A stretch of 64,000 nucleotides of DNA from NCBI GenBank assembly GCA_028280845.1, contig JANQKZ010000032.1, positions 5,390 through 69,389 of the forward strand, read 5' to 3'. The notes beneath the pieces are model-generated. The model was not told where the DNA came from and made no database searches. It was given only the letters and a program-made list of their open reading frames with translations. Positions 1 through 64,000 of this stretch are shown piece after piece; position 1 is the stretch's first letter, and every line of letters begins with the position of its first letter. Origin of the DNA: Opitutales bacterium. GTDB taxonomy: Bacteria > Verrucomicrobiota > Verrucomicrobiia > Opitutales > JABSRG01. The translations under genes and the position numbers were made by a program.

Positions 1-1993
1 GCGGCATGGGGCAGTCAAGAGTCACGGCCAGGGCGCGCACCAATTCCATCTCCTGTAGCGTGATCGTTCCATCTTCAGAAACAATACTCAGGCAGGTTTC
101 CAGAAATACTCTGCGCATGTGAAAGGTCGCTTGTCCAAGACGGTCCAAGGCCTGGTTTAGGCTCTCGTAATTTAACTGTTTCTCGGGAAGAAACTGGATT
201 GCACCCAAACCTGGAATGGCATGGCCCGCCTGTTCGAAGGCTTTGCGCTGCGCAACAGGATCGCGGGAGCTCTTGGAGACGACAAAGGAAAGCACAATTT
301 CGTATGATTGGGAAAGGGGAGCCACCGTTCGATACCGAATGGGCACGGTGTCCACCTCCTGGCCATCGATCCGTGGAGCTACCTGGTGATGAACCATACG
401 CTTGAGAATGAACTCCCCGAAATCCATTTGGTGATCACTCAGAATACACTGATCCAGGACTTCCGTGAAGCGGGCGTAGGTGGGCTGGTCCAATCCATAG
501 AGAGCCGGAAGCACCAACTCGAGGGCAGGCAACTTCTGCTCCGGTCGAAGAGCCCGCACCAGAGGTGCCATTCGCTGGATATGCCCGGCCACCTCCTGCG
601 ATGCCCCTATCCGCACGGCATTCATCTGCTTGACTAGAGACATGGGATCCCGGTCAAAAACCAGCGCTAGAATGACGGCTCGGGCCAAGCCGGAGTCCTC
701 CCTCGCGGCCAGAATCTCAGGAGGCATGGCCTCAATCAAAGACCGGGCATAGCCAAGTTGATCTGTCTTTACCTGCCCCGTCTGGGCCACCTGTTCTTTC
801 GGCAAACCAACCTTGAACCGGTCACGTGGAGTGGCGGACCGACTCGGGCTTCCGGCCACAGCCGCCATTCCTGCAACCGGGGCAGCGACGGGTCTAGATC
901 GCTGCGATTTCTGAGGTTTCGGCTTATCGCCAGCCGGATGGGAGACCGCCGGAAACTTTCCATCAAATTGCGGATCAATGGCCCGTATACGATCAAGAAG
1001 TGGGGGGTGCGATGCCATGGAAAAGAAGCCAGCTTCTGCTTTTCGGATATTTCCGAAAAACATATGGGCCATATTCATGGCCTTGGCGTTCGCAATCCGG
1101 CTGTGTTCAGATAGTCCACCAATTTTCTTCAGCGCGCCCACGATGCCACCTGGGTTTCTGGTAAATTGAACCGCTGAAGCGTCGGCCAGGAATTCCCGCT
1201 GGCGCGACACTGCCGACTGGATGAGTCTCCCGAAAAACACTCCGATATACCCAATGACCATGATAGCCAGAGCAGTGATCACAATCGCGATGACAATCCC
1301 ACCACTATTGCCCTTGCGATTACCGCCGCCCGACATCGTAGAAAAGCGCAATGAGTGCAACACCCCACGCCCGATGATGGCCATGACGAGGATTCCGAAG
1401 AGAACCCCGGCCAATTTAATATTCAACCGCATATCTCCGTTCAGGATGTGACTGAATTCATGGGCAATCACGCCCTGCAACTCATCCCGATCTAAGGTGT
1501 CCAGGCATCCCCGGGTCACGGCGACCGCGGCGTCATTCGGGGAAAACCCTGCCGCAAACGCATTAATCCCAAGCTCGTCCTGCAGGATATATACCTCCGG
1601 CATCGGAGTTCCCGAAGCAATGGACATTTCCTCCACCACATTGAGTAATTGCCGCTCGTTAAAGTCCTTCGTATCCGTGGATACCCGCACCCCACCTAAA
1701 CTGCGAGCTACATAGCCCCCACCCTGTCGCATCTGCATAATTTTAGATATGCTGGATACGGAAATAACGAACACTGTGACGACTCCCACAGCCAAAAACC
1801 GCTTCCAGTTCCACACGTCAAACTGGTATTGAGATCCCATAGCCTCTCTCGCCCCCTGATCGAGGGCGAAAGACCAGACCCCCGTCACAACCAAATAAAG
1901 AGCCGTGACAATCAAGATGACCGCAATAGAGAAAAAGACCACGAGAGTCTTTGTCTGGCGATGGGCCCGGTCCTGCGCTTCAAAGAAGTCCAT
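1..1993 (-). CDS. M48 family zinc metallopeptidase (HtpX-like membrane protease with long C-terminal extension); 3' end runs off the window
   Basis: Absent from the ORF track because it is open at position 1. My reverse translation from ATG (rc of 1991-1993) gives MDFFEAQDRAHRQTKTLVVFFSIAVILIV..., with TM helices and the zinc motif ...LQGVIAHEFSHILNGDMRL... A soluble tail of more than 300 aa follows, ending at the window edge with ...RRVFLETCLSIVSEDGTITLQEMELVRALAVTLDCPMP. The gene lies 20 nt downstream of lemA. Confidence 0.85.
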   Translation of the reverse strand, partial: MDFFEAQDRAHRQTKTLVVFFSIAVILIVTALYLVVTGVWSFALDQGAREAMGSQYQFDVWNWKRFLAVGVVTVFVISVSSISKIMQMRQGGGYVARSLGGVRVSTDTKDFNERQLLNVVEEMSIASGTPMPEVYILQDELGINAFAAGFSPNDAAVAVTRGCLDTLDRDELQGVIAHEFSHILNGDMRLNIKLAGVLFGILVMAIIGRGVLHSLRFSTMSGGGNRKGNSGGIVIAIVITALAIMVIGYIGVFFGRLIQSAVSRQREFLADASAVQFTRNPGGIVGALKKIGGLSEHSRIANAKAMNMAHMFFGNIRKAEAGFFSMASHPPLLDRIRAIDPQFDGKFPAVSHPAGDKPKPQKSQRSRPVAAPVAGMAAVAGSPSRSATPRDRFKVGLPKEQVAQTGQVKTDQLGYARSLIEAMPPEILAAREDSGLARAVILALVFDRDPMSLVKQMNAVRIGASQEVAGHIQRMAPLVRALRPEQKLPALELVLPALYGLDQPTYARFTEVLDQCILSDHQMDFGEFILKRMVHHQVAPRIDGQEVDTVPIRYRTVAPLSQSYEIVLSFVVSKSSRDPVAQRKAFEQAGHAIPGLGAIQFLPEKQLNYESLNQALDRLGQATFHMRRVFLETCLSIVSEDGTITLQEMELVRALAVTLDCPMP

Positions 1994-2013
1994 TCCCTGG
2001 AATGGTCCAACGA

Positions 2014-2673
2014 TCAGGAATCGAACGAAACTTGGGGAGCTTCTTTCTGCGCGGCGTCTTCCACGACAAACAAGGCGGCCTCTGCAAAATTGAAAACCCC
2101 GGCTAAAAGAGAATCCGGAAAGGACTCCCGCTTAATATTATAGGCCGTGACCGCATCGTTGTAGGCCTGACGGGCAAACGCTATTTTATTTTCCGTAGAC
2201 GTCAGCTCCTCCGTCAGCTGCATCATATTCTGGTTGGCCTTCAAGTCGGGATAGGCTTCTGCGAGTGCAAAGAACCGGCCCATCATACCAGTCAGGGCAC
2301 CCTCCGCCCCCAGCAAGGCCTTCATCGCATTGGGATCCGCCGGATTGTTTGCCACCTGCTGCCCGGCAGAGGAGGCCTGGTTGCGAGCCTGGATCACGGC
2401 CTCCAGGGTGTCTCGTTCGTGTTTCATATACCCCTTTGCCGTTTCCACCAGATTGGGGATCAGGTCGTACCGTCGCTTCAGTTGAACATCAATCTGAGCA
2501 AAGGCATTTTTGAACCGATTTCGCAGTTGGACCAACCCGTTGTAAACGGAGACACCCCAGAAAAACACGACCAGGGCGGACAGGCCCATAACCCCGAAAA
2601 TCACCAGGAGGATAAGTGAAGCACCAGACATGGGCAGCAATTTGCCACAGAGGAAAAGACGAATCCAGCCCAA
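2014..2673 (-). CDS. lemA: LemA family protein
   Basis: 219-aa ORF with an N-terminal TM helix. It carries LemA-type sequence ...YNGLVQLRNRFKNAFAQIDVQLKRRYDLIPNLVETAKGYMKHERDTLEAV... The true start may be the internal Met near 2631. Confidence 0.9.
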   Translation of the reverse strand: MGWIRLFLCGKLLPMSGASLILLVIFGVMGLSALVVFFWGVSVYNGLVQLRNRFKNAFAQIDVQLKRRYDLIPNLVETAKGYMKHERDTLEAVIQARNQASSAGQQVANNPADPNAMKALLGAEGALTGMMGRFFALAEAYPDLKANQNMMQLTEELTSTENKIAFARQAYNDAVTAYNIKRESFPDSLLAGVFNFAEAALFVVEDAAQKEAPQVSFDS

Positions 2674-2820
2674 ATGGTGAGCCGGCAGATTTCTGCAAAT
2701 CCTAGAACCGAACCCCCAAGTCGGAAACGAAGCCGAATAATTGGAGCGCTTGGAAAAATTAGGACCTCCAATGACCGACTCCAGGCCCCGGACTTCTGAC
2801 TTCCGATTCCGGGTTTCCTA

Positions 2821-3573
2821 TCAGGCGTCCCGCCTGATGAACCGGCAGCTCTGCGCGACGCTCCACTGATACTTTCGCCGATGTTCCCTTATCAGGAAGG
2901 GCATGTTATCAGTTCCTGCCAGCTTGAAGTACGGATCCATCCGCCGCACGAGAACCTCGAGGCTTTCTCCGGTTTCCGGCCTCCCCCCCAGCCAACGTGC
3001 GGGCGGGGTAAATTCACCGAGCCAGGTGAAGGGGGTGTTGATCACGAGCTGTCCGCCGGGTTTAACCAAGTCGACGCACCGATCAAGAAAGGCTTCCGGC
3101 TGGGGCAGCCTGCAGATCAGGTTGGCGGCCAGCACGGCATCAAACTGCCCGAGGTCTTCACGCAAGGCCATGGCATCTCCCTGTTCAAAATGCACCCGGT
3201 TGGGGTCCAGGCCCTCCGGCCGGCTGGCCATTCCCTTTTCCGTCAGTTCCCCTTCAACGAGATACTCATACTCCAATTCGCCTTCCCGGGCGATATGGGC
3301 CGCCGCATCGACAAAAGCATGCGAATAGTCGATCCCAATAGCTTCTCCACAAGCGAAGGCAAACTCAAAGGTCGAGCGGCCTACCGCACAGCCAATATCG
3401 AGCGCCCGGGAATCGGAATGCAAGGCCGATAAGTCGAAGCAATCGACTACACAACGCACTGGATACTGCAGGGCAGAGACGGGGCCAAATGGCCAGGTCA
3501 GGTAGCTATCCGGTTTCCCATAATGGAAGAACAGGTATTCAGAAAGGAGTTTTTGCGTTTCGTACGGATTCAT
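2821..3573 (-). CDS. Class I SAM-dependent methyltransferase (resembles stand-alone OvoA C-terminal / 4-mercaptohistidine N1-methyltransferase-like family)
   Basis: 250-aa ORF with SAM motif I ALDIGCAVGRST and post-I IGIDYS. The N-terminus YETQKLLSEYLFFHYG is typical of that family as I recall it. The family assignment was not checked by search. Confidence 0.75.
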   Translation of the reverse strand: MNPYETQKLLSEYLFFHYGKPDSYLTWPFGPVSALQYPVRCVVDCFDLSALHSDSRALDIGCAVGRSTFEFAFACGEAIGIDYSHAFVDAAAHIAREGELEYEYLVEGELTEKGMASRPEGLDPNRVHFEQGDAMALREDLGQFDAVLAANLICRLPQPEAFLDRCVDLVKPGGQLVINTPFTWLGEFTPPARWLGGRPETGESLEVLVRRMDPYFKLAGTDNMPFLIREHRRKYQWSVAQSCRFIRRDA

Positions 3574-3622
3574 AGTGGGATGGTTTGGGGTCGAAAGATT
3601 ATGGTTCAGGTACTTGCCAGGG

Positions 3623-4249
3623 TTAATGTTTCAATGTTCGATTTTCCATTTCCTTCTCCGGTGGCGGCTTCCTCACCAGGGCGTAAAGGACGCTGACCGC
3701 CGCCTTCACCACGATTTCCCCAAAGATGATTTGCACCAGCAGAAGATTTGGAAATATCCCGGCGAATGCGATCAGGTTGAAGAGGATCGAATCGAGCGGG
3801 ATACTGATCGAGTTGGATCGCAGGACGCGAAAGATCCATCGTTGGTGTAGATATCGGTGGTAAACCTCGGTGTCCGTGGATTCCGCGATGATGATGGCGA
3901 GTGTACTCGCGAGGAACACACGCCAGGAACTCTCCGCCAGCATTTCCCAGCTCTCCGCCAACCATTCCCCAAAGGCTCCACCCAGCGTCCCACGGGCCAG
4001 TTCCCCCAGGGCCGCCCCTCCGCCGAATCGAATGGAAAGGAGCAGCAACAGACTCAGGAAGGCGGCCAGAAATATGATCTTGTAAACGAACGGCCGGCCA
4101 TGCCGGTGCATGCGGTCCCGCTGGGTAAAGGTCACACCAAAGATAATAGTGCCGACAGCCACTGCCCCAAACACCGGGAAGGGGATGAACATCGTGGCGG
4201 TGAACTGTGCGCACAGGACCGCAATTGTATAGATGACTGCAGCTCGCAT
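3623..4249 (-). CDS. VUT family (YhhQ-like) queuosine-precursor transporter
   Basis: 208-aa polytopic membrane ORF. Motifs ...GVTFTQRDRMH... and ...IIAESTDTEVYH... resemble the DUF165/YhhQ family. Confidence 0.7.
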   Translation of the reverse strand: MRAAVIYTIAVLCAQFTATMFIPFPVFGAVAVGTIIFGVTFTQRDRMHRHGRPFVYKIIFLAAFLSLLLLLSIRFGGGAALGELARGTLGGAFGEWLAESWEMLAESSWRVFLASTLAIIIAESTDTEVYHRYLHQRWIFRVLRSNSISIPLDSILFNLIAFAGIFPNLLLVQIIFGEIVVKAAVSVLYALVRKPPPEKEMENRTLKH

Positions 4250-4441
4250 ACGAAGGATGGCTTGTCTACTACCGCAGGAAGCCCTAAGAATGGAAAGTGA
4301 ATTCCACCGGCAGCCCTACCTATGCCTCATCTCTACCTCCTTGACCGGACAAGCGAAAAAAAGCCTGACCCAGAACCTTTGCTCAGCCTTGCTGGAAGTT
4401 TGGGCGATCCCGCCTATCAAGACTGACACCATCCACCCATC

Positions 4442-6283
4442 TTGCGCTTCATCATAAAACAGCTTGCCCACCTGTACGCGTGGTTCAAATCCTACAACCG
4501 ATTGGATTTGTTTCCGGTTCGCCACTTTGCCAAACGATACCAGAAAGACAAGGCCGCCGCGGATCTGCGTGCCGGGTTTAATGTCGCCCTGCTCGCCTTT
4601 CCTCAGGGGATGGCCTACGCCCTGATCGCAGGCATCCCTATCCAATACGGGATTTACGGATCCGCCGTGGCCACCATCGTCGGGACGATGTTTTCCGGGT
4701 CCCGCTTCATTACGCTTGGCCCAACGAATGCCACTTCGGTCCTCCTCTTGAGCGCCTTTGCCGCCTTGAACATTGGAGGAGAAGATAAACTCATGCTCCT
4801 TCCGCTCCTAATCGGACTGGTGGGCCTCTTTCTTGTGGTGGGGGCCTACCTGGGAGTGGCCAGCCTGATTCAATACATCTCGCGAACCGTGGTGACCGGG
4901 TATATCACCGCGGCGAGCTTCCTGATCATGGCCAACCAGGTGAAAACCGCCCTGGGGTTCAGCTTCTCCGATGGCGAGCAAGCCACAAACTTTTTCGAGG
5001 TCTCCTATCTGACTCTGTCTCACATCGGGGAAACCCACTGGCCCACCGTCGTCGCCAGTATCATTGCCGCAAGCATCTATCTCGTCCTCAGGAGATTCCT
5101 GCCTACCTTCCCGAACGTTGCCCTCACCCTCATTCTCATGGCATTCGTCACGATGGGCCTGAATGCCATCGAGGGATGGAATATTGTTATGTTGGCTGGC
5201 GTGGATGCCAGCTCCTGGAAAATCACGCCCCCTCCCCTCAATGTCGAAGCCGCCGCTGCCCTCAGCAGTTCCGCCATTGCCATCGCACTGTTGGCCGTGT
5301 TGGAAGGCTCGTCGATTGGGAAATCTCTGGCCGCCCGTGCCGGTTCACGGATCGATGCCAATCAGGAGATGTTTTCCACCGGTATGGCTAACATCGGATG
5401 CGCCTTCTTCTCCGGAATGCCCGCCTCCGGCTCCCTCACACGCTCAGCCCTGGCCATCGAGAGCGGAGCCAAAACTACCTTTACCAGTTTGTTTAGCGGG
5501 TTGATGGTCGCTGCTGGGGCCTTCGCCTTGGGACCCTTCATCGCCTACATCCCCCAAGCCGCCCTGTCTGTGGTCGTTATTTTCATCGCCCTCTCCCTGC
5601 TCAACCGCCATCAGATCCGCATCGTGACCACGGCCACCATGTCCGACCGGATTACTTTTTTTGTCACCTTTTTATCCGGCATGCTCTTGGCACTGGACAC
5701 GGCCATCTATATGGGTGCGGCAACCTCCATCGCCCTTTTCCTGCGCAAGGTCTCCAAGCCCGAAATGGTGGAATATGGCTTCGACAAAGAAGGCCAGCTG
5801 ACCGAACTTCAGGATAAGACAGAGCGGTCTGACCCTGAGGTTTCAATCGTCCATGTCGAGGGTGAACTCTTTTTTGGAGCAGCCGAGCTGTTTCGCGACC
5901 AGATGCGCCGGATCGGAGAGGATCCCAACCTGAAAATCATTATCCTGAAAGTACGCAACACTTACCGCCTTGATGCGTCTGCCATTATGGCGCTGGAAGA
6001 GCTGATCCGCTACATGAACTCGAAAGGCCGTTACATCATCATCAGTGAGGCCCGCAAAGATGCCATCCGAGTCATTAAGAACTCTGGCCTGCTCGACCTC
6101 CTCGAACGGCGTAACCTGATTCCTGACGTAACGGGCAATCCCACCCTCTCCACTGCTCGCGCCCTTCGCCGGGCTAAGGAACAACTCAAAGCGATGGGCG
6201 AACAGGACGCCAAAGTCACGATTTACGTGGACGACAAAAAGGTTGCTGACGAAGGTGAGATAAAAAAAGGCAAAGAAAAGTAG
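4442..6283 (+). CDS. SulP family anion (sulfate/bicarbonate) permease with C-terminal STAS domain
   Basis: 613-aa ORF with a TTG start. It has the SulP N-terminal signature DLRAGFNVALLAFPQGMAYALIAGIP and many TM segments. The C-terminal region SIVHVEGELFFGAAELFRDQM...LKVRNTYRLDASAIMALEEL is STAS-like. Confidence 0.9.
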   Translation: MRFIIKQLAHLYAWFKSYNRLDLFPVRHFAKRYQKDKAAADLRAGFNVALLAFPQGMAYALIAGIPIQYGIYGSAVATIVGTMFSGSRFITLGPTNATSVLLLSAFAALNIGGEDKLMLLPLLIGLVGLFLVVGAYLGVASLIQYISRTVVTGYITAASFLIMANQVKTALGFSFSDGEQATNFFEVSYLTLSHIGETHWPTVVASIIAASIYLVLRRFLPTFPNVALTLILMAFVTMGLNAIEGWNIVMLAGVDASSWKITPPPLNVEAAAALSSSAIAIALLAVLEGSSIGKSLAARAGSRIDANQEMFSTGMANIGCAFFSGMPASGSLTRSALAIESGAKTTFTSLFSGLMVAAGAFALGPFIAYIPQAALSVVVIFIALSLLNRHQIRIVTTATMSDRITFFVTFLSGMLLALDTAIYMGAATSIALFLRKVSKPEMVEYGFDKEGQLTELQDKTERSDPEVSIVHVEGELFFGAAELFRDQMRRIGEDPNLKIIILKVRNTYRLDASAIMALEELIRYMNSKGRYIIISEARKDAIRVIKNSGLLDLLERRNLIPDVTGNPTLSTARALRRAKEQLKAMGEQDAKVTIYVDDKKVADEGEIKKGKEK

Positions 6284-6372
6284 CTTGAGAAGGAACCTTA
6301 GCTCCGAGGAGCGCTCCCTATCGATTATACGAAAGCAAATGGATTGGATTTGCTTGGAACACCCGCAATCAT

Positions 6373-6927
6373 ATGCCCGTTACCAGATTTCTATTGCTAA
6401 GTGCCCTGCTTATGCAGGTTCCGGTCTTCGCCGACAACCCCTGGGAATCCCTGGTCACCGAGGTGTTTAAGTCCTTTGAAGGACGCTGGGAGGGCTCATA
6501 TGAATTGCGATCGCAAGATGGCCGTATTATACAATACCTTCAAATCGAATATCAGTATTGGCTCGAGGATGGGGTGCTCAAAGGGCTCGCGGTCTTTAAT
6601 CAGGGAGATGTCCTTTCCCATTCCAAATCGAGAAGCTATCTGCAGGGAAACCGCCTGATCAGTGAGGTGGAGGAATCCGCTTCTGGGGATGTAAAGCGCT
6701 TTGTCGGCACCCTGAAGGACCAGTCCATTGTCTGGATCCCCATGGACCCCGAACTCAAGGGACACAGTAAAATCAAGGAAACCGTTGTGGTAAAACCTGA
6801 CAAAAAATTCCTTCTCGTCGAAGGCTATGAAAGCGTCACCCGGCAGGACCAGTCCACCCGTGTGCTCTTCAGCGGCCTCATGGAATTGGTAGAAAGACAA
6901 ATCAGCTCAACCACAGCCAAACACTAA
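6373..6927 (+). CDS. Secreted hypothetical protein
   Basis: 184-aa ORF with signal peptide MPVTRFLLLSALLMQVPVFA. It looks beta-rich. No family recognised. Confidence 0.6.
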   Translation: MPVTRFLLLSALLMQVPVFADNPWESLVTEVFKSFEGRWEGSYELRSQDGRIIQYLQIEYQYWLEDGVLKGLAVFNQGDVLSHSKSRSYLQGNRLISEVEESASGDVKRFVGTLKDQSIVWIPMDPELKGHSKIKETVVVKPDKKFLLVEGYESVTRQDQSTRVLFSGLMELVERQISSTTAKH

Positions 6928-7013
6928 ACACCATTCCCAACGATTTTTAGATAAGCTATTTTAGGCTAGTCACCTGTTTGTTTGTCCACTATCCTTCGGA
7001 AAACCCCGAAGTC

Positions 7014-7292
7014 ATGAAATCCCTGGTTAGAATCATCGCGCGAGCGTTGGTGGGAATTACATTCTTTGCACTCTTCTGGATTCTTTATCAGGGAGAGCCG
7101 GATATCCTCGGAGTCCTGACCCTGGCCATCGGTTTTTTAAGTTTTTATGCCTGTTTGGAATTAGCCTTCTTCTACTACGATACCAAACATCTCCCCGCCC
7201 ATGGAAAGCAGTCCGGGGTGAGTGGGATGAATATTCTCCCAGGTGAAAGTAGGCACCACCAACACCAACGGCTACATCATCACCATCATTAA
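7014..7292 (+). CDS. Small two-TM membrane protein with natural His-rich C-terminal tail
   Basis: Taken from the ATG at 7014 (the ORF track starts at TTG 6978). Two hydrophobic helices are followed by ...GESRHHQHQRLHHHHH. Confidence 0.5.
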   Translation: MKSLVRIIARALVGITFFALFWILYQGEPDILGVLTLAIGFLSFYACLELAFFYYDTKHLPAHGKQSGVSGMNILPGESRHHQHQRLHHHHH

Positions 7293-7319
7293 GCCCCCGC
7301 TGTGGAGGTGGGGGAGAGG

Positions 7320-8741
7320 TTAGGGGCTCCTAAACTGATATAGATCTTCGGATACTTTGAGTAGGGAATCAAAAACCGCACCATGTCGTAAACCAAGTGG
7401 GTTGATGAGCCCGGGCTTCTGAGTTCCATGAGGACTGGTACTCCACGAATCAATTACCCCGCAAATGTGCCACCCCACAAAACTGGGGTGAGCGAACGCC
7501 AGCTCCGCATAAGCATACATCCACGCACCCCGTTCTGCCTGATCCCGAGCCTGAGGATTTTGCGGCCTGGGCATGCGTGGATCCCCAAAGGCGCCAAAGC
7601 CGCCATCCCCATTCATGATCGGCAGTTGAGACACCCGCGCGATCCGGTCCTGCACGGATTGTTGATAGGCATCTCTGCCATAAAACTGGAAGAGGATGAC
7701 ATCCACATAATCTTTGGCTACCTCCACCATCAGGTCCAGATCGGTCGGATGGAGATTGGCATTCAATTTGTCCCCCAGGAATAGATGGTTGGGGTTGACC
7801 GCCCGGAACGCCGCCTCTGCCGTGCCATAGTACTGATGCAAGCAAAGCGCGTTGAAGGCGTTATTATCTTCAATCTCGGTTTCATTCTCGAAATCCGTAA
7901 ACTCCCTCCAGTCCACCGCCTCCAGAAGTTCCTCCCAGCTCTCAAATCCGGTTCCATAGGTCTGGTTAAACGCTTCAATGGATGAATAACGCCCCCGCAT
8001 CGTCTCGACATATTTTTGCTTTCCTGGGGCGGTTGCCGGAAGATTCCGTAGCACCATGGCCCAGGTAGGAGTCTTCCGTCCCTTAAACACAGCCTTGGCC
8101 CACCGCTCAGTCAGGACCGGGATATCGGCCATGGCGAACCCGATGATCATGGGGTCATCGATATAGGGCGCCACCTGCTCCTGGGCCGCCTGATCACAGA
8201 TCTGCCTGAACTCCGGAGCAAATACATCCACAAAGTCTTCTGGCCCTGCCCGCATATGCATGGAAAATCGAACCGGAATATACTGCTTGATGTAGGGCAG
8301 AAAAGGTGGCCGATCCAGTAAGATTCGCTCCTCGTTATGATAGCCCATCGAATTGGCCCCGATCCTATGAACCAACTCTTTGGCGTGTTCGTAAAAACTC
8401 TGGTTCCAAGCAGGGGTCCAGGCCCTCCCACCAAATTCGGTTTCCCAATGCACTTTGTTATACTCCCTCACCCACAAGCCGGAATGAAAATGGTTCAAAC
8501 CAAAGGACAAGAAAGCATGGCTGTCCGGCGTCACCAGCCACCATTGCCCTTCATGATGGATCGTTCGAAAAAAACCATGGGGTTCGAGATCGAATGCCTT
8601 CCCCTTCCAGCCTCCGTAGGCATCAAATCCAGGTTGACCTGCTTCCTCTTTGGGCAACACCTCGCCCAAACTAAAACAGCCAGCCAAACCAAAGGCGCAC
8701 AGAAACTTAAACCCATACAAGTAGCGGAGACACAAAACCAT
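7320..8741 (-). CDS. Lipoprotein, putative TIM-barrel glycoside-hydrolase-like enzyme (family not resolved)
   Basis: Long ORF with a probable start at Met 8741, giving a signal peptide plus lipobox FGLAGC. The Trp/Tyr/Asp-rich sequence has a GH42/GH50-like flavour. The functional call is weak. Confidence 0.55.
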   Translation of the reverse strand: MVLCLRYLYGFKFLCAFGLAGCFSLGEVLPKEEAGQPGFDAYGGWKGKAFDLEPHGFFRTIHHEGQWWLVTPDSHAFLSFGLNHFHSGLWVREYNKVHWETEFGGRAWTPAWNQSFYEHAKELVHRIGANSMGYHNEERILLDRPPFLPYIKQYIPVRFSMHMRAGPEDFVDVFAPEFRQICDQAAQEQVAPYIDDPMIIGFAMADIPVLTERWAKAVFKGRKTPTWAMVLRNLPATAPGKQKYVETMRGRYSSIEAFNQTYGTGFESWEELLEAVDWREFTDFENETEIEDNNAFNALCLHQYYGTAEAAFRAVNPNHLFLGDKLNANLHPTDLDLMVEVAKDYVDVILFQFYGRDAYQQSVQDRIARVSQLPIMNGDGGFGAFGDPRMPRPQNPQARDQAERGAWMYAYAELAFAHPSFVGWHICGVIDSWSTSPHGTQKPGLINPLGLRHGAVFDSLLKVSEDLYQFRSP

Positions 8742-8842
8742 AAGCCTTGAGATATAGAAGGGGCAGACCAAATTGCAACCACAGCACAACACACAAAAAA
8801 ATGGGATCGTCCAATTTTTTGTGACTTCTTGTGGCTAACCCC

Positions 8843-11461
8843 TCAATCCACCCGCAACACCCGACTTGGATCCATTTGGGAAGCTTTCAGAGCGGGGATG
8901 CCCGCCGCTATGGATGAGGCCAGGAAGAGGAGGAGGGTCACCCCAAAGTATAGTGGCCATTCAAAGGGTTGCGTCTCGTAGAGGATACTCGCCTGCCAAT
9001 GTCCAATCGCATACGCCCCCAAGAGCCCAAACGCCAGCCCTACCCCGGACCATTTCAGCACGTCGACCAGAAAGAGCTTCGTGATGCCTTCCGGCGAACT
9101 CCCTAGAGACAGGCGTATTCCAATCTCCCGGTATCGTTGGCGAACGGAGAAACTGACGATAGCAAAAATCCCGGCCAAGGATAGGAGCAGGGCAATTCCC
9201 CCAAAGGCGACCATGACCACCATAGCCAACCGATATCCCCGCTGGGATCCTTCCACGATCGACTCCACATCGCGGAAATACCAATAAAGCAACCGATTAT
9301 CGGTTTGTTTCACCAAGCTCATGAGTTCACGGCTAAAGTTGAGCTCAGGGTCTTTTCCCTTGATCAGGATGCGCATGGTGGGCCACCACGGGTTTTGTTC
9401 CAAAGAGATAAACATGGCCGGTTCCAAACCCTCGTCCCATCTCCAGCGGATGGGCTCCACCACACCGATAATCGTGTAAGTACTTCCGCCGAGATGACTC
9501 GATAGGGTACGTCCAAGCGCATCTTGCCCCGGCCAGAGCCGTTCGGCCAGCACCCGGTTGATGATCATCACGCGCTGATTCAAATTCTCCCCGTCTGCCG
9601 CTTCAAAGTCACGACCCGAGACAAAACGAATTCCCATGGTATCGAAGTATCCCTGACTCACCATGCGCCAACGGGCAGACACGGGCTCCCCTTGCTCGAC
9701 GACCGACCCTGGCGCCGACAGGACTTCATTGAAGGTGTCGATGGATTCAAACGGCAGGCTATTGGTCCAGGCAGCTTGCTCCACTCCGGGCCAACTCCGT
9801 ATGGCCTCCGTTTGCTCCTGATAAAACTGGTCTCGGGCCTCGCGGGTGCCATAGAGAGACCACGGAAGCCGCTGACTCGCCACCGTGATCCCCTCCGTAT
9901 CAAAATACAACGGAGTGTTCTGTAGCCGAACCATACTCTGGATGAGCAGGCCAGCCCCCACCAAAACGGCCAGGGAAATCGCAATCTCCGCAATGAGCAG
10001 AAATCGCAGCACCCGGCTCTTCTGAAAGTCTGTGGAGCGGTTCGAGCTGACCACCAATCCCTGGGCGCCCATTTTTGAGGTAAAATGAAAGGAGGCCAGG
10101 CTGCTCAACACCCCGGACAAAATGATCATGACGAAAAAAAAGAGCATAATCGGGGCAGAGATGGCGTAGTCACTGTAATCCACCACGGTACTGGGCAACA
10201 GTGTCTTTAAAAAGGAGACCGCCTGCAGGCAGATCAAAATCCCGGGAATTCCACCCGCCAGAGAAATCAGACAACCCTCCACCATAAGCTGTTGAAGAAT
10301 GCGCGAACGATTCGCCCCGAGGGCCTTGCGCACGGCAAACTCCTGTTTGCGCGACAGGCTTTGCGCCAGGGTAAGGATGGACACATTCAGGCAGACAATC
10401 AGCAGCAGGAGAATCACCGAACCCATGAGGATTTTCGAACTCTGGCGGGCATCCCCATATTGGTAAGACCCAAAGTCCTGGATCCAGACATCCCACCCTT
10501 CGTTTGCGGGATCTTCGAGGGCAATCGCCTGGTGCAGGTCCCGCAGCTCGCTTTCTGCAAATTCAGGATCTACTCCCTGCTTCAATCGCCCGAGGACAAA
10601 GAGATAATGGTCACCTCGGTCCACATAGGGCTTTTGTAGGGGGATAAATATATCGGCCTCCATGATTCGGCGGATCGAGTCAGGCACGACCCCGATCACA
10701 CTGTGGACTCCATTTTCTAAACGGATGGTTTCCCCCAGAACCGTATCCGCTCCCCCAAAGCGACTCTGCCAGACCGATTCGGTGATGAGGAGTACCTTCG
10801 GCCCTTCTGCAATATCCTCCTCCCGGGTAAAGGTTCGCCCAAACTTAATCTGAAAGCCCATCATCTCGAAGTAGCCTGCGCTGACATAGGCTGCCCGAAA
10901 TCGCTCACTTTGCCCTTGGGGACTTTCGGGCATGGCCGTCGCATTTTTTATTTCCAAAGCTGCCATATCCTCCCAGGAAGTGGTGCGCTCCCGCCAATCC
11001 ATAAAGTTGGGGACCGAAACCGAAAAGTCTGGATAGTTTAATTCTACATTCCGCTCCCGAATCACATATAGATCTTGCGGGGATTCCACCGGCACCGCCC
11101 GGACCACCAGGTTGTAGTAAAAGGTGAACATGGTGGTCGTAGCTCCTAACCCCAACGCAAAGATCAGGATGAGACCTGCGGTAAAGAGCGGGTTATTTCG
11201 CATCCGCCGCAGCCCATAGCGGATATCGGAGGTCAGGTCATGAAACCAGCGACTTCCGGATTCATCCCGGTAGGCCTCCTTCATACGCTCGGCCCCACCA
11301 AATTTCAGAATGGCCACCCGCCGAGCTTCCTTCGGGTCCATGCCCTTGGTAATGTTGGCTTCGGTTTCCATGTCTAAGTGGAACTGCATCTCCTCCTCTA
11401 AGTCCGCTTCAACCCGGGAACGGGAAAAAATTCCCCTTAGGGCTATCCAGAGCCGCTTCAT
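8843..11461 (-). CDS. ADOP-type duplicated FtsX/MacB-like ABC permease
   Basis: 872-aa ORF. The N-terminus RSRVEADLEEEMQFHLDMETE...GMDPKEARRVAILKFGG is characteristic of this family. Two FtsX-like 4-TM modules are each preceded by a large periplasmic domain. The start overlaps the PadR gene stop by 4 nt. Confidence 0.9.
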   Translation of the reverse strand: MKRLWIALRGIFSRSRVEADLEEEMQFHLDMETEANITKGMDPKEARRVAILKFGGAERMKEAYRDESGSRWFHDLTSDIRYGLRRMRNNPLFTAGLILIFALGLGATTTMFTFYYNLVVRAVPVESPQDLYVIRERNVELNYPDFSVSVPNFMDWRERTTSWEDMAALEIKNATAMPESPQGQSERFRAAYVSAGYFEMMGFQIKFGRTFTREEDIAEGPKVLLITESVWQSRFGGADTVLGETIRLENGVHSVIGVVPDSIRRIMEADIFIPLQKPYVDRGDHYLFVLGRLKQGVDPEFAESELRDLHQAIALEDPANEGWDVWIQDFGSYQYGDARQSSKILMGSVILLLLIVCLNVSILTLAQSLSRKQEFAVRKALGANRSRILQQLMVEGCLISLAGGIPGILICLQAVSFLKTLLPSTVVDYSDYAISAPIMLFFFVMIILSGVLSSLASFHFTSKMGAQGLVVSSNRSTDFQKSRVLRFLLIAEIAISLAVLVGAGLLIQSMVRLQNTPLYFDTEGITVASQRLPWSLYGTREARDQFYQEQTEAIRSWPGVEQAAWTNSLPFESIDTFNEVLSAPGSVVEQGEPVSARWRMVSQGYFDTMGIRFVSGRDFEAADGENLNQRVMIINRVLAERLWPGQDALGRTLSSHLGGSTYTIIGVVEPIRWRWDEGLEPAMFISLEQNPWWPTMRILIKGKDPELNFSRELMSLVKQTDNRLLYWYFRDVESIVEGSQRGYRLAMVVMVAFGGIALLLSLAGIFAIVSFSVRQRYREIGIRLSLGSSPEGITKLFLVDVLKWSGVGLAFGLLGAYAIGHWQASILYETQPFEWPLYFGVTLLLFLASSIAAGIPALKASQMDPSRVLRVD

Positions 11462-11790
11462 ACTTCTTTCAGAATCAGGTTAATCGCCCCAGAAAACTGC
11501 CGCCATAAAGCCAGCTCAGTTTCCATCTGCTCTGAACCCTTCTTCGTCAGTTCGTAATACTTTGCCCGGCGACCATTCTCGGTTCGGCCCCAACTCGACT
11601 TGATATAGCCACGCTTTTCCAGGCGCAGTAAGGCGGGGTATAGTGAGCCCTGGTTAACACTGAGGGCATCCTCCGCAATCTGGTTGATCCGTTGTTGGAT
11701 CCCCCAGCCATGCCGGGTCTCGCTCTGCAGCGCCCGCAGGACAATCAAGTCCAGGGTGCCCTGTAATAAATCATTGGCTCGCTTCGCCAT
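11458..11790 (-). CDS. PadR family transcriptional regulator
   Basis: 110-aa ORF with LQGTLDLIVLRAL...HGWGI...SVNQGSLYPALLRLEKRGYI...KYYELTKKG. Confidence 0.9.
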   Translation of the reverse strand: MAKRANDLLQGTLDLIVLRALQSETRHGWGIQQRINQIAEDALSVNQGSLYPALLRLEKRGYIKSSWGRTENGRRAKYYELTKKGSEQMETELALWRQFSGAINLILKEV

Positions 11791-11807
11791 CTACTTTCCT
11801 ATCTTTT

Positions 11808-11824
11808 CTCTAGTTAATCTAGAG
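11808..11824. promoter_or_regulatory. Candidate PadR operator (inverted repeat CTCTAG-TTAAT-CTAGAG)
   Basis: Perfect 6-bp arms lie 18 nt upstream of the padR start. A further TCTCTAGA half-site occurs at 11839-11847. AGAGGAAAGAT is repeated at 11821 and 11854. Confidence 0.35.
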
Positions 11825-11901
11825 GAAAGATGTCCAGCTTCTCTAGACAGTCAAGAGGAAAGATTGAACATGGCCTATCCCTGGAGCTAAGCCGAACCTA
11901 A

Positions 11902-13251
11902 CTAAATCAGCTTCGTCGTCCCTGGAACCGCCACAGGGTCGACCGGCAGATCGCCAAAGGCATATTGCTTCGGAGCCAGGTCCAGCTCCGACCGCTGCAG
12001 GGCCCACTCCCATTTCATGGTGCGTCCAGTGTAAGCCGCCATCCGACCGGCTATCGCACTCAGGGTGCTGCGTGCCACCTGCTCGCCCTCATTGAAGCCG
12101 TCTCCATTGCGAATGCTTTCGATCAGGACCACATGTTCCTGGACGTAGGGGTCCACATTGGCGCCTTCGTAAACATAGGGGTTCTCGCCGATGATCCGAC
12201 CGGTGCTGCTATCGAGGTAGACCTGGCCCTTGGTCCCGACAATGCGTTCGGCGACATTAAAAGAAGTGCCGGTTTGCTGGCGGCACATACTCGAAATTCG
12301 AACCTCGTTCTCAAATTCAAATTCCGTCGCGAAGTGATCGTAGCCGTTGCCGTATTGCGGTTGCACCCGTTCCTGGCGTCCCCCGAAACCCGAAACCATG
12401 ACGGGGTCCGCTTCCAGCGCCCAGTGAACAATATCGATGTTGTGGACGTGCTGCTCAGCGATGTGATCTCCGGAGAGCCAGACATGGAAGAGCCAGTTGC
12501 GGCATTGGTATTCCATGTCGCTCCATTCACCGGCCTGGTACTTGGCCCAGTTGTTCTTCGCTTCATCCACCCAAAGCGGCCCCATATTCCAATAGCACTG
12601 GCCGGCCACGATATCGCCAATCGCGCCGTCGTGCACCCGCTTCATAATCTCCTGGTAATGGTTCTGGTGCCGGCGCTGAGTGCCCGCCACCACCGACAGG
12701 TTTTTCCCCTTCGACTCCCGAGCGGCCTCAATGATCCGGCGAATCCCCACCGGGTCCACCGCTACTGGCTTTTCCATGAAGACGTGGACCCCCGCCTTCA
12801 CCGCCGCCTCAAAATGCTCCGGGCGAAAAACCGGGGGCGTGGCCAGGATGACCATGTCGATCCCCGAATCCATCACCTTCTGGTAGGCGTCAAACCCAAC
12901 AAAACGCCGCTCCCTGGGCACATCCATCTGCTCCGTCAGGGACTCAAAAGCCGCCCGATCATAGCGGGCCTCAGCACCGGAACTGAGTATGTTATAGCTG
13001 GCCTCCACCTGATCGGCAAACAGGTCCCCCATAGCCCACAGCTTGACCGGGTAATCCGTCCCCGTGAGGGCCTGCATCGCAGCCCCGCTTCCTCGCCCAC
13101 CGCAACCGACGAGTCCGATCTTAATTGCATCACTCCCCCCGGCATAGGCCCCATACCCGAAGGTCGAGGTCAAGGCGGCTGCCGAAGCAGTCAGGCCGGT
13201 TTTCTTCATAAACGAGCGGCGATTCATGGGAGGTGTGGAATCAGAATTCAT
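11902..13251 (-). CDS. Gfo/Idh/MocA family oxidoreductase with twin-arginine signal
   Basis: TAT motif MNRRSFMKKTGLTASAAALT and Rossmann motif KIGLVGCGGRGSGAA, followed by a GFO_IDH_MocA C-terminal-like region. The start could be 13251 or 13227. Confidence 0.85.
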   Translation of the reverse strand: MNSDSTPPMNRRSFMKKTGLTASAAALTSTFGYGAYAGGSDAIKIGLVGCGGRGSGAAMQALTGTDYPVKLWAMGDLFADQVEASYNILSSGAEARYDRAAFESLTEQMDVPRERRFVGFDAYQKVMDSGIDMVILATPPVFRPEHFEAAVKAGVHVFMEKPVAVDPVGIRRIIEAARESKGKNLSVVAGTQRRHQNHYQEIMKRVHDGAIGDIVAGQCYWNMGPLWVDEAKNNWAKYQAGEWSDMEYQCRNWLFHVWLSGDHIAEQHVHNIDIVHWALEADPVMVSGFGGRQERVQPQYGNGYDHFATEFEFENEVRISSMCRQQTGTSFNVAERIVGTKGQVYLDSSTGRIIGENPYVYEGANVDPYVQEHVVLIESIRNGDGFNEGEQVARSTLSAIAGRMAAYTGRTMKWEWALQRSELDLAPKQYAFGDLPVDPVAVPGTTKLI

Positions 13252-13329
13252 AGTAAGTCGGGGTCTCAGGGAAAAGATGTCAGGAATAGCCCACCGGGAT
13301 CCATAGCATTCCTTCACAACGTAAAGCAA

Positions 13330-13641
13330 TTATCCCGGAAATGAGGCGTAAATGGGAATCGAGCAGATGACGAAAACCGCGGCGGCCCCGCCGATGAAGC
13401 CCACATCAGCGAAGAAGGGGCGTTCCCCTTTGACCTTCCAGGCAATCCATCCCACCGCGACACTACCACCAAACAGGGCCACCTGGGACCCGATCAGATA
13501 GAGCATGGGGAACTTCACTATCAGCACTTTCATCAGCAGCAGGCCGGCGAGTACGCAGACCAGAAACCAGTTGCGTCCCGGAATGGAAAATGGACCGGTA
13601 GCCTGAATAGATTCGGGGGAATCGGGAAGAGGTTCAGTCAT
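13330..13641 (-). CDS. Small membrane protein (3 TM), hypothetical
   Basis: 103-aa hydrophobic ORF. Its start overlaps the tatD-like stop by 4 nt. Confidence 0.55.
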   Translation of the reverse strand: MTEPLPDSPESIQATGPFSIPGRNWFLVCVLAGLLLMKVLIVKFPMLYLIGSQVALFGGSVAVGWIAWKVKGERPFFADVGFIGGAAAVFVICSIPIYASFPG

Positions 13642-14486
13642 GACAAATTAAAAAAGCGGATCGTGTTCTCTCGACTGTGTTGAATGATGTCTTCGATGCT
13701 TGCACTAAATACGTCCGCCGCCGATTCGGCAATATAACGCGTATAGCCCGGCTCATTTTGTTTTCCCCTGAAGGGTACCGGGGCCAGATAGGGGGCATCG
13801 GTCTCCAACATCAACCGATCCAGCCCCTGGGCAAGGGCCGCCTGCCGGATTTCCTCAGCATTCTTAAAGGTGAAAATCCCGGTGAAGGACCCGACCCCGC
13901 CTCGCTCATTCAGCTTGGCGATGACCTCCGGGCCATCCACCCAGCAATGAAAGACCACCCGGGACCAATCGACCCCGGACTCATCAATCATCCGAATGCA
14001 ATCCGTCACCGCTCCCCGGGAATGGATCACCACCGGGCACTCCAGCTGATGCGCCAAATCGAGTTGCGCGCGAAACGCATGTTCCTGCTTTTCGATAACC
14101 TTGGCCCCTTCGATAGGGTCTTTGGGCAGATGGAAATAGTCTAATCCGATTTCGCCGAGGGCCACCGGCTCCACCGGCGGGATAAAATAGCTGGCCAACG
14201 ACTCCAGTTGACCCTCCCAATCATCCTCCACGCTGGTGGGATGCACGCCCACGGTGTAGTCGATCTGTCCGGGGTTGGAGGCGGCCATTTCTCGATAAAG
14301 CGACCAATCCTGCGGCCGGGTGCCGACGGTAATCACGCGATCGACCCCATGCTCCCGCGCACGGTCCAAGACCGCGGGATAATCCCCCCACTTCTGAAAT
14401 TTCTCCAAATGGCAATGCGAATCAATGAGGTTCACGCAGGCAGGTTCAGGGCATTGAAGCGAAACAGGCAACGTCAAACTGGGCAA
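13638..14486 (-). CDS. TatD family metal-dependent hydrolase
   Basis: IDSHCHL motif near the N-terminus and EIGLDY...ETDAPYL-type motifs. The start is uncertain: TTG at 14486, or GTG near 14432. Confidence 0.85.
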   Translation of the reverse strand: MPSLTLPVSLQCPEPACVNLIDSHCHLEKFQKWGDYPAVLDRAREHGVDRVITVGTRPQDWSLYREMAASNPGQIDYTVGVHPTSVEDDWEGQLESLASYFIPPVEPVALGEIGLDYFHLPKDPIEGAKVIEKQEHAFRAQLDLAHQLECPVVIHSRGAVTDCIRMIDESGVDWSRVVFHCWVDGPEVIAKLNERGGVGSFTGIFTFKNAEEIRQAALAQGLDRLMLETDAPYLAPVPFRGKQNEPGYTRYIAESAADVFSASIEDIIQHSRENTIRFFNLS

Positions 14487-14552
14487 AACGTCTCCAATCC
14501 CACCAAGGGCTTATCAGGAGTCATGTATCCGTCGAATCGCAATTAGCCCCCA

Positions 14553-16382
14553 TCAGCTTCCGGTTTCGTCCAAACCAAAAGCAAAGGCAAAAGGGATAGG
14601 ATTGAAATATTCCCGAAAGAGCTGAATCTTGCCTCCATCCACGTGAAACAGACCTCCGTATTTCTGCTCATACACCCGACCTGTGGATAAAATGTCTACT
14701 CTACCCTTCCACTCAGCGAAGACCATCCGTGGATCTTGCATGGGGAAAAATCTGAGTTCCGAGGTAAAGTCCGCCTGGCCGCTTATCTTCGGCCACTCTG
14801 AGTAGTGTTCCATCAGGTGAGCCTTTCCAACCACACGATGCGGAAATCCATTAGGGGCATAGGGCATCTCTTGAACGGCGTCCTCCGCCCACAATCTACC
14901 GAATTTCTCCATGTCTTTGTCTTCCAGTGCGGTGAGTAAATCCAGGACGGCCTGACGCGTTTGAGCACGCAGCAGGTAGGGCGAAGGATTGTTCTGGGTC
15001 TCTTTAACGGCCAACCCAAAAACCTCACGAGTTCCACGCTCCGAGTTCAGAATGAAAGTGTGTCGGGTTATTTTCCAACCATCCGCTCCTTTGATAAAGG
15101 AATATTGGTAACGACCGGAAACCTGCCAGAACCGCCCATTGATGTAGTGATCGGCAGTGACTTCTGCTGTGCCTTCGGCCGCGTCACCCCCAATCATGAT
15201 TTGAATGTTAGATAGTGCATGCTGCGTTTGCTCAAAACCGGGAAGTACGCTCGCCCATTCGGTCATCAATTGACGATTGCTTTTCATTTCCGGATCGCCC
15301 CCTGAAAGTGAGGTGTAATCCACCAAAACTTCTTCAGAATAGAGAGATTCGAGGATATCGAACGCACCCAGGTCAGCCAGGGATGCCACACCTTCCATGA
15401 TGGAACGAATGGCTGCTTCGTCCTGACGGGCAGAATCTGTGGCCGTGGGATGACCGAAGTGAAAGGCTGCCGCTTTTACCGAGGCGGAAACTGGGCCAGG
15501 CTGATCATAGAAGTCGAACTGGCTCGCCCCATCAAGCCAATGCGCATTCACAAGATCTCCCCCCAGCTCGATAAAGGCATGTGCGCCCTGAGGGATCGCC
15601 GCCGCCTCAGAATGGACGATGAGCACTGGAGCTTTCAAATCGACCGCGGATTGCACCGCATCATACGTCAACCAGGCTTCCCAGGAGGCCACATTAAACT
15701 GATTATCGTAGGCAGGAATCGCCCCCCTGTCAGGTTCCGTGTAGTAAGGGGCTTGAAACATCAATGCATTTTCGTTCGTGGTGCTCGCCGCTTCCAGGTA
15801 CACTGGTGCGGAGGCATTTTCGGCCTCTCTTCCGCTTTCAATGAGCGCGACCACTCCTTCCTTGCCCCCATAGACCTGTTCCACGATTTCAGCATTATGG
15901 AGCCAGGGAGCAACCAGGGTAATACGGCCGATTAGGGTGCTCTGGTTGGCCGCTCCAATCATGTACCCGGCGCTTGCGCAAATACCGAGGCCAAAAATCT
16001 CCCCTGCTTTAACGTCCTCTCGACCTGCAAGATATTCCGCTGCGGCCACAATATCCTCTGTTTTCCGGCTCGGATCCTCCAAGAAAGAAATCGAGTCCTT
16101 CGACTCTCCCCATCCTCGAAAGTCGAAGGCCAGGGCAGCATATCCCTGATCTGCCATAGCTTTAGCATAGGTTGAAGGCATTTGTTCTTTCACCGTTGTC
16201 CAGGCTCCCGTCACAATCACTGCGGGCAGCGCTTGCTCACCGGAGTAGTCCTCGGGAAGGAACAAGGTGCCAACAAGGGTTGACCCCTGGCTGTTAAAAT
16301 AGACTCGCTCCGTGGTCGCGTTCAGGTCGGCGAGGGAAACAGAAGTCGTAATTGCAAGTGCGGTTGAGATCCATTTTTCCAT
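14553..16382 (-). CDS. Alpha/beta hydrolase fused to two SnoaL/NTF2-like domains
   Basis: 609-aa ORF. The N-terminal ~300 aa is hydrolase-like (AVIVTGAWTTVKEQ, FDFRGWGES, nucleophile elbow GLGICASAGY). The C-terminal ~290 aa is two NTF2-like repeats (...DYTSLSGG...; ...KFGRLWAEDAV...GGKIQLFREYFNP). Confidence 0.8.
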   Translation of the reverse strand: MEKWISTALAITTSVSLADLNATTERVYFNSQGSTLVGTLFLPEDYSGEQALPAVIVTGAWTTVKEQMPSTYAKAMADQGYAALAFDFRGWGESKDSISFLEDPSRKTEDIVAAAEYLAGREDVKAGEIFGLGICASAGYMIGAANQSTLIGRITLVAPWLHNAEIVEQVYGGKEGVVALIESGREAENASAPVYLEAASTTNENALMFQAPYYTEPDRGAIPAYDNQFNVASWEAWLTYDAVQSAVDLKAPVLIVHSEAAAIPQGAHAFIELGGDLVNAHWLDGASQFDFYDQPGPVSASVKAAAFHFGHPTATDSARQDEAAIRSIMEGVASLADLGAFDILESLYSEEVLVDYTSLSGGDPEMKSNRQLMTEWASVLPGFEQTQHALSNIQIMIGGDAAEGTAEVTADHYINGRFWQVSGRYQYSFIKGADGWKITRHTFILNSERGTREVFGLAVKETQNNPSPYLLRAQTRQAVLDLLTALEDKDMEKFGRLWAEDAVQEMPYAPNGFPHRVVGKAHLMEHYSEWPKISGQADFTSELRFFPMQDPRMVFAEWKGRVDILSTGRVYEQKYGGLFHVDGGKIQLFREYFNPIPFAFAFGLDETGS

Positions 16383-16486
16383 TTTTTATTCTCCTTAATA
16401 AATGAGTGATGACGATGGGACATACCCTATCACATCACAGAGAGAATCTCTTGAAGACTCCTGCTGGCTTTTTTGAAGAATCTTGC

Positions 16487-17374
16487 TCAAACAGACTCTG
16501 ACAATCGCCACTGCCGGGGAGTCGATCCCACGCGTTGCCGAAACACGCGGGTAAAATGGGCCTGATCAGAAAATCCACAGGAAAGGGCCACCTCAATAAG
16601 GGTGACCTCCTTTTCCAGAAGTCGTTGTTTGGCTTGCTCCACCCTGTAATTTAACACGAATTGATGGGGGCTTTCTCCGATGGTCTGCTTGAATAACCTG
16701 GAAAAATGAAAGGGACTGATGGCAGCTACTGAGGCCATGTCTTCAAGTCGGATTTCTTGGTCATAATGCAGGGCAACATAATTTAGCACCCGCTCATACT
16801 GGGCCGAGGAAAAGGCAGGCGAAAAATCGGGATCATCGGCGGTCTTAGCCACACCATATTTATGTATTAACTTCACGAGAAACACACGCGCCAGGCTCTC
16901 GAACATAACATCGGAGCCCAGCTCAGCATCCAAAGCATCCAGAAGCATCACCCCAGCTTGCGCTATGTCCTGATCGAGAAACTGAGGGGTATTTTGCAGT
17001 TGATCTGCTGTCAGCAATACACCGAGCTCACGTTTGGCGAAGGTCTCCAAATGGCTGGGCTCCAAGGTGATGACAATGCAGCTGGACTGGGCATGCCAAC
17101 GCCATCCCGATTCCACCCCAGCAGGAGTCACCACGATTTCATTTTTGTGGAAAATAAAATCCCTATGTTCCCCATTGCGCCAATTTTCTACGCGGTGCGG
17201 CTTCTCCTTGAGGTTGATCAAAACATGATGCTCACTGAACACCTGGATAGGCATTGAGGAAGGCTGAGCGACAAAATATTCGATACTGAGTAACTTAGCT
17301 GCCGAGGGCCTCACTACATCCCCGCTCCGCTTTTTGGGATCGGATGGATAAACATCACGGTATCTGGTTTTCAA
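16487..17374 (-). CDS. AraC family transcriptional regulator
   Basis: 295-aa ORF. The C-terminal HTH is ...ISPFHFSRLFKQTIGESPHQFVLNYRVEQAKQRLL...EVALSCGFSDQAHFTRVFRQRVGSTPRQWR. Confidence 0.9.
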   Translation of the reverse strand: MKTRYRDVYPSDPKKRSGDVVRPSAAKLLSIEYFVAQPSSMPIQVFSEHHVLINLKEKPHRVENWRNGEHRDFIFHKNEIVVTPAGVESGWRWHAQSSCIVITLEPSHLETFAKRELGVLLTADQLQNTPQFLDQDIAQAGVMLLDALDAELGSDVMFESLARVFLVKLIHKYGVAKTADDPDFSPAFSSAQYERVLNYVALHYDQEIRLEDMASVAAISPFHFSRLFKQTIGESPHQFVLNYRVEQAKQRLLEKEVTLIEVALSCGFSDQAHFTRVFRQRVGSTPRQWRLSESV

Positions 17375-17740
17375 TGGTAGCGTATTTTTCCTGATTCCCT
17401 CTTATGAGGTGGAATTATCAAAATTGTCTAATCTGAGAGGAGCCAATGGCGACAATAAAGCATGTCCCCTCTCGCCAGGCCATTTCCTCTGGGCGACTGG
17501 TCACCAAAGCTTCGGGAAGTGTCAAAATAACTCGAACTGACTGAGTTCATGCATATGTCCAATCCCTTGAGTCATGATTCCCGATAGAGAGGATATTCAT
17601 ACTTTTAAATTGAAAACCAGGAGGGCCTTCCCGAGACTCCTCCCATCCTTCGGGAATACAAAATCCTCTTACTGTTGGAACCCGATGCAACGCGGCCGCA
17701 TCATTCTGAAGAGGATGTCGCCCCAAGCTTTTGAATTTAT

Positions 17741-18691
17741 ATGGAAAACGTTATCATTTTAGGCACCGGCTGCGCCGGTCTCACCGCAGCCATTTACACG
17801 GCCCGCGCCAATTTGAATCCCCTCGTGATCGAAGGGAGCCAACCGGGCGGCCAGCTCACCACCACCAGCGAAGTGGAAAACTTTCCCGGCTTCCCCGAAG
17901 GGGTCGACGGCTTTTCTCTGATGGACAATCTGCGCAAGCAGGCTGCCCGGTTTGGGACCCGCTTCACCAACGATTTGATTGAGTCGGCCGACCTGTCCGG
18001 CCCGGTCAAGCAACTGGTAGGCAGCTCCGGCAATACGTACGAGGCCCAGAGCGTCATCATCGCTACCGGGGCGCGGCCCCGGCTCCTCGGCATCCCTGGA
18101 GAAAAGGAGATGTTCGGGGGCAAGGGGGTGACCACCTGCGCCACCTGCGATGGTGCTTTCTACCGTGACATGCCTGTGGTCGTCATTGGCGGGGGGGATA
18201 GCGCCGCCGAGGAAGCCCTCTTCCTGACCCGCTTTACCTCCAAGGTCACCTTGGTGCACCGCCGCGACGAACTGCGGGCCTCCAAAATCATGGCCGACCG
18301 GGTCTTCGAAAACGAGAAGATCGAAATGGCCTGGAACTCCGTGCCCGAAGCGGTACTGGCCGATGAAAGCGGACTGGCCCGCGCCCTTCAGGTGAAAAAT
18401 GTGAAGTCCGGCGATGTGTCTGAAATTGAAGCCAAGGGGGTCTTTGTCGCAATCGGCCATGTCCCGAATACCAGCTTCCTCGAAGGGGCACTCCCCACCG
18501 ATGAAAATGGTTACCTCGTGCCCGCCGATAACAGCCAGGTCATCACGGAAATCCCCGGGGTCTATGTCGCCGGCGATGTGTCCGACCATAAGTTCCGCCA
18601 AGCCATCACCGCGGCCGGCATGGGCTGCCAGGCGGCCATCGAAGTCGAACGCTGGCTGGCAGAACAGCCTCAACCCGTTGAAGTAGGGTAG
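17741..18691 (+). CDS. trxB: Thioredoxin-disulfide reductase
   Basis: GTGCAG FAD motif, redox-active TCATCDG and [15 protein letters not shown] motif. Confidence 0.95.
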
Positions 18692-18851
18692 AATTGTCCA
18701 TTATGAGCCGCTTCGCATGTGAACTGTGATCGGGAAAACGGAAGTTAACCCCATTTCACGTTCACAATTCCTAAATCATGGGAAAGATATTTCCCCATGC
18801 GGTTGACGAAGCCCCATTCCTGCTTCCGTTTGGATTGAACCTTACCCGAAC

Positions 18852-19457
18852 ATGGAAACGATTGACGCGATTTACAAACGCCGGGCCATCAAAGCCTTTG
18901 ACCCGGAACATCAGCTCACTGCCGAAGAGGAAACCCAGCTCCTCGAAGCGACCATCCAGGCACCGACCAGCTTCAACATTCAGCATTGGCGCCTCGTGCT
19001 TCTGAAAGATCCCGAGCTTCGCCAGAAGATTCGGAAAGAGCTCGGAAACGACCAGGCTCAGATGACCGACGCCTCCCTGCTGGTCCTCTTTACTGCCGAT
19101 GTCAAGGCATGGACAAAAAGCCCGGAACGTTACTGGGCCAACGCCCCCAAAGAGATAGCCGACCTCCTCGTCGGTTGGATGGGCCCCTTCCACGAGGGTC
19201 GGGAATGGCTGCAACGGGATGAAGCCCAGCGCTCCATTGGAATGGCCATGCAAACCCTCATGCTGGCGGCCCAGGATATGGGGTATGCCTCTTGCCCCAT
19301 GATTGGTTTCGACATCGAAAAAGTGGCCGAACTGATCAAGCTGCCCGAAGATCATGTAATGGGCGCCATGGTCGCCGTGGGGAAAGGCACCCAGGATCCC
19401 TGGCCAAAACCAGGACAACTGCCCCTCAGCGAAATTGTGATCGAAAACGGATTTTAA
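18852..19457 (+). CDS. Nitroreductase family protein
   Basis: 201 aa with IYKRRAIKAFD...APTSFNIQHWR, typical of the NfnB/NfsA-like fold. Confidence 0.85.
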   Translation: METIDAIYKRRAIKAFDPEHQLTAEEETQLLEATIQAPTSFNIQHWRLVLLKDPELRQKIRKELGNDQAQMTDASLLVLFTADVKAWTKSPERYWANAPKEIADLLVGWMGPFHEGREWLQRDEAQRSIGMAMQTLMLAAQDMGYASCPMIGFDIEKVAELIKLPEDHVMGAMVAVGKGTQDPWPKPGQLPLSEIVIENGF

Positions 19458-19512
19458 TCCCCCATCGGGAATATGGATTTCTCTTATGAAGGCAGGACGT
19501 TCGCTCTGCCTT

Positions 19513-19583
19513 TGTCATCGCGAGGGCAAAGCCCGCGGCGATCTCCAAAAAATTCCTTCGTTACTCCACTCCTCGAAATGACA
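19513..19583. repeat. Imperfect hairpin element (TGTCATCGCGAGG ... CCTCGAAATGACA)
   Basis: 13-nt arms with 2 mismatches and a 45-nt spacer, in the nitroreductase-msrB intergenic region. It resembles a GTCATTGCGAG-type short element that I recall from many environmental bacterial genomes. Confidence 0.4.
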
Positions 19584-19713
19584 GGGAAACGATCAACCGT
19601 GGAACCTGTCTGCTCAGGTCCTGTAGTTCTTGAAGGCGGATGCGGGCGATCCAACGTCACACCCCCCCAATTTTCCAATCTTCAATTTTTAACTTAATCC
19701 CACCCTCATCACC

Positions 19714-20130
19714 ATGAAGAACGACCCCATCCCCACCAAAGAAGAACTCAAGGCACGCCTCACCCCCCTTCAATGGAAAGTCACTCAGGAAGAAGGCACC
19801 GAACGCCCCTTCACCGACAACTTCCACGACAACAAGGAAGATGGAGTCTACATCAGCATTGTGACCGGTAAACCCCTCTTTGATTCCAAAGATAAATTCG
19901 ACTCAGGAACCGGTTGGCCCAGCTTCACGCGGCCCATCTCCGAGGAGGCCGTGGATACCCGGGAAGATCGGAAATTCTTCATGCGCCGCACCGAGGTCCA
20001 TGAGGAGGGCTCCAACGCCCACCTCGGTCACGTGTTCCCCGATGGGCCCGCCCCTACCGGCCTGCGTTACTGCATCAACGGCGCCGCCCTCCAATTCATC
20101 CCCCGTGAGGAATTCAATACCCAGGACTAA
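19714..20130 (+). CDS. msrB: Peptide-methionine (R)-S-oxide reductase
   Basis: [17 protein letters not shown] and RYCINGAAL motifs. Confidence 0.95.
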
Positions 20131-20200
20131 GGGCCCCAGACACTAGACACCGGCATCCAACATCAGCCCCCAACTCACATTCACACCTCATACTCGACCC

Positions 20201-20228
20201 TTGACACAGACTGACTTGTCTGTATATT
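20201..20228 (+). promoter_or_regulatory. Sigma-70-like promoter (TTGACA-16-TATATT) overlapping TetR operator ACAGAC-N6-GTCTGT (20206-20223)
   Basis: The hexamers and the inverted repeat were read directly from the sequence. The ATG of the TetR gene is at 20237, only 9 nt after the -10 element. Confidence 0.5.
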
Positions 20229-20236
20229 TTTATACA

Positions 20237-20851
20237 ATGAGCGAAACCTTCACAGATACCTCCCCGAAACAGCGTCTGCTCGATACCGCAGCCCGGCTCT
20301 TTCACGTCCAGGGGTATCATGAGACGGGGATCAATCAGATTATCGACGAAGCACAGGTCGCCAAAGCGACATTCTATAAACATTTTCCGTCCAAAGACGA
20401 CCTCGCAGTGGCCTGGTTGAAGCAGATGCAGGCCAAAACCGGGAATCGCTTCCGGAACCTGGTTTCCGATCTCAACAAGCCGGCTCGCCAGCGGATTCTG
20501 GAAATTTTTGACATGGTGGAAGAATCGATGCTGTGCCATCACTTCAGGGGCTGCCCCAATCAAAACATGCTGTCCGAAATCACGGAGCTGGAACACCCCA
20601 TACGGCAACAGATTCGCCATTATAAACTTACCGAGAGAGAAACCTTTTCCCAGCTGGCCGCGCAGGCCCTGGGCCCGGACTACAGCAACCAGGCCCCTAA
20701 ATTGGGAGATCTCCTCTACTTCCTCCTCGAAGGCGCAATGGCTGAGGCCCAGTCCCATGGCTCCGTCGACCCCATTCGCCGGGCTCGCTACCTCGCCTCG
20801 GTCATGGTCGATAAAGCCTTTTCCGTAGCCCAACCTTCCTTCCCGGATTAA
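20237..20851 (+). CDS. TetR/AcrR family transcriptional regulator
   Basis: HTH region RLLDTAARLFHVQGYHETGINQIIDEAQVAKATFYKHFPSKDDL. The ATG at 20237 is preferred over the track's TTG at 20201, which overlaps the promoter. Confidence 0.9.
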   Translation: MSETFTDTSPKQRLLDTAARLFHVQGYHETGINQIIDEAQVAKATFYKHFPSKDDLAVAWLKQMQAKTGNRFRNLVSDLNKPARQRILEIFDMVEESMLCHHFRGCPNQNMLSEITELEHPIRQQIRHYKLTERETFSQLAAQALGPDYSNQAPKLGDLLYFLLEGAMAEAQSHGSVDPIRRARYLASVMVDKAFSVAQPSFPD

Positions 20852-20888
20852 TTTAAAATCAAAAATTTCTATTTTTTCGGAATAAAAA

Positions 20889-20904
20889 GACAGACTTGTC
20901 TGTC
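20889..20904. promoter_or_regulatory. Second TetR-type operator GACAGAC-TT-GTCTGTC
   Basis: Perfect 7-bp arms that share the ACAGAC/GTCTGT half-site with the site at 20206-20223. It lies 64 nt upstream of the SDR ATG. Confidence 0.5.
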
Positions 20905-20967
20905 CCAATCTTCGAACGAACGTTAAATCAACACGCTCAACAGACGAAAATCTACACCCAACTCACC

Positions 20968-21711
20968 ATGAGTATTAGCAATTACAATGAAATACGCGCT
21001 CTGGTTACCGGAGCGAATCGCGGAATCGGACGAGCTTTTGTGGAAGTTCTCCTCGATAATGGAGCAGCCAAGGTATACGCGGCAGCGAGGAACACGAGCA
21101 GCCTGGAAGCCCTCAAGGCCTCCGCAGGCGATCGGTTGGAGCTCATCACCCTGGACGTGACCAACCTGGACCAGGTCCAGGCAGCTGCCGAAGTGGCCCA
21201 GGATGCCAACGTCCTCGTCAACAACGCGGGAATTGCCTTTATGCAGGACCTCTTCGCTGAAGATGCGCTGGCGAACGCGAGAACCGAAATGGAAGTCAAT
21301 TACTTCGGCCCCCTCACCCTGGCCCAGGCCTTCAAGGACACCCTGGTTGGAAATCAGGGCGCCATTTTGAATGTCTCCTCCGTCGGTGGCCTAGCCAACT
21401 TCCCGATGGCCCCCACCTACAGTGCCTCCAAGGCCGCCATCCACTCGCTCACGCAGGGACTCCGGACCCTCTTGAAACCGGCGGGCGTTCATGTCGCCGG
21501 GGTCTACCCGGGGCCGATCGATACGGATATGGCGAAAGATATTGAAATGGGAAAAACCTCGCCCCGGGTCGTCGCGGAGCATGTATTCGCCGGCCTCTTT
21601 GCCGGCGCGGACGACATCTTCCCCGATCCCATGGCCGAGGGTTTTGGCTCGACCTATCACGCGGCTCCCAAGGATGCCGAGCGCATGTTTGCCGAAGGCG
21701 GAGAGGAATAG
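20968..21711 (+). CDS. SDR family oxidoreductase
   Basis: TGANRGIGRAF cofactor motif, NNAG, and the catalytic YSASKAA motif. The ATG at 20968 is preferred over TTG at 20896. Confidence 0.9.
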   Translation: MSISNYNEIRALVTGANRGIGRAFVEVLLDNGAAKVYAAARNTSSLEALKASAGDRLELITLDVTNLDQVQAAAEVAQDANVLVNNAGIAFMQDLFAEDALANARTEMEVNYFGPLTLAQAFKDTLVGNQGAILNVSSVGGLANFPMAPTYSASKAAIHSLTQGLRTLLKPAGVHVAGVYPGPIDTDMAKDIEMGKTSPRVVAEHVFAGLFAGADDIFPDPMAEGFGSTYHAAPKDAERMFAEGGEE

Positions 21712-21754
21712 CCCTCCGATCCTGACTGACGAACCCCCTTTAAACGAACGAACC

Positions 21755-22207
21755 ATGACACGTCTCATCACCCTGATCGCCGCGCTTCTACTAGGAAGCG
21801 TTGGCGCTCAGGCTAAATCCCTAACCAACACCAACTGGCGCGGCATCGCCCTCGACGGATACGATGCGGTCGCCTTTCATACCGAGGGAGCAACCATTAA
21901 GGGCTCCAGCGACTACACCACCACTTACGAGGGAGCCAAATACCGATTCAGCTCCGCAAAAAACCAGAAGCGCTTCGAGGCGAATCCCAACAAGTATGTA
22001 CCCGCCTACGGCGGATACTGCGCCTGGGCGGTTTCTGTGAAAAACGATACCGCTCCGGTGGACATTGATACCTGGCAGATCATCGATGGCCGCCTGATCC
22101 TGAACTACAATGCCGCCATCCAGGCAGAGTTCGATGCCGATCAGGCCAACCACATCCGCCAGGCAGACAAGAACTGGCCCGATTTATTGGAAAGAAAAGG
22201 CAAATAA
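21755..22207 (+). CDS. YHS domain-containing protein (Cys form), secreted
   Basis: Signal peptide MTRLITLIAALLLGSVGAQA, then ALDGYDAVAFH...YRFSSAKNQKRFEANPNKYVPAYGGYCAWAV. Confidence 0.8.
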   Translation: MTRLITLIAALLLGSVGAQAKSLTNTNWRGIALDGYDAVAFHTEGATIKGSSDYTTTYEGAKYRFSSAKNQKRFEANPNKYVPAYGGYCAWAVSVKNDTAPVDIDTWQIIDGRLILNYNAAIQAEFDADQANHIRQADKNWPDLLERKGK

Positions 22208-22250
22208 CAGGAGCAACAGGTAACCTTACACTAGCAGTGAGGTAACAGAT

Positions 22251-22287
22251 AAGCCGACACCCCCAAGGGTGTCGGCTTTTCGGTTTT
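22251..22287 (+). terminator. Rho-independent terminator
   Basis: 12-bp stem AAGCCGACACCC / GGGTGTCGGCTT with a 4-nt loop, followed by TTCGGTTTT. Confidence 0.7.
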
Positions 22288-22715
22288 AAAGATAAACAGG
22301 CTGCCCGCCCTGAGCACCATCATAGCTCGGCAAGGGGATTGCCAGAAGCCTGAAACCCATTTTTGGTGCGTCTTGGTTTTTTTGAGGTCTTTTAATGCAG
22401 TTCAATGCCACCCATTCCTGTCGCGGCTTGCTCCTCCATTGCTCTCATCCGCTCCATCCTCGTTTTGAACTACGAAAGCCACGAAAGAGCACGAAAACAT
22501 TAACTCTCTTCTCTCCGCGCATTCCGTAGTCGATCCCCTTCCCTTCCTTAAATTTTATCTTCAAAAGTCCTAACTAAGCCTGCGGCGACTGGCGGCTCGC
22601 CTGTCTCGGCGCAATTCGATGAGCGAAATCGGAAGCAGACAGGATGACCAGACTACGCTGAAGCTTCGTCCGGCAGGCTGGCTGGGCAGCGCTGGCTCCG
22701 GCTACTTGTTAGGAT

Positions 22716-22955
22716 CTATTCTTCGAAGTCTTCAATCCATATAGGGATGATATTGGTATAATCTACATAGGTTAATTCGTCCACCTCAAGGGCGCATCGA
22801 GGAACAAATCCGCAATCAAATACCGCAAAAACTATTGCATCGAAAAATCCTTTGTATTTGTCGTCAAACGGGCAATTTTTAAAGCCCTTTCATGGTTTCG
22901 AAAGATACATTTTTCCGTCTCATAGTCGGCCCGCCTTTTCTCTGAGTTCCTTCAT
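22716..22955 (-). pseudogene. Decayed third cistron of the islet operon (frameshifted or truncated)
   Basis: An ATG at 22955-22953 overlaps the TGA of the 96-aa gene (ATGA) but opens only MKELREKAGRL*. Another frame with no start codon reads ...FKNCPFDDKYKGFFDAIVFAVFDCGFVPRCALEVDELTYVDYTNIIPIWIEDFEE*. Confidence 0.4.
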
Positions 22956-23242
22956 TTAAACCTCCCACTCGCAATAGCCGCTTGCACGGCCTCCCTCGGC
23001 AAATCAATAGGAGGAACATTTAAGACGGCAGTATACTGTATTTCGCCACCTTCGTCCTCATATCCCCATGCAAAGACTTTGGATGCTTTCGAGTGTTCTG
23101 TAAGATCAAATACCTCTACATCGCCCCGCCAAACCTCCTTGCCGTCCATTATTTCTACGATATGAGCAGTGTTTTCATGAGCAGCACTACACCCATACAT
23201 CGCGAGAATAGCCTCAGTTAAGTTGCTAATGTAATCGCTCAC
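22952..23242 (-). CDS. Hypothetical 96-aa protein (small conserved-looking alpha/beta protein, function unknown)
   Basis: The GTG start overlaps the upstream stop (GTGA). The sequence ...VWRGDVEVFDLTEHSKASKVFAWGYE...TAVLNVPPIDLPREAVQAAIAS resembles a widespread uncharacterised small-protein family that I cannot name. Confidence 0.75.
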   Translation of the reverse strand: MSDYISNLTEAILAMYGCSAAHENTAHIVEIMDGKEVWRGDVEVFDLTEHSKASKVFAWGYEDEGGEIQYTAVLNVPPIDLPREAVQAAIASGRFK

Positions 23243-24207
23243 TCCGGCGTATCAGTCCCAGCCTTTCGCTTCCAGCGTCGCATTAAGCCTTGGAGCCAAT
23301 ACTCCAAATCCTCTACGCTATCTGCGGAAAGACTCGACGGCCTACTTATGATCACGGGGCCTTCGTCTAGAGTTATTTGCTCTTTGGCGCATCCATCAAT
23401 AGTGGCTTCACTTTCCTTATTAAAATAAGGATTTGCTGGCGGCCTAGCTGCTGCTGATTGCGCTGCCTGAACAGTTGATGGTTCCATAACTGATAATTCG
23501 CTCATAGGTAATCCGGTTGCTGTTCCTTCGACAAAGACCCAATTACCATCATTGGAAACATCAATAACTTTTCGTGGGGTAGAAAATTGATAAGCTCCTT
23601 GGGATGTCCATTGGACATGAGTTCCAATAGTAATCTCTGTCGCTTCTTCTTCATCTATGTCATCGGAATTGTCAACTTCATTGTCTAAATTATCAGAAAT
23701 ACCAGTTTTCGCGTCAAGCTTAGAGTATTTAATTGTTTCTTTGTATGTTTTTATTACTGAATCGGCAGCAGCAGATTGAAACTCTTTATCATACGTGAGA
23801 AAGCCTTTTATTACGTCATCGGCAGGCAGGTGCACGCCGTATTTTTCCCTCAAGAGTTTAAATATCTTAGGGCTTATGGCAGCAGACTCCACTGCAGTTG
23901 CACGCCTATTGTCACTTGAAGGTAACTCGAATATTTGGAGCGCACGATCCGATAGCCTGATTTTGCGATCATCCTTTGTGCCAGATTCAGTAATTAGGCC
24001 ATACTGCGATAATGCAGCTACAGCCCGCAGAGACGGCCCCGTCCGCTTGCTATAGCCCATCTTAACGATAGCGGCGTCAAGGTGAATTTCGTGTCGATTC
24101 GCCTCATTATAGAGAATGCGGGCTTTTTCAATCGCATCCCCTAGGCTCATGGACGGGTAAGCAGGGCTGCGCCCGCGCGGCTTAGTTGGTGTTTTCTTGC
24201 CTTCCAT
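23239..24207 (-). CDS. Hypothetical 322-aa multidomain protein (basic N-tail + wHTH-like + acidic linker + SH3-like beta domain + basic C-terminal helix)
   Basis: The ORF is AT-rich. The N-terminus is KPRGRSPAYPSMSLGDAIEKARILY...GPSLRAVAALSQYGLITESG...IRLSDRALQIF. The acidic run is DNLDNEVDNSDDIDEEEATE. A beta-rich segment reads ITIGTHVQWTSQGAYQFSTPRKVIDVSNDGNWVFVEG. The C-terminus is EDLEYWLQGLMRRWKRKAG. Confidence 0.8.
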   Translation of the reverse strand: MEGKKTPTKPRGRSPAYPSMSLGDAIEKARILYNEANRHEIHLDAAIVKMGYSKRTGPSLRAVAALSQYGLITESGTKDDRKIRLSDRALQIFELPSSDNRRATAVESAAISPKIFKLLREKYGVHLPADDVIKGFLTYDKEFQSAAADSVIKTYKETIKYSKLDAKTGISDNLDNEVDNSDDIDEEEATEITIGTHVQWTSQGAYQFSTPRKVIDVSNDGNWVFVEGTATGLPMSELSVMEPSTVQAAQSAAARPPANPYFNKESEATIDGCAKEQITLDEGPVIISRPSSLSADSVEDLEYWLQGLMRRWKRKAGTDTPE

Positions 24208-24240
24208 GACATATGGATCTGATATATATCATAATATGTC
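24208..24240. promoter_or_regulatory. Nested palindromes abutting the start codon of the 322-aa gene
   Basis: GACATAT (24208-14) pairs with ATATGTC (24234-40). They enclose the perfect 12-bp palindrome TGATATATATCA (24220-31). Confidence 0.4.
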
Positions 24241-24456
24241 AAACAAAATGTCGAATTACGGGGTTTAAAAGTTGACTCCTAACTGAGAATCGTTCAGCTT
24301 CTAAATTATTATGCATCATACCAGAAGAGCAAAAAGCGCGAAACGATGGCATGGGAGCCGCCCGTACGCGCGCAACGACACAAATAGCAACGCCCCGTTG
24401 GGCTAGAATCTTGGTAGAGTCACTCAACGGGGCGCTAGGCTCCACACTTAATAGGT

Positions 24457-24528
24457 GCGGTTGTAGGTTAACGGTAAACCGTCATTCTTCCCAAATTGGA
24501 GATGTGGGTTCGAGTCCCACCAGCCGCA
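24457..24528 (+). tRNA. tRNA-like element (anticodon UCC, Gly, if folded canonically); possibly a pseudogene
   Basis: Hand-folded. The acceptor is GCGGTTG/CAGCCGC with one G-U pair. U8 is present. The D arm is GGTT-AACGGTA-AACC and the T arm is GTGGG-TTCGAGT-CCCAC (canonical). The discriminator is A and no CCA is encoded. The anticodon stem TCATT/AATTG has only 3 Watson-Crick pairs plus one G-U and one C-U mismatch. The loop is CTTCCCA, with pyrimidine C at position 37. Confidence 0.5.
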
Positions 24529-24570
24529 GCTAATAAAACTCAATCTCACTATTATGAAAAAAGTACTACC

Positions 24571-24756
24571 TTATTTTATGTAATCGCGCAAGAGTTTTTC
24601 TATCAGGGGTGAAGTTTTTCCCTGCCACTTGATAATTGCCACATCTAGTACTTCTGAATCTACCGAAACAGATATTTTGCGCTTGGTCTGCCCACTAGGA
24701 CGCCCTGCTCCAGGGCGCGCACCGCCTTTTCTTGAATTATTTCCTACTTTTTTCAT
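24571..24756 (-). CDS. Small basic protein, ribbon-helix-helix-like (hypothetical)
   Basis: 61 aa. A Gly/Arg/Lys-rich N-tail is followed by KISVSVDSEVLDVAI...LIEKLLRDYIK, a beta-strand plus helices pattern typical of CopG/Arc-like proteins. Confidence 0.5.
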   Translation of the reverse strand: MKKVGNNSRKGGARPGAGRPSGQTKRKISVSVDSEVLDVAIIKWQGKTSPLIEKLLRDYIK

Positions 24757-24807
24757 TGACTATATATTTGATTAAAGTAGTATTTTATTCATAAAACAAG
24801 AGGAAAT

Positions 24808-25127
24808 ATGGCAAACAAACTTCCAATTGAGAAAAAAGCCCTTGTGGTTCCCATGCTTGCCGAGAGTTGTTCAATTCGCTCTATAGAACGCGCAACATCC
24901 ATCCACAGGGATACCCATGCACTTAGAAGTTCGCATAGGAAAGCTGTGCTAAGGTCTTGGACGAAAAAATGCGCAATCTCACATGCAACAATATCCAAGT
25001 TGACGAGGCATGGGGCTTTATCGGAGCAAAGCAAAAGACGGTGAACGCAAACAAGCTTAACTCAGACTACGGCGATGTGTGGGTTTGGGTTGCACTGGAT
25101 GCTGATACAAAAGAGCCCCTCGCCTGA
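24808..25127 (+). pseudogene. IS1-family-like transposase remnant (N-terminal part only, at least 2 frameshifts, 3'-truncated)
   Basis: Frame 1 reads MANKLPIEKKALVVPMLAESCSIRSIERATSIHRDT. It shifts to ..MHLEVRIG.., then shifts again to ESCAKVLDEKMRNLTCNNIQVDEAWGFIGAKQKTV...GDVWVWVALDADTKEPLA*. The reading ends where high-GC native sequence resumes. Confidence 0.65.
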
Positions 25128-25154
25128 ATAGTGTTGAGGAATACTGGCTGCGCC

Positions 25155-26294
25155 CTACAGCGTTTCGCTCTCTGTGACCGGAAAGGGATCTACGGCCGGA
25201 AGCGGCGGGACCGGGGGAACGGGAGCTACCGGGGGCGCGGGCACAACAATCATGTCCTGCCCACTGGGCGCCACCATGGTCATACCCGAGTCGGGGCTGG
25301 GGACGATGACTTCGATTTTCGGCGCCTCAAAAGTGCCATCCTCATTAATTTGAATGCCCTCCACTTTCTCCATCCGGGCGCGAACGGGACCGGGAATCAG
25401 CTCCATGTCCTCGGCGGTATTGATGGGGCCGGTGAAAAGGAGCGTCCCTTCATTGTCCATGGCCGTCAGGGTCTTGTTGCCTCTCGCCACATTCAGGATC
25501 AGGGTGCCCGCATCATCCTTGAATACGATATTGGCGTCCTTCGTGGCCGACGAATAGGCATGCATGGTATGAGGAGCTTCCGCGGAATCCGAGGTGTAAG
25601 CGTGAATCTTCATTTTCAGGGCCTGTTTGGCCGTTTCAAAATGCTCTTTCCACTCCTCGCTTTCTTTCATTTCTTGAGTGGCTTCTTCAATGGCCTGCAT
25701 GGCCTGGGCATAGCCTCGCTCGATTTCGGCCCGGATCTCCGGGTTGTCTTTCAGTTCCTCCAGCGCTTCTTCTGCAATCACCATGGCCTCCGAGGCGGCT
25801 TCCATGGCCGTGGCGATCGCTTCCTGGGTTTCCATCTCAAACATGAAGTCTACATCCGGAGACCAATCAAAGGTGTTCTCCTTCTTCTTGTGCTGATCGA
25901 GCCGGGAACCCATGTTGCCGTTCAGGACGACCGCCTCCCCCTTTCTCAGCACCGTCATCGTGATGGCGTCTCCCGGGCTGCTTCGCCGCAGCAAGGCGGA
26001 AAATTGCGCCTGGGCCAGGATCAACTGGTCATTGAAGTGGGTCAGGATGTCATAGCGTTCCAGACCGGCCTTGTCGGCGGCACTGTCAGGAACCACGTAA
26101 TTGACAGATAGCCCCACATCCTCATCCAGGTCCAAGTGGTGCCGGAGTTGCTTGCTGACGGAGCCGACCTCCACGCCCAGGAAGGGCTTCTGGGCCAGGG
26201 CCTCGTCATCGCTTTCATATTCATCTGCCCACAGGGAACCGGCCAGCAAGACCAGTAGCAGGGGCAGAACCATTAATTTAAATACGGATTTCAT
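25155..26294 (-). CDS. Secreted PDZ domain-containing protein
   Basis: Signal peptide MKSVFKLMVLPLLLVLLAGSLWA. The PDZ-like region is FLGVEVGSV...GLSVNYVVPDSAADKAGLERYDILTHFNDQLI...GDAITMTVLRKGE. The C-terminus is helical Glu-rich and then Pro-rich. Confidence 0.8.
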   Translation of the reverse strand: MKSVFKLMVLPLLLVLLAGSLWADEYESDDEALAQKPFLGVEVGSVSKQLRHHLDLDEDVGLSVNYVVPDSAADKAGLERYDILTHFNDQLILAQAQFSALLRRSSPGDAITMTVLRKGEAVVLNGNMGSRLDQHKKKENTFDWSPDVDFMFEMETQEAIATAMEAASEAMVIAEEALEELKDNPEIRAEIERGYAQAMQAIEEATQEMKESEEWKEHFETAKQALKMKIHAYTSDSAEAPHTMHAYSSATKDANIVFKDDAGTLILNVARGNKTLTAMDNEGTLLFTGPINTAEDMELIPGPVRARMEKVEGIQINEDGTFEAPKIEVIVPSPDSGMTMVAPSGQDMIVVPAPPVAPVPPVPPLPAVDPFPVTESETL

Positions 26295-26328
26295 GGTAAG
26301 TTTAATCTTAAAGTTAATCAATTAAGGG

Positions 26329-26928
26329 TTAAAAGGTTTCTACAGGTTCCTGAAATACTTCTTCTATCGGCGTATCGATCCGCAGGGTAGACCCATCCGG
26401 ATTTTGCAGGCTGACAGATTCCACAAACAGATAGCGGATTTGGCGCACCGCTTCATTCTCACTCGTCCAGACGATCCCGTCGTCAATGATGTCAAACAGA
26501 ATGGTTTGGGTCCGACCCGGAGAGAAGGTGGCCACATTGGGATCGATGAAACTGCCGTCGGGTTCCATATCCACGATCTGGAGTTCCCCTAAGCCCTCCT
26601 CCGTGTCCACCGAGCCATTCCCGGAAGGATCTCTTAAAAAGAGGACGGCGAGCGTCAATACCACCAGGGCGGCGGCAGCGGAAGGCGCCAACAGAAACCG
26701 CACCAGGCGGCTCCGGCGGAATCCGGGCTCTGATTTATAAAACGCGGGGTCGGCGCCAATCGACTTCAGCCCCGGGGAGGCGACATCCGCCTGGTCAGGG
26801 CCATCGCGACCGGCCATGGCCAGCTCGATGCGCTCCTGGAGGAGCTCTGGCAACGATTCGGGCTCCAGGGAGGTCAGTTCGGCCTCCAGACGGCTCAAAT
26901 CGTCAGACGCTTCGTGTTGCGGGTTCAT
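26329..26928 (-). CDS. Single-pass membrane protein, putative anti-sigma factor (by position)
   Basis: 199 aa with one TM helix (LVRFLLAPSAAAALVVLTLAVLFL). Its start overlaps the ECF sigma gene stop by 4 nt. No zinc-binding HxxxCxxC motif. Confidence 0.6.
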   Translation of the reverse strand: MNPQHEASDDLSRLEAELTSLEPESLPELLQERIELAMAGRDGPDQADVASPGLKSIGADPAFYKSEPGFRRSRLVRFLLAPSAAAALVVLTLAVLFLRDPSGNGSVDTEEGLGELQIVDMEPDGSFIDPNVATFSPGRTQTILFDIIDDGIVWTSENEAVRQIRYLFVESVSLQNPDGSTLRIDTPIEEVFQEPVETF

Positions 26929-27494
26929 GTTTGGATTTGCTTGGGATTCAGGATGCGCCTGAGGGTAGTCAGGCTGTAGCGGTAGCGGGAAGCAGCGGTG
27001 TTTGCGGAAAGACCGAGGGCCTTGCCAATATCATCAAAGGTGAGATTGCCCCAGATCTTGAGGATGAGGACCTCTTGTTGGTCTCCGGGAAGTTTACGTA
27101 TTGCCGACTCGAGGGCGGCCCGGCGCTCATCCTGTTCGGTTTTTCGGTCAAACCACGAGAGGTGCACCCCTTCTGCCTGGTCCATCGCCACGGTTTTGGC
27201 TTCGCGGAGCCCACGCCGGTCGATTTGCCGGCCCAGATCCACTGCGGTTCGCCGGATGGCGGTGTAGACCTCGCCGGGGTGGACCGCCGCTGAATCGGGC
27301 TTACTTTTCCATATACGAAGGAATGCTTCCTGCAATACGTCTTGCGCATCAGCCTCAGACCGGGTCTGTTGCCGCGCAAACAGCAGAAGCCTGCCTCCTT
27401 CTTTCGCCAATAACTGGCGCCAGGGTGTTGCTCCTGATTCAATCGACATGGGACAAGTGGACTCATTTTTACCATAGAGCGCCGCCATCGACAC
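26925..27494 (-). CDS. ECF-type RNA polymerase sigma-70 family factor
   Basis: Region 2 is DAQDVLQEAFLRIWK and region 4 is LPGDQQEVLILKIWGNLTFDDIGKALGLSANTAASRYRYSL. The start may be the Met at 27449. Confidence 0.9.
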   Translation of the reverse strand: MSMAALYGKNESTCPMSIESGATPWRQLLAKEGGRLLLFARQQTRSEADAQDVLQEAFLRIWKSKPDSAAVHPGEVYTAIRRTAVDLGRQIDRRGLREAKTVAMDQAEGVHLSWFDRKTEQDERRAALESAIRKLPGDQQEVLILKIWGNLTFDDIGKALGLSANTAASRYRYSLTTLRRILNPKQIQT

Positions 27495-27658
27495 GCTTTG
27501 TTTAAGTTTTTTCTGAACAAAGCAAGGCCGGGCATCCGCTAACCGGTTTATGACTAGAGACTGGTGGAGATCTTATGCCGCATGTGGAGGTCAGAACCTC
27601 TAATCACCTGAACGTTTAAAAAAACATGACAAAAATGTCGCCTAAACGGGTTGATATT

Positions 27659-27673
27659 TTGGAATGATTCTAA
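27659..27673. promoter_or_regulatory. Candidate Fur/PerR-type 7-1-7 box TTGGAAT-G-ATTCTAA
   Basis: Inverted repeat with 6 of 7 arm positions matching, 20 nt upstream of the Fur-family ATG. By my count it matches 11 of 14 positions of the PerR-type TTATAATnATTATAA. Confidence 0.35.
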
Positions 27674-27692
27674 ATATTACTTGTATCAGATC

Positions 27693-28118
27693 ATGAACTT
27701 ATCTCCAGAGCACAAAGCATTATTAGATAACGCACTCATTGATAGCGGGTTACGTTCTACCCGCCAGCGCGAGCAAGTCTATGGTGTCATTATGTCTAAA
27801 CAGGATCACCCCACTGCGGATGAGATTTATGCCCGGGCCAAAGCGTCCATGCCGACCATTTCTCTGGCCACCGTCTACAACTGCTTGGAGACCCTGGTGG
27901 ACTGTGGCCTAGTGCGTCAGGTGAATTTTGATCGGGAGCCCTCGCGCTACTGCCCAAACCTGAAGGAACATGCCCACTTTTACTGCAAAGAAACCGGTGA
28001 AGTGTTCGACATCGATCTTTCCGGGCAGGCCATTCACGAGCTTCGACGACAGCTGCCGGAGGGCTTCGAAATGGAGTCCTTTGAACTCTCCTATCACGGA
28101 AAAACCCATTCTAACTGA
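27693..28118 (+). CDS. Fur family transcriptional regulator
   Basis: [32 protein letters not shown]...[19 protein letters not shown]...[15 protein letters not shown]. Confidence 0.9.
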
Positions 28119-28159
28119 CTTTTGATTAACCAGACGACTCAGCAATCCATTTAACTATC

Positions 28160-28921
28160 ATGTCTAACCAGCTAGAAATTAAACATCTCAACGCTTCCAT
28201 TGAAGGGAAGGCTATTCTCAATAACCTTAACCTGACTCTGCCACAGGGAGAAGTGCATGCCATCATGGGCCCCAACGGAACCGGGAAAAGCACCCTGGCC
28301 AAGGTCCTGGCCGGCCACGAAGACTACGAAGTAGACGGCGGCGAAGTGCTCATGAACGGAGAAAACATCCTTGAGATGGAACCAGACGAAATTTCGCGGG
28401 CGGGGCTCTTCCTTGCCTTTCAATACCCGATGGAAATCGCCGGGGTCAGCATCGCCAATTTTATTCGAGCCGCACTCCAGGCCAGACTCGATGAAGGCGA
28501 GGAGCTGAATGCGACCCAATACTACAAGGAGCTCTATGAAAAAATGGACCTCCTCAAAATTGATCGCAAATTTACCTCTCGATCGGTCAACGAAGGATTC
28601 AGCGGAGGGGAAAAGAAACGCTGCGAAATCCTGCAGATGTCTATGCTGAACCCGAACTACTGCATCATGGACGAAACGGATTCCGGGCTGGACATCGACG
28701 CGCTCCGGGTCGTGGCCAATGGGGTAAACCTCATGCGCGGAGCTGACCGTGGGTTTCTTGTGATCACCCACTACCAACGCCTCCTCGAATATATCGTTCC
28801 CGATGTCGTCCACGTCATGTTTAACGGCAGCATCGTAAAGACCGGTGGCCCCGAACTCGCCAAAGAGCTGGAAGAGCGGGGATACGGCTGGCTCGAAGCA
28901 GAAGCTGCGGTCACCGCCTGA
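28160..28921 (+). CDS. sufC: Fe-S cluster assembly ATPase SufC
   Basis: Walker [10 protein letters not shown], the signature FSGGEKKR and Walker [13 protein letters not shown]-like sequence ([15 protein letters not shown]). Confidence 0.95.
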
Positions 28922-28964
28922 CCTCCCTCCTCCACTTTCATATTCACCTTCACCTTTTAAAATC

Positions 28965-30377
28965 ATGTCCGCCGAAGCAGAAACGCTCAGTCAAATAGAT
29001 AGAGATAAGGGTAACTTTCATTACGAGACCGATTATGCCTACGATGCCGGGGTCGGCCTGACCCCGGAGGTCGTGGACTACATCGCTTCCGTCAAAGACG
29101 AGGACGAGTGGGTCCGCGAGTTTCGTCAGAAAGCCCTCAAGGTTTTTGAGAAAAAACCCATGCCCACCCATTGGGCCTCCGAAGACCTCAATAACATCGT
29201 CTTCGAAAACATCCGCTACTATCTCGCGAAGGGTCAACAGCCTACCCGGTCCTGGGATGAAGTGCCGGATGACGTGAAGGAAACCTTCGAACGGCTGGGG
29301 ATTCCGGAAAACGAACGTAAATTCCTGGCCGGAGTCGAGGCCCAGTTCGACAGTGAAGCCGCCTACTCCCGCATGAAAGAGGAGCTCGAAAAGGAAGGGG
29401 TCATCTTTGTCGGATCCACCGAGGGGCTGATGAAGCACCCGGATATCTTTCGCAAATTTTTCGGCAAAGTCATTCCCATCGGAGATAACAAGTTCTCTGC
29501 GCTGAACAGCGCAGTCTTCTCCGGCGGATCCTTTATTTATGTGCCCCCCGGGGTCAAAGTACGGCAACCCCTGCAGGCTTACTTCCGGATCAATGCCGAA
29601 AACTTTGGTCAGTTTGAGCGCACCCTCATCATCGCGGATGAAGGGGCTGAAGTCACCTACATGGAAGGCTGCACCGCACCTAAGTTTGAGACCAGCACAC
29701 TCCATAGCGCGGTCGTCGAGCTGGTCGCCCTGAAAAACGCCAAGATCCAATACATCACGGTCCAGAATTGGTCCGACAACGTCTTCAACCTCGTCACGAA
29801 GCGGGCGATGGCCGAGGAAGGCGCAGAAGTGAAGTGGATCGACTGCAATATCGGAAGCCGGCTCACCATGAAGTATCCCGGGGTGATCCTGAAAGGAGAT
29901 GGCGCCCGCGGAGAGGTCCTCTCCATCGCACTGGCCAGCGATGGGCAGCACCAGGATACTGGCGCAAAGATGATCCACCAGGCCAACAATACCTCCTCCA
30001 ACGTCATCTCTAAATCCATTTCCGTCGGTGAGGGTCGGGCTACCTACCGTGGCCGCGTCCACATGCCCAAGGAGCTCAGCAATTGTAAGAACAATACCGA
30101 GTGCGACGCCCTGCTGATCAACACCAACAGCAAGACTGACACCTACCCTGCCATTACCGTGACCGGTGAAGGCAACAGCGTGCAACACGAAGCCAGTGTG
30201 TCAAAAGTCAGCGCCGAACAGATCTTTTACATGATGTCCCGTGGCCTCGACGAAGGTCAGGCCATGAGCCTCGCCGTCAACGGCTTTATCAATGATCTCA
30301 CCCGACACTTCCCCATGGAGTATTCAGTCGAGCTTAAGCGCCTGATCGACCTGGAGATGGAAGGTTCCGTCGGTTAA
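28965..30377 (+). CDS. sufB: Fe-S cluster assembly scaffold SufB
   Basis: Taken from the ATG at 28965 (the track's 28845 start overlaps sufC). It carries ...[23 protein letters not shown]...YMEGCTAP...[20 protein letters not shown]... Confidence 0.95.
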
Positions 30378-30410
30378 TCCCAATTTCATGACTCAACCAT
30401 AACCTATAAC

Positions 30411-31772
30411 ATGGCCCAACCCACTTTGATAGACAACGACGCCTCCGAATCTCCAGCCCGCCCTGAACTTCAACACCAGGACGCTTTCGAACAGGCGATC
30501 GCCGCCCTCCCCGATCAACCGGACTGGTTAATTGAACGTCGCCAAAAGGCATGGGATGCATTCCAAACCTTGCCCCTTCCTTCCCGCAAAGACGAACAGT
30601 GGCGCTTCGCTACCTTGAACCGGAACGTCCTGAATCAGATTGTTCCCGGCAACGGGGTCGATGCCGAAACGGCCGATCGCCTTGCCAGCCGCTCCAGCTT
30701 CATTGCGGACCACGCGGGGCAGTATGTATTCGCCGATAATCAGCTGATCGACTCCACGCCCCTGGATCCCGAGCTGGCTGAAAAGGGCGTTCGTTTCGTA
30801 AACCTGGAAACAGCCCTGCGCGACCACACCGACCTCATCGAGCCGATCTTTCTTCAGGCCCAGGCGGAGCTGGGCAGTGAGAAGTTTGTCGCCCTCCACA
30901 AAGCACTCGTGACCAATGGGACCTTTCTCTTTGTGCCCAGAGGCGTGGAAATGAGCAAACCCGTCGTGGCTGTCTACTGGTCGTCTGCCGCCAGCACCGC
31001 TGTCTTCCCCCACACCCTCATCCTGGCCGAAGACAACACCTCGGTAAACCTGGTCGACATCTTTTTATCCGATAACCCCGAAGCGGCGGGCTTTGCCTGC
31101 TCCATGGCCAATATCCATGGGGGCGCCAATTCCCGTGTCATGCGCAAGGTGGTTCAGGACTGGAATGAAAACACATTCTCCTTCCAGAATGATCTCACCA
31201 TCGCCGAGCGCGACTCCGTGGTCAAGAATGTGGCGGTGAACATTGGGGCCTTGAAGTCCCGCTATGAAAACATGTGCCGGATTGTCGGCCCCGGTGCCGA
31301 CGTGAAAATGTATTCCCTGACCGTTGGCGAAAAACACCAGGAATTTGACCAACGTACCCTGCAGGTGCACGAAGCCCCCCACGCAACCAGTGACCTCCTC
31401 TACAAGAATTCCCTCATGGATGAGTGCCGGACCATTTTCTCCGGACTGATCGTGGTGGATGATGAGGCCCAGCAAACCGACGCCTACCAAACCAACCGCA
31501 ATCTCCTTTTAGATCACACGGCTGAGGCGAATTCACTGCCCGGCCTCGAAATCAAGGCCAACGATGTGAAATGCTCCCATGGAGCCACCACGGCCCGCCT
31601 CGAAGAGGAAGAACTGTTCTATCTGATGGCCCGGGGTATTCCAGAGCGCACCGCCAAGCGCCTCCTCGTGTTTGGGTTCTTTGAAGAGATCATCGAGAAA
31701 GTGAGCAACCAGGAGCTCGCCGAAAAAATCCGCGACATCGTTCACCATAAGTTCACGCGGCATCAGGCGTGA
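30411..31772 (+). CDS. sufD: Fe-S cluster assembly protein SufD
   Basis: 453 aa, with the paralogous beta-helix region and ...[24 protein letters not shown]... Confidence 0.9.
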
Positions 31773-31820
31773 TTCGCCATGGTGCGATGTGAGTGTGAGT
31801 TGTGCAGGTGAAGTTAATCA

Positions 31821-31855
31821 CAATTCACAGTTCACAGTTCACAGTTCACAGTTCA
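31821..31855 (+). repeat. Tandem heptamer repeat (CAATTCA)(CAGTTCA)x4
   Basis: Read directly from the sequence. It ends 11 nt before the sufT ATG. Confidence 0.9.
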
Positions 31856-31866
31856 TAATTGTCACC

Positions 31867-32424
31867 ATGTCCGACGAAAAAGTCTTAGTTCGCGATGTCG
31901 ATGCGACTCTGATCCCGCATGGGGAAGCCTTTACCCTCGAGAAGGGGACTCAAGTGGTGATTACCCACCGGCTGGGGGGTAACTTCACCGTGATGGGTCC
32001 CAACGGCATGTTCCGCATTGCCGCCAGAGACGCAGATGCCCTGGAGGAAGAAATCCCGGCTGAATACCAGGCCGTTGAAACCAAGGCAGATGACGCCTCC
32101 GCGGACGGCCCCTTAACTGAAGCGCGTATCCGGGAAAAATTGAAACTCGTCTTCGATCCGGAAATACCGGTCAACATCGTGGACCTCGGCCTGGTCTATA
32201 ACACCGAAATTATTGAGGACCCAACCGACTCCTACCGGGTACATGTGGACATGACCTTGACGGCTCCGGGCTGTGGCATGGGCCCCATGATCGCCGATGA
32301 CGCCAAACAACGGATCTTGGAGATTGCTGGCGTCAACCAGGCAGAAGTTGAGATTGTGTGGGATCCTCCCTGGAATCAGGAAATGATTTCAGAGGAAGGA
32401 AAAATGATCCTGGGGCTGATTTAG
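31867..32424 (+). CDS. sufT: SufT-like Fe-S assembly protein (DUF59/MIP18 domain)
   Basis: The C-terminal part is DUF59-like: [24 protein letters not shown]...[14 protein letters not shown]. It is the last gene of the suf cluster. Confidence 0.8.
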
Positions 32425-32591
32425 ACGCGATCAGCAGATATTCATTGACGAACGATAATGACGATCACCTCCGGTCGAGAATTAATCGCTATTATCGAAA
32501 CTATCGTCAGCTAGCAGAGTAGCGGGAGTTGTGAGCAGTGATTTGGTAAAAAACCATTCCCATCACACATGCACAATTCACCCTTCCCACC

Positions 32592-32861
32592 CTATGCCAC
32601 ATTGCGGGTCAGGGTAGGTTTGTCATTCGCGGTATACTTCACGACGGTGCCGGAAATCCCCCGAGGCAGGCTGGTGGTTTTGCTGTAACTGACCATAACC
32701 ATTTCCATGACCCCGTATAGGGCGGCAAAGGTCATCACGTTGAGCAGAGTAAAGGGCAAAACTGAGAAGGTAAATAGCGTGACCATAACAATACCTATGG
32801 CCAGGCGGATCAGTTGGTGTGCAATGTGTAAGTTCATTTTTGAAAGAGTGAGTCGGTTCAT
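32592..32861 (-). CDS. Possible small membrane protein
   Basis: 89-aa ORF with two hydrophobic segments. No family recognised, and a competing overlapping ORF occupies another frame. Confidence 0.35.
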   Translation of the reverse strand: MNRLTLSKMNLHIAHQLIRLAIGIVMVTLFTFSVLPFTLLNVMTFAALYGVMEMVMVSYSKTTSLPRGISGTVVKYTANDKPTLTRNVA

Positions 32862-32949
32862 ATTTGGGTTGGAACGCCCTCACTTATTGCCAATCACATG
32901 CCAATTCACTGAAATAGATCCCTAAACCATTGGTAATAATTGATTTAAA

Positions 32950-32965
32950 ATATTTTATAAAATAT
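32950..32965. repeat. Perfect 16-bp AT palindrome ATATTTTATAAAATAT
   Basis: Read directly from the sequence, in an AT-rich 300-nt intergenic region. Confidence 0.9.
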
Positions 32966-33162
32966 AAGGCTCCATTATCAAAGATGATAGCTGAAATACT
33001 GATCCATGCTCGAAACAGGGTCAGTCCCAAAAATGGGACACAATAAAGCCGAGCGCTTCCTGCAGGGATCGTGCTCCTCCGTCGCCAAGCTTACGGAGGA
33101 CACAGCGGACGAGCCCAGCCAGCTCAACTCACAGCTCACCAGAACCGCCCTGCGGTTTTGAT

Positions 33163-33807
33163 TCAGATTTTCTCTACGATCTTATCGGCCAGACCATACT
33201 CGATGGCTTCCGTCGCGGTCAGATAGAAGTCGCGATCCGTATCTTTTTCGATCTTTTCGAGGGGCTGCCCGGAGGCGTCAGCCAGGATCTTGTTCAGCTC
33301 GGAGCGCAAGCGCTCCATTTCCTGGGCCTGGATATGAATATCGGATGCCGCCGCAACCATGCGACCCCCAATCAACGGCTGGTGGATGAGCACCCGTGAA
33401 CTGGGGTAAAGGTAGCGCATCCCCTTATCCGCGCCGCAGAGCAAGATGGACCCCATGCTGGCCGCCATCCCGGTCACCACAACGGAAACGGGAGAACTGA
33501 TCAGTTTCATGGTGTCATAGCAGGCCATCCCAGCGGTAATCGATCCTCCCGGGCTATTGATATAAAAAGTAATCGGCTCACCCGGTTTATCCCATTCCAT
33601 GAAGAGGAGTTTTTCCGTGCAGTCCTTCATGGTCTTGTCGTCCACTTGGCCCCAGAGAAACAGCTTCCGTTCTTCCAGGAACTTCTTCTGCATAGCATAG
33701 AGGAATTCGGGTCCGCGCTTGGAGTCGGAATCGCCTTCTTCATCATCGAGGCGGGGAAGGTGCGCCAAATCGGTCATGGTGGTGGTAAAGTCTTTCGTGT
33801 GTGTCAT
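33163..33807 (-). CDS. clpP: ATP-dependent Clp protease proteolytic subunit (divergent, N-terminally extended paralog)
   Basis: YINSPGGSITAG, catalytic Ser in GMAASMG, His in LIHQP and Asp in DTDRDFYL. The N-terminal extension is acidic, about 35 aa. Confidence 0.9.
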   Translation of the reverse strand: MTHTKDFTTTMTDLAHLPRLDDEEGDSDSKRGPEFLYAMQKKFLEERKLFLWGQVDDKTMKDCTEKLLFMEWDKPGEPITFYINSPGGSITAGMACYDTMKLISSPVSVVVTGMAASMGSILLCGADKGMRYLYPSSRVLIHQPLIGGRMVAAASDIHIQAQEMERLRSELNKILADASGQPLEKIEKDTDRDFYLTATEAIEYGLADKIVEKI

Positions 33808-33929
33808 CGGAGCTAAAAACTGTTCGTTTAAATGGTCGGCTGGTCAAGCATGGAGGGCGGAAACGTATCGTCGAGATATCACAGACCCCGTTTGTGGGGA
33901 CAACCTCATCTCGCGAACAATGTCCGGCC

Positions 33930-34376
33930 CTACCCCTCGATCTTATTCACCCGCCGTTCATGCCGACCTCCGTCGAAGGGAGTCGCTAAAAACTGACGCG
34001 CAAAGGCGACAGCCTGTTCCTCCGACACCACCCGGGACCCGAGCGCCATGGCATTGGCATTGTTATGGCGGCGTGTCATGTCGACCGCCCATTCGTCCCA
34101 GCAAAGCCCACAGCGGACGCCCTTCACCTTGTTTGCTACGATCGCCTCGCCATTTCCCGAGCCGCCAAAGACAATCGCGTAATCCGCCTCTCCCTGCACA
34201 ATGGCCTCTGCCGCAGGACGAACAAAATCGGGGTAGTCACTGGATTCATCCGAGTAAGCACCGTAATCCCTGACCGTATGCCCATCCGCTTCGAGACCCG
34301 CCTTTACCGCCTCCTTGTGCCGGTATCCCGCATGGTCCGTCCCCAAGGAAACTATATATTTCGGTTCCACTGCCAT
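33930..34376 (-). CDS. rpiB: Ribose 5-phosphate isomerase B
   Basis: Taken from the Met at 34376: LGTDHAGYRHKEAV...VFGGSGNGEAIVANKVKGVRC...RRHNNANAMALGSR. Confidence 0.9.
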   Translation of the reverse strand: MAVEPKYIVSLGTDHAGYRHKEAVKAGLEADGHTVRDYGAYSDESSDYPDFVRPAAEAIVQGEADYAIVFGGSGNGEAIVANKVKGVRCGLCWDEWAVDMTRRHNNANAMALGSRVVSEEQAVAFARQFLATPFDGGRHERRVNKIEG

Positions 34377-34533
34377 GCCAAATGAGGAAATAGCCGAGTA
34401 TCCAACTGTCGAGACAGAATACGCCTCAAGGTGAGTTGTGGGGAGTGAATGTAGATTGTGAACGATTCGTTCCCGGGTAGGATGACAGGCCCCGCACAAC
34501 CCAACAGCTCGGCCTTCAGCTCACAGAGCACAG

Positions 34534-34785
34534 TCAATAATACGGATCGTAGCGATAGCGGCGGGCTTTCCATTCGTAATCACGCGGATTTCCTTTATAG
34601 AGGGCTGCATCAAGGATGGACCAGAAATGCATGATCCACCCAAGAAAAAAAACCCACAGGATGGCGGTCAGGATGAATTGCCAGAAGGCAGCCCACACGC
34701 GGCCCTGGACGAGTTGTCCAAGCCCGGGTATAAAAAAGCTACAGATGGCTGAGGCGACGTTTGCTAGAGTTCCTGGAGCAGGCAT
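34534..34785 (-). CDS. Small membrane protein (PGLGQ motif, TM2-like)
   Basis: 83 aa, with FFIPGLGQLVQGR followed by hydrophobic helices. Confidence 0.6.
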   Translation of the reverse strand: MPAPGTLANVASAICSFFIPGLGQLVQGRVWAAFWQFILTAILWVFFLGWIMHFWSILDAALYKGNPRDYEWKARRYRYDPYY

Positions 34786-34953
34786 GATTTAAATCGAGGG
34801 TATAGGTTTCTGTTTTGGTGTTTGACATCATATCTGCAGGGCTTGTACCAATTGCCTCATCCATTCCATAACCCGTTGATATAAAACAATTAAAATCAAA
34901 ATCCAAAAACCGAAATCGAAAGTTCTGGTAAAAATCACCAACATATTGGCGAA

Positions 34954-36360
34954 ATGAAGACCGGAACGACCAGAGCCCCGCACCTGTGGGAGGCCCTCAT
35001 TCCGGTAATCGCCTTGATCGGGTTCCTGCTGGTCACGATTCAGGCTTACGGCCAGGACCCGCATATCCCCCTGGTTCTGGGAACGGCCATTGCGGCCATC
35101 TTCGGAATGAGGCTGGGTTACACCTGGTCTGCCTTACTGGAAGGTATGATCCGCGGAATCACCCTGGCGCTTCCAGCCATCCTGATTCTCCTCGTCATCG
35201 GGATTCTGATCGGGCTATGGATTGCCGCAGGTATTGTCCCCCTGCTCATCGACTATGGGTTGAAACTCCTGTCTCCCCAGATCTTTCTGGCTGCCTCCTG
35301 CCTCATATGCTCCATCATATCGCTCTCCACAGGCAGCTCATGGACCACGGCGGGCACGGTGGGCATCGCCCTCATCGGGGTGGGCGATGCACTGGGCATT
35401 CCCACGCCCATGACAGCGGGGGCCATCATTTCCGGGGCATATTTCGGTGATAAAATGTCGCCCCTTTCCGATACGACCAACCTGGCCCCCGGAGTAGCCG
35501 GGAGCGAACTCTTTGAGCACATCCGTCATATGGCGTTTACCACCACGCCCAGCATTCTCCTCGCGCTGGTCCTGTTCCTTATCCTCGGGTTTGGCCATGC
35601 CGGCGAGACCAGAGATACCGACGCCCTGGTGAACCTGATGGAAACCCTCGAAAGCCAGTTTATACTGGGCCCCTGGCTACTGATTCCCCCGGTCATCGTC
35701 ATCGCCATGGTTATCCTGAAAATCCCCGCGCTTCCCGCCCTGTTCGTGGGATCGCTGATCGGCGGATTGTTTGCCTTTCTGTTCCAAGGAGTGGGTCTAT
35801 ACGAATTGTTGGAAGTTTCCATGCGAGGATATACCTCCGATTCCGGAAATGAGGCAGTCGATCAGTTGGTATCCCGTGGGGGTATGGAAAGTATGTTCTG
35901 GACGGTCGGCCTTATCCTCTGCGCCCTGACCTTTGGGGGAATTATGGAACGCACCGGCATGTTGGAGGTGCTTTCCGCCGCCATTTTAAAACTGGCCCAG
36001 TCAACCGGCAGCCTGGTCCTGACTACGGTGACGACCTGCTTCGGGATGAACGCCCTCGCAGCTGATCAATACCTGGCAATCATTGTACCTGGTCGGATGT
36101 ATCGCGATGCCTATGACAAGGCCGGCCTGCATCCTAAAAACCTGTCACGGGTGCTTGAGGACGCCGGCACCATTACCTCGCCTCTCATTTTCTGGAACAC
36201 CTGCGGGGCGACCATGAGTGAAGTCTTGGGTATTAGCGCCGGCGCATACTGGATGTTTTGCTTCTTCAACCTCATCAATCCCCTCATTTCCATCCTCTAT
36301 GGCTTCACCGGATGGACCATGGCCAGGGCCGCCTCCGAGACGGATTTAAAGGAAGGATAG
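34954..36360 (+). CDS. nhaC: Na+/H+ antiporter NhaC family
   Basis: 468-aa polytopic ORF with NhaC-like sequence ...GAYFGDKMSPLSDTTNLAP... and ...NTCGATM... Confidence 0.85.
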   Translation: MKTGTTRAPHLWEALIPVIALIGFLLVTIQAYGQDPHIPLVLGTAIAAIFGMRLGYTWSALLEGMIRGITLALPAILILLVIGILIGLWIAAGIVPLLIDYGLKLLSPQIFLAASCLICSIISLSTGSSWTTAGTVGIALIGVGDALGIPTPMTAGAIISGAYFGDKMSPLSDTTNLAPGVAGSELFEHIRHMAFTTTPSILLALVLFLILGFGHAGETRDTDALVNLMETLESQFILGPWLLIPPVIVIAMVILKIPALPALFVGSLIGGLFAFLFQGVGLYELLEVSMRGYTSDSGNEAVDQLVSRGGMESMFWTVGLILCALTFGGIMERTGMLEVLSAAILKLAQSTGSLVLTTVTTCFGMNALAADQYLAIIVPGRMYRDAYDKAGLHPKNLSRVLEDAGTITSPLIFWNTCGATMSEVLGISAGAYWMFCFFNLINPLISILYGFTGWTMARAASETDLKEG

Positions 36361-36425
36361 AACCAGACCCAACATCCAGTGAATATCCGTTGAAGGTCAG
36401 ATCACCCCGGAAGAAAAAGGGGGCC

Positions 36426-37865
36426 ATGTTACCCCGCCCCCTCCTGTTCCTCTTCCTGCTTTGGCTCACAGGCGCACAAGCAGTGCAGGATACACTCCTC
36501 GCCTCCGAGGAGGATATGCCGCCCAGTGTGCTCTTCATTATGGTGGATGACCTGCGCGATTGGACCGGCTACTCCGGGGCGTTTTCAGGTGTTCGGACTC
36601 CGCATCTGGACCAACTGGCCGAGCGGGGAACTGTCTTCACCAGTGGTCACTGTCCGGCCCCGGTCTGCAAACCCTCCCGCACCGCCCTCCTGACCGGTCT
36701 CAGCCCGGCCCGTACCGGAGTATATGCCAATCCCCAACAATGGCCAGAATCTATCAGCGAGACCATCACCCTGACTCGCCACTTTATGGATGAAGGATAC
36801 ACCGTCGCAGGATATGGTAAGATATACCACGGCCAGGGCTCCCTCGAATACTGGCATGAATTCCTCTACGGGGATTACAGCCCGGCGCCTCAGAATCCTA
36901 AGCCTGCCGATGCCCTGGGCCACCGGCTCTTCATTGACGACTCGGAAACTGGAGACGGCATGCGGGTAAATCACGCCATCCGCTTCCTGCAAAGCCATTC
37001 TCCGGAAGCCGGACCGCTCTTCCTTGCCTGCGGACTGGTACGCCCCCATACACCCTGGGATGCTCCAGCCTCCTACTTCGACCTCTACCCCCTTGAATCT
37101 ATTAAACTGCCCCGGGTCGTCCCGAATGACCTCGAGGATGTGCCGCGTATCGGACAACTGATGGCGGAACGGCCCCACACGGATAAGTACCATGGCAAGG
37201 ACAACGCCTGGTCGCATCAGGCCATGGTCGATGCGAACCTGTGGAAAATCAATCTCCAGGCCTACCTGGCCAGCATTACTTTTGCCGATGCGCAGATTGG
37301 TCGCCTTCTGCGAGCCTGGGAAGCCAGTCCCTATGCGGAGGACGGAATCATTGTGGTAATGGGAGACCACGGGTGGCACCACGGAGAAAAGCAGCATTGG
37401 AGCAAACGGACTCTCTGGGACGTGGGGACGCGGACCCCGCTTATTGTTCATGCACCCGGTCACTCACAAGCCGGCGACCACTGTGACACCCCGGTGAGCC
37501 TCCTCGATGTTTACCCCACCTTGGTGGATCTCTGCGGTCTTGCTCCAGTGACCCCCCTCGACGGGGTCAGCCTTCGCCCTCTGCTTGAGGATCCGCAGAC
37601 CAAATGGACCCGCCCGGCCGTGACTGTCTACGGGCGGAATAACGTAGCCCTGAGAACCCGGGACTGGCGATATATCCGTTACGCAGATGGCAGCGAGGAA
37701 CTCTACGACCACCGTTCGGACCCGGATGAAATCATTAACCTGGCCAGCGACCCGGCTTACCAGACACAACTGTACCGCTTCAGGGACCAGGTCCCGGACT
37801 GCGCAGAAGCCGCCCCCGTCTCCCCCCGGCGCCAGAGCTGGTTCGAGCAGGTCGGCCTCCGCTAA
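36426..37865 (+). CDS. Sulfatase (formylglycine-dependent, iduronate-2-sulfatase-like)
   Basis: Taken from the Met at 36426. Signal peptide, then LFIMVDDLR and the sulfatase signature CKPSRTALLTG, and later GDHGWHHGEK. Confidence 0.9.
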   Translation: MLPRPLLFLFLLWLTGAQAVQDTLLASEEDMPPSVLFIMVDDLRDWTGYSGAFSGVRTPHLDQLAERGTVFTSGHCPAPVCKPSRTALLTGLSPARTGVYANPQQWPESISETITLTRHFMDEGYTVAGYGKIYHGQGSLEYWHEFLYGDYSPAPQNPKPADALGHRLFIDDSETGDGMRVNHAIRFLQSHSPEAGPLFLACGLVRPHTPWDAPASYFDLYPLESIKLPRVVPNDLEDVPRIGQLMAERPHTDKYHGKDNAWSHQAMVDANLWKINLQAYLASITFADAQIGRLLRAWEASPYAEDGIIVVMGDHGWHHGEKQHWSKRTLWDVGTRTPLIVHAPGHSQAGDHCDTPVSLLDVYPTLVDLCGLAPVTPLDGVSLRPLLEDPQTKWTRPAVTVYGRNNVALRTRDWRYIRYADGSEELYDHRSDPDEIINLASDPAYQTQLYRFRDQVPDCAEAAPVSPRRQSWFEQVGLR

Positions 37866-37960
37866 GATCATCTTTCTGCCAGATTACAGGCGAGAGGGTA
37901 TGATAGAAAATAAATTTACTGGTAGCAAATCAGGCATTTATAGGTTATATAACACTGTTT

Positions 37961-38863
37961 ATGGTAACAAGGAGGTTTGCCCGCATTTGGATCTGCTTCA
38001 TACTGCTGACTGCACCCGTGGCGGGCGCCATCAATATTGATGGTTTTATGAGCTCGTTACATGATCGGTTTACCAATGACGGTTCCTTTATCCTGGATGG
38101 ATATGACCTGTCGGGCATCGCCATTTCGGATTCAGGCCGATGGTTAACCATGGTCAGCGATAATGTATTCCTGTCTTCGAATCATTTATTCCCTGCAGAT
38201 AACGCGGCCGTCACCTTTTATGCGACCAACGATCCGAATGGCTCCACCGTGAGCCGGACCGTTCAGAGCAGTCAGCAGATCGCGAGTTCGGATATCCGAA
38301 TAGGGGTTCTCAACAGTCCGCTTCCCGCAGGATATGCCACCTACGATTATTATACCTCCGATATCACTATTCCGAATGCCTCCTTCTTGACTCCTGTCGA
38401 TGCCTTCACCTTCGGCAGGTCACCCACTGCCTTTTCCACATCCCAGGACATGGCAGTGGGCACAAATAAGATCGATCTCTGGTACCCATCCGTCACTGCC
38501 GGAGGAACCACCGATGGGACCATCTCCACAATCGTAAATGAATCCGGAGATGCCAACGACACGACGTATGAAAGCTTTCTCCAGGTCGGCGACTCTGGAG
38601 GCCCTCTCATGGTCGCCACTGGCCCCAATACCCTTACTATCGCCGGGATTAATTGGTGGATTACGAATTCGCCCGAAGAGCTGCAACCCGGAGTCTTTCG
38701 TAACCTCAATGGCTTCTCTTACCTGGGAAACTATGATGGCGAAATAACGGCCTACATTTCCGCCAACGCGATCCCGGAACCCGCTTCGGTGAGCCTGGTG
38801 ATCGGTGTAATATGCCTGATCATTTTACTGAGAGCCAGGGCTCGGGAAACCTCCAAAGCCTGA
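37961..38863 (+). CDS. PEP-CTERM-anchored trypsin-like (S1-like) protein
   Basis: Signal peptide, then GDSGGPL (catalytic-Ser motif). Candidate His is in LSSNHLF and candidate Asp in SSDIRIGVL. The C-terminal IPEPASVSLVIGVICLIILLRARAR is a PEP-CTERM sorting signal. Confidence 0.8.
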   Translation: MVTRRFARIWICFILLTAPVAGAINIDGFMSSLHDRFTNDGSFILDGYDLSGIAISDSGRWLTMVSDNVFLSSNHLFPADNAAVTFYATNDPNGSTVSRTVQSSQQIASSDIRIGVLNSPLPAGYATYDYYTSDITIPNASFLTPVDAFTFGRSPTAFSTSQDMAVGTNKIDLWYPSVTAGGTTDGTISTIVNESGDANDTTYESFLQVGDSGGPLMVATGPNTLTIAGINWWITNSPEELQPGVFRNLNGFSYLGNYDGEITAYISANAIPEPASVSLVIGVICLIILLRARARETSKA

Positions 38864-38866
38864 AGC

Positions 38867-39475
38867 CTACTCCACCCGCGCTACTTTGACCCGGCGGCCG
38901 GTGTCGATAATTCGCAAATAATGCGATCCCAGGGCCCCCTTCTCAATCCGGACCTTCGGGTTGTCCATTGGCATATAATAGCGGTCACGTCCCTGTTGCT
39001 CCCAGACCTGGCCGTTTTCCAGAGAGAAGGTCGTACCCCCATCCCATCCCCGGAATTTCCCGGCGATGGAAGACTCAATAAATTCGGGCCCTTTCAGCTC
39101 CTCCGGAACATTTTCACTTTTATCCCAGATGCTGAGAAAACCAAAGGCCTTGGTGGTCTCCTCCTTGATCACTTTCTTGCGCTCCTCCAGGGCAACTTCC
39201 ACGGCCTCATCGACGCGTTCTTCCACTTCCTTCTCCACCCGTTCTTCCACCACCTCCTCAGCGAGCTGCTCGGCTTCTTCTTCCACGTAGCCGTTCAACC
39301 AGCCTTCCAACGCCTTCAACTCATCAGGGCTCAACTTGTCGAGCCCGGCCGCCTTGAAGAGTTCGGCCGGCATTTGCCTCCGAAGGTTCACCTCGGCATC
39401 GATGGGTCTGTCCTGGGCAACCGCTGAGAGGAAGAAAACAGGAAGCAGAAGGGAAAGAATCAAAAATCGGGTCAT
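38867..39475 (-). CDS. Secreted hypothetical protein with Glu-rich coiled segment
   Basis: The Met at 39475 overlaps the upstream stop (ATGA). Signal peptide MTRFLILSLLLPVFFLSAVA, then EEEAEQLAEEVVEERVEKEVEERVDEAVE. Confidence 0.65.
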   Translation of the reverse strand: MTRFLILSLLLPVFFLSAVAQDRPIDAEVNLRRQMPAELFKAAGLDKLSPDELKALEGWLNGYVEEEAEQLAEEVVEERVEKEVEERVDEAVEVALEERKKVIKEETTKAFGFLSIWDKSENVPEELKGPEFIESSIAGKFRGWDGGTTFSLENGQVWEQQGRDRYYMPMDNPKVRIEKGALGSHYLRIIDTGRRVKVARVE

Positions 39476-41142
39476 TTCTTTTGGGGGGCTGGAGCTTGCT
39501 TCAAGGTAGCCAACTGGTCGTTCCACTTTAAATACAAAGTCATATTTCCATTCTGTCGAGCAATCCGGCTGCCTTCCTGAAGCGCTTGAGCAAGAAGCGG
39601 TTTAGGCAAGCCAACTCCATCGATAAGGGTCTGGAACATGGCCTGAGCTTCTGCATACATCAAGTGTTTATCCATTTCACGGGCAAGCGCGAAAAGGATA
39701 CCCGTGTCTTGAACGGAATGGACACGTACCCGACTGGCAGTGTTCAGAAAATACTTAGCTTTTTCCGGTCGGTTCACCTCGTCAGCCAATTGAGCCAGGC
39801 ACAGGGCAAGCGCAAGCCCCGGGCTTTGGAAAAACCACCGATCCCCCTGCACCAGGGCTGCTTCGGCTCCTTTCTCCAGTTTCCTCAGGTTGACCGCTCG
39901 AATCACCGCGTATTGCTGCAGGGGATCGGCTAGATCTGCCGGTCCCTCGAGTTGATCCTCCACGGAGCGGGCAAAGGGCTGGTAAAGGGGATCGCCAATG
40001 AGGACGGGTTGCCAACTGATTGAGGGAAGCGAGTAATAAGCCGCCTCGCCCCAGCTCAAACCAGCAGCCAAGCCTTCCATCAGGAGATGGGGTAAATGCG
40101 TAAACTCCAGGTAGGGCTCATTTACATTCCCAACCGTCGCCACGGCCCCTTTCGCCACCAAAGGTCCCGTCCACCCCCTGGTTTCGCTACGCAAAGTATC
40201 GGCGGAAAAACTATGGATATGGAGGGCAATGGCGCCCGGAGCAAAATCGACACCGGGCGTGTTAAAGACCCCGGTCATACTACCCTTGTACCAGCCGAAG
40301 TAGATCGCAGGGGCATCAAAGCGATCCCCTTCCGCAAACACCTGCTTCGTCGATTCCTCGGATAAATCAAACCCGAGAGCGCGCATCTGCTCACCCGCCG
40401 CTTTCAGCCATTTATCTCCATGTGAATGCGGTCCCCCCGTATCGAGGTAGGCCCGGCCTCGTAACCCCTTAGATTCTGCCTGCCGGGTACGCTCCAACAT
40501 GCGGAAGCAATCCTCGAACCGGGGACCATCCAGCCGGCTCACCCGAAGGATTTTCTGGAGGTGAAAGTCGGTCGCCGGAGATTCCTGGTGGACTGGATTT
40601 CGTAGCGGCCCATTGACCTGGCTTTCCGGGATGGGCAGGGCCGACAATTGGCTGTCAATGGAGGCGCGGTTAGTCCGGAACTGCGCAGCCAGACTTTGAG
40701 GATTCGGGAGCCGGGCAGCATCATGTGCAATCTTGAGGGGGACGCCCTTGCACAGTACGAGGAAGTCCACCCGGTTGCGCGTGGTCATGAACTGCCGCCG
40801 CCCTGCCGGGCCGACCGCATCCAGGTCGACCACCTCCAGGAGCTGCTTCTCGACCAGGAAATCCAGAATGGGATCGTGAACGTATTGCAGGTATTCATCC
40901 CAAGTCAGGATTTCCTTTTCCGGAAACCGCAGCAGAAGGAGATTTCCCCTCGGGATATGACGCATCTTCATATAGGTTTCGGCCAACTTCACCGACTGGG
41001 TTTGATTACGATCCGCCACCACAACCACCCGCTCCGCCACCGGGGGATGTCGCGGATTCCCCATCTCAGCCCGGACCGATGATCCGACAGTCAACCCCAG
41101 GACCAGGATAAAGCTCCACATCCGCATGAGCTTATCAGACAC
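39472..41142 (-). CDS. Secreted conserved hypothetical protein with C-terminal TPR-like helices (recalls the TIGR03790-type family; unverified)
   Basis: 556 aa with a signal peptide. The N-terminal ...RVVVVADRNQTQSVKLAETYMKMRHIP..NLLLL... pattern resembles what I recall of that family. Confidence 0.7.
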   Translation of the reverse strand: MSDKLMRMWSFILVLGLTVGSSVRAEMGNPRHPPVAERVVVVADRNQTQSVKLAETYMKMRHIPRGNLLLLRFPEKEILTWDEYLQYVHDPILDFLVEKQLLEVVDLDAVGPAGRRQFMTTRNRVDFLVLCKGVPLKIAHDAARLPNPQSLAAQFRTNRASIDSQLSALPIPESQVNGPLRNPVHQESPATDFHLQKILRVSRLDGPRFEDCFRMLERTRQAESKGLRGRAYLDTGGPHSHGDKWLKAAGEQMRALGFDLSEESTKQVFAEGDRFDAPAIYFGWYKGSMTGVFNTPGVDFAPGAIALHIHSFSADTLRSETRGWTGPLVAKGAVATVGNVNEPYLEFTHLPHLLMEGLAAGLSWGEAAYYSLPSISWQPVLIGDPLYQPFARSVEDQLEGPADLADPLQQYAVIRAVNLRKLEKGAEAALVQGDRWFFQSPGLALALCLAQLADEVNRPEKAKYFLNTASRVRVHSVQDTGILFALAREMDKHLMYAEAQAMFQTLIDGVGLPKPLLAQALQEGSRIARQNGNMTLYLKWNDQLATLKQAPAPQKK

Positions 41143-42136
41143 CGCTAATACGGTTCAAAGTTCCCTGGTAGGTTCTGACCGCTTTCACGATCGCGCGAGT
41201 CGCCGCATCCAGATAGGCTCCCGTTTTCAACCGGGAGGCAGTCGGAGGATGGGTCACAAATCCCAGTTCAAGCAGAACACCAGGCATATCAAGGTTTCTT
41301 AAAACAGCAAAGCGGGCTCGTCTCAATCCTCGGTCCTGACCTTCAAGGGCCGCTAACAACTCGCGCTGCATATAGAACCCCACCAATGTATTCCAGGGAT
41401 CATTCAGGTTGGCTCGAGCTCGCTCTCGATCCCCTTTGGACAAACTGGAACGGCTCGTACTTGGGGTATTCTGAGGAGTATAGACATAGGTCTCATACCC
41501 CTCCACGGAAGCATCGGCTACCGCATTAAAATGGACACTGATGAAAAGATCACCCCTTGCCTTGTTAGCCAGCAGAGTACGGTTCGCCAGCTCAATGTAC
41601 CGGTCGCCCTCGCGGGTCAGGTAGACCCGGAACCCTTCTTGCTCCAGGGCGCGTTTCAAGCGCAACGATACGGCCAGGGTGAGTTCCTTTTCCTTCAAAC
41701 CCTGAGACGTGTTTTGTGCCCCCGGGTCTTTTCCCCCGTGTCCCGGGTCAATCACAATCGTCATGAGGGGTGGAGCGGCATCGGCAAAAACCTGTGGAGT
41801 CAGCAGGGGCTTCAGCGTCTTGTTCCAGTCCAGGACAGACAAATACCATTTTCCCCGACTTTCTGTTACCGCGAATCCAAGAAAGATCCGTTCCCCATTC
41901 AGAAGCAACTCGCGGCTGCGTTTATGAAACACCAGGGACGTCCATTGACTGTAGAGTTCCAACCGTTGCCCTCTTTCCACCCAACGCGTTTTCATCCCGA
42001 AGCTCCCTGCAATGGTATCCAGGGCCTCATATCGGGTGCCGTTGACCACAATCTCCCGGGCTATCCCCGGGGTGCAGCCCAACCACAAAGCGATGAAGCA
42101 AAAGTGTGCCGATCGGATCACCTTCACCAGATCCAC
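41135..42136 (-). CDS. N-acetylmuramoyl-L-alanine amidase (Amidase_3)
   Basis: IVIDPGHGGKDPGA...ISVHFNA...GVLLELGFVTHP. Confidence 0.9.
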   Translation of the reverse strand: MDLVKVIRSAHFCFIALWLGCTPGIAREIVVNGTRYEALDTIAGSFGMKTRWVERGQRLELYSQWTSLVFHKRSRELLLNGERIFLGFAVTESRGKWYLSVLDWNKTLKPLLTPQVFADAAPPLMTIVIDPGHGGKDPGAQNTSQGLKEKELTLAVSLRLKRALEQEGFRVYLTREGDRYIELANRTLLANKARGDLFISVHFNAVADASVEGYETYVYTPQNTPSTSRSSLSKGDRERARANLNDPWNTLVGFYMQRELLAALEGQDRGLRRARFAVLRNLDMPGVLLELGFVTHPPTASRLKTGAYLDAATRAIVKAVRTYQGTLNRISGV

Positions 42137-42142
42137 GAGGGG

Positions 42143-42784
42143 CTACTCTTCGTCGCTATCGTCGGGTTGCTCATCGTCCGGATCCCGGGATTCCAACTCC
42201 TCTTGCCGGTTAAATACCAGTTTCCGTTTATTCGCCGGAAGGGGTGAAAGGATCAAGGTCACGTTACGCCCGACCAACTTGGGATCGGCGTCCGGCGTAG
42301 CTACCTGCTTGAGCATTTCGATTGCCTGTTTCACCCGCTCAAAACCAAGATCCTTGTGTTGATTTTCCCGGCCGCGGAAGGAAAGGGTCACCTTGACCTT
42401 ATTCCCGTGATAGAGAAACTCCTCCGCCCGGCGCAGCTTTGTCTCAAAATCGTGGGGGTCGATACTCGTGCGGAATTTGACCTCCTTCAGCTTGGAGGAC
42501 ACCGGCTTGGAATCCTTCTTCTTCTTACTTTCTTCGTAGAGAAACTTTCCGTAGTCCAGGATCCGACACACGGGCGGGCGCGCCGAGGGGGACACTTCAA
42601 TTAAGTCGAGCCCAGCCTCCTTCGCAATTTTCACGGCATCCCGAGGCGCCATGATTCCATAATTTTTCCCATCGGGTCCGATGACCCGCACCTCGCGCGC
42701 GCGTATGCGCTCATTGCGCCGGAGATATTTAGATCCTTGGTTTCTATTGTAGCGGCCGCGGCCGCCTGAGTTATGTCTAGCCAT
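42143..42784 (-). CDS. infC: Translation initiation factor IF-3
   Basis: [24 protein letters not shown]...[13 protein letters not shown]...[15 protein letters not shown]. It has extra basic N-terminal and acidic C-terminal tails. Confidence 0.95.
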
Positions 42785-42970
42785 TAACGATTTGAATCAG
42801 ATTATGCCATAATCCCGTAAACACCAGGTCCGCCTCGTCACTGGACGCGGTCTGTTATCGGCAATGCTTTGAGTTTTCCCAATCGAGTTATCAACGTTTA
42901 CGGGGTATCAGGAACAGTCGAATCTGGGAGTATCTACCAGAGGAAGCAACCCTTTTTCCGCGAAGTCTCA

Positions 42971-43345
42971 TTACACGGAAAAGCTTTCCCCGCAGCTGCA
43001 GCTCGCCTTGGCATTGGGGTTGGAAAACTTGAATCCCCCTCCGACGAGTTTGGCCGAATAGTCCAACACCGTTCCCTTCAGGTAGAGGGCACTCTTCACA
43101 TCCACCAGTACCGGGATCGCTTTGGAAACAACTACCAGGTCACTCGATTTCGCCGTTTTCGCGTATTTCAGTTTATAGGACAACCCGTTGCATCCCCCTC
43201 CGGTTACCGCCACGCGCAGGAACGGACCTTCCTGTTCTCGCTCAAACAGGGATCTGGCTTTGTCGCCAGCCGGCTCCGTCAGACTGATCAGGCGTTCGTC
43301 AGCCTGTTTTAAGCCCGCGGTTAAACTGTCCAATGTAGATGGCAT
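42971..43345 (-). CDS. erpA: HesB/IscA/ErpA family Fe-S cluster insertion protein
   Basis: GGGCNGLSY...C-terminal FSNPNAKASCSCGESFSV. Confidence 0.9.
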   Translation of the reverse strand: MPSTLDSLTAGLKQADERLISLTEPAGDKARSLFEREQEGPFLRVAVTGGGCNGLSYKLKYAKTAKSSDLVVVSKAIPVLVDVKSALYLKGTVLDYSAKLVGGGFKFSNPNAKASCSCGESFSV

Positions 43346-43485
43346 TTCAATAACTATACTGCAAACCGATCAAAACTCGAAATTGGAAGCTCGAAATTCG
43401 AAACAAACCGAAAGTTTGTAAATCCGAAAATGGAGCCAGGAGTTTATCCCCTCTTCGAATTTCGACATTGGAGTTTCGGATTTTC

Positions 43486-44400
43486 CTACTCTGCCAGCAG
43501 CACCGCATAGTCCACCGCCCGGGCGAAGCTCGTGGTCTGCGCCTTTCCCTTACCGGCCAGGTCGAAGGCCGTTCCATGATCCGGACTGGTGCGCACATGG
43601 CGCAAGCCCAGGGTCAGGTTGACCGCCGTTTCAAAGTCTACCGTTTTCAGCGGCCCCAGTCCCTGGTCGTGGTAGAGGGCTACCACCACATCAAATTCTC
43701 CGTTCAGATGCCGGAAGAAGACGGTATCTGCGGGCTGGCAGGTGGATAGGCCGGGGAACTCCGGACGCAGCGAGTTGAGTGCAGGGTTGATCACGTCATA
43801 CTCCTCGCTGCCAAGGATCCCTTCCTCACCGGCGTGAGGGTTGAGCCCGCAGACCCCGATCCGAGGCTGCCGCAAGCCCAACTTCCCCAGAAAGGTTGCC
43901 GTATGCCGAATAGTCCGCTCCAGCTCGGGCAAATTGATATACTGCGGAACCTCTCGAAACGGAATATGCCAAGTCACCAAAGCAACTCGCATCCGATCCC
44001 CGGCGAAGGCCATGGTTGGCTCGCCCGCCCACCGTTCGGCGAAAAATTCAGTCTGCCCCGGATAGTAAAAACCGGCCTCCTGCATCCATTTTTTGGATAC
44101 AGGGCAAGTCACCACGGCATCAACCTGACCCGATTCCGCCGCCTGGGCCGCCGCCTCCAGGGCTTGGGCAGCGATGCCCGCCCCCTCCGGCGTCGGATCT
44201 CCGGGTCGTGGAACAAAATCAGGATCCCCCACGGGAATCACTTCCGCTCGGGAACTGGGCCGGTTCTGCCGAATCCAGTGATCATAACCAATCAGAACCA
44301 CATCATCGGCAGGCAGCACGGATTGGTGCTTCAGCCAACTCGACACGATTTCGGGCCCGACCCCGGATGGATCCCCACATGTGATCGCAATTTTGGGCAT
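43486..44400 (-). CDS. pdxA: 4-hydroxythreonine-4-phosphate dehydrogenase
   Basis: Taken from the Met at 44400: KIAITCGDPSGVGPEI...GLNPHAGEEGILG...YHDQGL...RTSPDHGTAFDLAGKG. Confidence 0.9.
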   Translation of the reverse strand: MPKIAITCGDPSGVGPEIVSSWLKHQSVLPADDVVLIGYDHWIRQNRPSSRAEVIPVGDPDFVPRPGDPTPEGAGIAAQALEAAAQAAESGQVDAVVTCPVSKKWMQEAGFYYPGQTEFFAERWAGEPTMAFAGDRMRVALVTWHIPFREVPQYINLPELERTIRHTATFLGKLGLRQPRIGVCGLNPHAGEEGILGSEEYDVINPALNSLRPEFPGLSTCQPADTVFFRHLNGEFDVVVALYHDQGLGPLKTVDFETAVNLTLGLRHVRTSPDHGTAFDLAGKGKAQTTSFARAVDYAVLLAE

Positions 44401-44489
44401 GGACTTATTGTGAACAGGGAATGGGGAACTGTGAACCGTGAAAATGAAAACCCGCTCCCAATCCACATATCACCACGCATCCCCACAAC

Positions 44490-45095
44490 CTACCGCCTGA
44501 ACAACTCCATCTGGGGATCCTTGACCATGTCATACACCTTCAGGATCCGCAGCAACTGGAGCAGGTCGCTCTTTGTGTAATTTTGGTTGGGTTCGATGGA
44601 CCGCAGGATGTTTTCCAATACGGTTCGAAAGGTGATAATGGCATCGACCCCCAGACTTTTGAGCAGAGCGATGCTCTCCTGGCGCTGCACCTCATTCGAG
44701 GGCAGGCTGGGCACAATCAGGATTTTCGTAAAGGGATCGATATCCTCGATGAGACTCTCCTCGTAGGAAAAGTACGATTCCGCCTTATCCAAAACGTCCT
44801 TCTTCAAAAAGTTAAAAATCTGCGTGCTGCTTTTGAGCATGGTGGGGGTAAACCGTGCGGTGTGCCATCCCTTGACCACGACGATGGCCCGCCGGATGTG
44901 CTGAATGTCACTGGCAAATAGCTGAAACCCTGGCGCTTCCTCCACCTCCGACGGCTTCGGGTTGATGACCACCAGGTCGATCTCTTCGTCCGACCGTTTT
45001 TTCCGGCTGTGGACCTGATACTTCCGCAACTGCCGGACGAGGAAACCGTTCAGTTCAAAGTATTCTCTGACAATGTTTTCGTCAAAACCAGCCAT
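44490..45095 (-). CDS. Hypothetical protein, PD-(D/E)xK nuclease-fold-like N-terminal region
   Basis: 201 aa with NIVREYFELNGFLV...EEIDLVVIN...AIVVVKGWH, a YraN/Hjc-like spacing. It sits between aroB and pdxA. Confidence 0.7.
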   Translation of the reverse strand: MAGFDENIVREYFELNGFLVRQLRKYQVHSRKKRSDEEIDLVVINPKPSEVEEAPGFQLFASDIQHIRRAIVVVKGWHTARFTPTMLKSSTQIFNFLKKDVLDKAESYFSYEESLIEDIDPFTKILIVPSLPSNEVQRQESIALLKSLGVDAIITFRTVLENILRSIEPNQNYTKSDLLQLLRILKVYDMVKDPQMELFRR

Positions 45096-45098
45096 AGG

Positions 45099-46208
45099 CT
45101 ACGCAGATTCCGGGACCGGGGGCATGACCGAACCCCATAGCGTTTGTATTAGATTTTCGGGTACACTGTCAAGAGTAAGAGCCTGGCCGATCTCCTGCAT
45201 ACCGATCAGCCGGAGTTTGCCAAACTTAACCTTCTTATCTTTCATCATGACCTGTATCAACGCCTCCTGGGACATAGGTTCAGCCAGGCGGACGGGAAGG
45301 TCATACTTCTCCAAGACCGCCATGACGCGGCCCACCCACACCTCCGACATACCGTTGAGCGAAACCGACAACCGGGTAGCCAGGATGAGCCCGATACTGA
45401 CCGCCTCACCATGCAGGTATTGTCCATACCCGGCCAGATTTTCAATCGCATGCCCAAAGGTATGGCCCAGGTTAAGTAAAGCACGGCCACCCTTGTCGGC
45501 CGATTCGCGCTCATCCGCTTGAACGATGTCAGCCTTTATCTGGCAACACCGCACCACAATCTCCGCCAAGCGGGAACACGCTACTGTAAGCGGGGGTTCC
45601 GCTTCGAGTCTCAGGAAGAGATCCCGGTCGGCGAGCATTCCGTATTTAATGACCTCTGCCATCCCGGCCGAGAACTCCCTCGGTGGCAGAGTCTTCAGGG
45701 TATCCAGGTCCATGATCACAGCACTGGGTTGATAGAAGGCTCCAGCCAGGTTTTTCCCCGCTTTCAAATTGATCCCGGTCTTTCCACCGACCGAACTATC
45801 CACCATGGACAAGAGGGTCGTCGGAACCATGACCAGTTCGATACCTCGTAGAAAAGTGGCGGCGGCAAATCCGGCCAGGTCTCCAATTACCCCACCGCCA
45901 AATGCGACCAGGCCACCGGTCCGGTCAATTCCAGAATCCACCAGGAAGTCATAGACCGTTTCCAGGTGCTGCACCGATTTCGTCGGTTCACCGGGGTCAA
46001 GGACCAATACCGGCAAGTCGGCAAACGCGCTGCGCATGAAGTCGGCCTGGGCCTCGGCGACATGGGAATCCGTCACCACGGCAAAAGGCCTCCCGGCTTC
46101 AGCCTGGGCCCCCAGCCATTGACACAACGAGGGCCCTAATTGGCGCCCGGTGTAAATGGGGTAACTGCGTTGGCCGAGGTCGACGGTGAGGGGGGTAAGG
46201 TGGTCCAT
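45099..46208 (-). CDS. aroB: 3-dehydroquinate synthase
   Basis: Taken from the Met at 46208: GGGVIGDLAGFAAATFLRGI...VDSSVGGKTGINL...LNLGHTFGHA. Confidence 0.9.
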   Translation of the reverse strand: MDHLTPLTVDLGQRSYPIYTGRQLGPSLCQWLGAQAEAGRPFAVVTDSHVAEAQADFMRSAFADLPVLVLDPGEPTKSVQHLETVYDFLVDSGIDRTGGLVAFGGGVIGDLAGFAAATFLRGIELVMVPTTLLSMVDSSVGGKTGINLKAGKNLAGAFYQPSAVIMDLDTLKTLPPREFSAGMAEVIKYGMLADRDLFLRLEAEPPLTVACSRLAEIVVRCCQIKADIVQADERESADKGGRALLNLGHTFGHAIENLAGYGQYLHGEAVSIGLILATRLSVSLNGMSEVWVGRVMAVLEKYDLPVRLAEPMSQEALIQVMMKDKKVKFGKLRLIGMQEIGQALTLDSVPENLIQTLWGSVMPPVPESA

Positions 46209-46224
46209 GAAGGGCAGAGCAATT

Positions 46225-47154
46225 TTAAGATCCAAAAATTGCTTCGATATAACCGTCCACCGTAAACGGCTGCAAATCTTCTTTCTGCTCTCCCAGCCCC
46301 ACATAATAGATGGGAATACCTAACTCCCGATAAATCCCGACAAGGGCGCCGCCACGGCTCGTTCCATCCAGCTTGGTAATAACCAACCCGGTCAGACCAA
46401 CCTGCTCATGAAACTTGCGCGCCTGTTCGATCGAGTTCGACCCCAGACTCCCATCCAATACCAGCCACTTGTGATGGGGGGCGCTCGCATCATGCTTCTG
46501 TAGCACGCGCCCGATCTTCTTGAGCTCGTCCATCAGGTTCGACTTGGTGTGTAACCGGCCGGCCGTGTCCAGAATGAGAACGTCCCTGTTTCTGGATTTC
46601 GCCGCCGCGTAACTATCAAATGCGACCGCAGCACTATCCGCCCCGTGCTGACTCGCGACCAACTCGAGGCCAAGGCGATCCGCCCAGGATTTAATCTGCT
46701 CGTTGGCCGCCGCCCGAAAAGTATCGCCAGCCCCCAGGATCACCCCCTTCCCGTCCTCATGGAAGCGCCACCCCAGTTTGGCCGCGGTGGTGGTTTTACC
46801 CGCTCCATTTATTCCCAGCAAGACGATCACATCGGGCGTCGGGCGGGCATCAGCACCCGGAAACTGCGAGGGTTCTGGCTGCGCGCCCGTTAACACCTCT
46901 CGCAGGACCGCAGCCCCCAGTTCGAGGGCAGCCTTTCCCCGCAGGTGCTTGTTGGTTTTGAGGCCCTCGTGAATGCGCTCAATGATGTCGGAGGTGGTTT
47001 CCACCCCGAAGTCGGCCCCATACAGGGCTTCCTCCAAGTCATCAATCGAATCCGCATCCAGGCGCTTGGCTCCAAACAACTTATTCGCAGCCGCCTGAAA
47101 GGTGGGAGTCTGCCGGCGAAACTCTTCCCGGAATTTCTGGAAAAAGGACTTCAT
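46225..47154 (-). CDS. ftsY: Signal recognition particle receptor FtsY
   Basis: LGINGAGKTTTAAKL, DTAGRLH and ITKLDGTSRGG. Confidence 0.95.
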   Translation of the reverse strand: MKSFFQKFREEFRRQTPTFQAAANKLFGAKRLDADSIDDLEEALYGADFGVETTSDIIERIHEGLKTNKHLRGKAALELGAAVLREVLTGAQPEPSQFPGADARPTPDVIVLLGINGAGKTTTAAKLGWRFHEDGKGVILGAGDTFRAAANEQIKSWADRLGLELVASQHGADSAAVAFDSYAAAKSRNRDVLILDTAGRLHTKSNLMDELKKIGRVLQKHDASAPHHKWLVLDGSLGSNSIEQARKFHEQVGLTGLVITKLDGTSRGGALVGIYRELGIPIYYVGLGEQKEDLQPFTVDGYIEAIFGS

Positions 47155-47167
47155 GCTCCCCCCAAGA

Positions 47168-47614
47168 TTAATCGATAGCCTGCCGGAGGGGCCGGTTTAA
47201 ATTTCCCTTCATCTTGTCCAGGATCCCATTAATGAACCGCTTGGAGTCCAGATTGGATAAAATCTTGGACAACTCGATGCCTTCATCAATAGACACAATG
47301 GGCGGGATATCCATGCGGAACAGCATCTCGTAAATGGCCAGGCGAAGAATGGACAGGTCTACCTTGGCAATTCGATCAAACTTCCAGTTGGTCGCATATT
47401 TTTGAATCTCTTCATCAATCGTGGACAGTTCCTCAATCACCCCAAAGACCAGCTCTTCCGCGAATTGATAATATTCCCGCGGTTGTTCCTGGTTCGAAAA
47501 GAAAGTGGCAATGCCGTCCGCCAGAACTTCGGGCGGGTTGAACTCATAGCTGTAGAGAAACTGGACCGTGGCCAGCCGGTTCTCTCTGCGCTGGGATTTT
47601 TTACTTTGGCTCAT
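47168..47614 (-). CDS. nusB: Transcription antitermination factor NusB
   Basis: 148 aa with RENRLATVQFLYSYEF...DRIAKVDLSILRLAIYEML...INGILD. Confidence 0.9.
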   Translation of the reverse strand: MSQSKKSQRRENRLATVQFLYSYEFNPPEVLADGIATFFSNQEQPREYYQFAEELVFGVIEELSTIDEEIQKYATNWKFDRIAKVDLSILRLAIYEMLFRMDIPPIVSIDEGIELSKILSNLDSKRFINGILDKMKGNLNRPLRQAID

Positions 47615-47620
47615 TAAAAC

Positions 47621-48076
47621 TTAAAGAGGTTTATAGCGGGCGATTTCGAGGGCCGCTTTCGCAAAGTGGTATCCTTTGTCATTATCCCCCAGGGTTCGGT
47701 CGTAGGCCTGCTGCTCCGTTTCGGTGACAAGAATACCGTTCAGCACAGGAACCCTATGTTTTAAGGAAACTTCGGTGATCCCCCACCCGGTCGTAATTGC
47801 AATGTGCTCGTGGTGTCGGGTGTCGCCGGCAACCACAACACCCAGGGCCACAATAGCCTGGAACTCCCCGGTCAAGGCCTGCTCTTGCGCAGCAAAGGGA
47901 AGCTCCCAGGATCCGGGCACCCGGGACGTGATGACCTTGGCCCCGACGGACTCCAGGCAGGCAACCACGCGCCCCATGAGAGCATTCACCATCTCCTCAT
48001 TAAAACGGGCTGCGACGATACCAACGGTGAGGCCGTTGCCATCGGGAAGGTCGCCACTGGGTATTGCTTTACTCAT
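47621..48076 (-). CDS. ribH: 6,7-dimethyl-8-ribityllumazine synthase
   Basis: VGIVAARFNEEM...RVPGSWELPFAAQ...GDTRHHEHIA...NGILVTE. Confidence 0.95.
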   Translation of the reverse strand: MSKAIPSGDLPDGNGLTVGIVAARFNEEMVNALMGRVVACLESVGAKVITSRVPGSWELPFAAQEQALTGEFQAIVALGVVVAGDTRHHEHIAITTGWGITEVSLKHRVPVLNGILVTETEQQAYDRTLGDNDKGYHFAKAALEIARYKPL

Positions 48077-48191
48077 AAAATCAGCAAGAACAAGGTGGCG
48101 TGAGGTTCAGGGCAGGGTCAAGCCGTAAGCCGTAGAGACTGACATCTGAACCCGGACACACGCATCCCGCACCTCCCCGGTATTCTGTCTC

Positions 48192-48680
48192 CTAATTGAT
48201 ATCCCCCAGGTAACTGGAAGGTGGAACAAAGGTCCCATTCCGGAAATAGGTCAGGATGGCCGTTGGGTAAAAACTGACGTCGCGGATACGATCCAGCGGA
48301 AGCCAGGCCCAGCCAATTTGCTTTTTGTCGGTTTCATAGCCGCCGCCCAAGGCATGGGGATGGAGTAATTCACAGGAGAAAACGGCCTCCAGTTGATGAA
48401 ACCGGCTGTGAATATAAGCAAACCCATGGTTTTTCCCGATATATTCCCGAATATAGAGAAAGTCCTTAACCGCCACCGGGGTACCCAATTCTTCCAGGCA
48501 TTCCCGCTGCACGGCTTCTTCCAGGGTCTCACCGGCCCGCTGTCCGCCTCCCGGTAGAATATAAAAGACGCCACGGTCATCTCGCATCTTAATGGTGAGG
48601 AGCTTTCTCTCTTTCAGGATGAGGGCGCGGGCAGCTGTGCGGACTGGTTTCATGGGCAGGGTATACAAAGAGCGATCCAT
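48192..48680 (-). CDS. NUDIX hydrolase
   Basis: Nudix box GGGQRAGETLEEAVQRECLEELG. Confidence 0.85.
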   Translation of the reverse strand: MDRSLYTLPMKPVRTAARALILKERKLLTIKMRDDRGVFYILPGGGQRAGETLEEAVQRECLEELGTPVAVKDFLYIREYIGKNHGFAYIHSRFHQLEAVFSCELLHPHALGGGYETDKKQIGWAWLPLDRIRDVSFYPTAILTYFRNGTFVPPSSYLGDIN

Positions 48681-48733
48681 TCCACCCCTGCAATGGTGGA
48701 AAATTCCTGCTCACTTGAATCTGACTGGTTTCA

Positions 48734-49351
48734 ATGTCACCCTCTACTCAGATGAATGTTTGGCAAGAGCGATACGATCAAGACGAAACACCATGGGAAA
48801 AGGATGGGCCCGCCCCGCCCCTCCGGGCATTCCTTCTGTCCAATCGTGTCCACGGCAAGGTCCTCGTGCCCGGATGTGGAATTGGTCACGACGTTCGATT
48901 GCTGGCCGCGCAGGGAGCCTCGGTCCTCGGCCTCGACCTGGCCCCTTCGGCGGTGGAACGGGCCAATCATTTTCCAAAGGTGGCCCAAGAGCGCTTTGAA
49001 CTCGGAGATTTTCTGAACCTCCCGACACCCCTGGAAGGCCAATTCGACTGGGTGTATGAAAACACCTGCTTCTGCGCGATTCATCCAACGGAACGTGAAG
49101 CCTATGCGATCCATGCTGCCCGGGCCTTGAAGCCCGGGGGTCACTTATTCGGAGTGTTCTACCTGGACACCGGGAACCCACCCGGAGAAGGGCCTCCCTT
49201 CTGTTCGACCTCAGAGGAAATCGATCGGCAATTTTCTGCCTGGTTCGAACCGATTCAGCAATGGACGCCCATGGTCGGATTTCAAGGCCGCGTCCCGAAG
49301 GAAGAGTTTCGTGTGTTCCGCAAGCGTCCCGACTCCTTCAAGGAGAACTGA
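48734..49351 (+). CDS. SAM-dependent methyltransferase (TPMT / thiol-halide methyltransferase-like)
   Basis: WQERYDQDETPWE...VLVPGCGIGHD...YENTCFCAIHP. Confidence 0.8.
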   Translation: MSPSTQMNVWQERYDQDETPWEKDGPAPPLRAFLLSNRVHGKVLVPGCGIGHDVRLLAAQGASVLGLDLAPSAVERANHFPKVAQERFELGDFLNLPTPLEGQFDWVYENTCFCAIHPTEREAYAIHAARALKPGGHLFGVFYLDTGNPPGEGPPFCSTSEEIDRQFSAWFEPIQQWTPMVGFQGRVPKEEFRVFRKRPDSFKEN

Positions 49352-49356
49352 GCCAC

Positions 49357-50277
49357 CTACTTGACTCGGGATTGAATCAGGGCTTCTCGGCCCGGGCCTT
49401 CGATGTTGGAAAGCTCTGCGGAAAAGGAGCCAACCACCACGGCACTCTTCATCTTGATCGGCACATGCGGAGCCGCTTTGTTGAACCAGATTTGAATCGT
49501 GGCATCATCACTCTTTTCAAAAACTCCACCCAGGTCCTTGGTATCCGGTTCCACCAGGTAACAGTCAAAGGTGCCCAGCCTTGTTTTTATCCGTTCCTCC
49601 TTTTCAATATCGATATCAACCTGAACCGTTTTCCAGCCATCGGTGGCAAACAGGCGGATCTGCTCCCCGAGTTCCAGCTTCTGGGCGCGGTAGGCAAAAG
49701 TAATACTGAGCGGGTCTAACGCACTTTCGGGGAAGGTGGCAAAGCCCGGTCGAGGAAGACCCCAATCCGTGCGCAAGGCGCGCTGGGTTTCCCAGTTGAA
49801 GACGACCTTGGAGTCACTGGTTTCATTGCCTTCTGTCCGCTTACGATAGTGTAGGGTCCGGGTGAAATCCTCATTCACAAAGCTCTCATGCAAATCCTTT
49901 ACCTTGTAGAGCGCATTCACAAAACCATGGGTCTGCGTAAACATGCTGATGTGGTAGGCAGGCTCTCCATCAACGGTCTTCGGAGTCTTCATCTCAATCT
50001 GAGAATTCGCCACATGAAACACTCCCCAGGTGATGCGATAGCTCAGCGTTTCTCCGATAGGCACGCTGATTCCCCCGAGTTCCCCATCGTAGGACTCGAT
50101 CTCAGGCAACGGCCACGCCTCCGGGCGGTTCTCATTGCTCCAGCCCTCGGTATCCTGGCCATAGGATAGCCCGACAGCACCAATGGCCAGGAAGAGCCAA
50201 CGGAGGTTCGACACGACAGGAATAGATCGGAGGGCCGTCACTGGGTTCATAGACGGCTTATCGGCGAATTTGTTCAA
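49357..50277 (-). CDS. Secreted hypothetical protein (DUF3108-like beta-barrel, tentative)
   Basis: 306 aa with an N-terminal hydrophobic segment and a beta-rich repeat pattern. Its start overlaps the glgP stop by 4 nt. Confidence 0.6.
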
Positions 50278-52841
50278 TTCCTAACCGGTAGGGGTTCCAG
50301 ATCCCAGATGTCCGTCGCATACTCCATGATGGTGCGGTCTGAAGAGAACTTGCCTACCCTAGCGGTGTTGTAAATAGCCATTTCCGCCCATTTTTCAGGA
50401 TCCTTATAGGCGGCATCCACCGCCTTTTGGCTATCGCAATAGCTCTGGTAATCCGCCAGCACGAAGAAGGGATCGCCCCCGTCCAGCAAACTGTGATACA
50501 TGGCATGAAAGGCATTGTGCTCACCCGGAGTGAAGAAATCACTCCCGATCCAATCCAGGGCCATGCGGAGTTTCTCGTTCTGGTGATAGATGTCCCATGG
50601 GTTGTAGCCCGCTTCTCGGAGGGCCTCTACCTCTTCCACCTTCAGACCGAAAATAAAGATATTGTCATCGCCAACTTCTTCCCGGATTTCCACATTAGCC
50701 CCGTCCAGCGTCCCGATGGTAAGGGCTCCGTTGAGAGCAAGCTTCATGTTGCCGGTTCCTGAGGCTTCCTTACCTGCAGTCGAGATCTGTTCGGACACAT
50801 CGGCGGCCGGAATGATCATCTCAGCGAGGGACACGCTGTAGTTCTCCGGGAAAACGACCTTGATCTTATCCTGAACCCGCGGGTCGTTGTTGATGCGCTC
50901 GCCGACCAGATTGATGGCCCGAATTATGTTTTTCGCGAGGCCGTAACCCGGTGCAGCCTTAGCTGCAAAGAGGAAGACTCGTGGATGGAAATCCATGTCC
51001 GGATTTTGCAGAAGCTCCCGGTAGAGGGTGATGATGTGCAGCAGGTTGAGGTGTTGGCGCTTATACTCGTGCAACCGCTTAATTTGCACGTCGAGGATAG
51101 CGTCTGGATCCAGCTTCAAGCCAGTCTGAGCCTGGAGGTGATTCATCAGTCGAACCTTATTGGCCCGTTTGACCGCCATGAACGCCTCCTGGAAATCCTG
51201 CTTTCTGGCAAATTTCTCGAGCGCCTGGAGCTTGCCCAGGTCGCAGACCCATTCCTTGCCGATCCGCTCGCTAATCAGTTCGGTCAGGTCGGGGTTACAG
51301 GCCAACAGCCAGCGGCGCGGGGTAATCCCATTGGTCTTGTTTTGAAGCTTCGTTGGGTAGAGCTGGTGAAAATCTTTAAACAGATGTCGCTTCAATAGCT
51401 CAGTATGGAGAGCGGCCACACCGTTCACCGTATGGCTGGCCACCACACTGAGATAGGCCATGCGAATCATCCGGGGATGGCCCTCTTCAATAAGGGAAAG
51501 TCGGGCCTTCATGGCATCATCCCCCGGCCACATTTTATCCACTTCGTTGTAGAGGAAGCGGTGATTGATTTCGTAAATGATCTGCAGGTGCCGCGGAAGG
51601 ATCCGCTCAAACAACGGAACACTCCATTTTTCCAGGGCTTCCGGTAACAGCGTGTGGTTGGTGTAGGAGAAAGTCCGGCGCACCACATCCCATGCTTTAT
51701 CCCAATCCAATTCCTCGACATCCAGCAATTGGCGCATGAGTTCGGCCACGGCCACAGCCGGGTGCGTATCATTCAGCTGGATCGCCACCAGTTCCGGAAA
51801 TTGATCCCAGGCGCCTCCATTTCTGGCTTTATAGCGCCGAATGATGTCCTGCAACGAACACGTTACGAAAAAATACTGCTGGATCAGGCGCAGTTCTTTT
51901 CCGCTTTCTGAGGAATCATTCGGGTAGAGGACTTTGGAAATCGTTTCACTGATGGCTTTGTCGCGCACCGCTTCGACGTATCCACCCTTGTTGAACACAT
52001 CCAGATCGAATTCCTGAGAGGCCTTGGCTTCCCACAGGCGCAGGAAATTGACGGTGTTGCCCCCGTATCCAACGATGGGAATATCGAAGGGCAGCCCCTC
52101 CATCTCTTTGGTGTCGACCCACACATCGCGGAAATTGCCATCTTCGTCAAATTGCTTCTCTACCCGACCATACAACACCACTTTCTGGCGGTATTCCGGT
52201 CGACAGATTTGCCAGGGGGTGCCATCCTCCCGCCAGGGGTCCGGACGCTCCATTTGCCGGCCATGGGAAAACTCCTGCCGGAACAAGCCGAACTCATAAT
52301 TAATACCGTAACCAATAGCCGGCAGCTCCAAGGTGGCCAGGGAGTCCAGAAAGCAGGCCGCCAGGCGACCCAGGCCGCCGTTGCCCAATCCCATATCCGC
52401 TTCTACCTCAGCCAACTCATGAATATCAAAACCCAGCTCCTGAAGCGCAGCCTCGGCTTCCTCCATCAATTCCATATTGAAGAGGTTGTTCACCATGAGC
52501 CGGCCCATCAGATATTCCAGGCTGAGATAGTATACCCGCCGGGTATTCTCCCTGTGGTGAAACTCCTGGGTTTTCATGAAGCGGTCCAGGACCCGGTCCC
52601 GCAGCGCATACACGGTGCACAGCCACCAGTCCCGATGACGGGCCGTGGCCGTATCCCGGGCCAGGGTGAATTTCAGGTGATTGAGCACTGACTGCTTGAA
52701 GCCTTCAGTCGAATGGAGCTTGTTAAAGTTAAACCCGGGCTGGGTCTCAGTGGAGGCCGCTTGCTTCGTTTGGGTAGCGGTCGATTTTTTCGCCGTAGTC
52801 TGTTTCTTGGCGGTACTTTTCTTTGCAGGTTTTGAAGCCAT
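50274..52841 (-). CDS. glgP: Glycogen/alpha-glucan phosphorylase
   Basis: Taken from the Met at 52841. It carries [38 protein letters not shown] and the pyridoxal-phosphate site [14 protein letters not shown]. Confidence 0.95.
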
Positions 52842-52950
52842 GGTATGAAAGGGATGATGAGATAAAGCGCCCATCTTGAGGGGATGCCAGTTTCGAGAAA
52901 AGCATATTTCAGTTACAATCTGGAAAGTTTCTGCCCGACATCTGGGCGGG

Positions 52951-54786
52951 TTATTTGCCAAACCGCCGGTCGAGCTCACCTCGCGAAAACTCGACAAAGG
53001 TCGCACGCCCATTGGGATCCGTTAAGGGCTCACGGCAGGCTAAGAGACGTTCCGCGATCTCCATGAATCGGCTGGCTGACCCCTGCGGGGACAGATCCCT
53101 GTCTTTGCGCTGACCCTTGACGGCCAGACGGGCGAGAGCTTCATGGGCAAGCTCGGGTTGCTCCTCGTTCAGGTTCAGTCCGCGCTGCCGGATTTGCCCA
53201 ATCAGGTCTCGAAGAAAGGACTCGGCCTCACCCGGATCCAGCCAGGGCGGCAGGGCCGTCACCCGGTGAAACTGGCGGCCGAATGGCTCAATGGAAAATC
53301 CATTGGCATTCAGGAAATCGAGGTTCTCCGTGAGGGCGGCATCGTCCCGTGGGTCCAGCTCCAGTGCAACGGGAATGAGCAGGGATTGGCTGGCCGGAAT
53401 TTCGGCAAGGAATTGGGACCGAATGCTCTCGTACCGAATACGGGCTTCAGCCGCCAGGGGGTCCATGAGGATTAAGCCACTCCCGGTTTCAAAAAGTACG
53501 AGCCCGTGCACCATCTTACCCAGGAAGCGCCAGTTGATCGCCCGAACTCCTATCGGAGGGGGATGCACCGGTTCCACCGCCGGTGTGGGGACAGAACGAT
53601 CTGGAACCCGGGACGAAGGAACCGAATCCGCAATCTCCTTGGAGACGATCTCCCGGGGCAGAGCTGGAGAACCCGCCTCCGGGGCAGGTGAACCGGAGGA
53701 TCGAAGTGATTGTGGTCGATCCGGAGGAAGCACCGGTTCGGGGATTGGCAAATCAACGGTTTCGGACACAGACGGGGCTATTCCATGAGAGGCCTCCATC
53801 TCGGTACGGAGCCGGTCCAGGATGGTGGTCATGATAAAGTTTCGGACGCGCCCTTCATCCCGGAATCGGATCTCTCGCTTTGCCGGATGCACATTTACAT
53901 CGATCGCCGCCGGGTCGATTTCCAGAAAGAGAAAAACGACGGGATAACGCCCCTTCGGAATTGAGGTATGGTAGGCTTCAATCGCAGCATAACTCAGAGT
54001 ACGGCTCTCTACCGGACGGCGGTTCACTAAGGTGACGATTTCATTCCGGGTGGATCGGGAGTAGCCGGGGCTCCCCATCATGCCCTGAACCTTCATCCCG
54101 TCGCCATCTGCCTCCAGGGGAATCAAGTGATCCACCAGGGCATTTCCCCATATTTCGTGTAAGCGCTCTTTCAGGGTATCACAGGAGGCTGTACTGAAGA
54201 CTTCACGGCTGTTTTCGACCAGTCGAAAGGCACATTGTGGGTGAGCTACGGCCAACAGACGGACGAAATGGACGATGTGCGCCGATTCCGTGGCATCGGT
54301 CTTCAAAAATTTCCTTCGCACCGGCACCGAATTAAAAAGCTGCTCCACCTCGATCCGGGTCCCCTCAGGCATGCCACACGCTTTTTGGTAAAGGAGTTTA
54401 CCACCGTTCAGGCGAACCTCGGTCCCCTCCCCGCTTCCGGCCACGCGGGTCCGCAAGGTAAATTGAGACACACTTGCGATCGAGGGCAGCGCCTCTCCCC
54501 GAAACCCGAAGCTGATCACATGCTGCAAATCATCGGCCTTTCTGATCTTGCTGGTCGCGTGCCGCTCCAAGGCGAGCAAGGCCTCATCCGGTGCCATGCC
54601 CGATCCATTATCTTCTACCCGGATGTAACGCTTTCCCCCATTCCGAAATTCGACCTCAATCCGGGTAGCTCCGGAATCCAGGCTGTTTTCGACCAGTTCT
54701 TTGACCACGGCCACGGGTCGCTCAATGACCTCTCCGGCCGCTATCTGGTTTGCCACTTGATCTGGTAGAATACGGATTCGACCCAT
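52951..54786 (-). CDS. mutL: DNA mismatch repair protein MutL
   Basis: [34 protein letters not shown]...DNGSGM...GFRGEAL. Confidence 0.95.
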
Positions 54787-54844
54787 GAAGCCTACTGTTC
54801 AAAGGCGTCCCCCCTTTTTCCGCAACACCTATCCCCTGCCCGGC

Positions 54845-54878
54845 AAAAGAAAAAGCCCGCCAACAGCGCTGGCGGGCT
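54845..54878 (-). terminator. Rho-independent terminator after the pseudopilin gene
   Basis: On the minus strand: stem AGCCCGCC / GGCGGGCT with a 9-nt loop, followed by TTTTTCTTTT. Confidence 0.7.
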
Positions 54879-54905
54879 TTGGGAAGAGGTGAATTTGCCA
54901 GACGA

Positions 54906-55415
54906 TTATGGATCTATGTCGATCACATAGTAGTAGCGGGAATCGATCGGCCGAATGAGTTTTCCTTCAACCAGATCGCCATCATCCATATCTTCATCCA
55001 TTTTCCGGATCTGGTCCAGATCCACAGTAAAACCAGCTACCCCGACGCCAAAAAAGTCGACACCGGAGCCGGTTGCGTACTCAGTATCGAAGTCATACAA
55101 TCCCCCCAGCGGCGAAGCCGTGGTGAAATCCGATAGCTTGATGTATTCCTGCATCCCTGCAGAAATGCTCGCAGAATTAGGATCTCCAAAGGAATTGTCA
55201 GTAAAGGGATCCGCACCGGTTTCGAGCATGTACATTTCCGCGCCACTGGCGAAGGTCCGCACATCCTGATAAAACCGGGAGTTTTGTGAGGCCATTCGGA
55301 CTTGCCTAAACGCGGGCAGGCCGAGCGACGCCAGGATCCCTATAATCACGACAACGATCATGATCTCCACCAGGGTGAACCCGGAGGAGCGATGGGTTGG
55401 CCTTATAATATTCAT
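54906..55415 (-). CDS. Prepilin-type N-terminal cleavage/methylation domain protein (pseudopilin)
   Basis: [26 protein letters not shown]. Confidence 0.85.
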   Translation of the reverse strand: MNIIRPTHRSSGFTLVEIMIVVVIIGILASLGLPAFRQVRMASQNSRFYQDVRTFASGAEMYMLETGADPFTDNSFGDPNSASISAGMQEYIKLSDFTTASPLGGLYDFDTEYATGSGVDFFGVGVAGFTVDLDQIRKMDEDMDDGDLVEGKLIRPIDSRYYYVIDIDP

Positions 55416-55609
55416 GCTTTTGGGTATAATTGGGTATAATACGAGACATAGGTATAATAATATAAGATCATGACCCTAGGGGATTTCCCGAGATTTTGCA
55501 CGAACCAACCTCCATCATTCGGTAAAAGGAGTTTAAAAATCTCCTCGCCTGCCTAACTTTTTAACAACTTTTAGGGACTTTACCCTAGGCAATCGTACCC
55601 TGACCTAAT

Positions 55610-56092
55610 CTATTCCTGGATGACCAGGTAATAGTCAGTAGAGCCAACCTTTCGCAAATTACCAGTGCTCAACGAACCATCATCCTGCTTTTCATCCATG
55701 AGGGTGATCTGGTTGTCGTCCACCGTGTAATTCGTGACGCCCACCCCGAAAAAAGCGCCGCTATTTGTAGAAAACAAATACTGCCCGCCAATCGGAGGGG
55801 TCGTTGTAAAGTCCGTCAACTTGATGTACTCCTGCATCTGGGCACTGAGCGTGGCGGCTCCAGGATCCCCAAAATCACCATCCGTAAAAGGATCGGCCCC
55901 AAACTCCAGCATATAGGTATCTGCCGCGGCGGCAAAGACCCGAAAATCCTGGTAGAGCCTGGCATTTTGCGATCCCATTCTCACCTGCTGGAAGGCCGGC
56001 AGTCCGAGCGATGCCAGGATCCCGATAATCACCACAACGATCATAATTTCAACGAGTGTGAAACCGGTATTAGTCTTTAGTGGCTGTGCCAT
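55610..56092 (-). CDS. Prepilin-type N-terminal cleavage/methylation domain protein (paralog of 54906-55415)
   Basis: [26 protein letters not shown]. Similarity to the neighbouring gene is high along the whole length. Confidence 0.85.
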
Positions 56093-56292
56093 GCCGGGCG
56101 AGTGAGGGAGAATCAACTATTTTGCGAGAGAGAGCCTTTTATCTAGGATACCGCTCCCCACGAAGACAACGCAAAAATAGGGTAAAGACCCGATGCAATG
56201 TGCGCCACACCTTTAGTGAATATCGGGATTGCGTTATCATCAAAAAGCCGCAGAGAAGTTGCAATCCCACGACGATCACCCGTAATGGCTGG

Positions 56293-58311
56293 ATGGCAAA
56301 TCGACTGGCATCTGAATCCAGCTTATATCTCCAACAGCACGCAGGGAATCCGGTGAATTGGTATCCGTGGGGACCCGAAGCCATGGAGGCGGCAAAATCC
56401 GAGAACAAACCGCTTCTGGTCTCCATAGGATATAGTGCCTGCCATTGGTGCCACGTCATGGCACACGAATCGTTTGAGGACAGCTACATCGCAGGCCTGA
56501 TGAACGACCACTTTATCAATGTCAAAGTGGATCGCGAAGAGCGGCCGGATGTGGACCAGGTCTACATGGAAGCCGTCCAAATGATTTCTCAGCATGGGGG
56601 TTGGCCCCTTCATGTGTTCTGTCTGCCGGATGGCCGCCCGTTCTTTGGTGGCACTTATTTCCCCCCGATCGACCGCGGCCAGGGGATCATCCCGTGGCCT
56701 CAATTGCTGCTCCGCGTGGCGGATCACTTTCAAAACCATCGGCAGGAGCTCGAGGAAAATGCGGACTCTATCGTAAAAAACATGACCCATGCTAACCAGG
56801 CCATTGCCGAGGATGGGGCAGATCTTGGCTGGCAACCCGTCCTTCTCATTCAGGCGGCAATCAGTATCTGCGAGACCCATGATGATACGTTTGGAGGTTT
56901 CGGGGGAGCCCCCAAGTTTCCTCCTGCTATGGCCCTGGACTTTCTCCTCGCCATCCGGTCCACTCAGGCCAGTGAACAAGCCAATGGTTTAGACCGGCGA
57001 ATTGACTCCGTTGTCCCCAAAACCCTGATCTCTATGGCAACGGGGGGGCTCTATGATCAGATCGGCCACGGATTTGCTCGCTATAGCGTGGATGAGCGTT
57101 GGGAAATTCCGCACTTCGAGAAAATGCTCTACGATAACGGGCTCCTCATTTCCGTCTACCTCAAGGCCTACCAACGCTATCGCCTGCCGCTCTTTCGGCA
57201 GATCGTCGAAGAAACCATAAACTGGCTAAACCGGGAGATGCGATCACCTGATGGCCCCTTCTTCGCCTCACAGGACGCCGACAGCGAGGGAGTAGAGGGC
57301 AAGTATTATGTCTGGACACCTGACCAGGTGCGGGAAGCGCTGGCTGCTTTCCCCGAAGACCAGGTGAGTACCTTTCTGGACATCCACGCTATAACCGATA
57401 AGGGCAACTTTGAAGACGGGTTATCTCACCCACAGTTTGACCCCGATCGACTTGAACACCGCGAAACTTACACCGATCTACGACATGCGCTATACAAGGT
57501 TCGCCGCGAACGGGTACGACCAGGCACAGATAGGAAACATCCGGTGGGCTGGAACAGCTTGGTCATTTCCGCCCTGGCCGAAGCAGGCTTTTACTGGAAC
57601 CGTACCGATTGGTTTGACCATGCCCGGCAGGCCGCTGACTGGATCTGGGCCCGGAGCCAGGACAAGCCCTTTGAGCTGACCTCCGTCTACTATGAGCAGG
57701 GCATTGCCAAATCGGAAGGCTTCCTTACCGATTACGCGTATCACCTGGAAGCCCTCCTTGCCCTGGCGTCAAAGGCAGACTGGAGGGAAGTCGGGCTGGG
57801 TGACCACTATCTCAAACGAGCTATCCAGGTAGCAGGTCGAATGATCGAAAAGTTCAAGGATCCCCATATGGCCGGGTACTATTTTTCCAGCGAAACGGCA
57901 GATACACCCGCAGCTCGAAAAAAGGACTGGTTCGACAACGCGGTGCCCGCCGGAAACTCTTCCATCCTTCACGGGTTTTCCCAACTCTATGCCATTACCG
58001 GTGATCCAAAATACCGGCAAGAGGTCGCCACCCTGCAGCCCGCCTACCCCGTTTACGCGGCCCGGATTCCTTCTGGAGTGAGCTACGGGCTAAGCGCATT
58101 GACCCAGGACGTCATGGGGATGGCCACCATCAAGGTCAAAGGGCCCGCTAACCTCGACGCTCTCCAGGACGCCCTCAGCCAAAAACGGTGGCGCAAAACC
58201 TTCATCCAGTTTGCCACCAACGCCGACCAACCTGAAGGCTATCAACTCTGTGTCGGCACCCAATGCCTCGAACCCGTAGCCGACCCCATGCAGCTACTGG
58301 AGTTGATTTAA
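56293..58311 (+). CDS. Thioredoxin-domain protein of the DUF255/YyaL family (N-acylglucosamine-2-epimerase-like C-domain)
   Basis: Taken from the Met at 56293: [52 protein letters not shown]. Confidence 0.9.
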
Positions 58312-58497
58312 AGCCCGTCACGGTAGGGGCTTCGCTCGTCACAAACCCTGAGCCTCCCGGTCTGAGCCAGTCGAACGAAGTCAAAGGGCGGAGGCCCATT
58401 CTAATCTCAAAGCCTTCGGAGTTCGATTCGATCCCGGACGTAGCAAGGCTGTACCCGCTATGGGATTAAATCTACGCGCCCTTCTGTTAAAGACTCC

Positions 58498-59208
58498 TCA
58501 CAACAACCGCCCCCAATACTGATCAAACACCGCCGCCAAGTCCCCCGGCATGGCTCCAGGTTGAAGGTAGGCATACATCAGGCGGATGGCTCGGATGTCG
58601 AGGGAAGATAAGCGGTTGGGAGGCTCCCCTCCGATTCCCCCGGGAGGGATTTCAAAGAAGATGCTTTGAATAGGCAGAGAGGTTTCCCCCCCGAGCCCGA
58701 TCGATGCCAATGTGAGCTTTAGGGCCTGGCGCTGCATCGCTTCATCACTCTGCGCCAGCCGAGAATCGATAAAAATAAAGACCCGCTGCAGCGTCCCGCT
58801 TTCATCATAAACGGGGTGCACCATGTTCAATCGGGCAAATTTAGCCGGGAGCTCATTCTCCATCAGGACCCTCGGAAGATCCGAAAATTTGAGATAGCGC
58901 ACGGTGATATCAGCCGTGTCCACATCGGGCCCCAACCGTCGGATCCGGAATCCCACCGGGCGTAAGGGACGCTCCAATTGACTAAGAGCCGTGTCAAAAG
59001 CCAGGTTTTGGCGGTCATTTCCCTCCACCACGGAGAAAGTGGGCTGCCGATCCCACCGCAAAGCAGTTTGACCGTTGTTGATCAATTTCTTCCGAAAGAT
59101 TATCTCTTCTACAAAGCCCAATTCCTCATCCTCCGTTAAGGCATGGGCTTGTGGCATAGCAAAGGTGAAGCCCAGCAGCAAGGCTGGTGCCACATAGGCC
59201 CAAGGCAT
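58498..59208 (-). CDS. Secreted hypothetical protein
   Basis: Signal peptide MPWAYVAPALLLGFTFAMPQAHA. No family recognised. Confidence 0.55.
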   Translation of the reverse strand: MPWAYVAPALLLGFTFAMPQAHALTEDEELGFVEEIIFRKKLINNGQTALRWDRQPTFSVVEGNDRQNLAFDTALSQLERPLRPVGFRIRRLGPDVDTADITVRYLKFSDLPRVLMENELPAKFARLNMVHPVYDESGTLQRVFIFIDSRLAQSDEAMQRQALKLTLASIGLGGETSLPIQSIFFEIPPGGIGGEPPNRLSSLDIRAIRLMYAYLQPGAMPGDLAAVFDQYWGRLL

Positions 59209-59443
59209 CCGCACCCCAATCTTGGATAAATTAGAGAGCGTTAACGCTGGGCCAGTTAAGTTTCTGAAAGTTTTTGACCTCAATCAGTAATCAGATCGAC
59301 CATGATCTTCTAAGGTGAATACCCGAGTAAGTTAATAAAAAGTAAAACATTCCCCCGACCAACCTCCAAGCGAAGAAACAAACCGGTAAGCAAATTGATG
59401 CAAACAAATTGCTTAATTTCGTTAGGAATTTAACAAAACTACC

Positions 59444-60859
59444 TCACATTCCCAAGGAGCGCCTCCAGTGATTAAGCTCCTTTTTGACAGGGCGAAAGCC
59501 TGCCATACCCGTGCCTTGGCGTTCTGCCATGGCACGAGTCACTTCAAAAACCTTCCGCCAATCCGGGTTTATCATGGCCGGATGAACCGCAGCCACCGCC
59601 GCATCCTCCAGGTCCGGAATAAAACACCCCTGATCCTCGGCTAAACCGACAAGGGTTCCAACAACATGGTGGGCCTCACGAAATGGAACACCTTCCATTA
59701 CTAGCCAATCCGCCAAGTCGGTCGCCAACAGGTGGGGATCCCCCACGGCTTTCGCGCAGGCGACTGCATTGATTCCGATACCGGGGATCATCTCACTCAA
59801 TACAGCAAGACAAAGTTCCAGTTGATCACAGCTGTCAAAGACCGGCGGTTTATCCTCCTGCAGGTCTCGGTTATAGGTCAACGGAAGGCCCTTTACCATG
59901 ACTTCAAGGGCGTGATGATTGCCAATGACCCGTCCACTCTTCCCCCGAATCAACTCCAGAGCATCCGGGTTTTTCTTTTGAGGCATCAGGGAAGAACCTG
60001 TAGTAAAGGTGTCTGGAAGGGTGATAAACTCGAACTCCCTGCTACACCAAAGAATCAAATCTTCTGCAAACCGCGAAAGGTGCAAGGCAAGCATCGAGCT
60101 GGCTCCAGTAAATCCGAGATAAAGGTCCCGGTCCGCCACCGTATCCATGGAATTTCGCGTTACCCGAGGCCGTCCCCGGGAATCTACAAAGCCTAACAAC
60201 TCCGCTACCCGCTCCCGATTCAGCGGAAGGGTACTCCCACCCAGAGCCCCCGCCCCAAGTGGGCACACATTCGCCTGATCCGCGATTGCCTGAAACCGAC
60301 TCTTATCCCGCTCCAGCATCTCAACATAAGCCAGGAGATGGTGAGCAATGGGAACGGGCTGAGCCCGTTGTAAATGGGTATAACCGGGGATCACGCATTT
60401 CATATCCTGACCGGTTTGGGCCAGCTCTACCAGGGCACTTTGCACATCGATCAGTGCATTGGTCAGAGAAGCACAGGCACGCTTGAAGAACAATCGCATG
60501 TCGGTCGCCACCTGATCATTTCGACTCCGACCGGTGTGAAGCTTGGCGGCGGCGGGAGCCAGGGCCGTTAAGGCCAGTTCAATGTTCATATGGACATCTT
60601 CCAATTCAGGCTTCCAATCAAACTCACCTTTTGTGATCGCCGACTCCACCTGCTTCAATCCGCGCAAAATCTCTTTCAACTCTCCGGCTTTCAACAGGCC
60701 CACTTCCTTCAACATCTTGGCATGTGCCCGGCTGCCCTCGATATCGTACAAGGCCAGTCGCGAATCGAAAGACACCGATTCACTGAAAGTTGCCATCAGG
60801 GCAGAGGGTCCCTCTTTAAAACGACCGCCCCAGGTGGCCTGCTTTTGTTGCTTTGCCAT
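59444..60859 (-). CDS. argH: Argininosuccinate lyase
   Basis: WGGRF...HTGRSRNDQVATD...GYTHLQRAQP...the signature GSSLMPQKKNPD. Confidence 0.95.
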   Translation of the reverse strand: MAKQQKQATWGGRFKEGPSALMATFSESVSFDSRLALYDIEGSRAHAKMLKEVGLLKAGELKEILRGLKQVESAITKGEFDWKPELEDVHMNIELALTALAPAAAKLHTGRSRNDQVATDMRLFFKRACASLTNALIDVQSALVELAQTGQDMKCVIPGYTHLQRAQPVPIAHHLLAYVEMLERDKSRFQAIADQANVCPLGAGALGGSTLPLNRERVAELLGFVDSRGRPRVTRNSMDTVADRDLYLGFTGASSMLALHLSRFAEDLILWCSREFEFITLPDTFTTGSSLMPQKKNPDALELIRGKSGRVIGNHHALEVMVKGLPLTYNRDLQEDKPPVFDSCDQLELCLAVLSEMIPGIGINAVACAKAVGDPHLLATDLADWLVMEGVPFREAHHVVGTLVGLAEDQGCFIPDLEDAAVAAVHPAMINPDWRKVFEVTRAMAERQGTGMAGFRPVKKELNHWRRSLGM

Positions 60860-60939
60860 AAACGGGATGTTGTGAAGGCTTGGCCCTCGAGGGCAACGGT
60901 TTTTATCCGCTACACTCTGCTGAACCGGTACCGGCTCGT

Positions 60940-61434
60940 TTACTCCGCAGAGGTGGAACCCAGCTCCCGGCTCACATTCTCAATAAGATCGGCGAAAACG
61001 GAAAAGTTCAATTTCAGGTTTTCCATGGTCTGCCCATGGTCGAGAATCAGGTAGCGGGATACCCCCAGTTGGCCATCCCGGCCGATCCATACCGACACCG
61101 GAGCCATGTTGACATTTAACCGGTTGACCAGTTCCAGGTCGACCCTCCCCTCGACCCGGAAAAGGGCGAGCAACTGCATTCCCTTGCAGGGGCTAGGATC
61201 ACAGGCCGTCCCATAGGCAAAATACTGGACTCCTCCTGGGGATGACATCTGGATGTAGGGAACATCGCTGTCATTAAACCCACTTTCTTTGAGCTCGTGG
61301 CCCACCCCCTCCGACAGTTGTAGCAGCAGCTCCAAATCCACGGATCGAACCAGCGGGGAGAGTTCCTCTGTCTCCCCCTGTAACACCAGGCAAGTAAGGA
61401 GGAAGAGTATACTTACCGAAGATTTCCACTGCAT
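60940..61434 (-). CDS. Secreted hypothetical protein (YbjN-like, tentative)
   Basis: 164 aa with a signal peptide. The family call is weak. Confidence 0.5.
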   Translation of the reverse strand: MQWKSSVSILFLLTCLVLQGETEELSPLVRSVDLELLLQLSEGVGHELKESGFNDSDVPYIQMSSPGGVQYFAYGTACDPSPCKGMQLLALFRVEGRVDLELVNRLNVNMAPVSVWIGRDGQLGVSRYLILDHGQTMENLKLNFSVFADLIENVSRELGSTSAE

Positions 61435-61617
61435 AGCCCGATGCTACGGATGGGCCTGCGGTTCGAACAAGCAGTTTATTCAGCTCATTTTAGATTTGTT
61501 ATTCTCCAACCGGGCAGTAGACTGGTTCTTGCCTGTTGACCGATCAAAGACCTACCCCAGACCCCCACGAAATTAAGTCCGGCGACCAAGTTTGGATTCA
61601 CTCTGTTTGGTGCCCTG

Positions 61618-62100
61618 TTGGTGACTTGCCTAGCCCTCCTTAGCGGGATGGGAAGTTATACCTTTTTCTACGGGGAAGGCCTCTCCTATTTCAGCAAGGA
61701 TCCGGCAGCCTGCAAAAACTGCCACATCATGAATCCACAATTTGATTCCTGGCAGAAGGCGAGTCATCACACTGTAGCCACCTGTGTGGATTGTCACCTC
61801 CCTCACGATTTCCTCGGGAAGTTCTATGCCAAGGCCGAAAACGGCTACCTCCACTCCAAGGGGTTTACCTTCCAGGACTTTCCCGAGCCCATTTTCATTC
61901 GGGAATCCGGGAAAAAGATCCTTCAGGATAATTGTCTGTTTTGCCACGGAGATCTGGTCCACGGCATGTCGAACGCGATCATCCCCGAGATGGAAACGCT
62001 CTCCTGCATCCATTGCCACCGGTCCGTTGGTCACGGAGAACCCGTGGGCATGGGAAAATACGAACCCGTTCCCCCTAACCTTTTAGCTGATACCCCATGA
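61618..62100 (+). CDS. nrfH: Tetraheme cytochrome c NrfH (NapC/NirT family)
   Basis: An N-terminal TM helix and four CxxCH motifs (CKNCH, CVDCH, CLFCH, CIHCH). The start is TTG or GTG, and no upstream in-frame ATG exists before the stop at 61537. Confidence 0.9.
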
Positions 62101-63506
62101 AACCACCAAAACCCTTCGTCATCTATTCCTTGTTGTTTGTCTTCTTTGCCAGCTGCGGCGCCCTGATAATCGCCCTTGCCTTGAATATTGCTGAACGCAA
62201 AAGCGAGGCCCAGAATCGCTACATCCGCCTGGTCGAAGTAACCGAAGACGATACCGATCCCGAAAAGTGGGGCATCAATTGGCCCAAGCAGTACGACAGC
62301 TACCTCCTTACCGCCGAATCCACCCGCACCCGCTTCGGGGGCCACGGCGGAAGTGAAGCCCTACCCGAACAAAAAATCGAGCGGGATCCATGGTTGAGGC
62401 GGATGTTTCTCGGGTACGCCTTTTCCATCGATTACCGCGACCGCCGCGGCCATGCCTATATGTTGGAAGATCAGGAAAACACCGAGAGACTCTCCAAGCC
62501 GCAGACCGGCTCGTGCCTTCACTGCCACGCCTCGGTCATGCCGCTTTACCGAAAATTGGGTGATGGGGATGCAATGGCCGGGTTTAAAGCAACGCACAAG
62601 TTATCCTATAACGAGATGAACGATATGCTCCATGAGATGGGCCATGCGCACCCGGTTTCCTGTGTAGACTGTCACGACCCCGACTCCATGAAACTCAGGG
62701 TCACCCGACCGGGATTTATTGATGCGATACAGATGCTCGCAGAATCAGAGGCTCCCCTCCCCCAAATGCCGTCCGTCGAGCGCTGGAGAAAATCGAATCG
62801 CAATGAGCCCTACGACCCCAATGTGTTGGCTTCTCGGTCCGAAATGCGTTCTTTCGTCTGCGGTCAATGCCATGTCGAATACTATTGCTCCAGTGCCATG
62901 CCCCTCGAATTTCCCTGGAGCAATGGCCTGAAGATGGAAGACCTGGAAAAACACTGGGATGAAACCGTATTTCCCTCCGGTGAGCGTTTCTTCGATTACA
63001 AACACAAGGAATCCGGAGCTCCAATTCTCAAGGCGCAACACCCCGAATTTGAATTATGGTCACAAGGGGTCCACTCCCGTGCCGGCGTTTCCTGCTCCGA
63101 TTGCCACATGCCTTACCAACGCGATGGCGCCACCAAGGTCTCCGATCACTGGGTCCGCAGCCCACTCCTGAATATCAACCGAGCTTGCCAGGTATGCCAC
63201 CACGTCGACGAGCGCGAGATTCTGGCACGAGCCGAGCGCATTCAAGAGCGCAACTTCGCTCTCCTTCAGCGAGGCGGAGCCGCCATTGTAGATTTACTGG
63301 ACGCCATCCAGGCAGCTAAAGCCCGCGGCGTCTCCACCCAGGACCTGGATTCAATTCTCGAACTTCAGCGCAAGGCGCAATGGCGCTTGGACTACATCGC
63401 CGCTGAAAACTCAATGGGCTTTCATGCACCGCAGGAGGCCGCCCGTATCTTGGGGGAGGCCATCGACTATGCCCGCCAGGGGCAGGCCGCTGCCAACGCA
63501 CTATAG
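62097..63506 (+). CDS. nrfA: Pentaheme cytochrome c nitrite reductase NrfA (all-CxxCH type)
   Basis: Five heme motifs: [24 protein letters not shown] and CQVCH. It overlaps the nrfH stop by 4 nt and has an N-terminal TM anchor. Confidence 0.9.
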
Positions 63507-63547
63507 TGTAATCTGCACCCGGATCACTGCTCAGGTGCAAGCAGAAC

Positions 63548-64000
63548 TCAATCTCGCCCATAGGGCGGACGATATACCCGGATCGCTTTCAAGGCGGGAA
63601 CCGCCCCATTGGCCGAAACCAGTTTCAGGTGATGCAGACTATTGGATATATTTGAAATCAGGACTTCACTGTATTCATACTCCGGATACTGAATTTTAGG
63701 AGGCAGATACACATCGGTGTGCAGGGGGATTACTTCCCACTGCACCTTCCACCCTTCCCCGGCAGAGGGGCCGTACTCAAGGCGTTCCGCAACCTCGCGG
63801 GCATAGGCAAAGTTCCAATCACCCGCTTCGATTACGAGGCGGCCACTCTGGGACACGAAACTCTCACTTCCCCGGCCGGAGCCGTCCGCGCCGGTTTCCG
63901 AGCCCACGACGAAAAATTCAAAATCACTGTGATCTTCATTAAAGTTGCTCAAAGTGGCCGTCCAGGTTTCCACGGTCGGGGTCGATTCCCACCGAGCAAA
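63548..64000 (-). CDS. Hypothetical protein, C-terminal part (5' end beyond the window)
   Basis: The frame stays open to position 64000 upstream of the track's Met at 63973. No family recognised. Confidence 0.5.
   Translation of the reverse strand, partial: FARWESTPTVETWTATLSNFNEDHSDFEFFVVGSETGADGSGRGSESFVSQSGRLVIEAGDWNFAYAREVAERLEYGPSAGEGWKVQWEVIPLHTDVYLPPKIQYPEYEYSEVLISNISNSLHHLKLVSANGAVPALKAIRVYRPPYGRD

What the first reader, a model, noticed from the sequence alone, without database searches (positions are those of the whole stretch)
22952..24207. Translationally coupled gene pair of unknown function in an AT-rich islet (322-aa wHTH-like multidomain protein + 96-aa partner)
The two genes overlap by GTGA. 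They are clearly more AT-rich than the surrounding chromosome, and I can assign neither to a named family. The 322-aa protein reads as five parts:
- A basic N-terminal tail.
- A winged-helix-like domain (SLGDAIEKARILY...LRAVAALSQYGLITESG...IRLSDRALQIF).
- A strongly acidic linker (DNLDNEVDNSDDIDEEEATE).
- A small SH3/Tudor-like beta domain (ITIGTHVQWTSQGAYQFSTPRKVIDVSNDGNWVFVEG).
- A basic amphipathic C-terminal helix (EDLEYWLQGLMRRWKRK).

The partner is a compact 96-aa protein (..VWRGDVEVFDLTEHSKASKVFAWGY..VLNVPPIDLPREAVQAAI). The combination of a DNA-binder with a tightly coupled small protein and a decayed downstream gene, on a mobile-looking fragment next to a tRNA-like element and IS debris, is the usual context of addiction, defence or phage-regulatory modules. 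This domain arrangement is not one I know as described.
Basis: partly seen in the sequence, partly recalled or inferred. Interest (0 to 1): 0.7.

Follow-up and report, generated by a model that had tools for sequence, protein, structure and literature searches.

The report
Accessory genes of a decayed transposon
The two overlapping genes are real, conserved and unnamed, but they are not a free-standing module: they are the surviving accessory genes of a broken copy of a widespread IS1-family transposon that also carries a small DNA-binding protein gene and a tRNA-like gene.

Summary
A 322-aa gene and a 96-aa gene overlap by GTGA on the minus strand, in a 45% GC islet of a 54% GC window. Neither protein matches Pfam, NCBIfam, PHROGs, PADLOC or any solved structure.

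The context changes the reading. In 61 of 82 distinct loci the 96-aa family follows an IS1-family DDE transposase, usually with overlapping stop and start. It follows a 322-aa relative in only four distinct loci. The 322-aa family is large, with about 8,300 clusters at 50% identity. It usually stands alone, pointing away from the same kind of transposase, often with a tRNA-like gene in between.

In relatives, all these parts lie between conserved inverted repeats (GGTAGTGTCCTAATTTG). Of 49 such elements, 39 have perfect 8-9 bp target-site duplications. The two closest full-length elements have both.

The window copy has lost both repeats and two thirds of its transposase. It keeps the pair, a 61-aa ribbon-helix-helix-like gene and the tRNA-like gene.

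The function of both proteins is still unknown. My best guess is control or maintenance of the element. Addiction or defence cargo is the main rival.

The parts
23239..24207 (-). Gene for the 322-aa protein. Its parts are an N-terminal RSPxYP motif, a winged helix with a helical bundle, an acidic disordered linker, a small SH3-like beta domain, a PPANP motif and a basic C-terminal helix.
   Evidence: The ORF is. The family alignment A4 has invariant R13, S14, P15, P18, G70 and L71. A profile search finds 8,319 cluster representatives at E <= 1e-3. There are no Pfam, NCBIfam, PHROG or PADLOC hits.
22952..23242 (-). Gene for the 96-aa protein, from a GTG start that overlaps the upstream stop in GTGA. 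In most relatives this family is the second ORF behind an IS1-family transposase.
   Evidence: The ORF and sequence are. The family alignment A3 has invariant G40, E43, F45, W59, PP and AVQAAI. AlphaFold2 gives pLDDT 91.7 and an alpha-beta4-alpha fold. Foldseek finds nothing in the PDB or BFVD.
24456..24530 (+). tRNA-like gene, pointing away from the 322-aa gene. ARAGORN calls it tRNA-Gly(UCC). Its anticodon stem is weak and has a C-U mismatch.
   Evidence: ARAGORN result. The Rfam tRNA model scores 57.5 bits. A gene of the same kind and position occurs in L004, L157, L001 and many other loci, inside inverted-repeat-bounded elements.
24571..24756 (-). Gene for a 61-aa ribbon-helix-helix-like protein with an N-terminal GAGRP arm. 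It points away from the transposase remnant and lies on the same strand as the pair.
   Evidence: The ORF is. Homologs hold the same position in L004 (63 aa) and L157 (61 aa). There are weak BrnA_antitoxin, NikA-like and TacA1 hits. GRP-arm small ORFs accompany at least 37 of about 80 transposase-96 units. dN/dS against L157 is 0.09.
24808..25127 (+). Remnant of an IS1-family DDE transposase. Only residues 1-36 (24808-24915) and 46-103 (24939-25112) of about 277 survive, in two reading frames. The catalytic core and the adjoining inverted repeat are gone.
   Evidence: Shown by the alignment to intact transposases, tblastn with the L157 transposase and hmmsearch. Intact relatives pass the Pfam DDE_Tnp_IS1 cut-off. 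NCBI names relatives 'IS1 family transposase'.
24744..24780 (.). Operator-like palindrome at the junction between the transposase remnant and the ribbon-helix-helix gene. Its core is CTACTTT ... AAAGTAG.
   Evidence: I read this by eye; the repeat finder did not report it for the window at its length threshold. The corresponding 22-25 nt palindromes are reported for L157 and L004.
22719..22951 (-). Decayed stretch downstream of the 96-aa gene. It holds a short ORF that starts in an ATGA overlap (MKELREKAGRL*) and a 57-codon fragment (..CPFDDKYKGFFDAIVFAVFDCGFVPRCALE..). Neither could be assigned.
   Evidence: Shown by the translations. There is no Pfam hit. Matches to ribbon-helix-helix genes elsewhere are only insignificant. 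No inverted-repeat-like site is found here even with 6 mismatches allowed.

Best explanation
The pair is what remains functional of a degraded IS1-family transposon.

Shown:
- In intact relatives one element carries the transposase, a 61-63-aa ribbon-helix-helix protein, a tRNA-like gene, the winged-helix protein and the 96-aa protein.
- That element is bounded by the inverted repeat GGTAGTGTCCTAATTTG and flanked by an 8-9 bp target-site duplication.
- The window copy has lost both repeats and about two thirds of its transposase, so it can no longer move.
- Its pair, its ribbon-helix-helix gene and its tRNA-like gene are intact, and the three protein genes have evolved under purifying selection.

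Inferred:
- The 322-aa protein is a sequence-specific DNA-binding protein. It would bind through its winged helix and its AT-hook-like RGRSP arm. Its SH3-like domain and C-terminal helix would bind a partner or mediate self-association.
- The 96-aa protein is the element family's own small second ORF. It is made in fixed proportion to whichever DNA-binding protein precedes it, usually the transposase and here the winged-helix protein.
- Together with the ribbon-helix-helix repressor, the two would form the element's control and maintenance circuit, setting transposase expression or activity.
- They are not essential for the cut-and-join chemistry, because sister elements that lack one or the other still show target-site duplications.
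For: Element structure:
- The inverted repeat matches in 100 of the 167 sequences searched (166 loci plus the window).
- There are 49 repeat-bounded elements, median 3.1 kb, and 39 have perfect 8-9 bp target-site duplications.
- L157 (2531..5752, duplication GGATGCTG) and L004 (1228..4309, duplication GTGTGTTG) have the window's gene order inside the repeats.
- L001 (6252..8925) is a minimal element: repeat, 96-aa homolog, transposase, tRNA-like gene, winged-helix gene, repeat.
- L165 (2926..5105, duplication CGCCGCGT) holds only the transposase and a winged-helix gene.

Position of the two families:
- The 96-aa family lies directly behind the transposase in 61 of 82 distinct loci.
- The winged-helix family points away from the transposase in at least 16 loci.

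Transposase family: relatives pass the Pfam DDE_Tnp_IS1 cut-off, and NCBI names them 'IS1 family transposase'.

Decay of the window copy: there is no repeat match anywhere in the window, and the transposase is truncated.

Selection: dN/dS against L157 is 0.04-0.11 for the pair and the ribbon-helix-helix gene.

DNA-binding fold: supported.
Against: - No experiment or homology links either protein to transposition control.
- Elements without the 96-aa gene (L165, L105) and elements without the winged-helix gene (most of L008-L087) still have target-site duplications. Neither protein is therefore required, and either could simply be popular cargo.
- Some winged-helix genes lie far from any transposase (L161, L163, L098, L102).
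- Twelve distinct loci with a 96-aa gene have no transposase in the stretch held.
- The pair has survived the loss of its transposase, which fits a transposition-independent role at least as well.
- The loci were collected by searching for the two proteins themselves, so the co-occurrence counts are biased by that anchoring.
Confidence: 0.5

Rival explanations
1. The genes are addiction or defence cargo. The 96-aa protein would be a toxin or effector. The ribbon-helix-helix protein, or the winged-helix protein, would be its antitoxin or sensor-regulator. The transposon would merely carry the module, which persists after the transposase decays because losing it is costly or because it protects the host.
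For: - The ribbon-helix-helix gene is of the kind used by type II antitoxins, with weak BrnA, TacA1, NikA-like and CcdA hits. It accompanies at least 37 of about 80 loci with a 96-aa gene.
- Sister elements carry bona fide toxin-antitoxin or defence-type cargo: PIN (L003), SocA/Panacea (L012), DUF2283/DUF4258 (L004, L158) and XRE/ImmA-like proteins (L167).
- The pair, the ribbon-helix-helix gene and the tRNA-like gene are intact in the window, while the transposase and the repeats are gone.
- One winged-helix gene lies beside a Type ISP restriction enzyme.
Against: - PADLOC, Pfam and the structure searches give no hit for either protein.
- About half of the 96-aa loci show no ribbon-helix-helix gene by my crude motif screen.
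- The 96-aa gene has a fixed position and one copy per element, translationally coupled to the transposase. That looks like a core gene of the element rather than interchangeable cargo.
- Two of its near-invariant residues are not kept throughout: H16 is Y in the window protein and C18 is V in P0013.
Confidence: 0.28
2. The 322-aa protein is an RNA-binding partner of the tRNA-like transcript. Its winged helix and Sm/SH3-like domain would bind the RNA encoded just upstream on the other strand. The resulting ribonucleoprotein would modulate the transposase or tap the host's tRNA machinery.
For: - A tRNA-like gene lies 200-270 nt upstream of the winged-helix gene, on the opposite strand, in about 17 of about 28 loci with enough flank.
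- These genes lie inside repeat-bounded elements.
- Many are non-canonical. Their T-loop reads GTCCGAA, most have the anticodon UAC whatever the host phylum, and several fall below the Rfam gathering score.
- Their stems covary.
- The Foldseek list for the 322-aa model includes RNA-binding winged helices (ROQ, SelB) among its weak hits.
Against: - About 40% of winged-helix loci show no tRNA-like gene.
- tRNA-like genes also occur in elements that lack this protein (L012, L023, L033, L069, L071, L084).
- The Foldseek matches are all weak and mostly to DNA-binding winged helices.
- The target-site duplications show no obvious shared sequence, so nothing points to RNA-guided targeting.
- Covariation is expected in any set of tRNAs.
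Confidence: 0.12
3. The pair is a domesticated host regulator. After the element died, the winged-helix protein and its small partner would have been kept as an ordinary transcription factor pair controlling host genes.
For: - The pair is intact in a dead element.
- The window and L157 share a homologous host gene a few kb away (window 17745-18667; L157 8391-9310; 68.7% identity). This is compatible with an old insertion inherited vertically.
- L107 and L118 both carry the transposase, tRNA-like and winged-helix cluster, and share an 83%-identical stretch downstream that reads as recA.
Against: - L157, the closest relative, is an intact transposon with repeats and a target-site duplication.
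- The family's abundance and patchy spread across phyla fit a mobile-element gene.
- No host target is evident.
Confidence: 0.06

Closest known systems
IS1 family insertion sequences (IS1 and its single-ORF relatives), and the related IS1595 family, some of whose members carry passenger genes ('transporter IS'). The IS1595 point is from my own knowledge of ISfinder and Siguier et al. 2009, not tested here.
   Same: - The DDE transposase of intact relatives passes the Pfam DDE_Tnp_IS1 cut-off.
- NCBI names relatives 'IS1 family transposase'.
- The terminal inverted repeats begin with GGT.
- Target-site duplications are 8-9 bp.
- The transposase has an N-terminal helix-turn-helix, and some members have an InsA-like zinc ribbon.
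   Different: - The elements are 1-6.5 kb (median 3.1 kb), far larger than the 768 bp of IS1.
- The transposase is one uninterrupted ORF, not InsA and InsB joined by a frameshift.
- The elements carry recurrent extra genes that, to my knowledge, are not described for IS1: the 96-aa ORF, a ribbon-helix-helix gene, the winged-helix protein and a tRNA-like gene.
- The window copy itself lacks repeats and a complete transposase.
Type II toxin-antitoxin modules with a ribbon-helix-helix antitoxin (BrnTA, ParDE, CcdAB, TacAT)
   Same: - The genes are small and tightly coupled, and sit on a mobile element.
- One is a ribbon-helix-helix protein with an N-terminal basic arm.
- An operator-like palindrome lies at its promoter.
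- The genes persist after the carrier has decayed.
   Different: - The 96-aa protein matches no known toxin fold or family.
- The ribbon-helix-helix gene is often not adjacent to the 96-aa gene, and is missing from about half of the loci.
- The usual partner of the 96-aa gene is a transposase.
WYL-domain regulators such as DriD, BrxR and CapW
   Same: The domain order is alike: an N-terminal winged helix, a helical linker, a small SH3/Sm-like beta domain and a C-terminal association region. DriD chains appear among the weak Foldseek hits (E about 0.02).
   Different: - There is no Pfam WYL hit.
- No Foldseek match reaches E <= 1e-3.
- An acidic disordered linker separates the two halves of the protein.
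- The genomic context is a transposon, not a defence or SOS operon.
DUF5343 (PF17278) winged-helix proteins
   Same: - The N-terminal pattern is alike (P-Y ... L ... G-L-I/L-x-x-x-G).
- DUF5343 genes sit inside sister elements of the same transposon family (L024, L018).
   Different: - The 322-aa protein does not hit PF17278.
- The profile-profile comparison is not significant (E = 0.22).
- DUF5343 proteins lack the VGDxVQW beta domain.

Membership tests
IS1-family transposon (the locus as a whole) | DDE transposase with the IS1-type catalytic domain | tested here: inconclusive
   Intact relatives score 27-37 bits on PF03400, above its 24.1-bit cut-off. NCBI-45%-identical plasmid genes 'IS1 family transposase'. 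The window keeps only residues 1-36 and 46-103 of about 277, so its catalytic part is missing.
IS1-family transposon (the locus as a whole) | Terminal inverted repeats | tested here: not met
   GGTAGTGTCCTAATTTG has no match in the 64-kb window at up to 3 mismatches, and none in 22000-25400 at up to 6. It is present in pairs around the relatives L157, L004, L001, L164 and L165.
IS1-family transposon (the locus as a whole) | Target-site duplication of 8-9 bp | tested here: not met
   This cannot be located in the window because the ends are gone. It is met in 39 of 49 repeat-bounded relatives, including L157 and L004.
IS1-family transposon (the locus as a whole) | Transposase made by a -1 frameshift between insA and insB | tested here: not met
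   Relatives encode one uninterrupted ORF of 271-321 aa. The frame change in the window remnant is accompanied by truncation, so it is decay.
Type II toxin-antitoxin module | Toxin of a recognised family or fold | tested here: not met
   The 96-aa and 322-aa proteins have no Pfam, NCBIfam or PADLOC hit. Foldseek's best E-value is 0.4 against the PDB and 0.03 against BFVD.
Type II toxin-antitoxin module | The two genes co-occur as an adjacent pair across genomes | tested here: not met
   The 322-aa and 96-aa genes are adjacent in only 4 distinct loci. No 96-aa homolog is found in 64 metagenomic loci with relatives of the 322-aa protein. In 61 of 82 distinct loci the 96-aa gene follows a transposase.
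Type II toxin-antitoxin module | Toxicity that the partner neutralises | not testable with these tools
   This needs expression experiments.
Known anti-phage defence systems (PADLOC-DB v2) | A protein matching a defence-system model | tested here: not met
   None of the 322-aa, 96-aa and 61-aa proteins matches any family, even at E <= 1.
WYL-domain regulators (DriD, BrxR, CapW) | A WYL domain recognisable by sequence or structure | tested here: not met
   There is no PF13280 hit. Foldseek matches to DriD have E of 0.017-0.07 and TM-scores of about 0.18.
DUF5343 (PF17278) | A match to the family model | tested here: not met
   There is no hit at E <= 1. hhalign against two DUF5343 members gives E = 0.22.
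Winged-helix DNA-binding fold (the N-terminal domain only) | Helix-turn-helix followed by a beta hairpin wing | tested here: met
   AlphaFold2 predicts H22-36, H43-49, H57-68, E72-75 and E82-85 at pLDDT of about 90 or more. The profile matches the Csa3 winged helix at E = 0.029. Foldseek matches F-93, ArsR, MarR and BlaI proteins with probabilities of 0.77-0.99 but E above 1e-3.
tRNA (the neighbouring gene at 24456-24530) | Cloverleaf scoring above the Rfam gathering score | tested here: met
   RF00005 scores 57.5 bits against a 29-bit cut-off, and ARAGORN calls Gly(UCC). Whether it is charged and decodes cannot be tested here. Its anticodon stem has a C-U mismatch and four A-U or G-U pairs (read).

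The most novel reading that the evidence does not exclude
This lineage of IS1-family transposons uses a ribonucleoprotein. The winged-helix/SH3-like protein would bind the element's own tRNA-like transcript. With the 96-aa protein, this complex would license or restrain the DDE transposase, for example by sensing the state of the host's tRNA-processing or translation machinery. That would be a transposon control mechanism with no described counterpart.
Probability: 0.1. Interest if true: 0.85.

Novelty: new variant of a known kind. Interest (0 to 1): 0.5.

Why it matters
The two proteins belong to unnamed families. About 8,300 clusters at 50% identity match the profile of the large protein. 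The small one is found in at least 100 places in species-representative genomes of Verrucomicrobiota, Acidobacteriota, Myxococcota and other phyla.

Placing both inside one inverted-repeat-bounded IS1-family transposon turns two 'hypothetical proteins' into a defined and testable system. The system has a conserved 17-bp end sequence, 8-9 bp target-site duplications, a small set of recurrent accessory genes and an embedded tRNA-like gene.

For genome annotation, the result explains many AT-rich islets next to apparent tRNA genes, which could otherwise be mistaken for integrase-type genomic islands.

For mobile-element biology, it raises two concrete questions. What does a transposase-coupled 96-aa protein do? 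Why does a DDE transposon carry a non-canonical tRNA-like gene?

The window copy itself is a dead remnant and is ordinary in that sense.

Tried and rejected
- The first homolog search returned only 12 relatives of the 322-aa protein. I first read this as rarity. The exhaustive profile search found 8,319 clusters, so the first result came from the word filter.
- I considered a classical tRNA-linked genomic island, integrated at the 3' end of the tRNA by a site-specific recombinase. I rejected it for three reasons: the pair lies on the 5' side of the tRNA-like gene; that gene lies inside the inverted repeats and target-site duplication in relatives; and no tyrosine or serine recombinase is present.
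- I considered insertion targeted next to host tRNA genes. I rejected it for the same reason, and because many of the tRNA-like genes are non-canonical.
- Comparing L026 with L028 first suggested direct rather than inverted ends. The true left repeat lies further upstream, at 3251 in L026 and 4016 in L028.
- I looked for a link to DUF5343 by profile-profile comparison. It was not significant.
- I read the broken ORF after the 96-aa gene as the remnant of a ribbon-helix-helix gene. The similarity is too weak to claim (E = 2.7).
- The 57-codon fragment at 22719-22889 has no Pfam hit and no relative in any fetched locus.
- Literature searches found nothing relevant. The queries covered IS1 family plus tRNA or accessory genes, IS1595 passenger genes, DUF5343, tRNA-like RNA with DDE transposases, and the repeat sequence itself.
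- The plasmid collection has no homolog of the 96-aa protein and only one weak, partial match to the 322-aa protein.
- The L165/L166 duplication is 4,056 bp long and extends beyond the repeats. It is therefore not clean evidence that the 2.2-kb element moved recently. The repeats and the target-site duplication around that element are.
Full report
**1. The observation**

A 322-aa ORF runs 23239..24207 on the minus strand from an ATG. A 96-aa ORF runs 22952..23242 on the minus strand from a GTG. The sequence ...ccggaGTGAgcg... shows the TGA stop of the first gene inside the same four bases as the GTG start of the second.

G+C is 0.449 over 22745-25130, 0.461 and 0.467 for the two genes, and 0.544 for the whole window. 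Neither protein has a hit at threshold in Pfam, PHROGs, PADLOC or NCBIfam.

Both are real genes. The 96-aa family is conserved from its first residues, which supports the GTG start; one source had called only a 65-aa version. Against the closest relative, dN/dS is 0.11 for the large protein and 0.04 for the small one, with saturated dS.

**2. The proteins**

AlphaFold2, run on a 12-sequence alignment, models the 322-aa protein as follows:
- Residues 10-160 have pLDDT of about 90 and form a winged helix (H22-36, H43-49, H57-68, E72-75, E82-85) followed by a helical bundle.
- Residues 165-189, the acidic linker, are disordered.
- Residues 197-240 form a small beta domain.
- Residues 298-316 form a C-terminal helix.

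A profile of the family weakly matches the winged helix of Csa3 (E = 0.029). Foldseek returns only generic winged-helix proteins and, weakly, the WYL regulator DriD. Nothing reaches E <= 1e-3. The beta domain gives sub-threshold SH3_6 hits in 7 of 20 members.

The invariant residues include an N-terminal R-S-P-x-x-P motif. The C-terminal ~50-75 residues are swapped between close relatives: the window differs there from P0002, which is otherwise 71% identical.

The 96-aa protein is modelled with high confidence (pLDDT 91.7) as helix, four strands, helix. It has no structural neighbour in the PDB or BFVD.

**3. Family sizes**

The word-filtered search found 12 relatives of the large protein and 43 of the small one. 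The exhaustive profile search changed the picture for the large protein. It found 8,319 clusters at 50% identity at E <= 1e-3 and 2,675 at E <= 1e-30. The best 150 are nearly all full-length proteins of about 300-340 aa. All named members are 'hypothetical protein' and have no Pfam domain.

The small protein matched 101 places in species-representative genomes; the 80 loci kept are mostly from Verrucomicrobiota and Acidobacteriota.

**4. Who sits next to whom**

I translated all ORFs of the fetched loci and scored them with HMMs of the two families, the transposase and the small ribbon-helix-helix protein.

Of 82 distinct loci with a 96-aa homolog:
- 61 have an IS1-like DDE transposase directly upstream on the same strand, usually with overlapping stop and start.
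- 7 have the transposase further away on the same strand.
- 12 have no transposase in the stretch held.
- 2 (the window and L004) have a homolog of the 322-aa protein upstream.

Looking up the closest relatives of the window's small protein (66-72% identity) added L157 and L158/L159, which share the window's arrangement.

Conversely, none of 64 metagenomic loci found with the large protein contains a 96-aa homolog.

In those loci the large gene typically points away from an IS1-like transposase 350-470 nt upstream. This is so in L092, L094, L096, L101, L104, L105, L107, L114, L115, L118 and L120, and also in L164 and L165. A tRNA or tRNA-like gene often lies in between, on the transposase strand.

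A small ribbon-helix-helix gene with a GRP arm accompanies at least 37 of about 80 transposase-96 units. It either overlaps the end of the 96-aa gene or points away from the transposase.

**5. One transposon**

L165 showed a 25-bp inverted repeat around the transposase and the winged-helix gene, with an 8-bp duplication (CGCCGCGT) outside it. The same repeat flanks L001.

I then searched everything for GGTAGTGTCCTAATTTG, allowing up to 3 mismatches. It matched in 100 of the 167 sequences searched (166 loci plus the window), mostly as a plus/minus pair. Forty-nine repeat-bounded elements could be defined. Their median length is 3,146 bp (range 961-6,529 bp). Thirty-nine have a perfect target-site duplication, 31 of 8 bp and 8 of 9 bp.

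The elements that matter most here are:
- L157 (2531..5752, duplication GGATGCTG): transposase, ribbon-helix-helix gene, tRNA-like gene, winged-helix gene, 96-aa gene and one more ORF.
- L004 (1228..4309, duplication GTGTGTTG): the same order, plus a DUF2283/DUF4258 pair.
- L001 (6252..8925): only the 96-aa homolog, the transposase, a tRNA-like gene and the winged-helix gene.

The transposases pass the Pfam DDE_Tnp_IS1 cut-off. Plasmid relatives 41-45% identical are annotated 'IS1 family transposase'. In those plasmids, other genes occupy the position pointing away from the transposase: an XRE/ImmA-like protein and a 318-aa hypothetical protein that looks protease-like by eye.

Other cargo seen inside the repeats includes PIN, SocA/Panacea and DUF5343.

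**6. The window copy**

The window has the L157/L004 gene order, in window orientation:
- transposase remnant, 24808-25127 (+)
- 61-aa ribbon-helix-helix gene, 24571-24756 (-)
- tRNA-like gene, 24456-24530 (+)
- 322-aa gene (-)
- 96-aa gene (-)

Only residues 1-36 and 46-103 of the transposase survive, in two reading frames. The repeat is absent from the whole window. It is also absent from 22000-25400 even with six mismatches allowed.

DNA similarity to L157 is 72% over 23479-25102 and 73% over the 96-aa gene. It breaks in the C-terminal ~75 codons of the large gene.

The stretch after the 96-aa gene holds only broken ORFs, which I could not assign. The element is therefore dead as a transposon, while four of its parts are intact.

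**7. The tRNA-like gene**

The window gene scores 57.5 bits on the Rfam tRNA model, but its anticodon stem is weak and has a mismatch. Across elements these genes share odd features:
- Many have the T-loop GTCCGAA.
- Most have the anticodon UAC, in both Verrucomicrobiota and Acidobacteriota.
- Rfam scores are low, and several fall below the gathering score.

The stems covary, but that is expected of any set of tRNAs. A covariance model built from them finds such a gene upstream of about 17 of about 28 winged-helix genes with enough flank. It also finds one about 260-340 nt upstream of the transposase in about 11 of 84 canonical loci. I did not resolve what it does.

**8. Interpretation**

That the pair belongs to a decayed IS1-family transposon is well supported. 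What the two proteins do is not shown.

I favour a role in the element's own control or maintenance. Four observations point that way:
- Each element has one 96-aa gene, in a fixed position and translationally coupled to a DNA-binding protein.
- The winged-helix gene holds a fixed position at the other end of the element.
- Minimal elements such as L001 carry nothing else.
- A ribbon-helix-helix repressor gene and an operator-like palindrome lie at the transposase promoter (by eye).

Against this, neither gene is needed for insertion in sister elements, and the pair has outlived its transposase. That idea lacks any positive evidence from PADLOC, Pfam or structure.

The ribonucleoprotein reading is the most novel one that the data do not exclude.

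**9. Limits**

- The loci were gathered by searching for the two proteins, so the co-occurrence counts are anchored on them.
- ORF calling was mechanical.
- The ribbon-helix-helix count rests on a simple motif.
- dS is saturated.
- No complex prediction could be run.

Noticed in passing
window 24456-24530; L001 7655-7730; L004 2332-2406; L157 3640-3713; L115 2456-2529; L120 5637-5711; L023 4829-4902; L033 4827-4901 and others: A tRNA-like gene is carried inside many of these inverted-repeat-bounded transposons. Most copies have the anticodon UAC whatever the host phylum. Many have a non-canonical T-loop (GTCCGAA) and low Rfam tRNA scores. ARAGORN miscalls several as 'tRNA-Stop(tta)' or '???'. 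In an annotated genome they would pass for ordinary tRNA genes or for island integration sites.
   Followed up: partly
L001 6252/8925; L003 5507/8684; L004 1228/4309; L157 2531/5752; L164 1968/5429; L165 2926/5105; L026 3251/6996 and about 40 more: The 17-bp terminal inverted repeat GGTAGTGTCCTAATTTG is almost unchanged across Verrucomicrobiota, Acidobacteriota, Myxococcota and other phyla. It bounds IS1-family elements of 1-6.5 kb with 8-9 bp target-site duplications and varied cargo (PIN, SocA/Panacea, DUF2283/DUF4258, DUF5343, XRE/ImmA-like). A full-text search for the repeat found no paper.
   Followed up: partly
window 22952-23242: The exact 96-aa protein is not in the protein collection. 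One source holds only a 65-aa version that starts at the internal Met32 (P0014). Conservation of residues 1-31 across the family shows that the GTG start is the right one.
   Followed up: yes
L128-L151 (for example L136 604-1035; L141 3325-3777): About 25 metagenomic loci encode small proteins, mostly of 130-180 aa, that share only the VGDxVQW beta domain of the 322-aa family. The domain therefore also exists outside the full-length protein. Many of these loci are 85-97% identical to each other.
   Followed up: no
window 23243-23479 compared with L157 4683-4950; P0002, P0005 and the L004 249-aa protein: The C-terminal ~50-75 residues of the winged-helix family come in at least two interchangeable versions: '...LSxDSVEDLEYWLxGxxxRAxRKAG' and '...DFxFLxDALNLYKRKIV'. 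The version can differ between proteins that are otherwise 71% identical.
   Followed up: partly
L107 about 7185-7943 and L118 3877-4616: In two related high-GC metagenomic contigs, the cluster of transposase, tRNA-like gene and winged-helix gene lies upstream of a shared stretch, 83% identical between the two, that reads as recA. The cluster itself is only 67% identical. This suggests long vertical residence at one chromosomal site.
   Followed up: no
L165 and L166 (one 2.69-Mb contig), locus coordinates 1697-5752 in both: A 4,056-bp segment is present twice at 100% identity in one genome. It holds an IS1595-family transposase gene next to the 2.2-kb IS1-like element with its winged-helix gene. 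The duplicated unit is larger than the repeat-bounded element, so this may be a composite or nested mobile unit.
   Followed up: partly
window 22244-22285: A strong hairpin followed by a T run (12 pairs, 8 of them G-C) lies just after the gene that ends at 22207. It looks like that gene's terminator. It lies a few hundred bases beyond the left end of the low-GC stretch (about 22745).
   Followed up: no
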